Source of the DNA: a virus | IMG/VR virus record: IMGVR_UViG_3300024187_000005 | Span: 1-40,321 of that record | DNA: 40,321 nucleotides | Strand: one strand, 5' to 3' | Shown here: piece by piece, positions 1-40,321 of the stretch | How positions within the stretch are numbered: position 1 is the first letter of the stretch | How the letters are laid out: every line of letters begins with the position of its first letter | Program-made: the position numbers and the translations under genes | The notes under the pieces: generated by a model | Told to the model about the DNA's origin: nothing | Seen by the model: the letters and a program-made list of their open reading frames with translations, nothing else | The model's database searches: none

Positions 1-127
1 GATGGGCACCGATGCGATCAACGCCGCAGCGGGGCGGCTGGCGGCGAACTCGAGCACGCCGGATACGACGGCTGGCGGGAACAGCATCAGCCCGTGGGCG
101 GTGGGTGCCGGCGCCGTGGGCGTTGGT
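1..127. repeat. Exact 127-bp copy of the window end (40195..40321): circular-closure overlap or terminal redundancy
   Basis: Base-by-base reading: gatgggcaccgatgcgatcaacgcc...gtgggcgttggt occurs at both 1..127 and 40195..40321. A reading frame runs through the junction without a stop. Confidence 0.95.
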
Positions 128-1342
128 GCCGGCGTCGGGCTCGGGATGCGGGCGCTCTCAAGCCCGGCCGGTCGCATCGCGGGTCAGCTTCTCGTCAAGC
201 AGATCCCCGGCATGCGCGTACCGATGGACCTCCACGACGCCTACCAGCAGATTCGCGCGCTTCGTGGCGGCGGTGCTCCGCCCGCTGCGACGGCTGCCGC
301 CCCGGCGCAGCCCGGCCCCACGCCCGGCACCGCCGAATGGCGCCTTGCCGAGGCGAAAGCGGCGCAGGCGGAGGCGCAGGCGGCCAAGATGGCGCACGAC
401 GCGCGTGCGGCTGCGGCGAAGGCTGACATGGTCCAGCAGCAGCAAGCCGCGCAAGCCGCTCAGGCGCAGCATGATACCCGTGCTGCCGCGGCTAAGGCCG
501 ACCTCGCGGAGAAGAAGCTGACCGAGCCGCCGCCCAGCCGGACCACCGAGAAGCCGTCACCCAAGCCCAAGCCGCGCACCACGCGGCCGCCAGCAAAGCC
601 CCCTGTGCGCCTCGTAGAGCCCGAGGCGGCTCCTGCGGCTCCCACGCCGGAGACGCGCCCGATCGACGTCCAGGGCAAGCCTGCGGCCGTCAGGGGCGCG
701 TCTCAGCGCGGGGTGAGCAAGCGGCTGCTCGCCCAGCGCCAGCAGGGCATGGCCGAGAGCCGGGTTGCCCCTACAGAGCCGGAGCGCGTGACGGGTCCGG
801 CCGTGCGGCTAAACGGGAAGGTTTACACTGATCCTAACGCTAAGATACACGCAGAGTTGTACGACCAACTGCCCGATGAAATTCCTGCCAATCAAGAGAT
901 TGAGCACGGATGGCAGACCAACAAGCGGTCATTCGTCGGTAGGGATGTCTCTGAGTCCCTGGGGGGTGAGGCGTTCGCCGGTAAACCGCAAATCAAGATC
1001 AATCCGCCAGGGTGGTCGGAGACTGCCGCGCCTGCCGAGGACGACCTCATGGCACGGTTGGCCGCCTCGCGGGACGTTGCAGCCGCCAGCCGGGCCCGCG
1101 GGGTGCCCTCGGGGGCCCTCAGGAAGGCGTTCGGAGGCGTGGCGGGCGAGGGCATGGCGGGCGGCGCGGTCGACGCGCTGGGCACGCTGGGGCTGCTCCT
1201 GAGCATCCCGTCGCTCCCGCAGCAGATCGACGACGCGCATCAGACCGTGACGGCCAAGTACATCCAGTTGCTACGGCGTCGGGGTCGCAACCGCGAGGCC
1301 GACATCCTCGAGCGTGGGCTGGCGCCGCAGGGGCCGTATTGA
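2..1342 (+). CDS. Ala/Pro-rich virion (internal/ejection-like) protein with two hydrophobic segments. The true ATG is at 40145, across the junction.
   Basis: The ORF is open to the window start and continues from 40145 (MPVVDIPGVGAVEFPDS-MGTDAIN...). Hydrophobic Gly/Ala segment PWAVGAGAVGVGAGVGLGM. Ala/Gln/Lys helical tract with internal duplication HDARAAAAKAD / HDTRAAAAKAD. Pro/Lys linker, then a second hydrophobic segment LGTLGLLLSIPSL. Lies between internal-virion-like genes and the tail fibre. Confidence 0.8.
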   Translation: MGTDAINAAAGRLAANSSTPDTTAGGNSISPWAVGAGAVGVGAGVGLGMRALSSPAGRIAGQLLVKQIPGMRVPMDLHDAYQQIRALRGGGAPPAATAAAPAQPGPTPGTAEWRLAEAKAAQAEAQAAKMAHDARAAAAKADMVQQQQAAQAAQAQHDTRAAAAKADLAEKKLTEPPPSRTTEKPSPKPKPRTTRPPAKPPVRLVEPEAAPAAPTPETRPIDVQGKPAAVRGASQRGVSKRLLAQRQQGMAESRVAPTEPERVTGPAVRLNGKVYTDPNAKIHAELYDQLPDEIPANQEIEHGWQTNKRSFVGRDVSESLGGEAFAGKPQIKINPPGWSETAAPAEDDLMARLAASRDVAAASRARGVPSGALRKAFGGVAGEGMAGGAVDALGTLGLLLSIPSLPQQIDDAHQTVTAKYIQLLRRRGRNREADILERGLAPQGPY

Positions 1343-3687
1343 GCCCGTTTACCACGCCGCGGCCGCGGGACGACATCAAGATCCACGGTCACACGGGCCC
1401 GAACGATGGCGGAAAGCTGCGGCTGAACGCCACGACCGACATTCCGGACCTGAGCGCCACCTACCTGACGGTCGCGGCCGCCGCGGTGACCTATCAGCCG
1501 CTCGACGCGGACCTGACGGCAATTGCCGCGCTCACGACCACCGCCTACGGGCGCAGCCTGCTCACGCTCGCGAACTCGGCGGCGCTGACGGCGGGCGTGG
1601 ACCTGTTCTCGAGTTCGCTCAAGGGTCTCGTGCCGGCGTCGGGCGGCGGGACGGCGAACTTCATGCGCGCGGATGGGACATGGGCCGTACCGCCCGGAAC
1701 CGTGGTCCCGCCGGTCACGAGCGTGTTCGGGCGCACCGGCGCGGTTGTGGCTGCAGCCAACGACTACACGTTCGCCCAGCTCGCGAGCATCCCGACCACG
1801 TTCGCCGGCTATGGCATATCGGACACGTCTGCCAACCTCAAGGCGGCGATAACGGATGAGACGGGCTCCGGTGCCTTGGTGTTCGCCACGAGTCCGACGC
1901 TCGTTACCCCGGCGCTCGGCACGCCCGCGAGCGGTGTGCTCACGAATTGCACTGGCCTGCCGGTGTCTACGGGTATCTCGGGATTCGCCTCTGGCGTGGC
2001 GACACTGCTCGCGACGTTCACGTCCGCGAATCTTGCTGCGGCGCTCACGGATGAAACCGGGACGGGCGCCAACGTGTTTGCCACGTCGCCCACGCTCGTA
2101 ACGCCGCTGCTTGGCACGCCGACCTCGGGCACGCTGACCAATTGCACGGGACTTCCGATCTCTACTGGCGTGTCGGGGATCGGCACTGGCGTCGCCACCT
2201 TCCTCGCAACTCCGTCATCCGCGAACCTCGCGGCCGCGATCACGGATGAGACTGGGAGCGGCGCACTCGTGTTCGGGTCGTCACCGACGATCGTGACCCC
2301 GACCATCGCGAGCTTCACCAATGCCACACACAATCACACGAATGCGGCGGGCGGCGGCCAACTCACGGCGGCGGCGTTCTCGTCGTTCAGCATGAGCGAT
2401 GCGACCTTCCGTATCGCTGGCAGTAGCGATGCGACCAAGCTGCTCGCGTTCGAGGTGGATGGCTTTACGACCGGCACCACGCGCACGCTCACTCCGCAGA
2501 ACGCCAGTTACACGATTGCCGGTCTAGAAACGACCCAGACCTTTAGTGGCGGAGCCACGTTTACGGGTGAGCTGACACAGATAAGCGGGTCCGGCGCCTT
2601 TTTCCAATCGACGAACAGCACGACTGTGCCCGTGACGATCTTGGGAAACACTGGCACCACGCAAAATCTACTCGAAGCGTGGCGCGACGGATCGGCGCTC
2701 GGCGGTGGCCCCGGCCACGTCTTTGGTTACAACGGCGATTACACGGCCTATAACACCGTCGGCGGTCTGTGGACTGTCGCGCCCGCAAACATTGGTGCGC
2801 ATGTCGGGACGATGGGATTCGTTGCGTTAACCGCGAACCGCAACTGGTTGCTCCCCAACGCCGCCGGAACGATCGCCTTGATTGACGCGACGCAGGCGGT
2901 CACAGGGCCGTGGACCATCAATAGCACGGCCGACGATAGCACGCTCGTGAAACTGCAGAGCCGGCTCAACAGTGTGTCGTCCAACAACGACTTTCTGGAC
3001 ATACCAGATACGGCATCGAGCACGAGCACGGGCTTTACGATGACGCTGGGACTGGCCACGGCGGGACTCACTGCCAACCGGCATATTGTGTTCCCCGACT
3101 CGACCGGCAACTTAGTGCTGACGGCGAGCACCGATAACCTGCAGAACAAAACGCTGGTACCTACCGGCGGCATCCGCTGCGGTACCAGTACCGCCAGCGG
3201 CATCAAGTTCCAGAACGGCAACAGCACGTCTCAGTTCATGATGCCGGACCTAGGGGCGCTCACCGGCCAGCGCAACATGAAATGGCCGGACGAGGCCGGG
3301 CAAATGTCGCTCACCGGCAACCAGGCGGTGACCTCAGGCGGCAACGCTACCGCCCGCGCTCCCGGCAAGGTAGACGTGACGGCGCAGAGCGCAGACTTCA
3401 CGAGCGCCCAACTTGTAACGTCGCCCACGGTGGGAATGTGGCGTATCTCCGGTTACCTCGAAGTCACCACGGCCGGGACCGGCACGCAGATCGTAACGTT
3501 TGGCTGGACCGACGACATCGGCGCAACCACCGATACCACGCTACAACTTCTGTCGACCGGAACGGGGCGCGTTTCGTTCTCGCGCATGATTCACGTCGCC
3601 AGCGGACATATCACGATTGCTGCGACGGGCATGACGTACACTACTGGGCGCTACGCGCTGCACGCTCGCGCCACGTTCATCGGATAA
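1339..3687 (+). CDS. Tail fibre protein (start uncertain)
   Basis: This is ORF 1012..3687 trimmed. The 1012..1338 part overlaps the previous gene and is Arg/Gly-rich shadow. An in-frame TTG at 1339 overlaps the upstream TGA (TTGA). The protein carries YQPLDADLTAIAAL and three copies of the module ANLAAAITDETGSGALVF.SPTLVTP.LGTP.SG.LTNCTGLP seen in many phage tail fibres. Confidence 0.8.
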   Translation: MSPFTTPRPRDDIKIHGHTGPNDGGKLRLNATTDIPDLSATYLTVAAAAVTYQPLDADLTAIAALTTTAYGRSLLTLANSAALTAGVDLFSSSLKGLVPASGGGTANFMRADGTWAVPPGTVVPPVTSVFGRTGAVVAAANDYTFAQLASIPTTFAGYGISDTSANLKAAITDETGSGALVFATSPTLVTPALGTPASGVLTNCTGLPVSTGISGFASGVATLLATFTSANLAAALTDETGTGANVFATSPTLVTPLLGTPTSGTLTNCTGLPISTGVSGIGTGVATFLATPSSANLAAAITDETGSGALVFGSSPTIVTPTIASFTNATHNHTNAAGGGQLTAAAFSSFSMSDATFRIAGSSDATKLLAFEVDGFTTGTTRTLTPQNASYTIAGLETTQTFSGGATFTGELTQISGSGAFFQSTNSTTVPVTILGNTGTTQNLLEAWRDGSALGGGPGHVFGYNGDYTAYNTVGGLWTVAPANIGAHVGTMGFVALTANRNWLLPNAAGTIALIDATQAVTGPWTINSTADDSTLVKLQSRLNSVSSNNDFLDIPDTASSTSTGFTMTLGLATAGLTANRHIVFPDSTGNLVLTASTDNLQNKTLVPTGGIRCGTSTASGIKFQNGNSTSQFMMPDLGALTGQRNMKWPDEAGQMSLTGNQAVTSGGNATARAPGKVDVTAQSADFTSAQLVTSPTVGMWRISGYLEVTTAGTGTQIVTFGWTDDIGATTDTTLQLLSTGTGRVSFSRMIHVASGHITIAATGMTYTTGRYALHARATFIG
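1828..2320 (+). repeat. About 2.5 tandem copies of a diverged 195-bp (65-aa) module inside the tail fibre gene
   Basis: Units start at 1828 (tctgccaacctcaaggcggcgataacggatgag), 2023 (tccgcgaatcttgctgcggcgctcacggatgaa) and 2218 (tccgcgaacctcgcggccgcgatcacggatgag). The period is exactly 195 nt. Confidence 0.85.
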
Positions 3688-3698
3688 AGGAGGGTCGC

Positions 3699-3983
3699 AT
3701 GGCACAGCGTCAGGTCAAAATTCAGGTGAATCCCCAACTCACGGACGAGACCATTTTCAACATCTCGATCAGCGTCAAGAACGACCTCGGGATCGACGAC
3801 GAGATCGCTACGTTCAACGACATCTCGCCGCTGTTATCGGTGTTCTCGACGCTGAGTCAGTGGTCCGAGCAGTTCACGTCCACGGGCGGCCGGTTCATGT
3901 GGACGTTCCAGAGCATGACGGCGAATGCCATGTTCGACTTCACCGACAGCCAGCAGCAGGGCGGCGGGGTGCTCGGTGGCTAA
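3699..3983 (+). CDS. Hypothetical 94-aa protein after the tail fibre (possible fibre assembly factor)
   Basis: ATG at 3699 preceded by AAGGAGGG with good spacing. MAQRQVKIQVNPQLTDETIFNISISVKN... No recognisable motif. Confidence 0.75.
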   Translation: MAQRQVKIQVNPQLTDETIFNISISVKNDLGIDDEIATFNDISPLLSVFSTLSQWSEQFTSTGGRFMWTFQSMTANAMFDFTDSQQQGGGVLGG

Positions 3984-4002
3984 GCCTGGCGGGATACAAT
4001 CG

Positions 4003-4161
4003 GTGGCCAGTGGTCATGCGCTGCGCGACCTCAAGGCCAAGGCGTACGACCTGATTGCGCGCATAGAGGCGCACCAAGCCGCGATCCGCGACCTCCAGCA
4101 ACAGTTGAACGACGTGAATGCGTCGATCGCCGCATGGGCCAAGAAAGAACCGAAGGACTGA
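4003..4161 (+). CDS. Small coiled-coil protein (52 aa), start uncertain
   Basis: GTG at 4003 in the frame of ORF 3925..4161. LRDLKAKAYDLIARIEAHQAAIRDLQQQLNDVNASIAAW is heptad-like. Weak SD. Fills the gap before the endolysin. Confidence 0.45.
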   Translation: MASGHALRDLKAKAYDLIARIEAHQAAIRDLQQQLNDVNASIAAWAKKEPKD

Positions 4162-4162
4162 C

Positions 4163-4582
4163 GTGGATCCCGTCTTGCGCGAGGAGCTGATACGTGACGA
4201 GGGGCTGCGCTTCGTCGCGTATCAGGACTCGCTCGGGTACTGGAGCATTGGCGTTGGACATCTGCTCGGAGATCTGCCAGTGCCGCCTACGTGTACGCTG
4301 GAGCAGGCGGATGCGTGGCTCGAGGCCGACGTCGCCGCGGCCGAGAAAGTCGTCGCGCGCGCCGCGGTGGTCGCACTCGATCCCGTGCGGCACCGGGCGC
4401 TCGTGAACATGGCGTTCAACCTCGGCAATCGGCTCACGCGGTTCAAGCGGTTCTTGTCGGCGCTGAACGCTCAGGAATGGGAGCGGGCGGGCGCTGAGAT
4501 GATACGCAGCAGGTGGGCGAAGCAGGTGGGCGCGCGCGCCACGCGGCTGCGCGGCATGATCGTGACGGGCCTTGCGCCGTGA
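4163..4582 (+). CDS. Endolysin, T4-type lysozyme (GH24)
   Basis: GTG at 4163 preceded by GAAGGA. LREELIRDEGLRFVAYQDSLGYWSIGVGHLLG aligns with the T4 lysozyme catalytic region ([26 protein letters not shown]). The spacing Glu-8aa-Asp-5aa-Ser/Thr is kept. Confidence 0.9.
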   Translation: MDPVLREELIRDEGLRFVAYQDSLGYWSIGVGHLLGDLPVPPTCTLEQADAWLEADVAAAEKVVARAAVVALDPVRHRALVNMAFNLGNRLTRFKRFLSALNAQEWERAGAEMIRSRWAKQVGARATRLRGMIVTGLAP

Positions 4583-4992
4583 TGTCGGACGAAGACCACA
4601 ATACCGTTGCCGTCGCACGGCTCGAAGCGCGCATCAAGGCGCTGGAGGATCTGTGCACCGTGCGCTTCGCGTCACAGGAGAGCGCCGTTACCACCGCAAT
4701 GGCGAGTGCCGAGAAAGCGGTGGTCAAGGCTGAGATGGCGTCTGAAAAGCGTTTCGAGAGCGTCAACGAGTTCCGCAACACACTGGCCGATCAGCAACGC
4801 AGTCTCATGCCGCGGACTGAAGCTGAGGCCCTGTTCAAAAACCTGGCCGAGAAGATCGAGTCGCTAAGCGTGACGGTGACCGCAATCGCCCCACGCCGCG
4901 AGGGTAGCCGTGAAGGATGGGGGTACGCTGTGGGGGTGGTGGGGCTGGTACTTGCAGCACTGGGCATCATTGCAGCGTTCCGTCAGCACTAA
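4582..4992 (+). CDS. Tail-anchored coiled-coil membrane protein in the lysis cassette
   Basis: ATG at 4582 overlaps the endolysin TGA (ATGA-type coupling). Helical N-terminal part (ARLEARIKALEDL..., NEFRNTLADQQ). Single C-terminal TM segment WGYAVGVVGLVLAALGIIAAF. Confidence 0.8.
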   Translation: MSDEDHNTVAVARLEARIKALEDLCTVRFASQESAVTTAMASAEKAVVKAEMASEKRFESVNEFRNTLADQQRSLMPRTEAEALFKNLAEKIESLSVTVTAIAPRREGSREGWGYAVGVVGLVLAALGIIAAFRQH

Positions 4993-5012
4993 AAGTGATT
5001 GCGGGGGGAGGA

Positions 5013-5249
5013 GTGACGGACAGGTCGGATCGCATATCGCTGAGCTGGCAGCAGCTCGCGTGGGGCATCGCGTCGCTCATCTCGATCGCTGCCAGTTACT
5101 TCTCGGTGATCGGCAAGATCGACCACCTGGAGAACGCCCTGAGCGCGTACTATACGAAGTCAGAGATCGACGCGATGGAGCGGCAGGCCGACACGATCCA
5201 CAACGGCTTCGATCGCAGGATCGAACGTCTCGAACAGAAGCGGAGGTGA
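5013..5249 (+). CDS. Type-II membrane protein, i-spanin-like (alternative GTG start at 4995)
   Basis: GTG at 5013 follows GGGGGGAGGA. N-terminal TM segment LAWGIASLISIAASYFSVIG, then a helical periplasmic part ending RIERLEQKRR. Position is within the lysis cassette. Confidence 0.65.
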   Translation: MTDRSDRISLSWQQLAWGIASLISIAASYFSVIGKIDHLENALSAYYTKSEIDAMERQADTIHNGFDRRIERLEQKRR

Positions 5250-5252
5250 GCG

Positions 5253-5438
5253 ATGTTTCAGAACGTGGTCGCTGCTTTTGTGGGATGCTTCGCGGCGATG
5301 GTCGTGCTTGCTGAGGTTGCGATATCAAACAAGTGGCTGAAATATCTCGTTGCGCTTTTCTTTGGCGCGTTGCTCGCGATAATTCTGGGACTGGTTCTTA
5401 ATTGGATGGTGGGCCTTATCAGCCACGCTCACACCTAG
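5253..5438 (+). CDS. Holin-like small membrane protein (two TM segments, 61 aa)
   Basis: ATG at 5253 preceded by GGAGGTGAGCG. Two hydrophobic segments (VVAAFVGCFAAMVVLAEVAI and YLVALFFGALLAIILGLVLNWMVGLI). Last gene of the rightward unit. Confidence 0.7.
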   Translation: MFQNVVAAFVGCFAAMVVLAEVAISNKWLKYLVALFFGALLAIILGLVLNWMVGLISHAHT

Positions 5439-5449
5439 ACGGCAAAGTC

Positions 5450-5473
5450 CGCGAGCGTGAGTTCCTGCTCGCG
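5450..5473. terminator. Hairpin at the convergent junction (possible bidirectional terminator)
   Basis: CGCGAGC (5450..5456) pairs with GCTCGCG (5467..5473) around a 10-nt loop, followed by the T-rich tctattatttt. Lies between the convergent genes ending at 5438 (+) and 5485 (-). Confidence 0.4.
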
Positions 5474-5484
5474 CAGCGCATCTA

Positions 5485-5910
5485 TTATTTTCGCCTAGCT
5501 TGGTACCTGCGGTACTCCCTTTCGCGGTGGCATGCACGGCAGTGTCTTTTCCCGAGTTTATCCGTGTACGTGTTCAGTGCATCGTATTCGTGACCGTGAG
5601 CGCACACAATAATCCGTGCGTTGTTTGCGCACGGCGATGTCCCACGAAGGATGTTGACTCGCATTGTCACGGCCTCCAAGTGTTCAGGGTTTACGCACGT
5701 CCGGTTCCTGCATAAATGGTCGAGCGTTAAGCCGTACGGAATCGGGCCGTGCAGCAGTTCGTAGACCACCCGGTGGGCTTGGCGATATTTCTTCTCGTGC
5801 CGCAAATGCCCATACCCGGTACTTGTTATGGCGCCGATCCATTGCCAGCATGTGCTGCTATTTGTCTGGCGGATTTTGTTCGCGACGTTCGTCGGCAGAA
5901 GATGCAGCAT
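5485..5910 (-). CDS. HNH homing endonuclease
   Basis: CWQWIGAITSTGYGHL...AHRVVYELLHGPIP.GLTLDHLCRNRTCVNPEHLE is the classic HNH_3-type motif set. Visibly AT-richer than the flanking DNA. Its 5' end overlaps the 3' end of the upstream gene by 53 nt. Confidence 0.9.
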   Translation of the reverse strand: MLHLLPTNVANKIRQTNSSTCWQWIGAITSTGYGHLRHEKKYRQAHRVVYELLHGPIPYGLTLDHLCRNRTCVNPEHLEAVTMRVNILRGTSPCANNARIIVCAHGHEYDALNTYTDKLGKRHCRACHREREYRRYQARRK

Positions 5911-6283
5911 TGTCGAAATCCTCTAGGGTTAGTTCTTGTTCCCTGAGTTGCCACAGCTTGCGCGTGCCGGCGGCGCCGGTCTTGGACCACGTCCACACTG
6001 CGAGCCGACCGCCGGCTTCCAGCCACACGCGCGCCCGCGGCTCGGCCAGCACTTTCTCGAGCCGAGCCGCGTGGTTAGCACCCGTGGACGCCTGGATCGC
6101 CAGGATGCCGTGCTGCGGGTGAAATACGACCAAGTCCACGACGTTGATGTAGTCGCGCGTGATCGAGAACTTTCCGCACGGGATGCGACGCTCGACCACG
6201 CAATCCTTGTCCGCGACGTAGCCGCGCTCGCGTAGCACTTCCAGCGACATCAGGGTCGGGCTCGCGACTCGGGCGTTGGTCAC
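5858..6283 (-). CDS. Hypothetical protein, possible PD-(D/E)XK-like nuclease fold
   Basis: GTG at 6283 overlaps the upstream TGA (GTGA). The pattern E..LRERGY...TRDYINVVDLVVFHPQHGILAIQAST loosely resembles restriction-endonuclease-like or resolvase cores. The function call is weak. Confidence 0.6.
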   Translation of the reverse strand: MTNARVASPTLMSLEVLRERGYVADKDCVVERRIPCGKFSITRDYINVVDLVVFHPQHGILAIQASTGANHAARLEKVLAEPRARVWLEAGGRLAVWTWSKTGAAGTRKLWQLREQELTLEDFDNAASSADERREQNPPDK

Positions 6284-6384
6284 GCCCTACCCCTTGCTGT
6301 GCGGTACGCCTTCCACGCGCGCACGGCTTCGCGCAGGAAGAAGCCGCAGCAGAGGCCGGCGAGGAACGTCAGTAGCGCGCTCAT
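6280..6384 (-). CDS. 34-aa membrane micropeptide
   Basis: MSALLTFLAGLCCGFFLREAVRAWKAYRTARGRA. Its ATG (6384) overlaps the upstream TGA (ATGA) and its TGA overlaps the downstream GTG (GTGA). One hydrophobic helix plus a basic tail. Confidence 0.6.
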   Translation of the reverse strand: MSALLTFLAGLCCGFFLREAVRAWKAYRTARGRA

Positions 6385-6578
6385 GGCAGATACCTCGCGT
6401 AGTCCCGCATCTCGCGACCGTCGCTGCCTCGCAGCAGAGCTACGATCTGTCTCCCGTCTGCAAGGTCTAGCACGCGCACGTAGCGACACCAGTCGGCGCA
6501 GTCGCAGCCCTCCATCGCGACCGGAAGATCCTGCGGCATCCCCCCAAGCGCCACGATCAACTCGCGGACGGTGATCAC
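6381..6578 (-). CDS. Hypothetical 65-aa protein
   Basis: GTG at 6578 overlaps the upstream TGA (GTGA). VITVRELIVALGGMPQDLPVAMEGCDCADWCRYVRVLDLADGRQIVALL... is non-shadow-like in composition. Confidence 0.65.
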   Translation of the reverse strand: MITVRELIVALGGMPQDLPVAMEGCDCADWCRYVRVLDLADGRQIVALLRGSDGREMRDYARYLP

Positions 6579-7063
6579 TCCGTCCCTGGCAGCGCGCGGA
6601 TGGCGGCGATGCTTGCTCCGCATCCTGCGCCGAAGTAGATGCGTCCATCGGGCGATTGCATGGATGGGCCGCGCTCTGCGGTGCGCTCGCAAGCACCGAT
6701 GCACGCCTCGCGCATCCGCTCCGCGCCGCGCTGCTCTGCCGCCCGCAGCGCCGCCTCGGCCTGCTCGGCGCGGGCTTTGAGTGCGCGCAGCAGATGCAGC
6801 CGCAGCGGTACGCCCTCTGGCGGTATAACCGTTTCCCATTCGGGGAACTCCGCTTGGAACATGCGATCTAGTTCGAGGCGCGACTCCTGAGCCTGCCGGA
6901 ACAGAGCCGCGTTGCGCTCACACGCCGCTTCCGCCTCGCACAGCTTGTCGACAATCACGAGCAGGTTCTCGCAGACGTAGTGAGTGTGGAACCGCTCGCC
7001 GTCGTTGACGGCATAGCCGGGCGCGAGTCTATGCTCGCCGCACTTGCATCGCTGCTCGCTCAC
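6575..7063 (-). CDS. Hypothetical Cys-rich / coiled-coil protein (162 aa)
   Basis: GTG at 7063 preceded by AAGGAGAA and overlapping the upstream TGA. CKCGEH...HTHYVCEN cluster, then a helical region. Confidence 0.75.
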   Translation of the reverse strand: MSEQRCKCGEHRLAPGYAVNDGERFHTHYVCENLLVIVDKLCEAEAACERNAALFRQAQESRLELDRMFQAEFPEWETVIPPEGVPLRLHLLRALKARAEQAEAALRAAEQRGAERMREACIGACERTAERGPSMQSPDGRIYFGAGCGASIAAIRALPGTE

Positions 7064-7317
7064 GTTGCGTTCTCCTTCTTGCGCGCCCGGATCGCGGCAG
7101 CGATACGCCGCCAGCAGGTCACGCCTCCCTCGCAATCGTCATCCTCGGCGTGATTGTCCGCAATCGCCGCGCACGCCTCGCGCTCGGCCTTCACGGCGGC
7201 AGCCTCGCGTTCCGCGCAGTACGCGAGCACGGCGTTGGCCATGCGGCGATAGTCGTCGACCGTCTCGCCGTAGAACGAGTCGGCCAGCATCCGCGCGACC
7301 CGGTCACGCTCGCTCAT
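7060..7317 (-). CDS. Hypothetical 85-aa protein
   Basis: ATG at 7317 overlaps the upstream TGA (ATGA). MSERDRVARMLADSFYGETVDDYRRMANAVLAY... Confidence 0.7.
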   Translation of the reverse strand: MSERDRVARMLADSFYGETVDDYRRMANAVLAYCAEREAAAVKAEREACAAIADNHAEDDDCEGGVTCWRRIAAAIRARKKENAT

Positions 7318-7619
7318 GACCGCGACTCCCACAGCGCGATCACCCGCTCGCGGGCGGCGTTTGCACGCTCCGGTGTATTGAAGCCGGCTCTGGTTTCTGG
7401 CGGCGTACGCCAGTACGACTCCACGGCACGCATGAGACTCGCGTACTCATCCAGCGCCGCGCAGAACTCCGCCTTGCGCTGCTCCGCGTCGCGTGCGGCG
7501 GCGGCGCGTTGTGAGGCCAGCGGACGCGGGACCGGATGGCACGCGCGAGCCTCGCACATGCAGGACGCGGCTCCGGGGTATAACTGAAACTCGCACTGCT
7601 CGTCGTGCTCGGGGGTCAT
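7314..7619 (-). CDS. Hypothetical 101-aa protein
   Basis: ATG at 7619 overlaps the TGA of the exonuclease gene (ATGA). MTPEHDEQCEFQLYPGAASCMCEARACHP... Confidence 0.7.
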   Translation of the reverse strand: MTPEHDEQCEFQLYPGAASCMCEARACHPVPRPLASQRAAAARDAEQRKAEFCAALDEYASLMRAVESYWRTPPETRAGFNTPERANAARERVIALWESRS

Positions 7620-8164
7620 GGCAGCACGCATCCCATATAGGCCGCGTACCACTTGGCCTGCTCCACGGCATCCTCAAGCGCATGGTGCGGTGCCGCGTTC
7701 GCGGACTTCTCGATCTTCTCTGCGTCAGGGTTGCGCTCGCACGCCAGTCGCCACAGCGTCCGGCCGTCCATCGTCTTGGTCCACTTCCACGGCGGACGGA
7801 TGCCGAACGCCCGACACGCACGCTCGATCACCGGCAGATCGAAGCTCGTCGGATACGCCCAACACCATGCGTCGTCGCGACGCGCATACCACGCACAGAA
7901 CTGCGATAACTCGACCTCGGCCGGTGCCTGTACATCTGCGACCGCTAGCCGCGCCTCGGGCGACTGCTTGAGAAACCACACCAGCGCGCCCGCGTCGGGT
8001 TTCAGCCCCTTCGCAAGCTGGTCCGCGATGGACGGCACGCAGTAAAAACGATTCAGCGCCGCCCCGGTGTGCGGATCGAACTCGCACGCCCCGATACTCA
8101 AGACGATTTCGCCGCACGCCTCGATGTCTAGGCTGACGTGCTTTTCGTCACGCATTCCGCTCAT
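7616..8164 (-). CDS. DEDDh 3'-5' exonuclease (Rv2179c-like exoribonuclease-type domain)
   Basis: ATG at 8164 lies 6 nt after AGGAGG. Motifs VSLDIEACG (exo I), WAYPTSFDLPVI (exo II-like) and HHALEDAVEQA (exo III, H-x4-D). Confidence 0.8.
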   Translation of the reverse strand: MSGMRDEKHVSLDIEACGEIVLSIGACEFDPHTGAALNRFYCVPSIADQLAKGLKPDAGALVWFLKQSPEARLAVADVQAPAEVELSQFCAWYARRDDAWCWAYPTSFDLPVIERACRAFGIRPPWKWTKTMDGRTLWRLACERNPDAEKIEKSANAAPHHALEDAVEQAKWYAAYMGCVLP

Positions 8165-8200
8165 CTGCAACCTCCTATTTCGGGGCGACGGCCGGGACTA

Positions 8201-8389
8201 CTACTCGAACTGAATCGTGCAACGCCCCGCAGCCTTACCGTGCAGAATGTACGTGCCGATGATCACGGAGTCTCCGGGGGAAAGGTCAAAGTCGTCAACG
8301 CTCTGCGCCACTTCCAAGAATGCGTCGCCGCTGTCCTCGTTCCAACGAATCAGCAGGCGCTTAGGCAATTCCTTCTTCTTCACAGTCAT
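8201..8389 (-). CDS. Hypothetical 62-aa protein
   Basis: ATG at 8389 preceded by GGAGG. MTVKKKELPKRLLIRWNEDSGDAFLEVAQSVDDFDL... Confidence 0.7.
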   Translation of the reverse strand: MTVKKKELPKRLLIRWNEDSGDAFLEVAQSVDDFDLSPGDSVIIGTYILHGKAAGRCTIQFE

Positions 8390-8467
8390 TACGGACCTCC
8401 GTTCGATCTGAGCGGCCGGGCGCGTCCCCGTCCAGGTTCACGCCCGTACATGCGACGCTCTGACACA

Positions 8468-8662
8468 TCACTCAACTCCTCCGAACAGGTCCAGAGCCGC
8501 ACCGGGCTGTGGCGCGGGCGGCTCCGGATCCTTCTCGTACTCCGTGCGTATCAGATAACCCTGCTCGTCGCGCTCGCCCAGCGTATCGAAGTCGCATGCA
8601 AAGGACCGCATCCAGTCCTTGTGCGTGTGGCCGCGCCGCTTGCAGACGAGCGGGTAGCTCAC
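8468..8662 (-). CDS. Hypothetical 64-aa protein
   Basis: ATG at 8662 overlaps the upstream TGA (ATGA). MSYPLVCKRRGHTHKDWMRSFACDFDTLGERDEQGYLIRTEYEKD... Confidence 0.7.
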   Translation of the reverse strand: MSYPLVCKRRGHTHKDWMRSFACDFDTLGERDEQGYLIRTEYEKDPEPPAPQPGAALDLFGGVE

Positions 8663-9252
8663 GCGGCGACCCTGAACTTCTCGCGCATCGCCCGCGCGAG
8701 CTGAACCGTGAGCCGCACGTCCGCGAGAGCCTCATGCGACTCCACGACCGGCACGCCGAAATACTCGCAGAGCGTCGCGAGCTTGAGGTCTTTCGGCGGC
8801 ACGGCTCCGGTTTCGTCGAAGTACCACATCGCGCGCTGACACGTGCAGCGAACACGCGGATCGGCCGGCAGGAACACGTCGCATTCGCGGAACATCGTGA
8901 ACAGGCGCGGGCCGTCGAACGACGCCGCGTTGTGGCCGACGAGTTTGGCAACGGTGTATGGATTGCCGGTGCGCTTGCTCACCATCTCCAGCGACTTGAA
9001 GCGGTCTAGGAACGCGGCGAACCGCTTACACGCCTCCCACGGCACGGCGGCGTCCTTCCACGCCTCGGCGGTGTAGTGATTCATCGCGAGCGCGTCAGGG
9101 TCGGCGCGCCGCTCGTCAAACATGATCTTCATCTCGATCGACGAGATTTCGTGCCACGTATCCTCGTCCACGGCGACGGCGGCGAGCTGGATGTTGGGAT
9201 GGGTCGGCATCACGCCGCCCGTTTCGAGGTCGAAGTAGATGGCCGGCTTCAC
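8659..9252 (-). CDS. DnaQ-like DEDDh 3'-5' exonuclease
   Basis: Motifs IYFDLETGG (exo I), LVGHNAASFDGPRL (exo II) and SHEALADVRLTVQL (exo III). Confidence 0.85.
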   Translation of the reverse strand: MKPAIYFDLETGGVMPTHPNIQLAAVAVDEDTWHEISSIEMKIMFDERRADPDALAMNHYTAEAWKDAAVPWEACKRFAAFLDRFKSLEMVSKRTGNPYTVAKLVGHNAASFDGPRLFTMFRECDVFLPADPRVRCTCQRAMWYFDETGAVPPKDLKLATLCEYFGVPVVESHEALADVRLTVQLARAMREKFRVAA

Positions 9253-9758
9253 GGCTGCGCCGCCTCGCGCGTCTCACCGTCGCCATCGTCCTCGCTAGCC
9301 TCGGTGACTCCGAGTCCGCTTGGCTCCGTCGCGATGCCCTCGTCGTCGTGCAGGAACTGTTCGGCCAGCGTCGCGGAGCGTGCGCCCTGCTTGCGGATGC
9401 GAACGCACTTGACCATCTCGCCGAAGGCGTTGGTCTCGGTCACGAACAGGGTGATGACCTGACCCTTCCACGCCTTGGTGAGACTGCCGAACATCGCGTT
9501 CATCACCTTGCGATTCGTCGCGTTCAGCAGCAGCAGCCGCTCCTTGCCATTGAACTTGAGTCCGAGCGCGTTCTTCTTGGCGCGGCCGCCCTCGAATTCC
9601 AGGTTGCCGAATTTGAGCACCGCTTCGATCTGCACGTTGGCATCTTTGCCCTCGACCAAGTCCTCGTTCGTCAGCCACGTGGACTCGCGCGCGATCCCGC
9701 TCGGACCGTCGTATTCGACACCCTTCGGCGTCGCCCGCTGCGCTTCCTGTCGTCCCAT
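9249..9758 (-). CDS. Putative ssDNA-binding protein (acidic C-terminal tail)
   Basis: 169 aa ending ...GLGVTEASEDDGDGETREAAQP. Core LLLLNATNRKVMNAMFGSLTKAWKGQVITLFV...MVKCVRIRK resembles phage OB-fold SSB-like families (from memory). Sits next to the exonucleases. Confidence 0.5.
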   Translation of the reverse strand: MGRQEAQRATPKGVEYDGPSGIARESTWLTNEDLVEGKDANVQIEAVLKFGNLEFEGGRAKKNALGLKFNGKERLLLLNATNRKVMNAMFGSLTKAWKGQVITLFVTETNAFGEMVKCVRIRKQGARSATLAEQFLHDDEGIATEPSGLGVTEASEDDGDGETREAAQP

Positions 9759-10604
9759 CTACGCAACCTCCTGATCCGCTTCGGCCATCTCGGCCGCAAG
9801 CGCGTCGGTGATCGTTCCCTTGACGATGTCGGGGAAGGCTCCGGGCCACTTCCCGGACGACTCGCACTCGTCCAAGAGCGCGAAAAGTCGCTCGCATTCC
9901 ATGTCACCAGCGATCAGCGCGGCCTCGTCCATCGCGTAGCAGGCAACGTCGAACGGCTCGACGTTCTCCACCGCCACGATCAGCACGTGGTTGACCGTGC
10001 GCCCGAGCTGGCGCAGCCCCGCGCGGTACATCGCGAGCTGCCGGTAGTAGCCGAGCCGCGTGATGGCGAAGGGTGAGAAGTTCTTGAGCGAGCGCGTCGT
10101 CTTGAGGTCGGCCAGCACGCCCTCGCCCAACATGTCCGCACGCCCGCGGCAGGCACGTCCATCGCGGTCCCACCGGATCGTCAACTCGCGCTCGGGTGCC
10201 TTGTCGAGCAGCTTGGCCGCGTGCGGATTCCCGCGCACCGCCGCCGCCATCGCCCGCACTTGGAACGCCGTGTCGCCCTTGAGCACGATGCGCCCGGACG
10301 TTTCCATCTCGGCCACGGCTTCGCGGTACGCCTTGGTCGCGCGCGGCCGGGAGGAGTCGATCCCGTCCACGCACGGCTCGTCGCAGTAGGTCGCCTCGAA
10401 CAGGTCGGGCTCGAGCACTGCCATGTGCACCGCGGTGCCGAGCGCCATCGCGTCCGAGTCGGGACGCGTGCGCGAGTCCATCATGTAGCGGAAATAGAGC
10501 GGGGAAGTGGCGAGCCATCCCAACTCCGTCGAGCCGATTGCCGCCATGGAGAGATAGCGGTCCATCGGCACGTGCTTGTGCAGGCCAACGGGGAGCGTGC
10601 CCAT
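9759..10604 (-). CDS. PD-(D/E)XK family exonuclease (RecE/Cas4-like)
   Basis: ATG at 10604 preceded by GGAGGTG. Motifs GTAVHMAVLEPDLF, RADMLGEGVLADLKTT (D...D-x-K) and GYYRQLAMY. The upstream 357 nt of ORF 9759..10961 is Arg/Ser/Ala-rich shadow. Confidence 0.85.
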   Translation of the reverse strand: MGTLPVGLHKHVPMDRYLSMAAIGSTELGWLATSPLYFRYMMDSRTRPDSDAMALGTAVHMAVLEPDLFEATYCDEPCVDGIDSSRPRATKAYREAVAEMETSGRIVLKGDTAFQVRAMAAAVRGNPHAAKLLDKAPERELTIRWDRDGRACRGRADMLGEGVLADLKTTRSLKNFSPFAITRLGYYRQLAMYRAGLRQLGRTVNHVLIVAVENVEPFDVACYAMDEAALIAGDMECERLFALLDECESSGKWPGAFPDIVKGTITDALAAEMAEADQEVA

Positions 10605-10687
10605 CAGTCCCACCTCCACGCGATCGCGAGGATCACCCCCACAAACAGCAGCCAGTCGAGCAGGTGCAGCAGGCGCGCGCGGGTCAT
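10604..10687 (-). CDS. 27-aa hydrophobic micropeptide (not in the supplied ORF track)
   Basis: My own translation: ATG ACC CGC GCG CGC CTG CTG CAC CTG CTC GAC TGG CTG CTG TTT GTG GGG GTG ATC CTC GCG ATC GCG TGG AGG TGG GAC TGA = MTRARLLHLLDWLLFVGVILAIAWRWD. The ATG overlaps the upstream TGA (ATGA) and the TGA shares its A with the downstream ATG (TGATG). Confidence 0.5.
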   Translation of the reverse strand: MTRARLLHLLDWLLFVGVILAIAWRWD

Positions 10688-11061
10688 GGCTTTCTCCGCG
10701 CAAAACGCCGGCCGACCTTCTTAGCCCACTTCTCGCACATATCGAGATGCCCACGCTGGGCGTGTCCGCGCGTGTTGTAGCCTGCGAAGTCCATCTCGCA
10801 GCCAGCAATCTCCGGCATGCCACACAGGCATTCTGGCTCCGTGCATGGCTTGCCGGCCTTGAACACCATCGTCTCGTAGAGGCGCTCCAAGCCGATCGTG
10901 TGAGGCTTGCCGTCGTGATCGTGTGGCGGGTGATAGTCGCCGACCGTAGACACGAGCACATCGCCGACGAGCGTAGCGAGATGGAACCTGCAATCGCTGC
11001 CGACGATCAGGTGTCCGGCCGACCCAAACCAGCGCCATTCGTCCTTCGGGATCGCGCTCAC
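10684..11061 (-). CDS. Hypothetical 125-aa protein (His/Cys-rich)
   Basis: GTG at 11061 preceded by GGGGAGGTGG and overlapping the upstream TGA. VSAIPKDEWRWFGSAGHLIVGSDCRFHLATLVGD...CTEPECLCGMPE... Confidence 0.75.
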   Translation of the reverse strand: MSAIPKDEWRWFGSAGHLIVGSDCRFHLATLVGDVLVSTVGDYHPPHDHDGKPHTIGLERLYETMVFKAGKPCTEPECLCGMPEIAGCEMDFAGYNTRGHAQRGHLDMCEKWAKKVGRRFARRKP

Positions 11062-11369
11062 AGCCCCACCTCCCCGTGCGCGCGCGCCATCGCGGCCTGA
11101 TCGGCAGAGCACGCGGCGCACAGCGCACCTCCGTGCGCGGGCTCGCCGCAGTCGGGACAGGGCTCGTAGCGCACGAGGCGGATCGGCTCGCCCGGTCCAG
11201 CCGTGGGCGCCCACTTTTCGCCGCACGACGCGCAGACTACGTGGGCAGCATCCAGCGGATACCGGCACACGCCGCCGCAGTCGGGGCAGGCGTAGCGCAT
11301 GCGCGGCTCGCTCGGGATGTGGTCGAGGTACTTGCCGGAGGCGAGGTGATAGATGGTGATGGGGATCAT
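11058..11369 (-). CDS. Zinc-ribbon protein (103 aa)
   Basis: Three CxxC-type pairs: CPDCGGVC, CASCGE, CPDCGE...CAAC. Confidence 0.75.
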   Translation of the reverse strand: MIPITIYHLASGKYLDHIPSEPRMRYACPDCGGVCRYPLDAAHVVCASCGEKWAPTAGPGEPIRLVRYEPCPDCGEPAHGGALCAACSADQAAMARAHGEVGL

Positions 11370-11539
11370 GACTTTGCCTCCGTGTAAGTCTCGCGCTCGT
11401 GTGTGAGCCTTTTCACCTCGCGTTCGGCGTACTCTGCGTCAAACTGCGCGGCCTCCAGATTGCGGATCGCCTTCTCTAACTTCTTCTGCGCGAGGTATAG
11501 CCGCGAGTCGACCAACACGAGGCGCATGCGTGCAATCAC
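11366..11539 (-). CDS. Small coiled-coil protein (57 aa)
   Basis: GTG at 11539 after GGAGGT, overlapping the upstream TGA (GTGA). LYLAQKKLEKAIRNLEAAQFDAEYAEREVKRLTHERE. Confidence 0.6.
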   Translation of the reverse strand: MIARMRLVLVDSRLYLAQKKLEKAIRNLEAAQFDAEYAEREVKRLTHERETYTEAKS

Positions 11540-11859
11540 GCCACACCTCCATGCCACTTCGCGTAATCGCGCGTGGCGTTCCGCAGCGCCGTGCGGCGAT
11601 TGGTTACGGTGCTCAGCGCCGCGTCGATCAGCATGTCGCGCGTCGGCCCGGCCGGCAGGCAGGAGATGCGCTCCGCGTACTCGACCGCGCATTCCAGCTT
11701 GGCAAGTGCGGACTCCCAATCCAGCTCACTCTGCACGCGCTGCGTGGCCTGCTGCGCCTTGTAGCGGGCGAGCCACGCGTGGTTGTCGCGCTCCTCGACT
11801 TCCTTGGATGGCAGCAGCAGCCGATACGCCTGCTCGTTGATCCCGTTCTCTTTGCTCAT
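11536..11859 (-). CDS. Hypothetical 107-aa protein, first gene after the early promoter
   Basis: ATG at 11859 preceded by GGGAGACAGGG. MSKENGINEQAYRLLLPSKEVEERDNHAWLARYKAQQ... Confidence 0.8.
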   Translation of the reverse strand: MSKENGINEQAYRLLLPSKEVEERDNHAWLARYKAQQATQRVQSELDWESALAKLECAVEYAERISCLPAGPTRDMLIDAALSTVTNRRTALRNATRDYAKWHGGVA

Positions 11860-11885
11860 CCCTGTCTCCCGCGTGAGTGGCCGGT

Positions 11886-11905
11886 TCGCGGCGTGATTGC
11901 CGCGA
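11886..11905. promoter_or_regulatory. 20-bp palindrome TCGCGGC-N6-GCCGCGA (operator or leader hairpin candidate)
   Basis: 7-bp perfect inverted arms at 11886..11892 and 11899..11905, just downstream of the predicted -10 of the leftward promoter. Confidence 0.4.
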
Positions 11906-11912
11906 CAGAGAC

Positions 11913-11941
11913 AGTATCGGCGCGTGTAGCCAGCCTGTCAA
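11913..11941 (-). promoter_or_regulatory. Sigma70-like promoter for the leftward early operon: TTGACA-N17-GATACT
   Basis: The minus strand reads TTGACA (11941..11936), 17 nt, GATACT (11918..11913). Lies in the 88-nt gap between the HTH gene stop (11948) and the ATG at 11859. Confidence 0.55.
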
Positions 11942-11947
11942 CAGGAA

Positions 11948-12163
11948 TTATTCGGTCACCCAGCGAACCACGGTCGACGGCAACACCCGGAAGGCCGCGG
12001 CCACAGGCATAAGCTGGGCCAAGGTTGGTGTCCGGACCCCACGCTCCCACCGGCCAATAGTTGTCCAGTGGATACCCGTCAGCTCGCCCATATCGCGCAA
12101 CGACCACTTCCGGCGCTCGCGGGCCTCCCGCAGTTTCTTGCGCATTCTTTGGGAATTTCGCAT
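11948..12163 (-). CDS. XRE-family helix-turn-helix regulator (Cro/CI-like)
   Basis: LREARERRKWSLRDMGELTGIHWTTIGRWERGVRTPTLAQLMPVAAAF is a typical HTH_3 pattern. Start placed at ATG 12163 (alternative 12145). No SD upstream of either. Confidence 0.85.
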   Translation of the reverse strand: MRNSQRMRKKLREARERRKWSLRDMGELTGIHWTTIGRWERGVRTPTLAQLMPVAAAFRVLPSTVVRWVTE

Positions 12164-12170
12164 GTCGGGG

Positions 12171-12179
12171 AGCCTAGCA
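12171..12179 (-). promoter_or_regulatory. Extended -10-like element TGcTAGGCT, 7 nt upstream of the HTH gene ATG (possible leaderless transcript)
   Basis: The minus strand reads TGC TAGGCT ccccgac ATG. No SD. No good -35. Confidence 0.3.
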
Positions 12180-12210
12180 CATTCGGGGGCGCTCCGGCTA
12201 CGATTCTCCC

Positions 12211-12239
12211 TTGACACGCCCCCACCTCGCGCCTAGGGT
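12211..12239 (+). promoter_or_regulatory. Sigma70-like rightward promoter: TTGACA-N17-TAGGGT
   Basis: TTGACA at 12211..12216, a 17-nt spacer, TAGGGT at 12234..12239. Located in the divergent intergenic region. Flanked by the inverted repeat GGGGGCG (12186..12192) / CGCCCCC (12217..12223). Confidence 0.55.
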
Positions 12240-12454
12240 GGTCGAGACGCACAAGGATGTGGGCACTCCGACCCACCTCCACAACCGAATAGCCGCTACC
12301 TATCCAGGTGCCACCTTACGCGAAGGTGTGTCGGGGCGCCCGGGCGGTAGCGGCGCCTGAACCCGCAGCCGGGGCTATGGCGCGTGGCCTTTACCGAGGA
12401 AGGCAGAACGTGCTATCCCCGGCGGCGGCCGGTCGCCATCAGCGGAGGGTGTTC

Positions 12455-12565
12455 ATGGATGGACTCGCCCAAGCCTTTGTCTGGCTCGACAGCCTGCCCG
12501 CCTGGGCGTGGCTCGCAGCCATCGTCGTCGCGGTAGGCGTCCTGTGCGTCAGGTGGCGGCGATGA
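12455..12565 (+). CDS. 36-aa membrane protein, translationally coupled to the methyltransferase
   Basis: ATG at 12455 after GGAGGG plus 5 nt. MDGLAQAFVWLDSLPAWAWLAAIVVAVGVLCVRWRR. Its TGA overlaps the methyltransferase ATG (ATGA). Confidence 0.65.
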   Translation: MDGLAQAFVWLDSLPAWAWLAAIVVAVGVLCVRWRR

Positions 12566-13350
12566 AGCCCTACTACCAGGACGACGCGGTCACGATCTAC
12601 CACGGGGACTGCTCCGAGGTCCTCGGCGACGCGTTGCCGAAGGCCGATCTTGTGTTCACGTCCCCGCCTTACAACCTCGGCACCACCACTGGCGGGGGGT
12701 TCCCTTCCATCGGGCACTACGCCCGCGGCGCCGCTCTGGCGGACCGCGGCGGTGCCGGCAAGTCGTGGGGCAAGTGGTCCGGTGGCTCGCTCGCGAACGG
12801 CTACGGAGTCCATTCGGACGCGATGCCTCAGTCCGACTACGAGGCGTGGCAGCGCGGCGTTCTCGCGCGACTCTGGGCCCAGCTATCGGACGTCGGGGCG
12901 ATCTTCTACAACCACAAGCCTCGCGTTCAGGCTGGAGAGGCGTGGTTGCCGCTGTGTCTGAATCCTGGCCTGCCTCTGCGTCAGATCGTCACGTGGGCGC
13001 GCGCTGGCGGCATGAACTACGCGCCAACGCATTACGTCCCGACCTACGAGTGGGTGCTGATCTTCGCGAAGGAGCGGTTTCGACTCAGAGACAAGTCGGC
13101 CTCGGGGCTCGGAGACGTGTGGCGCATTACTCAGGAGTCGCAGATCGACCACCCCGCGCCATTCCCGTACGAGCTTGCTGCACGTGCTATCGCCACGACG
13201 ACCGCGGCCGAGGTCCTTGATCCCTTCATGGGCTCCGGCACCACGTTGGTCGCGGCCAAGAACCTCGGCCGTCGCGCCATCGGGATCGAGATCGAGGAAC
13301 GCTACTGCGAGATCGCCGCACGCCGGCTCGCGCAGGAGGTGCTGCTGTGA
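12562..13350 (+). CDS. Orphan beta-class DNA methyltransferase (N4-cytosine or N6-adenine)
   Basis: Motif IV DLVFTSPPYNLG is near the N-terminus and motif I LDPFMGSGTTLVAA near the C-terminus. No adjacent restriction enzyme. Confidence 0.9.
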   Translation: MKPYYQDDAVTIYHGDCSEVLGDALPKADLVFTSPPYNLGTTTGGGFPSIGHYARGAALADRGGAGKSWGKWSGGSLANGYGVHSDAMPQSDYEAWQRGVLARLWAQLSDVGAIFYNHKPRVQAGEAWLPLCLNPGLPLRQIVTWARAGGMNYAPTHYVPTYEWVLIFAKERFRLRDKSASGLGDVWRITQESQIDHPAPFPYELAARAIATTTAAEVLDPFMGSGTTLVAAKNLGRRAIGIEIEERYCEIAARRLAQEVLL

Positions 13351-14042
13351 GCCGCCCGCCGTGGTTCCCGCTACACGTGGCCGACTACGACAACGCCACA
13401 GCCGAACTCACACTTGAGCAGGACGGGCTGTACTCACGGATGCTGCGGCGCGCGTGGTCCAGCTCGGACGACGGGGCGTCGCTTCCGGCTGACACCGTGA
13501 AGCTATGCCGCGTCCTAGGAATCGCCCGCCTGCCCAAGGGTGGCGCCGAGGTTATCGATCGATTCTGGAAGCGCGTTGGCGATCGCATCGTCAACCGTCG
13601 CCTCCTGGCCGAAGCCGATCGTGCCCACGAGCGGTCACGTAAGGCAGGCGAATCCGGGCGACGTTCAGCCGACGCTCGCAGGAAGATTCGCACCCTCGCC
13701 GAGTCAACGAACGTTGGAACGAACGTTGGAGCAATCGTACCAACGATCGTTGGAACGAACGTCCAACGAAGGCACCAACGCGAAGCCAACTACTCACAGG
13801 TACAAGAATCTACACCCCTCCCTCCCTCCACTCCCGAGCTAACTCCAGCCACGCGCGCGGGCGAGGCACCGGCGCAGTGCCAGGACGCCCCCACCGCCCC
13901 GGACCACCCCGGCGGGAGGGAGGGAGTCGCAGCAGGAACGACCCCCAACGGCAACGGCCCGGCCGTGCCGGTATCCGCCGCCGAGCGCGCTCGCCATGCG
14001 CTCGAATACGAACTCGCCAGGGCCAGGAGGGCCGTGTCGTGA
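13347..14042 (+). CDS. DUF1376 (YdaU-like) replication-associated protein
   Basis: GTG at 13347 (GTGA overlap). N-terminus PPWFPLHVADYDNATAELTLEQDGLYSRMLRRAW....LPAD matches the DUF1376 signature ([FW]P..(I/V).D(Y/W)...T..L(S/T)..E.G.Y.R(L/M)L). The middle holds the TNVGTNVG..VGTNV repeat, encoded by the iteron cluster. Confidence 0.8.
   Translation: MSRPPWFPLHVADYDNATAELTLEQDGLYSRMLRRAWSSSDDGASLPADTVKLCRVLGIARLPKGGAEVIDRFWKRVGDRIVNRRLLAEADRAHERSRKAGESGRRSADARRKIRTLAESTNVGTNVGAIVPTIVGTNVQRRHQREANYSQVQESTPLPPSTPELTPATRAGEAPAQCQDAPTAPDHPGGREGVAAGTTPNGNGPAVPVSAAERARHALEYELARARRAVS
13704..13790. repeat. Iteron/palindrome cluster (candidate replication origin) inside the DUF1376 gene
   Basis: CGTTGG at 13712, 13724 and 13748. 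CCAACG at 13740, 13763 and 13775. Tandem AACGAACGTTGG x2 (13706..13729). Perfect 14-bp palindrome CCAACGATCGTTGG (13740..13753). Confidence 0.55.
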
Positions 14043-14608
14043 TCTTCGCTGAATCGGACCTGATCGAACTCGAAGGCAAGCATCCGAAGCTCGACGTAAG
14101 GCGTTGTGCCGCAGACGTTGAGCGGTGGGCGCAGACCCATCTGGTGCACAATCCGCTGGCGCTGTGCGCCGCTTGGCTGGCCAAGAATCCGCGGCGCTAC
14201 CCCCGCAGCGAAAAGCCGCCGGCCGTGACGTGGATGCGCCACGCCGATGGATCGCCGCTCACGGAATCCGAGCGCCGGAACCTCGACGCCTACCGGGTCG
14301 AGCGCGGTGAAATCCCGCCGCCCACTGTCGTCGAGGAACGCTCCACGCCGAGCTACGCCGCTTTCCGTCTGGGGGTGATTGCGGAGGTTTTGGAGTCGCA
14401 TCTCACCCCCGCCGCGGTGGCCGATCGGCTCGCCCAGCACGGCGAGAAATTCGCGCTGGAGCGGAGTTCGCTCGGGCCCGAAATCGTGTTCGAGATCGGC
14501 TCGCAGAATCACGCCGCGAGCTGGCTTGATCTGCGCGATCCGCCACCGCTGCCGCCTGAGGCCGAGCCGGGATTCGTGGCCGTCCAACCGCAGGAATCCG
14601 CATGGTAG
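14039..14608 (+). CDS. Hypothetical 189-aa protein
   Basis: GTG at 14039 overlaps the upstream TGA (GTGA). VIFAESDLIELEGKHPKLDVRRCAADVERWAQTHLVHNPLALCAAWL... The antisense ORF 13790..14587 was rejected as shadow. Confidence 0.7.
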   Translation: MIFAESDLIELEGKHPKLDVRRCAADVERWAQTHLVHNPLALCAAWLAKNPRRYPRSEKPPAVTWMRHADGSPLTESERRNLDAYRVERGEIPPPTVVEERSTPSYAAFRLGVIAEVLESHLTPAAVADRLAQHGEKFALERSSLGPEIVFEIGSQNHAASWLDLRDPPPLPPEAEPGFVAVQPQESAW

Positions 14609-14832
14609 CGCACGGGGGCAAGGGGGATAGGGGCAGGCTGGTGCTAACGCGCAAGTTCGGGGAGTCGGTGGAGATATTTGCCGGCGGCGAGCGCATCACG
14701 GTCACGCTCGCTGCGACCGCTCGTGGCGGGTTCAAGCTCATGCTTGAGGCGGCGCGTCACGTGCGGATCGTGCGCAGCGAGCTGCCGGACTGGCGTGAGG
14801 CGGATGCGCCGCTGGCTCAGGAAGGGGCCTAG
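14602..14832 (+). CDS. csrA: CsrA/RsmA-family RNA-binding regulator homolog
   Basis: RLVLTRKFGESVEIFAGGERITVTLAATARGGFKLMLEAARHVRIVRSEL aligns with CsrA ([47 protein letters not shown]), including the LxLTR(K/R)xGE strand and the Arg of the (H/V)R.E(I/L) motif. The ATG at 14602 gives an 11-aa N-terminal extension. An internal GTG/CTG start at LVLTRK is possible. Confidence 0.8.
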   Translation: MVAHGGKGDRGRLVLTRKFGESVEIFAGGERITVTLAATARGGFKLMLEAARHVRIVRSELPDWREADAPLAQEGA

Positions 14833-14880
14833 CGTGTCCGTACAGCCCCGAACGGGCGGCGGTGTGGGAAAACGGACACG
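14833..14880 (+). promoter_or_regulatory. 9-bp inverted repeat immediately after the csrA stop
   Basis: CGTGTCCGT (14833..14841) pairs with ACGGACACG (14872..14880), closing a 30-nt loop. Followed by ccacaGGGAGGcagaATG, the RBS of the next gene. Confidence 0.35.
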
Positions 14881-14922
14881 GGCGGCCCTCGGGCCTGCCA
14901 AAATCGACCACAGGGAGGCAGA

Positions 14923-16299
14923 ATGACGGTCTTGACCGATCCCCGCACGGTAATCACGCCGGCCACGATCGCGCGGCGTCCATACCTGACGCCGTATCTC
15001 GAACCCGGCTTCGGTTCGACGCTCGTGCGCATCTGCGGCGATACGGGCAGCGCGACGGCTCCGTTTATCCCGACGTGGAATATCGACGCGCGGCATCACT
15101 ACTCTAAAGATCAGCCGTGGAACGCCGATGGCACGCTCGTGAAGCTCGAGCAGCGCGGCGGCAAGCCGGGCGACTTCATCGTCGACGGAAGGACGTGGCA
15201 TCCGATCATGGGCGACATTGGCATCTTCGGTCAGTGCTACGAGACGCGCTGGCATCCGCTCCAGCCCAACGTCATGGTCGGCTGGATCAAGTCGGTGGGC
15301 GATGTGGTCGTGTTCAATCCGATCACGAACGTCGAGATTCACCGCGTGCACATCGGCAACACGACGATCAGCCCGATGGGCGAAGGTGCGCTTAGCGAGG
15401 ACGGCAACATGCTCGCGCTGGGCGACACGGCGAGCAATGCGCTCGTGGTCGACATCGCGAACAGTCGCGTAGGACCGCTGACGAAGATCGTCTATCCCGG
15501 TGATCCGGCGTGGACGCTCAACAACCTGACGATGAGTCCGCTATCCACGTCCGCCGGCGGTTACGTCGTGTTCGGTGGCGACAGCGACAAGGGCATGGTG
15601 TGCAGTTACGGCGGTGCCGACCTGGCGCTTGTGATGCCGCGCGCGTTCTCTCTCGCGATGAGCCACGCCGACGTCGGTGTCTCGCCCGCGGGGCGTGAGG
15701 TGTACGTGGGCGGCGCGCGTGCGTACTACGGCTCCGGCACGTTCACGAACAAGGACGGGCGCATCATCTCGATCGACATCGCGACCGGCGCGTTCACGCA
15801 TGTCAGCATGGGCACCAACCAGCTCGGGGCGATCGGCAAGGAGTCGGGTGATCAGCATTGCTCCTGCCGCGGCCCGCGTGGCTGGGTGCTGACCACCTAC
15901 GCCGGCCCGCAGGAGGGCGGCGGGCAATTCTGCATGGAACTCGTCGCGTGGAAGCTGGACGGCTCGCGCGAGTGCGTGCGGTTCGGTGTGACGCGCACCA
16001 ACGAGGCGGGCATCTACCGCGCCGAGGCGCATGGTGTGATGCGGCGCGACGGCAAGGCGGTGATGTTCGCATCGAACAACCAGTGGGCGACGCCGGGGAT
16101 TTTGGGAGATCCTAACGACATCAAGGCGCACGTGTACGTGCTGGACAGCGTGACGCCGCCGCCGAGTACGCAGGATCGGTTCTACGTCGACCCGGCGTTC
16201 ACCTATCAGCCGCCGGGCGCGGTGTTCGATCACGCCACCGGGCGGATCGTGCCGCTGCCGGAAGTCGCACGTCTGCTCAACACGGCGAAGTGGTCGTGA
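14923..16299 (+). CDS. TolB-like / oligogalacturonate-lyase-like beta-propeller protein, paralog A
   Basis: ATG after GGGAGG. Shares FG.(K/T).(V/T)R(I/V).GDTG, HHYSKDQPWN.D, EAHGV....DG(K/R).VMFASN and D(I/V)KA(H/Y)V with the next gene. Repeated ..DG..(L/V).. blade-like motifs. Confidence 0.8.
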   Translation: MTVLTDPRTVITPATIARRPYLTPYLEPGFGSTLVRICGDTGSATAPFIPTWNIDARHHYSKDQPWNADGTLVKLEQRGGKPGDFIVDGRTWHPIMGDIGIFGQCYETRWHPLQPNVMVGWIKSVGDVVVFNPITNVEIHRVHIGNTTISPMGEGALSEDGNMLALGDTASNALVVDIANSRVGPLTKIVYPGDPAWTLNNLTMSPLSTSAGGYVVFGGDSDKGMVCSYGGADLALVMPRAFSLAMSHADVGVSPAGREVYVGGARAYYGSGTFTNKDGRIISIDIATGAFTHVSMGTNQLGAIGKESGDQHCSCRGPRGWVLTTYAGPQEGGGQFCMELVAWKLDGSRECVRFGVTRTNEAGIYRAEAHGVMRRDGKAVMFASNNQWATPGILGDPNDIKAHVYVLDSVTPPPSTQDRFYVDPAFTYQPPGAVFDHATGRIVPLPEVARLLNTAKWS

Positions 16300-16341
16300 T
16301 GTACAATCCCGCACGGCTCCGAGCCACGAGGAGATAGCCGA

Positions 16342-17961
16342 ATGACTGACACAACGCCGCCGCCGGTTCGCGTTGAACCCATCGTTTCCGGCGTCTCGCT
16401 TATTTCGGGCCCGCAGGTTATTAGCGATCCGATGGCTACGGTTACGGTGGCTGCGGCGCCGCGCCCGGAGTATCTATCCGAACTGCGCCTGACTGGCTTC
16501 GGCACCAAGATCACGCGTGTCACGGGTGACACTGGAACGACGATTCCCTACCTCGGCGGCACGTGGGCCAAGTGTTCGCGGCATCACTACAGCAAGGACC
16601 AGCCGTGGAACGATGACAGTTCGTTGCTGTACCTGATTCAGCGCAAGGCTGCCGACGGCACCAAGGTCCCCGACAACTCGCCTGATCTGATCATCCTGGA
16701 CGGCAGCACCTACACGCCGCTGTTCGGCAACAAGAACACGACGCACAACCTCGACATCCTGTCACGCTGTATCGGCGGTGCCAACGGGGAGTTCCGGTGG
16801 CGTCCGACGCACCCGACGCAGTGCGTGATGTGGAACAGCGCCTCGCAACTTCTCACCGTTGTGGAACTGCTGTCGCAGACGATCGTGTGGCAGGTGCATA
16901 TTCCGCACGCGTGCAACGACAATTCGTTGTCGTCGGCCGCGGTGCCGCGTGGCAGCGAGTCGTTCGGGATGCTGGGCGAGGGCAATCTCTCGTTCGACGG
17001 CCGCTATCTCGTGTTGTGTTCGCATTGGTGGAAGCCGGCGCAACAGGGCATTGTCGACGAGTTCTGTGTTGTGGATCTCGACGCCAAGGTCGTGGGGCCG
17101 ATGAACCAGGTCCCGATGACGGCGGCGCTCGCGGCGACTGGCGACTACGGCGACATCGACTGGGCGTCGATCTCTCCCTCCGGGAAGTACGTTGTCGTGA
17201 AGTTCTCGAGCACGAGCAACCCGGAATACGCGCGATGCTGGAAGGTCAATGCCTCGACGCTGGTGGCGTCGCAGAGTCTGTACGACGCGGGTGATAATCC
17301 GCTGTTCTCGAACGCGCTCGACGTACACGGCTGGCTCGCGACGATGGGTCACGCAGACATGACGACCGATCCATCGCCCGAGGTGTTGACGGGCGAGACG
17401 GACGTTTATGTTGGCAAGTGCAAGGACCCGTCATACTCGAATCATTGCAGTAGCGCCGACTTTGCGGCGCTGGGGCCGATGATTACGCAGGGGCTGGAAA
17501 AGGGTACGCACCATCACGACTCGCTCGGCACGACGGGTCTGTCCGGTGCACATCTCAACGAGCCTCGCCACACGAGCTGCAGGTGCTATAAGGATCCGTT
17601 ACACGCTTTGGTAACGCACTACGTCAACGCATCGAATAAGTTGTCGGATGAGTTGGTGTTTTGGCAGTTGGACAGTAGTGATGCGTTCATATCCAGAATT
17701 GCGACGACGCGCAGCGACGACAGCGTCGGCTTCGTGTGCGAGGCGCATGGCGTTCCGTCTCCTGATGGCAGGAAGGTCATGTTCGCATCCAACTGGCAGT
17801 TGAACGCGAACCCCGCTTATCCCGACAAGTACGACGTCAAGGCGTATGTGGTCGATGTCGACCAGACCGATCTGACGGTCACGGCGGACGAATCGCGCGT
17901 GCCGCAGTTCGGGCCTGATTGGGATCCGCGACTGCCATACGCAAGCTGGTTGAACCAATGA
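16342..17961 (+). CDS. TolB-like / oligogalacturonate-lyase-like beta-propeller protein, paralog B
   Basis: ATG after GAGGAG. Motifs FGTKITRVTGDTG, RHHYSKDQPWNDDSS, SISPSGKYVVVKF, CEAHGVPSPDGRKVMFASNWQ, YDVKAYVVDV. Confidence 0.8.
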   Translation: MTDTTPPPVRVEPIVSGVSLISGPQVISDPMATVTVAAAPRPEYLSELRLTGFGTKITRVTGDTGTTIPYLGGTWAKCSRHHYSKDQPWNDDSSLLYLIQRKAADGTKVPDNSPDLIILDGSTYTPLFGNKNTTHNLDILSRCIGGANGEFRWRPTHPTQCVMWNSASQLLTVVELLSQTIVWQVHIPHACNDNSLSSAAVPRGSESFGMLGEGNLSFDGRYLVLCSHWWKPAQQGIVDEFCVVDLDAKVVGPMNQVPMTAALAATGDYGDIDWASISPSGKYVVVKFSSTSNPEYARCWKVNASTLVASQSLYDAGDNPLFSNALDVHGWLATMGHADMTTDPSPEVLTGETDVYVGKCKDPSYSNHCSSADFAALGPMITQGLEKGTHHHDSLGTTGLSGAHLNEPRHTSCRCYKDPLHALVTHYVNASNKLSDELVFWQLDSSDAFISRIATTRSDDSVGFVCEAHGVPSPDGRKVMFASNWQLNANPAYPDKYDVKAYVVDVDQTDLTVTADESRVPQFGPDWDPRLPYASWLNQ

Positions 17962-18608
17962 GCGAAGAGCACGCCAGCAAACAAGACACGCTCAACAAGA
18001 TTGCGCGCGACCTGTTCGAGTTGCGGCACGATCAACGCTGGGCGATCGACCGGCTGACGACGCTGTCGTCCAATGTGCAGGAGATGGGCTGGGCGCTCAA
18101 GGCGTTGCTCGACTTCGTGTCGAGCGGCGGTGGCATAGGCCACACGACGATTCATGTCACAGCGGTAGAACTCAAACCTGAGGAGAGTCACATGCCACCG
18201 ATCGACCACATGCCATTGCTGCAGCTCCCGTCGTCCACCGTGCGCGCCATGCTGAGCGTGTCGAATCCGCGCAAGGCCGACGGCTCGCGCGTCACCTCCG
18301 TCACGTGGAGTTCGAGCGACGAGTCGCAGGTTTCGCTCGAAGCGATCCCGGACAGCACCGTCAAGGTGCCGGATCCCAACTGGGTCGATCCGGGCGACGG
18401 CTCGAGTGCGCCGCTGGTCGACTTCATCGACACCGACGGGTTGCCCAACAGCGTGTTCGCGACCTACGCCGACACGCCGCTCGACGCGGGCGACGCCACC
18501 GTCACGGTCAAGGCTGCGGGTATGGCGGACTGCGACATCGAGATCAAGTACTCGGACCCCGCGGTCGGCCACTTCGCGATCACGGGCGTTCAGGTGCCGG
18601 AGGCGTAG
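17958..18608 (+). CDS. Hypothetical protein with an Ig-like (Big_2-like) C-terminal region
   Basis: ATG at 17958 overlaps the upstream TGA (ATGA). VTSVTWSSSDESQVSLEAIPDSTVKV...GDATVTVKAAGMADCDIEIKY resembles a bacterial Ig-like domain. Confidence 0.7.
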   Translation: MSEEHASKQDTLNKIARDLFELRHDQRWAIDRLTTLSSNVQEMGWALKALLDFVSSGGGIGHTTIHVTAVELKPEESHMPPIDHMPLLQLPSSTVRAMLSVSNPRKADGSRVTSVTWSSSDESQVSLEAIPDSTVKVPDPNWVDPGDGSSAPLVDFIDTDGLPNSVFATYADTPLDAGDATVTVKAAGMADCDIEIKYSDPAVGHFAITGVQVPEA

Positions 18609-18609
18609 G

Positions 18610-18822
18610 GTGTCCGGCAAAGCCGACGACACGCTGGGCCAGAAGGCAAAGGGCCTGTTCGGCTCGCTACGGTTCTGGACGGTGACGTTGGGTGCGGTGG
18701 CTTACGGCATCGCGCATCCGGCCGAGATCGCGGATACCATCGCCAAGTGGCTCGGGGCGGTGACGCTGATCGGGTCGGCCGACTCGGTGGCGGAGAAGTT
18801 CTCGTCCAAGAAGCCGACGTAG
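18610..18822 (+). CDS. 70-aa membrane protein (two hydrophobic segments)
   Basis: GTG at 18610 preceded by GGAGGCGTAGG. LRFWTVTLGAVAYGIA and WLGAVTLIG. Confidence 0.65.
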   Translation: MSGKADDTLGQKAKGLFGSLRFWTVTLGAVAYGIAHPAEIADTIAKWLGAVTLIGSADSVAEKFSSKKPT

Positions 18823-18835
18823 CGTAGTGTAGCGA

Positions 18836-18909
18836 AGCGGGGTGGGGAAGCCAGGTGTCCCGCCGGCCTCATAAGCCGGAGATCGCGGGTTCAAATCCCG
18901 CCCCCGTTA
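18836..18909 (+). tRNA. tRNA with CAU anticodon (elongator Met or lysidine-dependent Ile2)
   Basis: Hand-folded cloverleaf. Acceptor AGCGGGG/CCCCGTT (one G-U). U8. D arm GGGA-AGCCAGGTG-TCCC. Anticodon arm CCGGC-CTCATAA-GCCGG. Variable loop AGATC. T arm GCGGG-TTCAAAT-CCCGC. Discriminator A. No encoded CCA. Confidence 0.9.
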
Positions 18910-19011
18910 CATCAGGGCCGGCGTGCGCCGACGTGCGCCGGTCCTAGTAAACTCCGTCGTCGGTGGGCTTCGGTTTCCATGGATAGGGAAGCCTCACAGC
19001 AGGAGCACCAG

Positions 19012-19515
19012 GTGTATCGCAGGATCGCAGTACTCGCAGGATTGCTGACGCTCGCGTTCGCCACGGGCGTGAACGCGGAATGTGATCACGTCTCGAGTTC
19101 GTGCCCCAACGTCGCCAACTGGCACATCGAAGGCCACGCTGGCGGATTTACCCTCTCCATGACGCTGCTACAGAACTCGCCCACGCATCAGGACTGGGCG
19201 CGGCTGTTCGATTGCGCGACGTGCGGCGACGATGGTCGCTGGGGAGTCGCACTGGGTGCGCGCCTGGTTGGGGCGTCCGGATACTACAGCATCGTGCCGC
19301 TCGCGGGCGTCGCGGTGACCGACTCCACGTTCCGCGTGGACGTCGCCTACCCTGCAGGCGATTACGAGTACATCGCGGACGTTGACGGCTTCTGGCCGGG
19401 CGAGAACGATTTCTGCCCGTCGCTAGACACGCTTGGCGTGTTCTCGGTGCCGAGTGCCACGCCCGCGCGTGCCGCAAGCTGGGGTGATGTGAAGCGGCGC
19501 TGGGGGCGGCCATGA
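19012..19515 (+). CDS. Secreted Cys-containing protein, paralog 1
   Basis: GTG at 19012 after AGGAGCACCAG gives the signal peptide (M)YRRIAVLAGLLTLAFATGVNA/E. The ATG at 18979 has no SD. C-terminus VPSATPARAASWGDVKRRWGRP is shared with the next gene. Confidence 0.75.
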   Translation: MYRRIAVLAGLLTLAFATGVNAECDHVSSSCPNVANWHIEGHAGGFTLSMTLLQNSPTHQDWARLFDCATCGDDGRWGVALGARLVGASGYYSIVPLAGVAVTDSTFRVDVAYPAGDYEYIADVDGFWPGENDFCPSLDTLGVFSVPSATPARAASWGDVKRRWGRP

Positions 19516-19982
19516 TCCGGGCTGCGCTGCTTGCCGTGTTACTTGCCGTCGCCTCCCCGGCTGCGGCTAATCCGCCGTGCCACACTTCGAACGCGACGCC
19601 GATCATCACGGACTGGACGGTCACGCCCGGGCCGGGCACGCTCACATTCGACGCCAACCTCAAGGCGCGCGCGCCGGATCTGCGACCGTCTCAGATCTAC
19701 TACGCGTTTGGCGGGAGCGCGTGGTGGTCCGTGAGCATCGAGCTTGACCCGAGCTTCCCGACCGACCTGTCGAACGCCACGGTCACAGACTCCACGTTCC
19801 ACGCGGTGTTGCACGTCGAGCCCGGCGACTACTCGTACGACGCGTGCGTCATGGGAGACGTCATGTCCGAGCCGGAGCTGTGCCCGTGTGCCTATCAGTT
19901 CAAGGGCTTCCTGATTGTGCCGGCAGTGACGCCGACGCGGCGTGAATCGTGGGGTGCGGTGCGGGAAAGGTGGGCACGGTGA
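19512..19982 (+). CDS. Secreted Cys-containing protein, paralog 2
   Basis: ATGA overlap. Signal peptide MIRAALLAVLLAVASPAAA/N. Shares VTDSTF..V....GDY.Y.A.V.G and VP..TP.R..SWG.V..RW with the previous gene. Confidence 0.8.
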   Translation: MIRAALLAVLLAVASPAAANPPCHTSNATPIITDWTVTPGPGTLTFDANLKARAPDLRPSQIYYAFGGSAWWSVSIELDPSFPTDLSNATVTDSTFHAVLHVEPGDYSYDACVMGDVMSEPELCPCAYQFKGFLIVPAVTPTRRESWGAVRERWAR

Positions 19983-20254
19983 GCAAGCATGATGGCTGGC
20001 ACTATTGGCGAGAATGCCATGCCTGCGGCTACTGCGGTGCGGATTATCTCCATTGCGCGCACGACGGCGTGCAATCTTCTTGTACGCGGTGCGGCGAGAA
20101 GCTGCCGACGTTGCCGGGAGAATGTGAGTGCGAGTTCTGGCCGTTCGAGCCGCCGCCGATGGCCACTCCGGTCATTGAGATGTCATTGGAGGAAGCTCGC
20201 GAAAAGTACCCTTCGCGAAATCCCGACGATGAAATCTTCCCGAGAGTGCCATGA
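19979..20254 (+). CDS. Cys/His-rich zinc-binding protein (91 aa)
   Basis: GTGA overlap. WRECHACGYCGADYLHCAHDGVQSSCTRCGEKL. Confidence 0.7.
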   Translation: MSKHDGWHYWRECHACGYCGADYLHCAHDGVQSSCTRCGEKLPTLPGECECEFWPFEPPPMATPVIEMSLEEAREKYPSRNPDDEIFPRVP

Positions 20255-20625
20255 GCTGCGTAAAAGACGATTTCGCAGCCGCACTTTCCGCAGTGAACGC
20301 CCCCGGAGTCGTGCTGCCGCCGTGGGGTGTTGACTTGAAGCCCGGCTCTGAATTGTCGGCGCGAAAGAACTCCATCGGCATCATGGGCGGATGCACGATC
20401 GAACATGACCACGCGGATCCCGATGATGCCTGCGTGCTGGTGGAGTTTGCGGTCGTCTGGAACAACGACGCGCGGGAGCTGGCTGCTCACCGCACGAACA
20501 AACGGGAAGTGGCAACTGCGCGTGCAATGGTTGCGGCGTTCAACCTGTTGGCAAGGCACGGCGAGGCGATCGCGTCTGCGTTGAGCGATGATCACGACGC
20601 CAGCGGCAAGGATGATTGGGCGTGA
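20251..20625 (+). CDS. Hypothetical 124-aa protein
   Basis: ATGA overlap at 20251. No recognisable motif. Confidence 0.7.
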   Translation: MSCVKDDFAAALSAVNAPGVVLPPWGVDLKPGSELSARKNSIGIMGGCTIEHDHADPDDACVLVEFAVVWNNDARELAAHRTNKREVATARAMVAAFNLLARHGEAIASALSDDHDASGKDDWA

Positions 20626-21128
20626 CTGACGCCGACTCACGCGAGGCGCATCGCCACGGCGAAACGCGCGGCTTCGAGACGGGCGGCACGCTGCGCAACG
20701 GGCTTGGCCCGCAGCCGATGCGTGGCCTTGCGCCGATCCGCAACCTCGCAGCAGCGGCGCGCGACGAGGTGCAGGAGCGGCTGTCCGTCGTCACCGTGGA
20801 TTGGTGCCAGAACGTCATTGACGGCGTGCGCAAGAAGAAGCGTAACGAGATGAATCTCTGGGCTGCAGCGATGCGGATTATCGGCGCCGAGGTCGAGATC
20901 AACGTGAACCTGGCGGCGCTGCACGCGTGGGGCATCCCGGCGAACGAGGTGACGGAGATCATCGAGCGGGACAAGTCGTGGCGTGCTGTCACGCTCGATG
21001 ACGGCGAGCGTGACAGCATCGAGGTCCTGAAGTGGGTGATGGCGATGGACGGTACGCGGCGCGAGCGCATTCTCGCGGCGTTGGGAGGCGGCGATGTTCG
21101 GCAGATCGAAGCCAACGGCAAGGGTTGA
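20622..21128 (+). CDS. Hypothetical 168-aa protein (small-terminase candidate by position only)
   Basis: GTGA overlap at 20622. Antisense ORFs 20540..21184 and 20637..21239 were rejected as shadow. Confidence 0.6.
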   Translation: MTDADSREAHRHGETRGFETGGTLRNGLGPQPMRGLAPIRNLAAAARDEVQERLSVVTVDWCQNVIDGVRKKKRNEMNLWAAAMRIIGAEVEINVNLAALHAWGIPANEVTEIIERDKSWRAVTLDDGERDSIEVLKWVMAMDGTRRERILAALGGGDVRQIEANGKG

Positions 21129-21471
21129 GCCCCCGGCCGTGACGACGGTGGTCGCGCCGCCGCCTCCCGCTGGCCGCTGTCCACACTGCCAAGCGATCGA
21201 GAGCGTGGCCGTGCTCAACATTGTCTCGTGGTCGATCACGAACGACGTGCCGCCAATCGTGACGGAGCACGTTATCGGCCATCGTTATGCCTGCCAGCGT
21301 TGTCCGCATATTTACAGCGTGTCGCCCGCGGGAACGTTTGATCACCATTGCCAGTCGAGCCCGCTCACGCCGGAAGTGCCGGCGCCGCCGATTGAATCGG
21401 AACCTCCGACGAATGGCGTGTTGCCTCCGGGGTACGAGCGGCCGGTTCCTAAAGCGCGGCCGCGGGTATGA
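21094..21471 (+). CDS. Zinc-ribbon protein (125 aa)
   Basis: ATG at 21094 after GGGAGGCGGCG. CPHCQ...CQRCPH. Overlaps the upstream gene by 35 nt. Confidence 0.7.
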   Translation: MFGRSKPTARVEPPAVTTVVAPPPPAGRCPHCQAIESVAVLNIVSWSITNDVPPIVTEHVIGHRYACQRCPHIYSVSPAGTFDHHCQSSPLTPEVPAPPIESEPPTNGVLPPGYERPVPKARPRV

Positions 21472-21875
21472 AAAAGACCCTCTCGCCACAGATGGAGCGG
21501 GCGCGTTACTTCAATCCTGCATTGCGCGAAACACCTGGCGATGGACCGATGGGCGACTTCATTATCGCGCCGTTTGGCGATCGCATGGTGATCGTTGCCA
21601 GCGACGGACGTGATTGGGATGAATGCGGGCTGGCTTATCCCGTGTGGGAGCACGTCTCCGTTTCTCTCAAGCGACGCTGCCCTACTTGGAAGGAGATGGA
21701 GTGGGTGCGTGACCAATTCTGGGAGCCTGACGAGTTGGTGTTGCAGTTCAGCATCCCGCGCGCTCAGCACATCAGCCACCATGCGAATTGTCTCCATCTG
21801 TGGAAGCCGGTCGGTGTCACAATCCCGCTACCGCCTACCATTACCGTCGCGCCCGCGATTGCAACAGGAGGCTGA
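21468..21875 (+). CDS. Conserved phage protein (WEHVSVS ... LHLW motif family)
   Basis: ATGA overlap. VWEHVSVSLKRRCPTWKEMEWVRDQFWEPDELVLQFSIPRAQHISHHANCLHLW resembles a widespread phage/prophage family that I cannot name with certainty. Confidence 0.75.
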   Translation: MKKTLSPQMERARYFNPALRETPGDGPMGDFIIAPFGDRMVIVASDGRDWDECGLAYPVWEHVSVSLKRRCPTWKEMEWVRDQFWEPDELVLQFSIPRAQHISHHANCLHLWKPVGVTIPLPPTITVAPAIATGG

Positions 21876-21876
21876 G

Positions 21877-22023
21877 ATGCCACTCGACAAGTCCAAGAGC
21901 AAGGCTGCGCGTCAGCGCAACATCGAGACGGAGATCGCAGCGGGCAAGCCACCGAAACAGGCGGTTGCGATCGCGTACGCCGTGCAGCGTCGTAAGCCTA
22001 AGGCGAGCAAGAAAGGCAAGTGA
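21877..22023 (+). CDS. Small basic protein (48 aa)
   Basis: ATG at 21877 after CAGGAGGCTGAG. MPLDKSKSKAARQRNIETEIAAGKPPKQAVAIAYAVQRRKPKASKKGK. Its TGA overlaps the terL GTG. Confidence 0.65.
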   Translation: MPLDKSKSKAARQRNIETEIAAGKPPKQAVAIAYAVQRRKPKASKKGK

Positions 22024-23663
22024 CCGACACCACCGCGCCCTACGCCTACGCCGGAGTCGTGGCGGCGCTGCGGCTGCCTTCCGAGAGCCCGCTCGATTAC
22101 TTCCGGTTCTCCGTGGATCGTCTGCGCGATGCCATGCGCATGTTCGTTGGCGACGATCCTATTGACGAACTGGCGTGCCGCGCTGCGAACAAGGGTGCCA
22201 AGACGTACAACCTCGCGGCCTACGTGCTTGCTTGCCTCCAGAAGCGCCACGAACTGGACGGTGTGCGACTCCCGCAATGGCGCGGGCCGGTAACTGCACT
22301 GTGTCTCGTGCCCGATCACGAACAGCAGAAGCTGAGTACGCAAAAGCATTTTCTGCGGCTGCTTGGGAAGTGGCCGGCGAAGTCCACATGGAAAGGCCAG
22401 GGGATTCTTGGCGAAGTTCGCGTGATGCCGATCAACGGCAATGACGATCTCTCGACGTGGTCGTCAATCACGTTCATGACCGCAAAGAATCCGCAGTCGG
22501 GAGTTGGTGCCCGCGCTGATGTTGTATGGGCTGATGAGCCGCCGCCGGAGATGGTGTGGCGCGAGATCCGCAAGGCGGCGGACGCTGGTAGGCGCATCAT
22601 CCGCCCGCTTGGCTTCACTCCGAGAATCCGCCGCGAGTGGGCGTGGATCCGTGACGAGTACGGCGACACGCCCCGCAACACAACGAAGCGCATTACACAG
22701 GATTGGGCGGAATGCCGTTGGTCGTTGTTCGACAACAAGGCGTTGACGCCCGAAGAAGTCGCCAAGTTGCTCCGCGAGTACAAGCGCGATGGGCTGTTCG
22801 ATGCGCGCGTTTACGGCGACTACGCGAACGAGGCCGGCGAGTGCCCGTTCGATGTGGCGACGCTGAACGCGATGCTCGCCGAGATTGGGGATTACGAGCC
22901 CGAGGTTGTCCAGTGGCGCGTGCCGGTGGAGTCCAACGATGGCGCGGCGCGCGACCGTATCATCCTGCCGGTTGAGGTGTTCTCACATCCTAAGCCGGGC
23001 GCGAGCTACTACTTCCCGATCGACCCCTCGGCGGGAGTGGACGACAGCCGGCACGACCCAGCTGGTATGCACGGGCGCGAGATTGGATCCGGAGATCTCG
23101 CGGTGCGTGTGGTGGGAGCGATCCCGCCCTATTCGATGGGCGTCCTCGCGGCCAGCCTCGCACGCCAATACAACAACGGTGTGGTTCAGCCGGAGGTCAA
23201 TGATGGCTTCGGCATGACTGTGTTGACGGGGATTCGCGACTCGCGCTACGGCAACATCGGATACGAGATGCGGGAATTGACGCCGGGCCAGTGGTCCAAG
23301 GAGTACGGCTTTCGCACGACGCCTAAGACGCGTCCCGGCATGATGGGTGCCATTCAAGCATGGATTGAGTCATGGCGGTCGGGTGTGAGGTACGCCAACT
23401 GCCCATCGCGGGCGATCATTGAGTGTCTGTTGGACTGCATTGTGGATGAGTCCGGCAAGCCAATCGCCGCTCCGGGTTTACACGATGAGGACCTGATTCT
23501 TTGGGGCCAGGGCCTGCGGCGCGCGGTAACCCGCTCCGGGCGGCACATTCCGGACATCGCGCCTAAGCCCAAGACGCCGGACGATGAGATCATGGCGCTC
23601 GTGATGGGGCACGACGAGGACGAGCGCCAGGTGCCGCGCTGGCGGGAGCGGCCGCGGATCTAG
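22020..23663 (+). CDS. terL: Terminase large subunit
   Basis: 547 aa. Deviant Walker A AANKGAKT, Walker B ADVVWADEPP, nuclease-domain motif YYFPIDPSAGVDDS. Lies upstream of the portal. Confidence 0.8.
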   Translation: MTDTTAPYAYAGVVAALRLPSESPLDYFRFSVDRLRDAMRMFVGDDPIDELACRAANKGAKTYNLAAYVLACLQKRHELDGVRLPQWRGPVTALCLVPDHEQQKLSTQKHFLRLLGKWPAKSTWKGQGILGEVRVMPINGNDDLSTWSSITFMTAKNPQSGVGARADVVWADEPPPEMVWREIRKAADAGRRIIRPLGFTPRIRREWAWIRDEYGDTPRNTTKRITQDWAECRWSLFDNKALTPEEVAKLLREYKRDGLFDARVYGDYANEAGECPFDVATLNAMLAEIGDYEPEVVQWRVPVESNDGAARDRIILPVEVFSHPKPGASYYFPIDPSAGVDDSRHDPAGMHGREIGSGDLAVRVVGAIPPYSMGVLAASLARQYNNGVVQPEVNDGFGMTVLTGIRDSRYGNIGYEMRELTPGQWSKEYGFRTTPKTRPGMMGAIQAWIESWRSGVRYANCPSRAIIECLLDCIVDESGKPIAAPGLHDEDLILWGQGLRRAVTRSGRHIPDIAPKPKTPDDEIMALVMGHDEDERQVPRWRERPRI

Positions 23664-23965
23664 GGGTGCGGGCTGCGTTGTACTGTTGCGCCGTGGATGG
23701 CCGTGTCACCGCGATTGCTCGCGCCCGGTGCTTGCGCGCTCCGGGATCCCTTTGGGCTCGACGCTACTTAGGTCCGATCGCGTATCCGCGTCGGCCGCAG
23801 CCCCCACTGGTTGCATTCTAGCACGGGATCTGACTAGCGGCGTGGCGCGGATGCTCGTAAAGTAGAACGCGCAGACGGGGAGTAAGTGCGGCAGGGACTT
23901 GCCGGTGCTTCGAGCACAGGAGGTCCGACCTGTCGGCCACAGACACCCGCACGCCCGCGCAGAAG

Positions 23966-25954
23966 GTGCGCGACATCCACCAGCGGCACTCCCCGTTCTG
24001 GACGCCCCTCCATCTAGCTATGGACGAGGAGGAGGCGTTCAACGACGGCGATCGCTACGCCGACGACGCGGGCCCCTTCAATCGCGACCGGCGCTCGATC
24101 CAGATCCGTGGCATGGAGACGAGCGATACCGTCCTCCACATCGCCGCCGACTCCACCAGCAAGCCCCGCAACGTAGAAACCCGCCCGATCGATAGCGCCG
24201 ACGATCCCGAGGCCGGCGAGGCCGCGGCGAGCCTCGTACAGAACGAGTTGGCGAATCCCTGGAAGGGCTTCGACGACTACTACGAGGAGGCCATCATCTC
24301 GGCGCGCGAGAAGCGGTTGGGCGTGGTGTGGATGGACTGGGACCCCGACTACGCGCCCTATGGCGAGATCTTCTACAGCTACGGCGACCCGCGGCGTTTC
24401 ATGTGGGACGAGGCGTACGATCCGCATCATCCTCTGTGCGGGTGGCTCCTGCGCGAGAAGCGCATGGACGTCGACGCCGCGCGCGAGTGCTACGACGTCC
24501 AGTGGCTCGAGCCCGACCGCGGATTCCAGAGTGGCTTGAGCAATGGCGGCATGCGGCCCTTGCTGGACTACCAGGGCCAGCCGATGCGGCCGACGCTTCT
24601 GGACGACAACAAGGTCACGCTGTGGGAGATGTGGTGGAAGAACGACCGCACCACGAAGCCCCCCAAGCAGACGCAGAACGTCCTGAAGCCGGATCAGCAG
24701 TACATGGCGTGCGCGGGTGGCTGCGGCTACCGGACGCCACCCGGCAAGGGCCAGCCGGAGCTGGCGCCGCAGGCGTGCCCGACGTGCGGCGGCGACCTGC
24801 ACAGGATCGACGCGCTCGACGTGGACGAGACATCGCTTGCGTACGCGCGCGGCCGCCGCCTGACGGTGATCGCCCCGTTCTGCTCGTCGCCCGACGATGA
24901 TCCGGTGCGGGACGGCTCATGGCCGATCCCCAAGGCGCGCAGCTTCCCCGGCCTGTTTATTACCTGCCACGTCAAGCCCGGTCGCCCGGTCGGTGCCTCC
25001 GACACCACGCGGCTGTGGGACCAGCAGATCGCGAGCGACACGCTGCGCACCACGGCGATTCAGCGCGTGCTCGAGCACCGGAACTACTGGGAGCTACCGC
25101 GTACTGGAATCGTGGACTACCGCAATCGCCGGTTCGAGTTCCGCGATGACCAGTTCAACGTGATGTACCGCGACAACAGTCACGAGATGGCACCGTCGGA
25201 GGTGATCCAGCACAACGGCACCGGCCTCGATCCCAACTTCGCCGCAGTGTTCAACATCACGCAAGCCTCGCTGACGATGTATCGCGGCGTCACAGATCTC
25301 GGGCTCACGCCGGACTCGAGCAAGGACATCCCGGTCGGCACGATCGACACGATGGTCCAGCAAGGCAACATCCAGGTCGCGTACTTCAACCGCCGTAAGA
25401 ACCGCGCACTATCCAAGTTCTACGGCGTGGTATGGGACTACGTGCGCGAGACCTACACGCCCGAGCGCATGTCGCGGCTCAACCTGGACGGTGCCGACAT
25501 CCTGGCGCGTCTCAACCCCGACGATCTGCCGAACTTCGATTTCGTGATCGAGGACTCGGCACCGTTCACCGGCGTCGAGAAGGAGCGCAGCGACGCGGCC
25601 AAGGAGCTGGTCGCGATGGCGGTGCAGCAACCCGACACGTGGGACTTGTACGCCGAACTGACGGGCGCACCCGCTTCGATTATCCGCAAGATCGAGAAGC
25701 GGATGGCCAAGCTCAAGGGCGAGGCGGACGCGCAGGGCGGTCCCAAGCCCGATCCCACGATGGTGGCGACGGGTGTCGCGAATTTGAAGAAAGCGGGTGC
25801 GCTGGTGACGCCCGAGCAGGAGCAGGCGGCGCTGACCGGAATGGGTCTGCCGCCCGCGCAGCAAACGAACGGACTCCCGCCGCAGTTGGCGGGTGCAGGT
25901 AACGGCCCCGGCATGGTGCCGGGTGCCATGAGCCCCAACGGGGCGGGGATGTGA
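23966..25954 (+). CDS. Portal protein (start uncertain: GTG 23966, or in-frame CTG 23930 six nt after AGGAGG)
   Basis: 662 aa, sited between terL and the scaffold/capsid genes. A perfect AGGAGG at 23918..23923 precedes an in-frame CTG at 23930. There is no good SD before 23966. Confidence 0.75.
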   Translation: MRDIHQRHSPFWTPLHLAMDEEEAFNDGDRYADDAGPFNRDRRSIQIRGMETSDTVLHIAADSTSKPRNVETRPIDSADDPEAGEAAASLVQNELANPWKGFDDYYEEAIISAREKRLGVVWMDWDPDYAPYGEIFYSYGDPRRFMWDEAYDPHHPLCGWLLREKRMDVDAARECYDVQWLEPDRGFQSGLSNGGMRPLLDYQGQPMRPTLLDDNKVTLWEMWWKNDRTTKPPKQTQNVLKPDQQYMACAGGCGYRTPPGKGQPELAPQACPTCGGDLHRIDALDVDETSLAYARGRRLTVIAPFCSSPDDDPVRDGSWPIPKARSFPGLFITCHVKPGRPVGASDTTRLWDQQIASDTLRTTAIQRVLEHRNYWELPRTGIVDYRNRRFEFRDDQFNVMYRDNSHEMAPSEVIQHNGTGLDPNFAAVFNITQASLTMYRGVTDLGLTPDSSKDIPVGTIDTMVQQGNIQVAYFNRRKNRALSKFYGVVWDYVRETYTPERMSRLNLDGADILARLNPDDLPNFDFVIEDSAPFTGVEKERSDAAKELVAMAVQQPDTWDLYAELTGAPASIIRKIEKRMAKLKGEADAQGGPKPDPTMVATGVANLKKAGALVTPEQEQAALTGMGLPPAQQTNGLPPQLAGAGNGPGMVPGAMSPNGAGM

Positions 25955-25958
25955 CCAC

Positions 25959-26684
25959 GTGACTACCGACGAGACGACGGGGACGCCGGGCACGGACGAC
26001 GGGGACGCGGCTGCGCAAACGCCGACGACCGGGACGCCGGGCACCGATGACCGGGACGCTACGACGGGCGAGCCGGACTACAAGCAGCTCTATCTCGCGA
26101 GCAAGGACAAGGTCGAGGCGGCGAACCGGATGGAGCGCGAACTCGCGGAGTTGCGAGCCGCGCGCGACGCCGAGCCGGAGGACGAGCCGGATGATGCCGG
26201 CACCGATGGCGACGGCGTGGACTGGGAGAAGGTCGCGGACTATGCGCGGCGCGGGGATCAGGTGGCTAAGGCGCAGATTGCCAACCGCCGCATGCAACTC
26301 GAGCTCGCCAAGAACGTGCGCGACAGCTTCCAGCTCCGCGACATCTCGGACGCTACCGAGCGCAAGGAAGTGCTCGCTCACTTCGCCAAGAACAAGCACC
26401 GCCTGGGCGACATCGGGGCGGCGCGGGCGGAAGTGCGGGAGCGCAAGCTCGAAGCTGAGAACGCACGGCTGACCAAGGAACTCGAACTCGCGAAGAAGAA
26501 GCCGCCGACAGACGTAGTCAGGACGCACACGAGGGAAGTCTCCGCGACCGAAACCAAAGCACGACAGATCGCTGGTGCTGATTTCGATCGCGAGCAGGCG
26601 CAGTTGCGCGCGCAGGGCAAGTACCACGAAGCCCTGCAGCGCCAGCAGGAAGTGCTTGCCGGCAAGATCGAGGTTGTGGACTAG
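25959..26684 (+). CDS. Scaffolding protein
   Basis: Acidic, helical protein (TGTPGTDD repeat, then long Glu/Arg/Lys/Ala helices) between portal and capsid. The antisense ORF 25713..26747 was rejected. Confidence 0.7.
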   Translation: MTTDETTGTPGTDDGDAAAQTPTTGTPGTDDRDATTGEPDYKQLYLASKDKVEAANRMERELAELRAARDAEPEDEPDDAGTDGDGVDWEKVADYARRGDQVAKAQIANRRMQLELAKNVRDSFQLRDISDATERKEVLAHFAKNKHRLGDIGAARAEVRERKLEAENARLTKELELAKKKPPTDVVRTHTREVSATETKARQIAGADFDREQAQLRAQGKYHEALQRQQEVLAGKIEVVD

Positions 26685-26700
26685 CGTCGGGAGATAGCCA

Positions 26701-27552
26701 ATGGCATCACCTCCGGTCATGAGCCCTGGCGGTACCACGGGCTTCAACTACACCAAGACCGCGCGGACGATCGAGGCCGCGACGTATCAGAAGCAGATCA
26801 TGATTCCGCTGATCGAGGAGGCGGAACGTCTCTACGGCGGCCTCACGCTGCGCAAGGCGGCGCGCGTGGCGGGTGCCGTGGTCGCGCAGAACTCGGACGG
26901 CACCGGTCTCACCTACGTCAACCCGATCGGTACCCCGGTCGCGTTGACGCCGGTCGGCAATGTCGTGCCGATCGCTTGGTCCGAGAACGAGGACGCGCAG
27001 ATGGATCAGGATCTCGATCCCATCGCCGTGGACTCGGGGACGAGCGCGCTGGCCGAACTCACCGACCAGTCGGTGTTGGCGCTGGTGCCGTCGCTGACCA
27101 ACTTCTTCGCAAACGCTGACGTGACTGCGGCGATTCTCTATCAGGCGCAGGGCCGTCTGATGGGGCAGACCAACGGCATGGCGACGCCGGGTGGGCGGCC
27201 TCAGGTGTACGCCGTGTTCTCGCACAAGCAGTTCCAGACGCTGGCGACCATCGACATCTTCAACAACGCGATGGTGCGCGGCGACTCGGAGAACCCGTAC
27301 GTGCAGGGGATTTGGACCAAGGGCGGCGGCTTGCTGCTCAAGCTGACGACCGTGGTTGCCAACGACGGCAACGGCGATCACAACGTCGTGTTCATCCCGA
27401 GCGCGTTCAAGATCTCGTGGAACGTGCGCAGCCGGATCAAGCGGCAGGAGCTGGAACTCCAGAACCGCGTGATTCTCTACAACAACGTCGGTAGCGGCAT
27501 CATGTTCGATGGCCGCGCCATCGACATCCGTACGACCGCCAACCACGCCTAA
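26701..27552 (+). CDS. Major capsid protein
   Basis: ATG after GGGAGATAGCCA. 283 aa with very high third-position GC. Lies directly after the scaffold gene. The call is positional, with no motif-level proof. Confidence 0.7.
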   Translation: MASPPVMSPGGTTGFNYTKTARTIEAATYQKQIMIPLIEEAERLYGGLTLRKAARVAGAVVAQNSDGTGLTYVNPIGTPVALTPVGNVVPIAWSENEDAQMDQDLDPIAVDSGTSALAELTDQSVLALVPSLTNFFANADVTAAILYQAQGRLMGQTNGMATPGGRPQVYAVFSHKQFQTLATIDIFNNAMVRGDSENPYVQGIWTKGGGLLLKLTTVVANDGNGDHNVVFIPSAFKISWNVRSRIKRQELELQNRVILYNNVGSGIMFDGRAIDIRTTANHA

Positions 27553-27610
27553 CCCGCGAGCGGGCGGCGGCCTGGACGGCGTCGCCCACCGCCTCAATCG
27601 GGAGGTAATG

Positions 27611-27868
27611 ATGGCAGAGGACAGGGGAAACGATTTCCAGGCACCTGTGTACGCCAAGGCCAGCGCCGCAGCGCACGCGCGCGTGGAGGCGGTGCTTGCG
27701 TCGCAGCGCAAGGCCAACGCCGAGGCGCGGGCCAAGGACAATGCGGCGCACGACAAGGTGATGGGCAAGGCTCCGGCTGCGCCCGCCGCACATGCGGTCG
27801 CGCCGACTCATCCCACGCCGACGCCGACGCAGGTTCATCCGGCGCCGACGCCGACTACGGGGGCCTGA
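27611..27868 (+). CDS. Small Ala/Pro-rich protein (85 aa; alternative ATG at 27608)
   Basis: GGGAGGTA ATG ATG. Pro/Thr-rich C-terminus HPTPTPTQVHPAPTPTTGA. Confidence 0.6.
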   Translation: MAEDRGNDFQAPVYAKASAAAHARVEAVLASQRKANAEARAKDNAAHDKVMGKAPAAPAAHAVAPTHPTPTPTQVHPAPTPTTGA

Positions 27869-27872
27869 CGCC

Positions 27873-28586
27873 ATGAGCACATTCGACGGCTCCGGTGTCC
27901 TCGGGATGTTGGGAGAGGATCCCATCCCGCGGGGCACACCCGACGAACTCCGGGCGGCGGGACTCGATCCACTCAAGATTGGTAGCTGCGCACCTCGTTC
28001 GCCAGGGGTGCGTGGCTGCCAGTTCGAATCGTTGTGCATTTTCGGGCAGCAGCGTTACGGCGGATTCAAGGGCAAGGGTCCGCGGTACGTGGGCTATTCC
28101 CTGATCACGATCGAGGGCACCGCCAAGCGCGACACCATCACATGCCACGGCTTCATTCGGGCGCTCTTGAATCGGATGCGCGCCGGCAATCAGGCGCGCG
28201 AGGAAGGCAAGCCGCACGAGTCGATCCGGATCGTCGCCCAAGAGGGCGAGGAGATCGAAGTCAACCCGTTCGAGCAGGTCGACCCCGACGACAAAAAGAT
28301 CACGGCGGCGATCAGGCGCAATCCCAAGGTGATCAAGGTTCCGCGCCACCCACGTCCTGCGGACAACCCGCAGGTGACGTTCGAGCAGCGGCTGTGGGCC
28401 GAGGAGAACGTGCGGCGCAAGTTCGATCCCGAGTTCTCGGGTCCGGCGCCGAACGAGCCGGACATCGACCGCGGCGGATTCGACATGGAGCCGGCAGGCG
28501 ATGCAGGACCGGAGGCGCCGCCGGCCAAGCAGACCACCGGCTCCACGCCGATTGCGGAGCCGGTGTTGGAGGGCAAGAAGAAATGA
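27873..28586 (+). CDS. Hypothetical virion-module protein (237 aa)
   Basis: ATG at 27873. MSTFDGSGVLGMLGEDPIPRGTPDELRAAGLDPLKIG... No recognisable motif. Confidence 0.7.
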   Translation: MSTFDGSGVLGMLGEDPIPRGTPDELRAAGLDPLKIGSCAPRSPGVRGCQFESLCIFGQQRYGGFKGKGPRYVGYSLITIEGTAKRDTITCHGFIRALLNRMRAGNQAREEGKPHESIRIVAQEGEEIEVNPFEQVDPDDKKITAAIRRNPKVIKVPRHPRPADNPQVTFEQRLWAEENVRRKFDPEFSGPAPNEPDIDRGGFDMEPAGDAGPEAPPAKQTTGSTPIAEPVLEGKKK

Positions 28587-28747
28587 AGCGCAACCCGCTC
28601 GACAACCTCAAGGACTACGCGCACCCGAAGGGTGGCTATCCTGCGGGTAAGCCGCAGAAGGGTGGCGCGACGCCGATGCAGAAGAAGGCGGCGGTGAAAG
28701 AGGATGCGATCGAGAAGGCGCGCGGCAAGCGGAGCCCCAAGCCGTGA
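28583..28747 (+). CDS. Small basic protein (54 aa)
   Basis: ATGA overlap. MKRNPLDNLKDYAHPKGGYPAGKPQKGGATPMQKK... Confidence 0.6.
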   Translation: MKRNPLDNLKDYAHPKGGYPAGKPQKGGATPMQKKAAVKEDAIEKARGKRSPKP

Positions 28748-29202
28748 GCGATCGCGAGTTGACGCCGCAGGCGGTGCGCGACCGTGAACGCGTGCAACGC
28801 TTGAAGCCCAAGGAGGACGACTTCAAGGGCAAGAAGGGGTACGAGCGTTATCACGTGGTCGAGGTCGGCGGTCAGCGCGTCAAGGTGCAGGGCGAGGCAC
28901 CGGACGGCTCGTACAAGTGGGCGTATCACTTCAAGCCCAACGACCACGGCAAGCTCACGCGCGAGGCGGCGGAGGTGGGCGAGATGCTGCGGCCGTTTCA
29001 GCGTGCGGACATCGAGCGCGTCGAGAACATGCCTCCCAGCGCGGCACTTGCCGAATCAACCGAGCGTTCGCGTGGACGGAGCCGCACGCACGTTACGGGG
29101 AGCCCGGTGGAGTGCCGCGCTGGCGGGCGTTGGTGCCTGACGACGCCTTATCCTTGGACGCCGGTGCCTGAGGGCGGATTGCCGGATGGGACGTGGGCAT
29201 GA
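28744..29202 (+). CDS. Hypothetical 152-aa protein (3' third has an alternative open frame)
   Basis: GTGA overlap at the start. Its stop is coupled to the next ATG (ATGA at 29199). Frame 3 (28917..29171) is also open with similar GC3. Confidence 0.6.
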   Translation: MSDRELTPQAVRDRERVQRLKPKEDDFKGKKGYERYHVVEVGGQRVKVQGEAPDGSYKWAYHFKPNDHGKLTREAAEVGEMLRPFQRADIERVENMPPSAALAESTERSRGRSRTHVTGSPVECRAGGRWCLTTPYPWTPVPEGGLPDGTWA

Positions 29203-29657
29203 TTACGAACGATCCGAGAGATCCGCGCCTGAAAGAGACCGACGCGAGCGGGATGCAGAAGGCGTATCTCGTGTTGAGCGATGAAGAGCGTGCGAAGGGG
29301 TTCGTGCGACCGTATCGCGAAAGCTACAAGCACGTCGGCGCGCGTCCGAAGTTTGAAACGCGCGACCTGACGCCAGAAGAGCAGGAGCGATACAAGGACT
29401 ACGGCTACGTGAAGTTTGAGGGCTATCCCGCGGACTACCCGTTCCCTGGAACGTCAGTGCGCGGGCGCTTCTGGACTAAGGAACAACTTGAATCGGGCTG
29501 CTGCACCGTCACGACGATGGGGCGCAAGATCGCGGAAACATATGCGCGCGATCCGGAGTTCTACGGCGCGACGTTCTGCTGCGGATGCGGCAAGCACCTT
29601 CCCGTGGGCGAGATGGGTGAGTTCGAGTGGCTTGATGGCTCAAAGGTGGGAACGTGA
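29199..29657 (+). CDS. Hypothetical Cys-containing protein (152 aa)
   Basis: ATG at 29199 (ATGA overlap). CCTVTTMGRKIAETYARDPEFYGATFCCGCGKHLP. Confidence 0.7.
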   Translation: MITNDPRDPRLKETDASGMQKAYLVLSDEERAKGFVRPYRESYKHVGARPKFETRDLTPEEQERYKDYGYVKFEGYPADYPFPGTSVRGRFWTKEQLESGCCTVTTMGRKIAETYARDPEFYGATFCCGCGKHLPVGEMGEFEWLDGSKVGT

Positions 29658-30352
29658 GCACGATCGCCTACGTCAGACTTAAAGTCGACCTTCGCCTGCG
29701 CCAGCTCGACAGCAAGAACCGCAGTTACCTGGTGCCTGAGGTCGACCAGGCGATCCGCGAGAAGTACGTGGCACGTATGGCGTCGATGCCGCCGTCGCAC
29801 GTGGCCGAGGCGTCTGCGTTCACGATCCTCGCCGGTACCGATACGTTCACGCTGCCCACGACCGGCTCGACCTACTCGGATGCGCTCGACGTGCGGCTGC
29901 AGCTCGTGACCACCGGCGGCTATCTCGGCAAGTACACGCAGGAGGAGTTCGAGCCGTGGGTCAGGAACCTGACCGCGCTTGTGCTGCAAGTCCCGCAGAT
30001 CTTCACGTTGTGGGAGGACCAGCGTGGCGTCGTGCACGGGCGCGTCTATCCGGGTGCGCTGGCGGATGAGCTGGTGAACGTGTTCCGCAGCCTGAGCCAC
30101 GAGGCGCCGACGTCGGCCACGGACTTGGACGCGGCCGCGATCTACCTGAACGAAGCTGCATGTGTGGCGTTGGCTGCCGACGTCGCCGCGGACCTTCTCG
30201 AAGCCATGACACCGGAGGATGCGGCGCGTCGGCGGCTCAATCCCGCCATCGTCGGCAGTTGGCGGCGCGAGGCGGCCAAGGTCTGGTACCAAGAATCCGC
30301 GCGGCGTAGCGACTTGGAAGGCGCTGGGCGCACGATGCGGTGGGTGCCGTGA
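29654..30352 (+). CDS. Virion structural protein (head-tail adaptor candidate)
   Basis: GTGA overlap. 232 aa. The call is positional only. Confidence 0.65.
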   Translation: MSTIAYVRLKVDLRLRQLDSKNRSYLVPEVDQAIREKYVARMASMPPSHVAEASAFTILAGTDTFTLPTTGSTYSDALDVRLQLVTTGGYLGKYTQEEFEPWVRNLTALVLQVPQIFTLWEDQRGVVHGRVYPGALADELVNVFRSLSHEAPTSATDLDAAAIYLNEAACVALAADVAADLLEAMTPEDAARRRLNPAIVGSWRREAAKVWYQESARRSDLEGAGRTMRWVP

Positions 30353-31056
30353 GCGTCCTGACTGTCACCGAGATCCGCACGCTCGCGCTCGAACGCCTGC
30401 AGGCCAACGTCGACGTCGATCCGCCGTTCGATGACACGCAGATCCTTGGCCACATCAACGACGCTTACGCCGACGTGTGGGAGATATGGGGCGGCGCGCT
30501 CAAGCGCGTGGCGGGTGCGACGCTCTGGACCCCGCAGCCTGCCGTCGACTTGGGCGGTACCTTCACGTCCGTACTCACGGACATCGACGATGTGCGCGAG
30601 GTGTTCTACTCGATCACGCCCGGCAGCGTGGGCGACGTGGTGGCTGGCGATACCGTGCTCGAGCCCACCACCTACTCGACGATCATGCGCATCCGCGAAA
30701 ACCAGGGCATGTTCGGCTCGTACGCGCGACCGATGCTGTACGCGATAGGGCCCGGCTTCTCGACGGTGCCGGCCGACGCGAACAAGCTGCAGCTCGACGT
30801 CTGGCCGGGGAAGATCGGCGCTAATTTCCCGACGCATTACGTGCCGCAGTTCACGCTGCTGGACTACGTGACGGTCACGGTGCCGAGCGTCAACGACCTG
30901 GCGTCGCGCGACATCGGCCTGCTCGCGGCCGTGCGCATGGGTCCGCTGTCGGGGCGTGCGGAACTGGTGCCCGGCATCATGGCCGATGTGTCGCAGCGCA
31001 CGCAGGAAGGGATTGCGCGCAAGCTCGCGATGGTGTCTGGCGGTAAGACGCAGTAA
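30349..31056 (+). CDS. Virion structural protein (adaptor/tail candidate)
   Basis: GTG at 30349 overlaps the upstream TGA (alternative GTG at 30340). 235 aa. Confidence 0.65.
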   Translation: MSVLTVTEIRTLALERLQANVDVDPPFDDTQILGHINDAYADVWEIWGGALKRVAGATLWTPQPAVDLGGTFTSVLTDIDDVREVFYSITPGSVGDVVAGDTVLEPTTYSTIMRIRENQGMFGSYARPMLYAIGPGFSTVPADANKLQLDVWPGKIGANFPTHYVPQFTLLDYVTVTVPSVNDLASRDIGLLAAVRMGPLSGRAELVPGIMADVSQRTQEGIARKLAMVSGGKTQ

Positions 31057-31073
31057 CCCACAAGGAGAACACG

Positions 31074-31451
31074 ATGCCTAGCACCTACGATCAGCACGTC
31101 GACCACCTGGCCCTGTCGTGCGAGACGATTCTCGGCTCGGCCGTGATCGACATGAAAACCGCGCAGGCGAATACCATCTTCGTGGCCGACCGGACGTGCA
31201 GGATTACGCGCGTCATCGTGCGCGATCCCTCGGCTTCGTTGGCTGGTGGCACGAGCTACAGCATCACGAACTTCCTGCAGACATTTTCGCTCGTGAACCT
31301 GACGACCGTGGCTGGGTACACCATCGTTCAGCCGACGGCGTTGGCGCTTTACACCGAGACCGCGGCGGGTACGGCGGTGCAGCTCACGGTCACGACTGGC
31401 AGCACGCTCGCGGCGACGGCCACGGTCGACGTGTTCGGCTATTACGCCTAG
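31074..31451 (+). CDS. Hypothetical beta-rich protein (125 aa)
   Basis: ATG after AAGGAGAACACG. Confidence 0.75.
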   Translation: MPSTYDQHVDHLALSCETILGSAVIDMKTAQANTIFVADRTCRITRVIVRDPSASLAGGTSYSITNFLQTFSLVNLTTVAGYTIVQPTALALYTETAAGTAVQLTVTTGSTLAATATVDVFGYYA

Positions 31452-31454
31452 GCC

Positions 31455-31727
31455 ATGACGCTCGCGGATTGGGCGGCGAAGATCGCGCGTTCCGCCATCG
31501 CGATCGAGGACATCCCGTACGGGCCCTGGAAGGGGTCCGTCGAGTCCATGTCGCCCGATCAGATCCCGCGTGAGTACGTAAACGGGCTCGTGTCGCACGA
31601 CATGTTGTACGTGCCGCGCACGGGTGCATGGGTGCGACGTGGCGGCCAGCAGATCAAGTTCGACACGCTGGCGGGCGGGACACTCGGGTACGGTGACAGC
31701 TACGGCGACAACTACGGAGGCGGATGA
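31455..31727 (+). CDS. Hypothetical 90-aa protein
   Basis: ATG 3 nt after the upstream TAG. Gly/Tyr-rich C-terminus GYGDSYGDNYGGG. Confidence 0.65.
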   Translation: MTLADWAAKIARSAIAIEDIPYGPWKGSVESMSPDQIPREYVNGLVSHDMLYVPRTGAWVRRGGQQIKFDTLAGGTLGYGDSYGDNYGGG

Positions 31728-34700
31728 TGAGCGGGTCGCTGCTGCCGAACCTGGGCCTGACCGGAGACATCGCGGATCACGCGGCATGGGGCGTGGCCGG
31801 ACGGGCGAACGACCGTCGACTCGACGCGCTCGTCATGGCGTCGGTCAAGGAGGTTCGCAACGACCCGCCCGGCGGTCCCGGAGACGGCGACCGCTACCTC
31901 ATCGACACCGCGCCGTCCGGTGCGTGGGCGACCCATGCCGGCCAGGTGGCAGCGTGGAACGGGACGACATGGCTCTACTACACGCCCAAGAAGGGCTGGT
32001 CGATCTACGTCGAATCCAATCGCACGGTCGAGCGGTTCCACGACGCTTGGACAGAGGAAGGCAACTCGGGCGGTGCCGTGTTCGACGTCACGAGCTATGG
32101 CGCCAAGGGCGACGGCGTCACGGACGATTCCGCCGCCGTGGTCGCGGCGCTGAACGCCGTGCCCGCTGGCAGCCGTTTGCGCTTCCCGTCGGGCACATAC
32201 CTGCTGTCGACCATCACGACCTACACGCTCAACAAGGCGCTGTGGATCTCGGGCGAGGGCATGGGGAACAGCGTCATCAAGGGCGCGGGCGTGGTCAATC
32301 TGTTGTCGATCTCGGCCAACTTCCGTTGCTCTGATCTCACGTTCGACACGTGGGGCATCGTGCTCGACTTCTCGCCCATCGCGAGCGTGCTTGACAAGGT
32401 GCGCATCGAGAACACCGAGATCAAGAACTTCGGCAAGGCGATCTACGCGCACAACACCAACGCAGGGTACGGCTTCCGTGGCTTCACCGTCGCCAATTGC
32501 CGGCTCGCGACTGGCACGAGTACCGGGATCTATCTGGACATCGCGATCATGGAGCGCGTCCATATCCACCACAACGAGATCTTGGACGTCTCGTCGCGCG
32601 GGATGGACATGGGCGCCAACGCGCTCGGCTTCGCGGACGATCGGGGCGAGTACCTGATCGAGCACAACATCGTGGACGGTGTGCGCACTACCGCCGCCAG
32701 CAGCCTCGGGATCGCCTGCTATGGATGGCGCGCAGCGATCGACGGCAATATCGTGCGTAACATCGTGCGCACGCCGACCGTCGCGGTGCCGACGGAGTCC
32801 GACTGCGACGGCATCTACACGAAATGCCGCTATGCCGAGATCACGAAGAACGTCCTGATCGACGCCGGGCAAGCTGAGGGTTTCATCAACATCAAGGGCG
32901 GCGCCAAGCGCGAGACCGTGATCCAGCCCTTCGGCTACGCGGTGCAGTGCGAGGGCAACATCCTGATCGACACGCAGTCGCCGTTCAACAACGTCTCGGT
33001 CGATCCCACGACCGACACGTTCACGTCGATTAGTGCGCCGAACGGCGTGCTGGGGCCGATTGTTCACAACATGAATGTTGGCGAGACGGTGCGCTTCAAC
33101 TCGTCCAGCATCATTCCCGCACCGCTCGTGGCTGACACGAACTACTACATCGTCGCTGTGCCGACCTCCTCGACGTTCCAGGTGTCGGCCACGCTCGGCG
33201 GTGCGGTGCTCGACATCACGTCTGCCGGCTCGGGCACGCACGGTGTCACGCGCTTCCCGCGCGCCATCCTCGGCGTGTTGGCGGCGCCTCCGGGCGGGAC
33301 TCCGAACGATGGCGACAGCTACTTCGTCGATGGCACCGTGTCGCTGTCAGGGGCGTTCATCGGCCACGGCGGCCAGCAGGCGACGTACAGTGCCGCGCTC
33401 GGCACGTGGGTGTTCGGCACGCGCTGGAAGCGGTCGAATGGGATCAAGCTGGCTACCTCCGAGGTGTTGTGCGCGAACAACTACCTCGAAGGCATCTGCG
33501 ACGCCGGCATCTACTTCGACAGCGACTCGGGCTCGGACGCGCCGGACAATAACCTGTGGGTGCGCGGCAACACGATCAAGAACCACGTCGGCCGTGCGGC
33601 GATCTCCATCTTCGGCCGTGGCAACCGGATCAGCGTCACTGACAACCGCATCGACACCGTGCACGGTATCTTCGCGGGTGGGCAGACGATGGGGATCGAC
33701 CTCTCCAACAAGGAGGGCTCGGACCTCGACATCAGCCGCAACCGCATCACGAACGTCGTGCTCGCGAGTTCGACGCCAGTCGGCATCTCGCTCTCGCCCA
33801 GCACCCTCAGCAAGTCGTTCTCGGTCGACGGCACCACGCACGCCGTCACGACCACCGCCTCGTCGAGCCCGTTCGGCCCGCTGGCGCACGCGTTCTCGAT
33901 CGGTGATCCGGTTGTGTTCGTCGACACCGGCGGCGGCATCCCGGCGAACGTGGTGTCGGGCACCCCCTACTACGTGCGCGACATCCTCAGTCCGAATAGC
34001 TTCACTGTGACCGTGACGCCCGGCGGCGTGGGCGCGCTGCTCTTGATCGGCGCGTTCGCCGCGGGCTCGACGACCCTCGTTTACAAGAAGGTCACGCTCA
34101 GCGGCTGGACGATCAGGGACAACTACGTCGACGGTGCCAGGTATGGGATTCAGGTCACGGTCAACCAGACCTATCTCGCCGTCGACCAGGTGTACATGCT
34201 CCACAACATGGGGCGCAACATCAACGGCAGCGTGATCCCGGCGGCGGGCGACCTCGTCAAGTACACCGACACCCCGAGCAACCTGACCGACATTCCGGCG
34301 TCGGCCGCGGGCGGTGTGCCGGCGGTGATCATCTCGGGTGCCAACCTCGGGGTGATGAAAAGCGGGCTCAACGCGCAGGAAATGCGGATCTACTCGACCG
34401 ACGACGGCGCGGGCAACACCAAGTACCTGTCGCTGCGCGGTGATCCGACGCACCTGACGATCGACGGCGTCATCACCGGATCCGCGACGCAGGGCAACCT
34501 CGAGTGGCAACTGAACGGCGCGCGCGTGATGCTCATGACGTCGAGTAGCCTGCAGCCCAACGTCTCGAACGCGCAGGATCTTGGTGCCAGCGGCAATCAG
34601 TGGCGCAATCTCTGGCTGACCGGGAACCTCGTGTTATCTGGTGCGGGCAAGACGGTCACGTTTGACCAGACCAACACCGGTACAGTCGGCGCGGTCACCA

Positions 34701-34930
34701 TCAATAAGATGAACGGCAGCGTGATCGTGGCGTCCGGGCAATCGTCCGTGGTGCTCACGAACAACCTGCTGACCGCGACGTCGCACGTCTTCTGCACGCT
34801 GCGCACGGCCGACGGTACCAACTTCATCAAGTCCGTCGTGTACTCGGCCACGCCAAGCCCGCAGGTCACGATCACGCTCAACGCGGCCGCAGGTGCCAAT
34901 CTGACGGTCGACTTCGTGGTGTTCAGCTAA
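31724..34930 (+). CDS. Tailspike / depolymerase with pectate-lyase-like right-handed beta-helix
   Basis: The N-terminus (GDGDRYLIDTAPSGAWATHAGQVAAWNGTTWLYYTPKKGW) resembles the DUF2793-type fibre N-domain. It is followed by FDVTSYGAKGDGVTDDSAAVVAALNAV, the pectate_lyase_3 signature. Length 1068 aa. Confidence 0.85.
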   Translation: MMSGSLLPNLGLTGDIADHAAWGVAGRANDRRLDALVMASVKEVRNDPPGGPGDGDRYLIDTAPSGAWATHAGQVAAWNGTTWLYYTPKKGWSIYVESNRTVERFHDAWTEEGNSGGAVFDVTSYGAKGDGVTDDSAAVVAALNAVPAGSRLRFPSGTYLLSTITTYTLNKALWISGEGMGNSVIKGAGVVNLLSISANFRCSDLTFDTWGIVLDFSPIASVLDKVRIENTEIKNFGKAIYAHNTNAGYGFRGFTVANCRLATGTSTGIYLDIAIMERVHIHHNEILDVSSRGMDMGANALGFADDRGEYLIEHNIVDGVRTTAASSLGIACYGWRAAIDGNIVRNIVRTPTVAVPTESDCDGIYTKCRYAEITKNVLIDAGQAEGFINIKGGAKRETVIQPFGYAVQCEGNILIDTQSPFNNVSVDPTTDTFTSISAPNGVLGPIVHNMNVGETVRFNSSSIIPAPLVADTNYYIVAVPTSSTFQVSATLGGAVLDITSAGSGTHGVTRFPRAILGVLAAPPGGTPNDGDSYFVDGTVSLSGAFIGHGGQQATYSAALGTWVFGTRWKRSNGIKLATSEVLCANNYLEGICDAGIYFDSDSGSDAPDNNLWVRGNTIKNHVGRAAISIFGRGNRISVTDNRIDTVHGIFAGGQTMGIDLSNKEGSDLDISRNRITNVVLASSTPVGISLSPSTLSKSFSVDGTTHAVTTTASSSPFGPLAHAFSIGDPVVFVDTGGGIPANVVSGTPYYVRDILSPNSFTVTVTPGGVGALLLIGAFAAGSTTLVYKKVTLSGWTIRDNYVDGARYGIQVTVNQTYLAVDQVYMLHNMGRNINGSVIPAAGDLVKYTDTPSNLTDIPASAAGGVPAVIISGANLGVMKSGLNAQEMRIYSTDDGAGNTKYLSLRGDPTHLTIDGVITGSATQGNLEWQLNGARVMLMTSSSLQPNVSNAQDLGASGNQWRNLWLTGNLVLSGAGKTVTFDQTNTGTVGAVTINKMNGSVIVASGQSSVVLTNNLLTATSHVFCTLRTADGTNFIKSVVYSATPSPQVTITLNAAAGANLTVDFVVFS

Positions 34931-37900
34931 TGTCCGACGCCTTCCCGCCGCTCGACCGCGCCGACTTCGTGATGCCAGAGGCCACCGGCCTCCTGCCGGC
35001 CAAGTGGGGGGCCAAGTGCCGGCACCTGGACGAGTACGCGGGTCCGTTCGCGGGCGATGCCGTGCCGACGCTGATTGCGCTGCTGACGAAGGAGACGGTC
35101 GGCTCCGGGCTCGACGACGGCTGGTTCTCGAACGTGTGGCTGCGCGATCAGGTCAACAACGCGAATTACACGCTGGGCTCGGAGTACGACGCGACGACCT
35201 ATCCGCAACTCGGCACGCCCCAGAACTACCGTGTGGTGCCCGAGTGGTACGAGTCGGGCGATGGCGGCCTGACGCGTGGTGTCTCGGAGTTCGCGCGGCG
35301 CTTCTTCGCCTCCGGCTCACGGCGCTTCCTCAAAGTCGGGCGTTGGTGGTACTTCCCGAACCTGCGCGGCACGCCGCTGCGCTGGGACGGTGCCAAGGCC
35401 GACAACGCCACGTCCAGCACGCACGTGATCCCCTCAGGCCCGCTGCCGCCGACGCATGCCGGCACGCTGGCGCCCGGCAACCTCGTGTCGGGCGAGTTGG
35501 CCGACGTCCACGTCGTGCCCGATTCGGATGTCACGGTCACGTCGTGGAAAACCGAGGCGGGCGGCACGAGCAACCTGTGGGACTCGATCAACCAGTCTCC
35601 GGACGGCGTCCATTACATCCAGAGCGACGCGGGCGCCAATGGGCGGTACGAAGGCGGCACGGTGAACTTGGGGATCGTGCCTGCGGTCGACAGCACCGTG
35701 ACGATCCGCTATTGGGCGCGGCGTGCGACCGGGAACTTCTACGCCGGCACTGGGCTGCGCGTATCGGTCATCAAGGCGACCACGGTCGTTGCTCAGTCGC
35801 CCGCGCTGTTGCTGCTCACGACCACGCCGACCGAGTACTCATTCACGCTGACGCCGGCACAGATCACGGCGGTGGGGACCACGCTGGCCGACTGGAACGA
35901 TGTGCGGCTGCGTTTCGATGTCGTGGGCGCCACCGCCACCAGCTACTACGCGCAGGTGGAGTTCGCGGGAATCGACTACGCCCCTGCGGTCGCGGCGCTC
36001 GAAGGTTCGTGGCAGGGGAGCACGCGCTTCCTGCGCGCGGTCGCCTACCGCTTCGAGGACGGCAGCGTCTGGGCGCCGAGCGTGCCGCGGGTGCCGAGCG
36101 ACGATCTACCGGCGGGGTTCGCGATGACCACGGTGGACGCCGCCAATCCGACCGGGCGTTTTGCGTACGTCAAGTGGTCCAACATCCCGATTGGTCCCAA
36201 GGGCTGTACGGGCCGGATCCTGCTGCGTTCGCTGAGCGTCGATAGCACACTCCCCGGCGAGGAATTGAAGCTCAATCCCTACGACCTGCGCGTGGTGTGG
36301 GAGCTGACCGACAACAGCACGACCGAGTACCTCGACTACCAGGCGGACGACCTGTCGCTGGCCGAGGACGCCTCGGGCTCGTTCATCCGCTACGATCACC
36401 TGATGCCGCCGCGCGCCCGCTACATCGCGGGCGGCGACATGCGCATCGTCCACGCCTACGGCGGCCGCAACCCATGCGCGATCGAGGTTGCGCCGGTGGG
36501 GCGCGTCGCGGACTACGACCTGAACTTGGCGGACAGCGATCCTGCACTCTACGCGTCGCTCGGCTCCTATTTCCGCGTGAACTACAGTGCGACCTTCGGC
36601 AACACGTTGGAGTTGGTGCAGAGCGATCGCGGTGCAACGCTGCATTCGCTGATCTTGAGCCTCACCACCTACGACACGCTGCAGAAGCTGGTGGATCGCA
36701 TCAACGCGACGTCGGTTGCCACCGATACCGTCCAGTTCCGCGCACAGCTCTGCCCCGGCGCCAACCCTGCGGCACCGTCTGCCACGTGTCTGACGCCACA
36801 CTGCCGCGACATCGCGAATGTGTTCACGTTTACCATCGGCACACCGAACATCACGTGCGCCTCGGGTGCGTCCAAGATCGCGGTAGGAACGATGGTGTAC
36901 TCGTCGCGACTGGCGGCCGGCGTGTACGTGAAGCGCATCGTGTCGGACACGGCGCTCGAGTTGTCGGGTAACGCGACCTCGTCGGGCACGGACACGCCGT
37001 TCTTCTGGTTCGACCTGGGCGACACGATCCTCGCCGCGCCGCCATTCCCGACCCACGTGCTCGGCTTTCAGCGCGTGATCTCCAACTCGCTGCCGGGCTT
37101 CATCTACTTCAACGCCTCGTACTTGAACGAAGATCCGGTCGACCCGTCAGCGGTGTGGATGACGGTCGGTACGCCGGGCTCGTTCAAGTCGGCGCCCAAC
37201 AGCTTCTCGGGCAAGCTCGCAAACCGCTTCAAGCCGCCGACTCACGCCGGGATCGCGATGGGCGGCGGGGCCGTAGATCAGGGCTTCGTGCTGCCGTTCT
37301 CGGGCGGAAACTACGTGCTGATGAACACGCGCGACACGTCGAGCGGGATCGACGAGGACTACAAGCTGATCGAACGCAACCCGCACCGCGGCTGTATCGC
37401 ATGGGCGACGGTCGCGGGCGGCGGCCGTTTCGTCGTGTTCCTGACCTCCGAGGGCTATGTGGCCGCGGACCTCAGGAGCGAGCGGCTGATCTCGGAGGCG
37501 ATCTACCAGCACGGACGCATCCCGCTCGGCAGTCTGTCCTGGGAGATCGCGCAGTGCATCGCGGCGACTGCGGCCGACACGGATGGTGCCTACGCAACGG
37601 CGCGCATCATGCGCTCGGCGTTGTGGCTTAACTACCGCTCGGGCTCGAGCGCGGCCGCGCACCCGGACATGCAGGTAGTGCTCGACTTCTCGTCGGGCAA
37701 GGACTCGAACGGGCTCGATGCGCTGTTCCGTGCCGCGAACGAGCCGTGGGGATGGTCGACGCGCCTGCTGCGTTCGCTCACCGCCATGTGCGAAGGACGC
37801 CGCGCCGACGGCGGCCATCTCTACGGCTGGAACGAGCTGAACCAAGGCGCCACAGGTGACGGGCGTGTCGACGAGTTCGAGGTGGGCGACGCGGATAACG

Positions 37901-38226
37901 GGGTCGTGTTCGATGCCGAAGTCCGCACGCCATGGGAGCGGTTCGGGCGCACCTTCGAGATCTCGGGGCAGGAGGTGGTGGTGGAGCATCGCGCGCTGCC
38001 CGGCTCGACCGTGCTGCTCGATTTCCACCGCTCGTACCAGGATGACGTGGTGACCCTGACCTTGACGCCCACGGCGTTAGACGTGTTGCCGGAGTTGAAA
38101 CTCCTGCCGCAACGCAGCCGGGCAGCCACGGCCGCCGTGTGCATGGGGTATCGTCAGACGGTGGGCGAGGCGTCCGAGCTGCGCAAGCTGACGCTGCGGG
38201 CCAAGAAGATCCCGTCGTACAAATAG
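34930..38226 (+). CDS. Large virion-associated protein (1098 aa; tail tube/nozzle candidate by size and position)
   Basis: TAATG overlap with the upstream gene. One uninterrupted ORF. Several antisense and overlapping ORFs were rejected as shadow. No motif recognised. Confidence 0.7.
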   Translation: MSDAFPPLDRADFVMPEATGLLPAKWGAKCRHLDEYAGPFAGDAVPTLIALLTKETVGSGLDDGWFSNVWLRDQVNNANYTLGSEYDATTYPQLGTPQNYRVVPEWYESGDGGLTRGVSEFARRFFASGSRRFLKVGRWWYFPNLRGTPLRWDGAKADNATSSTHVIPSGPLPPTHAGTLAPGNLVSGELADVHVVPDSDVTVTSWKTEAGGTSNLWDSINQSPDGVHYIQSDAGANGRYEGGTVNLGIVPAVDSTVTIRYWARRATGNFYAGTGLRVSVIKATTVVAQSPALLLLTTTPTEYSFTLTPAQITAVGTTLADWNDVRLRFDVVGATATSYYAQVEFAGIDYAPAVAALEGSWQGSTRFLRAVAYRFEDGSVWAPSVPRVPSDDLPAGFAMTTVDAANPTGRFAYVKWSNIPIGPKGCTGRILLRSLSVDSTLPGEELKLNPYDLRVVWELTDNSTTEYLDYQADDLSLAEDASGSFIRYDHLMPPRARYIAGGDMRIVHAYGGRNPCAIEVAPVGRVADYDLNLADSDPALYASLGSYFRVNYSATFGNTLELVQSDRGATLHSLILSLTTYDTLQKLVDRINATSVATDTVQFRAQLCPGANPAAPSATCLTPHCRDIANVFTFTIGTPNITCASGASKIAVGTMVYSSRLAAGVYVKRIVSDTALELSGNATSSGTDTPFFWFDLGDTILAAPPFPTHVLGFQRVISNSLPGFIYFNASYLNEDPVDPSAVWMTVGTPGSFKSAPNSFSGKLANRFKPPTHAGIAMGGGAVDQGFVLPFSGGNYVLMNTRDTSSGIDEDYKLIERNPHRGCIAWATVAGGGRFVVFLTSEGYVAADLRSERLISEAIYQHGRIPLGSLSWEIAQCIAATAADTDGAYATARIMRSALWLNYRSGSSAAAHPDMQVVLDFSSGKDSNGLDALFRAANEPWGWSTRLLRSLTAMCEGRRADGGHLYGWNELNQGATGDGRVDEFEVGDADNGVVFDAEVRTPWERFGRTFEISGQEVVVEHRALPGSTVLLDFHRSYQDDVVTLTLTPTALDVLPELKLLPQRSRAATAAVCMGYRQTVGEASELRKLTLRAKKIPSYK

Positions 38227-38236
38227 GAGGCGTGTG

Positions 38237-38734
38237 ATGGCATTCGATCCCAATAACCCGTTCGCGGGTGGCTTTGAGCAGGGAGCGGGCGGCCTCGTGC
38301 GCCAGGCGGCGGGGCAAGGCTACTTCACGCCCGGCGGCTCGCAGGCGTACCGCATGACCATGCGGCGCCGGCTGCTGCAGTCGGGCGCCTCGCAGCGCCA
38401 GCGGGCGATGGTGCTTGCGCATCTCGCTGGACTCAGCGGGATCGGCCAGCAGCAGGCGATGGTGGACGCGAATCAGAACATCGCGGGCGACCAGGCTAAT
38501 GCGCTCAACAACTTCGACACGCAGCAGTACGGAGCGGATCAGGGCTTCTTCCGCGGGCTCTTGGGTCAGCAGCTCGGCCACGAGGACCAACTGAGTCAGC
38601 AGCATCAGGCGTTCTTGGGCGGCCTCGGCAGTCTGATCGGGAACCTCGGTATTGGGTATCTGACGGGAGGCTTTGGTGGCAGGAAGGCCAGCGTCCATCC
38701 GGCACTCGACCCCGGAGTCGGTGGGACGTACTGA
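38237..38734 (+). CDS. Gly/Gln-rich internal-virion-like protein
   Basis: ATG 6 nt after AGGAGG (38225..38230). Low-complexity Gln/Gly sequence. Confidence 0.7.
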   Translation: MAFDPNNPFAGGFEQGAGGLVRQAAGQGYFTPGGSQAYRMTMRRRLLQSGASQRQRAMVLAHLAGLSGIGQQQAMVDANQNIAGDQANALNNFDTQQYGADQGFFRGLLGQQLGHEDQLSQQHQAFLGGLGSLIGNLGIGYLTGGFGGRKASVHPALDPGVGGTY

Positions 38735-38735
38735 C

Positions 38736-40145
38736 ATGCCCCCGCTCGATCCGCTGCACGCGCACATCTTAGCCGGAGGCGACTCCGGCCTGACCGACGC
38801 CGAGCTGCACGCCTACAACGGTGCGCACGCGGCCGACATGCTCGGCATCGATCCCAATTCCGACGCGGCACTCGGCATCGAGGCGCCGGCGTACGACAAC
38901 ACGCCCGAGCAGGATTTCAACGCCACGCCGCTCGATGCGTTCCTCGAGAAGTTCGCCGCGGGCGGCCTGCCGGCGGGACTCGCGGCGCCGCGCGGATTCG
39001 GGCAGGGATTGGTGTCAGGTGTTGCGCGTGGGGCGATCGGGCAGGGGCAGGAGGTGGCCGACCGCCGCAAGAAGTTCGAGGCTGCGCAGCTCGTGCGGCA
39101 GGCGCAGAAGGATCGCGCGAACCTGGAGGCCACGCAGAAGTATCGGGACGCGCGCGGGACCGCACTGCGGGACAAGATCAAGGCCGACCGCGACGCGAAG
39201 GATAAGCAGGCCGTGTACGAGCGCGACAACCCGCTCGTAACGCCCGAGGTTGCGGCGCAGCAGCCGGAACTGGGGCGGCTCGTCGGCCAGCGCGTGCCGC
39301 AGGCATGGCTCAAGCCGACCGCGAGCGCCCAGCAGTTGCAGGACGAGGCGTTCGCCCGCACGAAGGGAGCGAATCTCGCGGACAGTCAGTTCCCGAAACC
39401 CGCCACGACCGCGCCGGCGGATGAGGTGAAGCTGTCGCCTGACGCGCTCGATGCACTCGTGAAGCTGCGCATCGCAGGCGGCCCCGATCCGTCGTTCGGT
39501 ATGGGGAAGGCCGGCGTCGCGAACAAGGTCAACTACTACAACCGACTCGGCCAGATGATGAGCGGGAAGAACCCGACCGAGATCCTGGCGAACAAGGCCA
39601 ACGTGAAGGCCGAGGGCGAGAACATCGCTAAACTCACCGCCCAGCGCGGATTCCTCGCGTCGTACGGCGAGATGGTGAACAAGAACGCCGACACGATGCT
39701 CGGCACGATCGACAAGATCCCTGATACGGGAATCCCGGCCTTCAACGGACTCATTCGTCCCGCGATGGAACACTTCCTCGGGAACGCGGACATCAGCGCG
39801 TTCAATGCAGCGATCGAGGCGTCGCGTACAGAGTTCGCCCGGATTCTCGGCAGTGGCATTACTGGCGGCGGAGTGCTCACCGACAGCCAGAAGAAGGACG
39901 TGCGCGCGGTGCTCGGCAACAACTTCACGCGCAAGCAGCTCAAGAGCGCAGTCAGAATCCTGAAAATCGACGCGCGCAACCGGGTAACGACCAACGAGGA
40001 CGCGATCGCGCAGAGCCAGGCGCGGCTGCTCGGAATCGGCAACACGCCAGCTCCCGGCAGTCCCGAGTCGCGCATCACGACCAAGCCCGCGACGCTCCGC
40101 TGGAATCCGGCAACGGGCAAGGTCGAACCGATCGGAGGCCGCTGA
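38736..40145 (+). CDS. Internal-virion-like protein (469 aa)
   Basis: ATG at 38736, 1 nt after the upstream TGA. Lys/Ala/Gln-rich helical regions. Its TGA overlaps the next ATG (ATGA at 40145). Confidence 0.7.
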   Translation: MPPLDPLHAHILAGGDSGLTDAELHAYNGAHAADMLGIDPNSDAALGIEAPAYDNTPEQDFNATPLDAFLEKFAAGGLPAGLAAPRGFGQGLVSGVARGAIGQGQEVADRRKKFEAAQLVRQAQKDRANLEATQKYRDARGTALRDKIKADRDAKDKQAVYERDNPLVTPEVAAQQPELGRLVGQRVPQAWLKPTASAQQLQDEAFARTKGANLADSQFPKPATTAPADEVKLSPDALDALVKLRIAGGPDPSFGMGKAGVANKVNYYNRLGQMMSGKNPTEILANKANVKAEGENIAKLTAQRGFLASYGEMVNKNADTMLGTIDKIPDTGIPAFNGLIRPAMEHFLGNADISAFNAAIEASRTEFARILGSGITGGGVLTDSQKKDVRAVLGNNFTRKQLKSAVRILKIDARNRVTTNEDAIAQSQARLLGIGNTPAPGSPESRITTKPATLRWNPATGKVEPIGGR

Positions 40146-40321
40146 TGCCGGTGGTCGATATCCCCGGAGTGGGAGCCGTCGAGTTCCCCGATTCGATGGG
40201 CACCGATGCGATCAACGCCGCAGCGGGGCGGCTGGCGGCGAACTCGAGCACGCCGGATACGACGGCTGGCGGGAACAGCATCAGCCCGTGGGCGGTGGGT
40301 GCCGGCGCCGTGGGCGTTGGT
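40145..40321 (+). CDS. 5' part of the junction-spanning gene (continues as 2..1342)
   Basis: ATG at 40145 (ATGA overlap). MPVVDIPGVGAVEFPDSMGTDAINAAAGRL... From 40196 on it is identical to 2..127. Confidence 0.8.
   Translation, partial: MPVVDIPGVGAVEFPDSMGTDAINAAAGRLAANSSTPDTTAGGNSISPWAVGAGAVGVG
40195..40321. repeat. Second copy of the 127-bp terminal duplication
   Basis: Identical to 1..127. Confidence 0.95.

Follow-up and report, generated by a model that had tools for sequence, protein, structure and literature searches.

Previous work has already documented CsrA homologues of phages, in two published surveys, in the protein family PHROG 9500 and in one tested protein, Bci. The csrA gene was found in 30 of 2517 NCBI phage genomes (Sobrero & Valverde 2020, PMC7366521), and both GenBank and IMG/VR were surveyed for phage CsrA by Campa et al. 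2021 (PMC8450108). The catalogued proteins include PHROG 9500 and those of the Pseudomonas phage F116/H66/phi297 group, the Burkholderia phages DC1, Bcep22 and BcepIL02, and Vibrio phages. Their carriers are often podoviruses or temperate phages, and the role proposed for them is host manipulation (PMC7366521, PMC8450108). The occurrence of CsrA in phages is reported to correlate with its occurrence in their hosts (PMC8450108), and certain csrA-carrying phages infect hosts without a chromosomal csrA (PMC7366521). In Serratia, RsmA represses three CRISPR-Cas systems (PMC8450108). The experimental precedent is Bci, a 123-aa protein with an N-terminal CsrA domain from the AUS531phi prophage. When bci was deleted from this P. 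aeruginosa prophage, the quorum-sensing gene expression, motility, biofilm and pyocyanin of the host changed and infectivity fell (PMC7546807).

CsrA homologues are also carried by mobile elements other than phages, including RsmQ of pQBR103, CsrT of Legionella ICEs and the CsrA of pMBA19a. For these proteins control of host translation is supposed (PMC7366521), and the plasmid protein RsmQ is reported to seize global translational control of the host (PMC9928087).

We analysed a csrA-like gene in a window of 40,321 nucleotides (IMG/VR record IMGVR_UViG_3300024187_000005), a complete circular 40.2-kb metagenomic phage genome with a P22-type portal. As in the catalogued examples, the gene is accessory, encodes a small CsrA-domain protein and belongs to a tailed phage. 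The initial annotation had considered such genes seldom described in virulent-type phage genomes; rarity in phages is not supported by the two surveys, by the PHROG family named 'CsrA-like regulator', by the deletion phenotype of Bci or by one tblastn search with E. coli CsrA, which matched 88 phage records. The features of the locus are as follows.

14039..14608, + strand: gene of a 189-aa protein, fourth of the block 12455..14832 (gene calls)
14591..14596, + strand: CAGGAA, probable csrA Shine-Dalgarno sequence, 5 nt ahead of the ATG (read from the sequence)
14602..14608, + strand: ATGGTAG, overlap of the csrA start (14602-14604) with the stop of the upstream 189-aa gene (14606-14608) (read from the sequence)
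14602..14832, + strand: csrA-family gene, 76 aa, from ATG 14602 to TAG 14830-14832
CsrA residues 1-12: N-terminal extension, basic and Gly/Arg/Lys-rich
CsrA residues 13-61: CsrA core
CsrA residues 26-28 (FAG): 3-aa insertion in the beta1-beta2 loop
CsrA residues 62-76: C-terminal tail
14825..14888, + strand: stem-loop across the csrA stop (repeat search and MFE structure), U-tract absent
14913..14918, + strand: GGGAGG, Shine-Dalgarno sequence for propeller-like protein 1, 4 nt ahead of ATG 14923
14923..16299, + strand: propeller-like protein 1, 458 aa, accessory, with sub-threshold beta-propeller Pfam matches
16342..17961, + strand: propeller-like protein 2, 539 aa, paralogue of propeller-like protein 1

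The product of 14602..14832 can be assigned with high confidence to the CsrA/RsmA family, which comprises small RNA-binding regulators of translation, and is a divergent member. The segments LVLTRKFGES, ITVTL and FKLMLEAARHVRIVRSEL, which had drawn attention to this 76-aa protein, are present in it, and the proposed homology was borne out by Pfam PF02599, which scored 41.3 bits (E 1.5e-10) against a gathering score of 27 and aligned residues 13-61 with profile positions 2-47 of 53. The protein database likewise lists PF02599 as the precomputed assignment, and at the sequence level the similarity to CsrA is far in excess of chance. Among PHROG profiles, the best match was phrog_5527, a family of 123 positions (E 1.3e-4), followed by phrog_9500, 'CsrA-like regulator' (E 4.7e-4). 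A phmmer search of the PDB returned 12 matches at E <= 1, and seven of these, including the top four, were CsrA/RsmE chains. A profile built from the nearest relatives together with E. coli CsrA, a seed that biases this recovery, retrieved 7998 PF02599 proteins, among them named CsrA proteins from Escherichia, Enterobacter, Klebsiella and Buchnera, with E about 1e-15.

The RNA-binding positions, which we take to be those identified by published alanine scanning and the RsmE-RNA structure, were matched on the printed alignments of four PDB chains (5Z38, 5DMB, 2JPP and 1T3O). In beta1, L13, L15, R17 and K18 correspond to E. coli L2, L4, R6 and R7; in beta5 and the start of the helix, V54, I56, R58, E60 and L61 correspond to V40, V42, R44, E46 and I47. 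The conserved Arg pointed out earlier is thus R58, the equivalent of R44, and the other RNA-binding positions are kept as well, as they are in the housekeeping proteins (L2, L4, R6, R/K7, V40, V42, R44, E46 and I47). L13, R17, R58 and E60 are invariant in an alignment of 29 sequences (A1), and L13, L15, R17, E21, A50, R58 and E60 in one of 118 sequences (A3).

The AF2/AlphaFold monomer has a mean pLDDT of 74, with 85-92 over residues 11-50 and 45-57 in the poorly predicted C-terminal helix. In Foldseek searches of the PDB with this model, the best ten matches were all CsrA/RsmA/RsmE chains (probability 0.97-1.00, target-normalised TM 0.51-0.64, rmsd 2.1-3.0 A over 46-49 columns), with E values of only 0.08-0.3 because the CsrA domain is tiny. 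Among viral structures, the best matches were proteins of uncultured phages annotated as 'carbon storage regulator'. Proteins of the family typically measure about 55-80 aa and fold into five beta-strands and a C-terminal helix; DSSP assigned only three strands and a 4-residue helix to the monomer and left beta1 and beta5 unpaired, as expected when a swapped dimer is modelled as a single chain.

Compared with the housekeeping proteins CsrA, RsmA and RsmE of Proteobacteria (PDB 1Y00, 2BTI, 1VPZ and 2JPP), the phage protein has the same Pfam domain, a similar size and, in its predicted model, apparently an equal order of beta-strands, but the identity is only 27-35%. It carries an extra 12-aa basic N-terminus, 3 aa are inserted between beta1 and beta2, Ala and Val replace the canonical P37 and H43, and, unlike in the housekeeping proteins, beta5 is followed at once by a proline and the prediction of the helix is weak. 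Its scores lie far below the cut-offs of the NCBIfam equivalogs TIGR00202 (30.5 against 70.1 bits), NF002469 (25.4 against 73) and NF001844 (17.2 against 106). On these scores it is not a housekeeping orthologue and should not be named as an orthologue of bacterial CsrA. Together with both replacements, the insertion, the N-terminal tail and the weak C-terminal helix, the low equivalog scores imply that its specificity could differ. The gene also differs in location, since housekeeping CsrA is chromosomal whereas the window CsrA is encoded by a phage, with no CsrB/RsmZ-type RNA nearby.

The start codon ATG 14602 was chosen by gene calls on three independent assemblies. The only alternative in-frame start is GTG 14641, which would remove the invariant L13, and an N-terminal extension with a D/E-x-G-x-L motif is common to the CsrA relatives. 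The overlap between the start of csrA and the upstream stop suggests translational coupling with the 189-aa gene. Long spurious ORFs are numerous in GC-rich DNA, the window CsrA is a singleton in clustering at 50% identity, and it is missing from related phages, all of which would fit a decaying remnant or a chance ORF without a role in infection. We regard this explanation as very improbable, given the Pfam score above the curated cut-off and a reading frame that, as read from the sequence, is intact, with all key residues kept and neither a frameshift nor an internal stop. Furthermore, the GC3 of csrA (0.82) is of coding type, like that of the neighbouring genes and of the genome overall, the overlap with the upstream stop is the usual coupled arrangement, and the overlapping antisense ORFs are without family support. 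The identical protein is present on five contigs from five samples, and the metagenomes containing the phage include JGI 3300024275, ERZ27256737 and SRR7687004.

Besides the portal, the phage genome encodes a tail fibre, a lysozyme, an HNH protein and exonucleases, and terminase relatives carry PF03237. The leftward genes are all <= 281 aa in the gene calls. The genome had been labelled virulent-type. The ORFs tested, which included only part of the small ones, contained no integrase, but a gene with a Cro/CI-type HTH is located at a divergent junction, and the label is not supported. CsrA, terminase and portal had no match among GenBank phages in tblastn, and megablast against the same phages returned only about 200 nt of a methyltransferase gene, shared with Gordonia phage BritBrat. 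Pattern scans of IMG/VR with the CsrA and the terminase gave nothing, so that tblastn, megablast and pattern scans revealed no GenBank or IMG/VR relative of the window phage. Five related phages (L006, L007, L020, L021 and L023) lack csrA and both propeller-like genes, which identifies all three as accessory genes.

The nearest CsrA relatives are 40-60% identical to the window protein, and the genomic context was inspected for four of them. Three contexts (L024, L025/L026 and L027) each contain an integrase and phage-family genes and are prophage- or temperate-phage-like; the fourth (L029) is an ambiguous 2.3-kb contig with only a weak HicB match. The CsrA genes of L027 matched PHROG profiles 5527 and 9500 at 1e-12 to 6e-16, whereas the window CsrA scored far more weakly. 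The window CsrA had no tblastn match at E <= 0.01 among 50,697 GenBank phage records, and this result together with its weak PHROG scores (E 1e-4 to 5e-4) suggests a position outside the catalogued groups. A word-indexed search with the protein found only itself. Plasmid matches were weak (40-43% identity, E 0.03-0.05) and corresponded to annotated carbon storage regulators of Thioalkalivibrio and Pseudarthrobacter. Four long matches of the exhaustive search (P0002, P0003, P0015 and P0021), considered as giant proteins with multiple CsrA domains, proved to be Ig-like adhesin repeats (SpaA_4, LapA) and were discarded as false positives. Known phage CsrA proteins have been described as highly similar to the CsrA of their hosts (PMC8450108), whereas the window CsrA is near no named bacterial CsrA. 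It resembles Bci in being a phage-borne CsrA-domain protein, but Bci is longer and near the Pseudomonas Rsm proteins, and it comes from an integrase-bearing siphovirus prophage in an RsmA-containing host, whereas the window protein has 76 aa and its phage has no integrase among the ORFs tested. RsmQ, CsrT and the pMBA19a protein are likewise CsrA homologues on mobile elements, but the type of element is different.

The csrA gene is the last of a rightward overlapping block (12455..14832) that also comprises a small ORF, a DNA methyltransferase, a DUF1376 replication protein and the 189-aa protein. In B. subtilis, fliW precedes csrA. In the FliW-CsrA operons of Bacillus and other flagellated bacteria csrA directly follows another gene, which in the phage it overlaps; unlike those operons, the phage locus has no flagellin gene, and the upstream genes are the methyltransferase and the replication protein. 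The 189-aa protein had no match in Pfam at E <= 1, PHROG at E <= 0.1 or NCBIfam at E <= 0.01, and its identification as FliW (PF02623) was rejected.

Downstream of csrA, the propeller-like proteins 1 and 2 are paralogues with 29% identity (E 9e-44). Protein 1 is about 30% identical to proteins of bacterial MAGs, and a bacterial homologue of protein 2 (L018:7731-9593) has a C-terminal CBM_4_9 carbohydrate-binding module. An AF2 model of protein 1, built with the two paralogues as the alignment, was unusable (pLDDT 33.6), and phmmer against the PDB found nothing, so the name 'propeller' reflects only sub-threshold Pfam matches and an all-beta prediction. A tblastn search with the propeller-like protein gave no match among GenBank phages. 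The adjacency of csrA and propeller genes recurs neither in the phage relatives, nor at the loci of the CsrA relatives, nor at those of the bacterial propeller homologues. The closest CsrA relatives are neighboured by unrelated small ORFs and the bacterial propellers occur without CsrA, which indicates that there is no conserved pairing of regulator and target.

An inverted repeat with a perfect 9-bp core, CGTGTCCGT (14833-14841) and ACGGACACG (14872-14880), does follow the csrA stop immediately, as had been reported. It extends to 17-nt arms (14825-14841 and 14872-14888) with 82% complementarity, and GGA occurs on its loop side (14867-14869) and in its 3' arm (14874-14876). Perfect 9-nt inverted repeats whose loops measure 3-40 nt occur 10 times in the window, compared with 9.65 +/- 2.9 in composition-preserving shuffles. 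Judged against the ORF map, the one at 14833 is apparently the only intergenic repeat of the ten, which hints mildly at a real 3' hairpin. Folding of the 106-nt intergenic RNA was no better than that of shuffles (z = -0.88), and a terminator 3' of csrA was rejected, as none was called and, in addition to this fold score, a U-tract is absent. The csrA leader folded worse than shuffles (z = +2.06).

The ribosome-binding site of the first propeller-like gene, ccacaGGGAGGcaga (14908-14922, adjoining ATG 14923), had been put forward as a CsrA-like site. The ribosome-binding site exists, but it is an ordinary Shine-Dalgarno sequence, since the GGAGG type, which itself contains GGA, is found ahead of at least 7 genes among the 17 rightward ones inspected. 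The leader of this gene has three GGA and two A-N-GGA in 60 nt, the joint highest of 17 rightward leaders; its GGA count is one that 2 of the 17 leaders reach, and three GGA per 90 nt occur in 17.5% of 90-nt windows. Neither flanking feature, the inverted repeat or the GGA-containing ribosome-binding site, clearly exceeds chance. The ordinary Shine-Dalgarno sequence and this GGA frequency leave the proposal of possible targets next to csrA unsupported, and the pairing of csrA with a propeller gene is not recurrent.

These motifs bear on the possibility that CsrA mainly regulates the phage's own genes through GGA in their leaders, timing or limiting middle or late translation. The sites would be the hairpin GGA at 14867 and the Shine-Dalgarno GGA at 14914, which are 47 nt apart, or the CAGGAA of csrA, whose GGA makes self-regulation conceivable. 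A bridging CsrA dimer can reach across a spacing of 47 nt, and E. coli CsrA regulates its own translation, providing a precedent for autoregulation. Own-gene control would also fit the GGA-rich propeller leader, the loop-side GGA of the hairpin, apparently the one perfect 9-bp repeat between genes, and the adjacency of csrA, the hairpin and both propeller-like genes, all of them accessory. However, the GGA content is matched elsewhere in the genome, GGAGG is the usual Shine-Dalgarno sequence of this phage, the intergenic fold is not above shuffles, and regulator and target are not a conserved pair. In addition, if the protein were a core regulator of timing, the related phages should carry it, and they do not. 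Regulation of mainly the phage's own genes is unlikely. The absence of csrA from the related phages argues against a core phage role, although it is no proof of a host-directed one.

Alternatively, instead of repressing directly, the protein may antagonize the host Csr system or serve as a decoy for it. Sequestration of host CsrB/RsmZ-type sponge RNAs could free the host CsrA; the phage protein could also form inactive heterodimers with host CsrA, or capture a protein partner such as FliW or CesT. A modified competitor would fit its divergence, extra N-terminal tail and altered C-terminus, as well as the correlation between phage and host CsrA (PMC8450108). However, the direct RNA-binding positions are all kept, which makes ordinary binding the simpler reading, and some csrA phages infect hosts without a chromosomal csrA (PMC7366521). 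In the phage itself, neither a sponge RNA nor a FliW-like gene was found: Rfam at gathering thresholds identified only tRNA and no RNA of the CsrB/CsrC/RsmX/Y/Z type, and a phage-encoded CsrB/Rsm-type RNA was rejected because the GGA-densest 120-nt windows also lie, by comparison with the ORF map, within long ORFs. A sponge RNA may nevertheless be encoded by the host. We consider the decoy explanation improbable.

We favour a CsrA-type mechanism with a host-directed role, both of which are somewhat probable. By analogy with canonical CsrA, the phage protein would form a domain-swapped homodimer with two RNA surfaces, each combining the beta1 strand of one chain with beta5 of its partner. Proteins of the family bind A-N-GGA within hairpin loops or at Shine-Dalgarno sequences. 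As expected of the housekeeping proteins, the dimer would clamp GGA near Shine-Dalgarno sequences, and its binding to mRNA leaders or small RNAs would change translation or stability; a candidate ligand for the dimer would be 5'-ACAGGAUG-3' in a hairpin. During infection, the protein would reprogramme host post-transcriptional control, with motility, exopolysaccharide and biofilm formation, carbon flux, quorum sensing and possibly defence systems as candidate processes. The effect of bci deletion on its host would correspond to this role. Both functions proposed in the initial annotation, reprogramming of host Csr regulons or timing of phage expression, are plausible candidates. Host reprogramming appears the most likely, because the phage relatives manage without csrA and because the nearest CsrA relatives stand among early-type genes of integrase-bearing prophage-like or temperate-phage-like elements; running of the phage's own core timing programme is a less likely candidate.

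A more speculative proposal combines a phage-specific CsrA branch with an accessory cassette directed against host exopolysaccharide, and jointly the two are doubtful. The putative branch may be characterized by a basic N-terminal tail, a lengthened beta1-beta2 loop and an RNA specificity or partner unlike that of cellular CsrA, and its carriers may be phages from the environment, temperate ones and others, of which some have a second copy or tandem-fused copies. In the putative cassette, CsrA may stop polymer synthesis while two glycan-acting propellers degrade the polymer, the genes having been acquired together.

As the general idea has been published and has one experimental precedent, the window csrA represents a further example rather than a new principle. 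Its practical value lies in providing a divergent test case for the requirements of GGA recognition, since it combines an N-terminal tail and a loop insertion with the lack of any close counterpart in cells. It touches on the extent to which phages rewire host post-transcriptional control and on CsrA-like tools against defence systems and biofilms. If the proposed function is correct, an uncultivated GC-rich phage lineage would join the mobile elements that carry their own global translational regulator, and mobile copies of CsrA would be able to diverge very far from any host CsrA.

The csrA open reading frame runs on the plus strand from an ATG at 14602 to a TAG at 14830-14832 and encodes a product of 76 amino acids, MVAHGGKGDRGRLVLTRKFGESVEIFAGGERITVTLAATARGGFKLMLEAARHVRIVRSELPDWREADAPLAQEGA; the coordinates and protein reported in the initial annotation match the sequence exactly. 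In ATGGTAG (14602-14608), its start codon and the stop of the preceding gene overlap, and CAGGAA is located 5 nt upstream of the ATG. The 76-residue product was accepted because gene callers picked the same ATG on three independent assemblies, because the only alternative in-frame start (GTG 14641) would remove Leu13, which is invariant in every alignment made with relatives, and because a short, basic extension of the N terminus with Asp/Glu-x-Gly-x-Leu at its end is seen in several close relatives too. The third-position GC of csrA (0.82) is similar to that of the neighbouring genes and favours this frame rather than the antisense ORFs that overlap it.

The protein securely belongs to the CsrA family at the domain level, as the initial annotation had proposed. 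The HMM search that it suggested produced a significant match to PF02599 (41.3 bits against a gathering score of 27, E 1.5e-10, residues 13-61), and PHROGs gave weak matches to phrog_5527 (E 1.3e-4) and phrog_9500, a "CsrA-like regulator" (E 4.7e-4). In a phmmer search of all PDB sequences, seven of the 12 matches at E ≤ 1, including the four best, were CsrA/RsmE chains. These alignments place Leu13, Leu15, Arg17 and Lys18 opposite Leu2, Leu4, Arg6 and Arg7 of Escherichia coli CsrA, and Val54, Ile56, Arg58, Glu60 and Leu61 opposite Val40, Val42, Arg44, Glu46 and Ile47, which we take to be the positions important for RNA binding as defined by alanine scanning and the RsmE-RNA structure. Leu13, Arg17, Arg58 and Glu60 are invariant among the phage protein, its 27 nearest relatives and E. 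coli CsrA. A profile built from the alignment of the relatives with E. coli CsrA recovered 7998 PF02599 proteins, including named enterobacterial CsrA, although seeding with the E. coli protein biases this recovery toward canonical CsrA.

The functional unit of CsrA is a swapped dimer, and the structural evidence obtained here comes from a single-chain model. The AlphaFold2 monomer (118 sequences) had a mean pLDDT of 74, with residues 11-50 at 85-92. Its ten best Foldseek matches in the PDB were all CsrA/RsmA/RsmE chains (probability 0.97-1.00, target-normalised TM 0.51-0.64, rmsd 2.1-3.0 Å, 46-49 columns), and its best matches in a viral structure library were "carbon storage regulator" proteins of uncultured phages. 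A rival reading is that csrA is a non-functional gene; as judged from its sequence, the gene is intact and the RNA-binding positions are preserved.

Compared with canonical CsrA, the phage protein is extended at its N terminus by 12 residues rich in Gly, Arg and Lys and has three inserted residues (FAG, 26-28) between β1 and β2, Ala at the position of Pro37 and Val at that of His43, and a proline immediately after β5 followed by a poorly predicted helix. With 17-30 bits against three NCBIfam equivalog models whose cut-offs are 70-106, it falls outside the orthologues of housekeeping CsrA. When 1.84 billion representative proteins were scanned exhaustively with HMMER, only 41 matched at E ≤ 0.001; the protein is the sole member of its 50%-identity cluster, and its best true relatives share 40-60% identity over 50-60 residues. 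Four large proteins ranked high in this search (P0002, P0003, P0015 and P0021, 831-1825 aa) were rejected as false positives, since they consist of Ig-like adhesin repeats (SpaA_4, LapA) that matched the short β-strand-rich query repeatedly. Six of the nearest relatives (P0004, P0007, P0013, P0014, P0017 and P0034, 116-229 aa) carry two tandem CsrA domains in one polypeptide and would amount to covalently joined "dimers".

The window opens and closes with the same 127 nt (1-127 and 40195-40321), and the genome's two further assemblies (40,335 and 40,224 bp) begin at different points. The window therefore represents a complete genome of 40,194 bp (65% GC), circular or circularly permuted. It encodes a P22-type portal, a tail-fibre N-terminal domain, a lysozyme, a DNA methyltransferase and a DUF1376 replication protein, together with the following features, the first four of which are listed in their order within the leftward block:

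5485-5910, minus strand, HNH endonuclease
7616-8170, minus strand, Rv2179c-like 3'-5' exoribonuclease-domain protein
8659-9252, minus strand, RNase T-type exonuclease
9759-10961, minus strand, PDDEXK (DUF3799) protein
11948-12217, minus strand, Cro/CI-type HTH protein of 89 aa (HTH_3, E 1.2e-10)
14602-14832, plus strand, csrA
14923-16299, plus strand, first propeller-like gene
16342-17961, plus strand, second propeller-like gene
18836-18910, tRNA-Met (CAU), between the accessory block and the genes upstream of the terminase
22020-23663, putative terminase of 547 aa, just upstream of the portal

The HTH gene lies at the divergent junction of the leftward and rightward gene blocks and adjoins the only sigma-70-like promoter match in 11000-19500 (11941-11913, minus strand); the ENA gene calls do not include this gene. 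ERF and YqaJ proteins, which are present in related phages, were not seen in the leftward block. The 547-aa ORF has no family match of its own and was called a terminase because a few homologues carry PF03237 and because of its position. No integrase was found among the ORFs tested, which does not decide for or against the "virulent-type" label of the initial annotation. No similar phages were found among GenBank phages or, by pattern scans, in IMG/VR. The only nucleotide match of the 20-kb region 12000-32000 to GenBank phages was in the DNA methyltransferase gene (12846-13053, ~208 nt), with 77.5% DNA identity to the methylase of Gordonia phage BritBrat.

csrA is located at the end of the replication-gene block, as the last of five genes overlapping by a few bases (12455..14832), and the 90-nt gap that follows is the longest in this stretch. 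The products of the two downstream genes are all-β paralogues (29% identity, E 9e-44) with only sub-threshold matches to β-propeller Pfam families, and they had no curated family and no PDB or phage match. Homologues with ~30% identity occur in MAGs of Eisenbacteria, Nitrospirae, Caldithrix, Bdellovibrionales and Polarisedimenticolia. One of these bacterial homologues (L018:7731-9593) has a CBM_4_9 carbohydrate-binding module at its C terminus, a hint of a function related to glycans. Structure prediction from the two paralogues alone was unusable (pLDDT 33.6).

Terminase homologues with 40-76% identity mark a metagenomic phage family with a common head-gene order. Neither a CsrA-like ORF (hmmsearch, E ≤ 1) nor a propeller homologue was found in any of five related phage contigs (L006, L007, L020, L021 and L023), each with at least 7 kb available upstream of the terminase; the comparison of rightward genes left the terminase and one 168-aa protein as the only ones in common. 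Thus, csrA and the two propeller-like genes are lineage-specific additions. For four CsrA relatives with sufficiently long contigs (four cases rather than a census), three contexts are integrase-bearing prophage- or temperate-phage-like elements. P0011 (L024) has an HTH gene, a tyrosine integrase and a phage-type phosphatase as neighbours; P0036 (L025, L026), which comes from a Planctomycetaceae MAG, is surrounded by a series of small ORFs together with an integrase, a phage metallopeptidase and DUF5131; and P0012 (L027) is found in a 23.7-kb element with an integrase, a YqaJ exonuclease and two CsrA genes. On this phage-like contig (JGI 3300072657), the two CsrA genes are located at 2308-2490 (minus) and 8001-8243 (plus), one per divergent gene arm. 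The fourth context (P0008, L029), a 2.3-kb contig with small ORFs and a weak HicB match, is ambiguous.

The initial annotation also proposed that possible targets of CsrA lie next to its gene, citing an inverted repeat after csrA and the propeller-gene ribosome-binding site, both of which are present as described. Perfect 9-nt inverted repeats with loops of 3-40 nt number ten in the window versus 9.65 ± 2.9 in shuffles. By comparison with the ORF map, the repeat that follows csrA seems to be the sole intergenic one, so it may be a genuine 3' hairpin at the operon boundary; it has no U-tract, and no terminator was called there. The csrA-propeller gap contains three GGA motifs (14867, 14874 and 14914), but at least three are found in 17.5% of the 90-nt segments of the window, and the leader at 19012 has an equal count. 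The GGGAGG before the propeller gene is a Shine-Dalgarno sequence of the kind usual in this genome, and the fold of the intergenic RNA was not better than that of shuffled sequences. No Rfam sponge RNA was detected in the window, and its GGA-richest segments all lie inside long ORFs. CsrA-propeller adjacency did not recur near the examined CsrA relatives or bacterial propeller homologues. CsrA may thus regulate the neighbouring gene, but nothing beyond chance supports this.

The initial annotation's view that phage CsrA homologues are seldom described is out of date. Sobrero and Valverde reported csrA for 30 of 2517 NCBI phage genomes (among them those of F116, DC1, Bcep22 and BcepIL02) and noted phage hosts without chromosomal csrA (PMC7366521). 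Using a Pfam-model search of GenBank and IMG/VR, Campa et al. reported many phage RsmA genes, proposed to manipulate host physiology and perhaps repress CRISPR-Cas (PMC8450108). Our tblastn search with E. coli CsrA retrieved 88 phage records, mostly Pseudomonas and Vibrio phages. Deletion of bci, a CsrA-domain gene of a P. aeruginosa prophage, changed host quorum-sensing gene expression, motility, biofilm, pyocyanin and infectivity (Ambroa et al., PMC7546807), and the plasmid homologue RsmQ is reported to exert global translational control of the host (PMC9928087).

Most likely, the phage CsrA would form a homodimer that binds GGA motifs and thereby alters translation, acting mainly on host transcripts during infection. 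Two rival roles, in phage-internal timing or as a decoy or antagonist of the host Csr system, would be compatible with this host-directed action. Phage-borne csrA is a known type of accessory gene, to which this work adds a divergent further member. Its significance would rise if the N-terminal extension and loop insertion proved to define a phage-specific clade with its own specificity, and likewise if a functional link between CsrA and its glycan-related neighbours were shown.

Follow-up and report, generated by a model that had tools for sequence, protein, structure and literature searches.

Two adjacent genes in a 40,321-nucleotide stretch of viral DNA (IMG/VR record IMGVR_UViG_3300024187_000005, positions 1 to 40,321; hereafter the window) encode predicted seven-bladed beta-propellers, PropA and PropB, which are phage-borne, leaderless members of a large, uncharacterized and mostly secreted bacterial propeller family. 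We tentatively propose, with a little less than half of our confidence, that both are soluble, non-virion and probably metal-dependent glycan-cleaving enzymes that are released at lysis.

A paralogous gene pair between replication and packaging genes

The pair and its surroundings comprise the following features:

14602..14832, + strand: phage csrA-like gene directly 5' of PropA (PHROG CsrA-like regulator; PF02599 on the public gene call)
14913..14918, + strand: Shine-Dalgarno site of PropA, GGGAGG, strong by sequence
14923..16299, + strand: PropA, 458 aa, leaderless seven-bladed PD40-type beta-propeller (residues ~30-407) with a short C-terminal tail
16328..16333, + strand: Shine-Dalgarno site of PropB, GAGGAG, strong by sequence
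16342..17961, + strand: PropB, 539 aa, paralogous leaderless propeller with a disordered N-terminus of 25-40 aa and several loop insertions
17958..18608, + strand: ORF of 216 aa 3' of PropB, from the ATG at 17958, with an ATGA overlap with PropB that suggests translational coupling
23966-25954: P22-like portal, 3' of the propeller pair
31724-34930: beta-helix tailspike, 3' of the propeller pair, with pectate-lyase-like beta-helix domains

An earlier note on this DNA, made from the letters alone, had singled out both ORFs, and they proved to be real in coordinates and size: the ORF check and the public gene calls on the source contig (identical to PropA and PropB) agree, both genes have Shine-Dalgarno sites, and GC3 values of 0.85 for PropA and 0.78 for PropB within a genome of 65% GC argue that both are coding. 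The two proteins are 29% identical over ~490 columns (BLASTP, E=9e-44), which is far above chance and marks them, by sequence, as the true paralogues that the note had taken them to be. The four motifs it quoted, FG.(K/T).(V/T)R..GDTG, HHYSKDQPWN.D, EAHGV....DG(K/R).VMFASN and D(I/V)KA(H/Y)V, are each found in both proteins and are the best-conserved columns across the wider family. Its claim that neither protein has a signal peptide was likewise upheld, as a Kyte-Doolittle scan of the first 50 residues detected no N-terminal hydrophobic leader in PropA or PropB (maximal 12-residue means of 0.75 and 1.46, respectively); such a leader, with a mean of at least 1.6, is present in 101 of 135 complete family members.

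The 5' neighbors of the pair are a DNA methylase, a DUF1376 primosomal-like gene and CsrA (PF02599), and with the portal lying 3' and the tailspike ~14 kb 3' of the propeller genes, the pair is located outside the virion module, as had been described. Directly ahead of the portal is a 547-aa ORF that is terminase-like in size and position, for which a homologue search detected no homologue. The 216-aa ORF had no match in Pfam, PHROG, NCBIfam or PADLOC, and its similarity to the Ig-like genes 3' of the propeller on contigs L001 and L002 was not significant; a functional link between this ORF and the propellers is putative.

Predicted fold and resemblance to PL22 lyases

The AlphaFold2 models are confident for PropA (pLDDT 87.4, pTM 0.85) and PropB (pLDDT 81.8, pTM 0.84), and DSSP assigns seven four-stranded blades to each, which confirms, at the level of the model, that both are seven-bladed beta-propellers, as their blade motifs had suggested. 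The TolB/PD40 type of these blades was also recovered: the propellers share with TolB the blade motif S/P-D-G-x-x-hydrophobic, PropB residues 473-484 match PD40 (PF07676) weakly (E=0.028, under the Pfam cut-off), and 18 of 59 family members match the same model (best E=3.8e-6), with which PL22 proteins are themselves annotated.

The earlier note had also proposed comparing predicted structures with PL22 and TolB propellers. We searched both models against 350,542 PDB chains and found that the best chain was a PL22 oligogalacturonate lyase for each paralogue independently, while TolB ranked far under PL22. The top match of PropA was 3PE7 from Yersinia enterocolitica (E=6.5e-10; TM 0.54 query-normalized and 0.64 target-normalized), which leads generic WD40 proteins by only ~3-fold. 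For PropB, 3C5M from Vibrio parahaemolyticus took ranks 1 and 2 (E=7e-11, target-normalized TM 0.62), with the next match ~200-fold behind (E=1.5e-8). The PL22 superpositions of the two proteins had RMSD values of 7-9 A and query-normalized TM scores of 0.46-0.54.

The resemblance to PL22 that the note had suggested thus stood for the closest structure and for the C-terminal pattern, but not for family membership. No model in Pfam, NCBIfam, PHROG or PADLOC covers PropA or PropB. The PL22 model PF14583 left both unmatched in a Pfam scan at E<=10 and matched 1 of 59 family members (E=0.078), the family profile retrieved no PL22 chain from the PDB at E<=10, and full-length hhalign of the family (150 domains) against PL22 (122 sequences) gave a probability of 14.6% (pairwise E=0.0019). 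We therefore rejected PL22 membership, and homology between the two families is, by these profile comparisons, statistically not established. Blade 7 is the only propeller segment that aligns with PL22 in blade-wise hhalign (score 26.8, pairwise E=2e-6). Here E368-A-H370...D376...FASN falls over PL22 H353-P-H355...D361...FTSD, in line with the C-terminal likeness that the note had suggested (H......DG...F(T/A)S), and PL22 Q350 falls on Y365, which is not a ligand-type residue.

We take the Mn2+ site of PL22 to be formed by H287, Q350, H353 and H355, with H242 presumably acting as Bronsted base and R217 as a stabilizing residue (3PE7 numbering; the residue types were checked). These roles are reportedly those given by Abbott et al. 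in 2010, in JBC 285:39029. By hhalign, H242, R217, H287 and Q350 have no sequence-alignable counterparts in the propeller family, and blade-wise alignment of blades 5 and 6 with PL22 gave no meaningful profile alignment. By position alone, the invariant H312 on the blade 6 inner strand is a candidate for H287, and H248/D250 (blade 5) and R316/R353 are conserved candidates for the roles of H242 and R217. Like PL22, PropA and PropB are PD40-type propellers of seven blades without a signal peptide, and collinearity with PL22 extends over the closing strand at the N-terminus and the first blade (hhalign 22-178 vs 11-144). Unlike PL22, the family has Glu in place of H353 and Tyr in place of Q350, and PropA and PropB exceed the PL22 enzymes in length by 80-160 residues and contain many loop insertions. 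In addition, the wider family consists of secreted, multidomain proteins, whereas PL22 enzymes have a single domain, are located in the cytoplasm and belong to pectin catabolism; no pectin-catabolic genes occur in the phage or cellular propeller neighborhoods examined.

A large, mostly secreted family with one phage clade

At E<=1e-30 the family comprises 719 clusters (50% identity), spread over Eisenbacteria, PVC phyla, Bacteroidota, Gemmatimonadota and others, which are polysaccharide-degrading phyla. Among 38 multidomain relatives, we found fusions to CBM4_9 (7), CBM96 (4), beta-helix/NosD (3), the RGI-lyase beta-sheet domain (3) and Sde0182_C (2), many PKD/Ig/fn3 modules and, in 3-4 of the 38, purple-acid-phosphatase modules (Pur_ac_phosph_N, Metallophos, Metallophos_C). 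DNRLRE and T9SS sorting domains are also present in relatives, and the tails of two members (P0015 and P0020) appear dockerin-like on our reading of the alignment. The family thus shows the modular pattern of secreted CAZymes, whereas PropA and PropB are catalytic-type modules on their own, with neither leader nor CBM. The secretion of the cellular relatives and their fusion to CBM4_9, CBM96/DNRLRE, beta-helix and RGI-lyase modules favor the carbohydrate-active role that had been suggested from the sequence.

Cellular neighborhoods of the propeller have no recurring partner and show a weak glycan-related pattern, which was assessed without a background control. In Bizionia arctica, for example, the propeller gene adjoins a GT4/GT4/Wzy/MurJ-Wzx/AsnB cluster, and genes for Metallophos/purple acid phosphatase (PAP) and type I phosphodiesterase recur among the cellular neighbors.

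The leaderless clusters, ~20 in number, form one clade (18 of 20 terminals), and all its members with an inspected contig lie on phage-like contigs. PropA and PropB belong to two different subclades: that of PropA has 7 members, all leaderless, in which P0002-P0005 are at 48-53% identity, and PropB is placed in a sister subclade with P0006-P0008 and P0079. In 7 phage-type contexts, which cover at least 3 portal types, the neighbors of the propeller are primosomal, RusA, endonuclease, terminase or portal genes; it never lies within or next to tail genes, nor next to lysis genes. On L001 the propeller and the structural genes are on opposite strands, and on phage contig L002 a PAP-like gene is located 1.4 kb 5' of it. 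No transporter or sugar-catabolic genes accompany the propeller in any phage context examined. The family is rare in viruses, with 3 propeller loci in IMG/VR and no match in GenBank phages or PHROG.

Conserved residues and a candidate active site

The family domains are only 25-50% identical to one another, yet ~20 polar residues are conserved in at least 85% of 150 of them. These residues are retained in both paralogues, with PropB departing at few conserved columns (F464 for Y365, and L420/H421 for G320/W321). According to DSSP on the model, they are on the predicted inner strands of 6 of the 7 blades: R57/H58/Y60 (blade 1), R109/W110 (blade 2), E154 (blade 3), H248/D250 (blade 5), H312/S314/R316 (blade 6) and E368/H370 (blade 7). 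From these strand positions, the conserved residues would cluster in the central channel, as would the blade 1 motif that runs from R57 to N. The elements concerned, together with the C-terminal tail, are:

15091..15123, + strand: PropA R57-H58-H59-Y60-S-K-D-Q-P-W66-N, blade 1 inner strand; family signature and candidate active-site element
15664..15672, + strand: PropA H248-A-D250, blade 5 inner strand (E244-253); candidate catalytic or metal-binding pair
15856..15870, + strand: PropA H312-C-S314-C-R316, blade 6 inner strand (E310-314); candidate catalytic or metal-binding residues
16024..16080, + strand: PropA E368-A-H370...D376-G...F-A-S384-N, blade 7; aligns with PL22 H353/H355
16153..16296, + strand: PropA C-terminal tail, residues 411-458, after a PPP linker (by alignment; pLDDT 50-70)

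Across the 150 family domains, conservation reaches 89% for R57, 90% for H58, 95% for Y60 and 97% for W66. H248 is conserved in 145 members and D250 in 141, and on blade 6 the counts are 146 for H312, 146 for S314 and 134 for R316. Column 368 holds E in 131/150 and Q in 10/150, and column 370 holds H in 117/150 and Q in 25/150. The C-terminal tail is common to the leaderless members P0002-P0005, P0009, P0064, P0068, P0082, P0116 and P0160, in which the profile ends at position 470 or beyond, and by alignment it is not recognizable in PropB or in most other family members.

Proposed role and alternative explanations

Since the family is normally secreted and fused to sugar-binding modules, PropA and PropB are probably soluble enzymes that cut host surface polysaccharide. 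The conserved inner-strand residues would lie along the central channel and make up a catalytic pocket, which probably binds a divalent metal through E368, H370 and a His of blade 5 or 6, as in PL22. The glycan would then be cleaved, our leading guess being beta-elimination of a uronate-containing polysaccharide and the alternative being metal-assisted hydrolysis. Both proteins would be made in the cytoplasm from an operon that runs from replication to packaging genes and, judging by gene position, would be absent from virions, and they may reach the host's capsule, EPS or O-antigen-like polymer at lysis. There, they could help the progeny by removing matrix or debris that bears receptors, as a complement to the beta-helix tailspike, whose pectate-lyase-like domains make a polysaccharide the probable receptor of the phage. 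The two paralogues probably differ in substrate specificity, because they belong to two old subclades and have differing loop insertions.

The chemistry could be different within the same enzyme family: rather than beta-elimination, the propellers might perform metal-dependent hydrolysis of a phosphodiester or phosphoglycan (teichoic-acid-like or phosphorylated EPS) or of a glycosidic bond. We consider this fairly unlikely. The fused purple-acid-phosphatase modules, the recurrence of Metallophos/PAP and phosphodiesterase genes near cellular propellers and the PAP-like gene on L002 are consistent with hydrolysis, and a His/Asp/Glu-rich conserved set fits a hydrolytic metal centre no less than a lyase. 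However, the PAP links concern a minority of members, the closest solved structures are lyases, and the conserved Arg, His and Tyr match the neutralizer, base and acid set of PL24, PL25 and PL42 (PMC8377490). A less probable possibility concerns the site of action. Expression ahead of the packaging genes would keep the proteins in the cytoplasm up to lysis, and an intracellular target fits this equally well. Like PL22 Ogl, they might act on cytoplasmic oligosaccharides or on lipid-linked or nucleotide-sugar-derived precursors, and thereby halt the synthesis of capsule, EPS or O-antigen (leading to receptor removal, superinfection exclusion or easier release) or scavenge carbon. Such action would agree with the loss of the leader in PropA, PropB and nearly the whole phage clade while the cellular relatives are exported, with the grouping of the genes with early/middle functions beside the global regulator csrA, and with the cytoplasmic location of Ogl, the nearest structural relative, as indicated by the title of Abbott et al., 2010 and by Shevchik et al., 1999. 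Against this, an enzyme released at lysis would need to lose its leader as well, the ancestral family acts extracellularly on polymers (CBMs, T9SS tags, dockerin-like tails), and the phage contexts lack the transporter and sugar-catabolic genes mentioned above.

Two further explanations seem improbable to us. PropA and PropB might be non-catalytic, either as lectin-like glycan binders or as mimics or binders of host proteins for host takeover (for example, in TolB/Tol-Pal or PD40 interaction networks). At the sequence level they show only generic PD40, WD40 and THOC3 blade similarity, their top structural matches other than PL22 are mostly scaffolds, and many cellular fusions are adhesin-type PKD/Ig/cadherin repeats. 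Yet the inner strands of six blades carry His, Asp, Glu, Arg and Ser residues that hardly vary across ~150 members of very low overall identity, a pattern typical of a catalytic centre and not of a binding surface; the CBM fusions imply a catalytic propeller that is brought to its substrate; and TolB, which lacks this inner-strand His/Asp/Glu/Arg set, falls far behind in the fold searches. TolB also carries an extra N-terminal alpha/beta domain. Comparably improbable is a place in the virion as accessory receptor-binding or depolymerase subunits docked on the tail, for instance by way of the C-terminal tail of PropA or the protein encoded by the coupled ORF. The ~45-aa tail specific to the PropA subclade might serve for docking, PropB is translationally coupled to a small ORF, and the best viral structural match, a domain inside the 1172-aa protein A0A8E5NQ64 (E=1.8e-16, query-normalized TM 0.66), could be fibre-like. 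But PropB and its subclade have no such tail, and the propeller avoids tail genes in all 7 phage contexts. By alignment and model, neither protein has an N-terminal anchor or trimerization domain, as the propeller begins around residue 20-30, with its closing strand formed by the N-terminus. With no PHROG tail family matching PropA or PropB and the genes far from the tail module, we rejected the class of virion-borne tailspikes and fibres.

Comparison with other carbohydrate-active systems

The proposed release of free enzymes shares its role, the breakdown of capsule, EPS or O-antigen of the host, with phage polysaccharide depolymerases, which are of tailspike or tail-fibre type and occasionally soluble. 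In the classical form, such a depolymerase is a trimeric beta-helix (or six-bladed sialidase) protein that has an N-terminal virion anchor and is encoded in the tail module, whereas PropA and PropB are anchorless propellers, which we assume are probably monomeric, with genes between replication and packaging functions. The general seven-bladed architecture recurs in the PL24/PL25 ulvan lyases and in the PL42 rhamnose-glucuronate lyase/GH145. PL24, PL25 and PL42 use an Arg neutralizer with His/Tyr as base and acid in a central pocket (PMC8377490), and in the propeller family, too, the inner strands hold conserved Arg, His and Tyr. However, these lyases are metal-independent BNR-type propellers, and PL24, PL25 and PL42/GH145 are absent from the top 50 structural matches of both proteins and showed no detected sequence similarity to them.

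It is possible, though doubtful, that the propellers represent a new widespread carbohydrate-active family, a distant structural relative of PL22 with a remodeled Glu/His metal site, which phages have captured as free depolymerases. If true, at least 700 clusters at 50% identity would make up a family without a Pfam, NCBIfam or PHROG model, of which one lineage passed into tailed phages, where it shed the export signal and diversified. Early/middle-gene depolymerases freed at lysis would be a strategy separate from tailspikes, and the phage studied here would use two such enzymes that differ in specificity. Viral hypothetical proteins with TM >0.4 to PL22 and without sequence-based CAZyme annotation, among unannotated PL22-like and GH130-like propeller clusters obtained by comparing folds, are described in passages of a preprint (bioRxiv 10.64898/2026.08.04.742344). 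Those passages make no mention of this propeller family, its secreted bacterial relatives, a leaderless phage clade or paired paralogues; as they present it, the survey is based on fold only and focuses on giant-virus GH130-like proteins.

Genomic position of the two propeller genes

The window, a 40.3-kb phage contig with 65% GC, has an identical counterpart in an ENA assembly whose start point is shifted, as expected of a complete circular or terminally redundant genome. Two of its open reading frames, PropA (14923-16299, 458 aa) and PropB (16342-17961, 539 aa), lie exactly where the earlier note had placed them, with identical public gene calls, and both show the bias typical of true genes in this genome (GC3 of 0.85 and 0.78, respectively) and a good Shine-Dalgarno sequence (GGGAGG before PropA and GAGGAG before PropB). 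The claim that they are paralogues is borne out by BLASTP (E=9e-44, 29% identity, collinear end to end); both contain the four motifs singled out in the earlier note, which are the best-conserved columns of the wider family, and neither has an N-terminal hydrophobic leader, again as claimed. The features of the window that bear on the two genes are as follows.

9759-10961, minus strand: exonuclease VIII-like gene, part of a leftward block with recombination functions
12508-13350, rightward block: DNA methylase
13347-14042, rightward block: DUF1376 primosomal-like gene, after the DNA methylase
between the DUF1376 and CsrA genes, rightward block: 189-aa ORF
14602-14832, rightward block: CsrA (PF02599), immediately upstream of PropA
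17958-18608, rightward block: 216-aa ORF, coupled to PropB by an ATGA overlap
18836-18910: tRNA-Met (anticodon CAT), between the propeller block and the late genes
between the tRNA-Met and the terminase-sized ORF, rightward block: several unknown ORFs
22020-23663: terminase-sized 547-aa ORF, directly upstream of the portal
23966-25954, rightward block: P22-like portal, followed by head and tail genes
31724-34930, rightward block: DUF2793/pectate-lyase-like beta-helix tailspike
34930-38226: 1098-aa protein, right after the beta-helix tailspike
4118-4582: endolysin, which follows the structural genes on a circular reading of the contig

We rejected membership of the propeller genes in the lysis cassette because the endolysin is far away. 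The 547-aa ORF had no detectable homologue in Pfam, PHROG or PDB sequence searches and may be a highly divergent terminase. Neither Pfam nor PHROG has a match for the 1098-aa protein, possibly another receptor-binding protein, which would parallel the two putatively soluble propellers. The tRNA-Met is the sole segment of the 14-19 kb region with DNA similarity to GenBank phage records.

A propeller family with secreted bacterial relatives

Direct family assignment failed: Pfam returned only sub-threshold matches (IFT140 and PD40), PHROGs, NCBIfam and PADLOC had no match for PropA or PropB, and together with PDB sequence searches these libraries yielded only sub-threshold PD40, WD40 and IFT140 blades. 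Only 20 clusters came up in a word-indexed search of 5.8 billion proteins; an exhaustive profile search of 1.84 billion representatives revealed a far larger family, with 5,616 matches at E<=1e-3, of which 2,351 reached E<=1e-10 and 719 reached E<=1e-30. Many of these proteins have several domains, with lengths of up to 2,137 aa. The AlphaFold2 models (PropA: pLDDT 87.4, pTM 0.85; PropB: pLDDT 81.8, pTM 0.84) are almost all-beta, with seven four-stranded blades according to DSSP. In the model, the N-terminal strand (PropA residues 32-36; residue numbers refer to PropA unless stated) closes the last blade, and the C-terminal ~45 residues of PropA form an extra segment of lower model confidence. 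We are highly confident in this family and fold assignment.

A hydrophobic leader is present in 101 of the 135 family representatives with complete N-termini; T9SS sorting domains occur on other members, and the sequences of some suggest dockerin-like tails. The fusion partners of the propeller in 38 multidomain members include PKD (9), CBM4_9 (7), fn3 (6), Big_7 (5), He_PIG Ig (5) and CBM96 (4) domains, purple-acid-phosphatase modules (3-4), beta-helix/NosD domains (3), a rhamnogalacturonan-lyase beta-sheet domain (3), Sde0182_C (2) and Ig_Rha78A_N (2); the relative P0021 carries a DNRLRE domain. Among 185,579 species genomes, relatives were found nearly all in MAGs, from Eisenbacteria (several copies per genome), Verrucomicrobiota, Planctomycetota, Kiritimatiellae, Lentisphaeria, Gemmatimonadota, Acidobacteriota, Anaerolineales, Myxococcota and Bacteroidota, and no cellular relative exceeded 34% identity to PropA, leaving no candidate host or donor of the phage propellers in this set.

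Bizionia arctica (NZ_BMFQ01000002.1, 807-9401) is the sole cultured organism represented in the 80 listed genome loci, and in it a T9SS-tagged member divergently adjoins a surface-polysaccharide biosynthesis cluster with two GT4 genes, a Wzy-type polymerase (Wzy_C), a MurJ/Wzx-type flippase and an asparagine-synthase-like gene. Dedicated polymer-trimming glycanases (AlgL, PslG, PelA and BcsZ) occur at such clusters. A conserved cellular operon was rejected, as the +/-2 neighbours of 35 cellular loci included no dominant partner (GT4 4, sulfatase 3, ThuA 3 and Metallophos 3, as raw counts without background control). The cellular neighbours show only a weak glycan-related pattern (GT4, sulfatases, ThuA, DegT, BNR, beta-helix and 3-keto-disaccharide hydrolase), to which Metallophos/PAP is added. 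Since the neighbours have neither a conserved partner nor a background control, it is chiefly the domain fusions that link the family to carbohydrates.

A rare leaderless phage lineage

About 20 family representatives are stand-alone propellers without a leader. In a rough neighbour-joining tree, built without bootstraps, the smallest clade that unites PropA with PropB comprises 20 terminals, and 18 of these are leaderless. PropA falls in an all-leaderless subclade of 7 with the family proteins P0002-P0005 (48-53% identity), in which the members checked carry a C-terminal tail; PropB groups with P0006-P0008 and P0079 (38-48% identity) in the sister subclade, which has 12-13 members. The two genes thus belong to different, old phage-borne branches, and the pair did not arise by recent tandem duplication. 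Where the contigs of leaderless members could be inspected, they were phage-like in every case.

L001: P22-type portal; propeller on the strand opposite the structural genes
L002 and L003: ERF, RNase T and many small early-type genes
L005: lambda-type portal; propeller two genes upstream of the portal
L006 and L007: SU10-type portal; terminase-sized gene downstream
L011: DUF1376 gene, 151-aa ORF, then propeller, in the same order as in the window
L093: short, unannotated contig of small ORFs

A PHROG scan of 35 neighbours identified primosomal, RusA-type resolvase, endonuclease, large terminase, portal and head-tail-joining families, and none of the 25 PHROG families listed for these neighbours was a tail, fibre or lysis family. 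The phage propeller lineage is rare: there was no match in 50,697 GenBank phage records, three loci among 2.9 million IMG/VR contigs and two phage-type loci in a scan of JGI metagenomes. The best viral structural match is a domain within the 1172-aa viral protein A0A8E5NQ64 (E=1.8e-16), which indicates that the propeller domain can also occur in large viral proteins.

Several of these contigs carry further genes of note. A DegT/DnrJ/EryC1 aminotransferase and a GT2 glycosyltransferase lie on the contigs of two PropA-type propellers (L006 5380-7027 and L007 5140-6787), between the terminase-sized gene and the SU10-type portal, so that two sugar-modifying genes stand inside the packaging/structural block. 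L002 encodes a purple-acid-phosphatase-like Metallophos protein (7288-8634) 1.4 kb upstream of its PropB-type propeller. On a 44.7-kb viral contig (L010, IMGVR_UViG_3300031576_000106), positions 5666-6109 match PropA residues 9-135 only, at 32% identity, and may represent a truncated, frameshifted or chimeric relative.

Comparison with PL22 and a candidate active site

In a Foldseek search of 350,542 PDB chains, a PL22 oligogalacturonate lyase ranked first for PropA and PropB independently. PropA matched 3PE7 with E=6.5e-10 and a TM score of 0.54 (query-normalised) or 0.64 (target-normalised), only ~3-fold ahead of generic WD40 propellers, and PropB matched 3C5M with E=7e-11 and a target-normalised TM score of 0.62, ~200-fold ahead of the runner-up. 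The resemblance to PL22 proposed in the earlier note holds for the fold and for an alignable last blade, but not for sequence membership, as PF14583 matched only 1 of 59 members (E=0.078). The family profile retrieved no PL22 chain from the PDB even at E<=10, and homology to PL22 was not established by profile-profile comparison, with a probability of 1.8% against a two-sequence template and of 14.6% when 150 family domains were compared by hhalign with 122 PL22 sequences, a shallow profile because all 122 are at least 67% identical to 3PE7. This alignment was confident over the N-terminal strand and first blades only, and full-length collinearity needs a relaxed alignment.

Blade by blade, only the last blade (blade 7) aligned well (pairwise E=2e-6), placing A367-E368-A369-H370...D376...F-A-S-N of the family onto T352-H353-P354-H355...D361...F-T-S-D of PL22. 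The 3PE7 sequence has the expected residue types at R217, H242, H287, Q350, H353 and H355, the published catalytic positions, with H353 and H355 among four PL22 metal ligands; their catalytic roles are reportedly those described by Abbott et al. in 2010. The E368 position is E or Q in the family; at the H370 position, 117 of 150 members have H and 25 have Q. By the blade-7 alignment, E368 and H370, conserved and able to act as ligands, therefore correspond to two of the four metal-binding residues of PL22. The counterpart of Q350, in contrast, is a Tyr, and H287, H242 and R217 could not be placed in the family by sequence.

Across 150 domains with a mutual identity of only 25-50%, the residues conserved in at least 85% include R36, R57, H58, Y60, W66, R109, W110, S158, D160, D177, S205, H248, D250, H312, S314, R316, E339, D346, R353, Y365, E368, D376 and S384. 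The conserved polar residues are kept in both PropA and PropB; PropB departs at a few conserved columns, with F464 for Y365 and L420/H421 for G320/W321. DSSP places a conserved group at the innermost strand (the first) of six blades, either within that strand or immediately ahead of it: blade 1 (R57-Y60), 2 (R109-W110), 3 (E154), 5 (H248-D250), 6 (H312-R316) and 7 (E368-H370). Judged from these modelled strand positions, the placement would be the classic signature of a propeller active site in the central channel. The predicted layout resembles that of PL22, in which consecutive blades supply H242, H287 and H353/H355. The conserved Arg and His/Tyr residues also match the neutraliser, base and acid toolkit of the PL24, PL25 and PL42 propeller lyases (PMC8377490).

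Proposed function and alternatives

We tentatively propose that PropA and PropB each consist of just the catalytic-type module of a family whose bacterial members are exported to act on extracellular glycans, and that the export signal was lost in the phage lineage. The genes would be transcribed with the replication-to-packaging operon, and the proteins, having no virion anchor, would build up in the cytoplasm and be freed at lysis. They would then degrade the host capsule, EPS or an O-antigen-like polymer, freeing progeny from matrix and debris, and the two diverged copies, with their different loop insertions, could cover two linkages or polymers. Because the phage has a beta-helix tailspike, the target polymer type is probably also the receptor. 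We give this full model of leaderless glycan-cleaving enzymes released at lysis slightly less than an even chance. As to its parts, we lean slightly towards carbohydrate-active enzymes, given the fold similarity and the bacterial domain fusions, and find it fairly probable that both proteins are soluble and non-virion; that they are lyases specifically seems less likely than not. We assume that they are probably monomeric.

A rival to lyase action is hydrolase or phosphoesterase chemistry, which the putative His/Asp/Glu metal centre would suit equally, and for which the purple-acid-phosphatase fusions (3-4 of 38 multidomain relatives) and the recurrence of Metallophos/PAP among cellular neighbours also speak. 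The target might be intracellular, as for the PL22 oligogalacturonate lyase Ogl, or the propellers might be non-catalytic binders. They might also be virion accessory proteins that dock via the C-terminal tail of PropA (residues 411-458, 16153-16296), ~45 aa after a PPP linker with the consensus FD..TGRIVPL.EV..LLN. This tail, which could be a docking or oligomerisation element, is common to the leaderless proteins P0002-P0005, P0009, P0064, P0068, P0082, P0116 and P0160, and is not recognisable in PropB or most other family members.

On the glycan-cleaving reading, the pair would be classed with propeller-type glycan-cleaving enzymes and phage depolymerases, deployed unusually as non-structural proteins. 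The observation is solid and the family unstudied; the case for a function depends on the similarity of fold and on the fusion partners in bacteria. According to its accessible text, a 2026 preprint (10.64898/2026.08.04.742344) relied on comparing folds only and reported a likeness of unannotated viral clusters to GH130 or PL22 propellers, and the general idea of viral PL22-like propellers is thus already published. Neither that text nor further literature searches yielded anything on the family of PropA and PropB, on its secreted relatives in bacteria, on the phage clade without leaders or on the pairing of two paralogues. If the proteins are active in glycan cleavage, a large uncharacterised family of environmental bacteria, which has no curated model in any library searched, would gain a function and qualify as a new CAZy family. 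Depolymerase searches centred on beta-helix tail proteins would then overlook anchorless propellers outside the virion module, and small leaderless propellers, assumed to be monomeric, would lend themselves to use as reagents that attack capsules or the biofilm matrix. With two copies that diverged long ago, this 40-kb genome also offers a natural experiment on substrate specificity. If the proteins are inactive or structural, the finding shrinks to two unusual accessory proteins.

Flanking elements

Control of the PropA leader by CsrA was not supported (fold z=-0.49), and the window holds no excess of ANGGA motifs (208 observed versus 235 expected). The 90-nt leader (14833-14922) holds two ANGGA sites, a weakly unusual count, one of them inside the Shine-Dalgarno site. 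Promoter and terminator scans around the propeller genes gave nothing above shuffled expectation.

In L001 (11398-12039) and L002 (11368-11793), a small Ig-like gene (He_PIG or Flg_new_2) comes next after the propeller and overlaps its stop, and these domain types are also fused to the propeller in cellular proteins. A conserved two-gene module of propeller and Ig-like gene was rejected for the window, where no domain could be detected in the PropB-coupled ORF, nor any similarity between it and the L001 and L002 genes (E>=0.3). When 285 collected proteins and the six-frame translations of L001-L011 were searched, a segment of this ORF, VPDPNWVDPGDGSSAPL (18372-18420), recurred only as one nearly identical stretch, IPDPSWIDPHDGSKAPL, which forms residues 184-200 of P0008, an insertion in propeller blade 3 of this protein from the phage-like contig L011.
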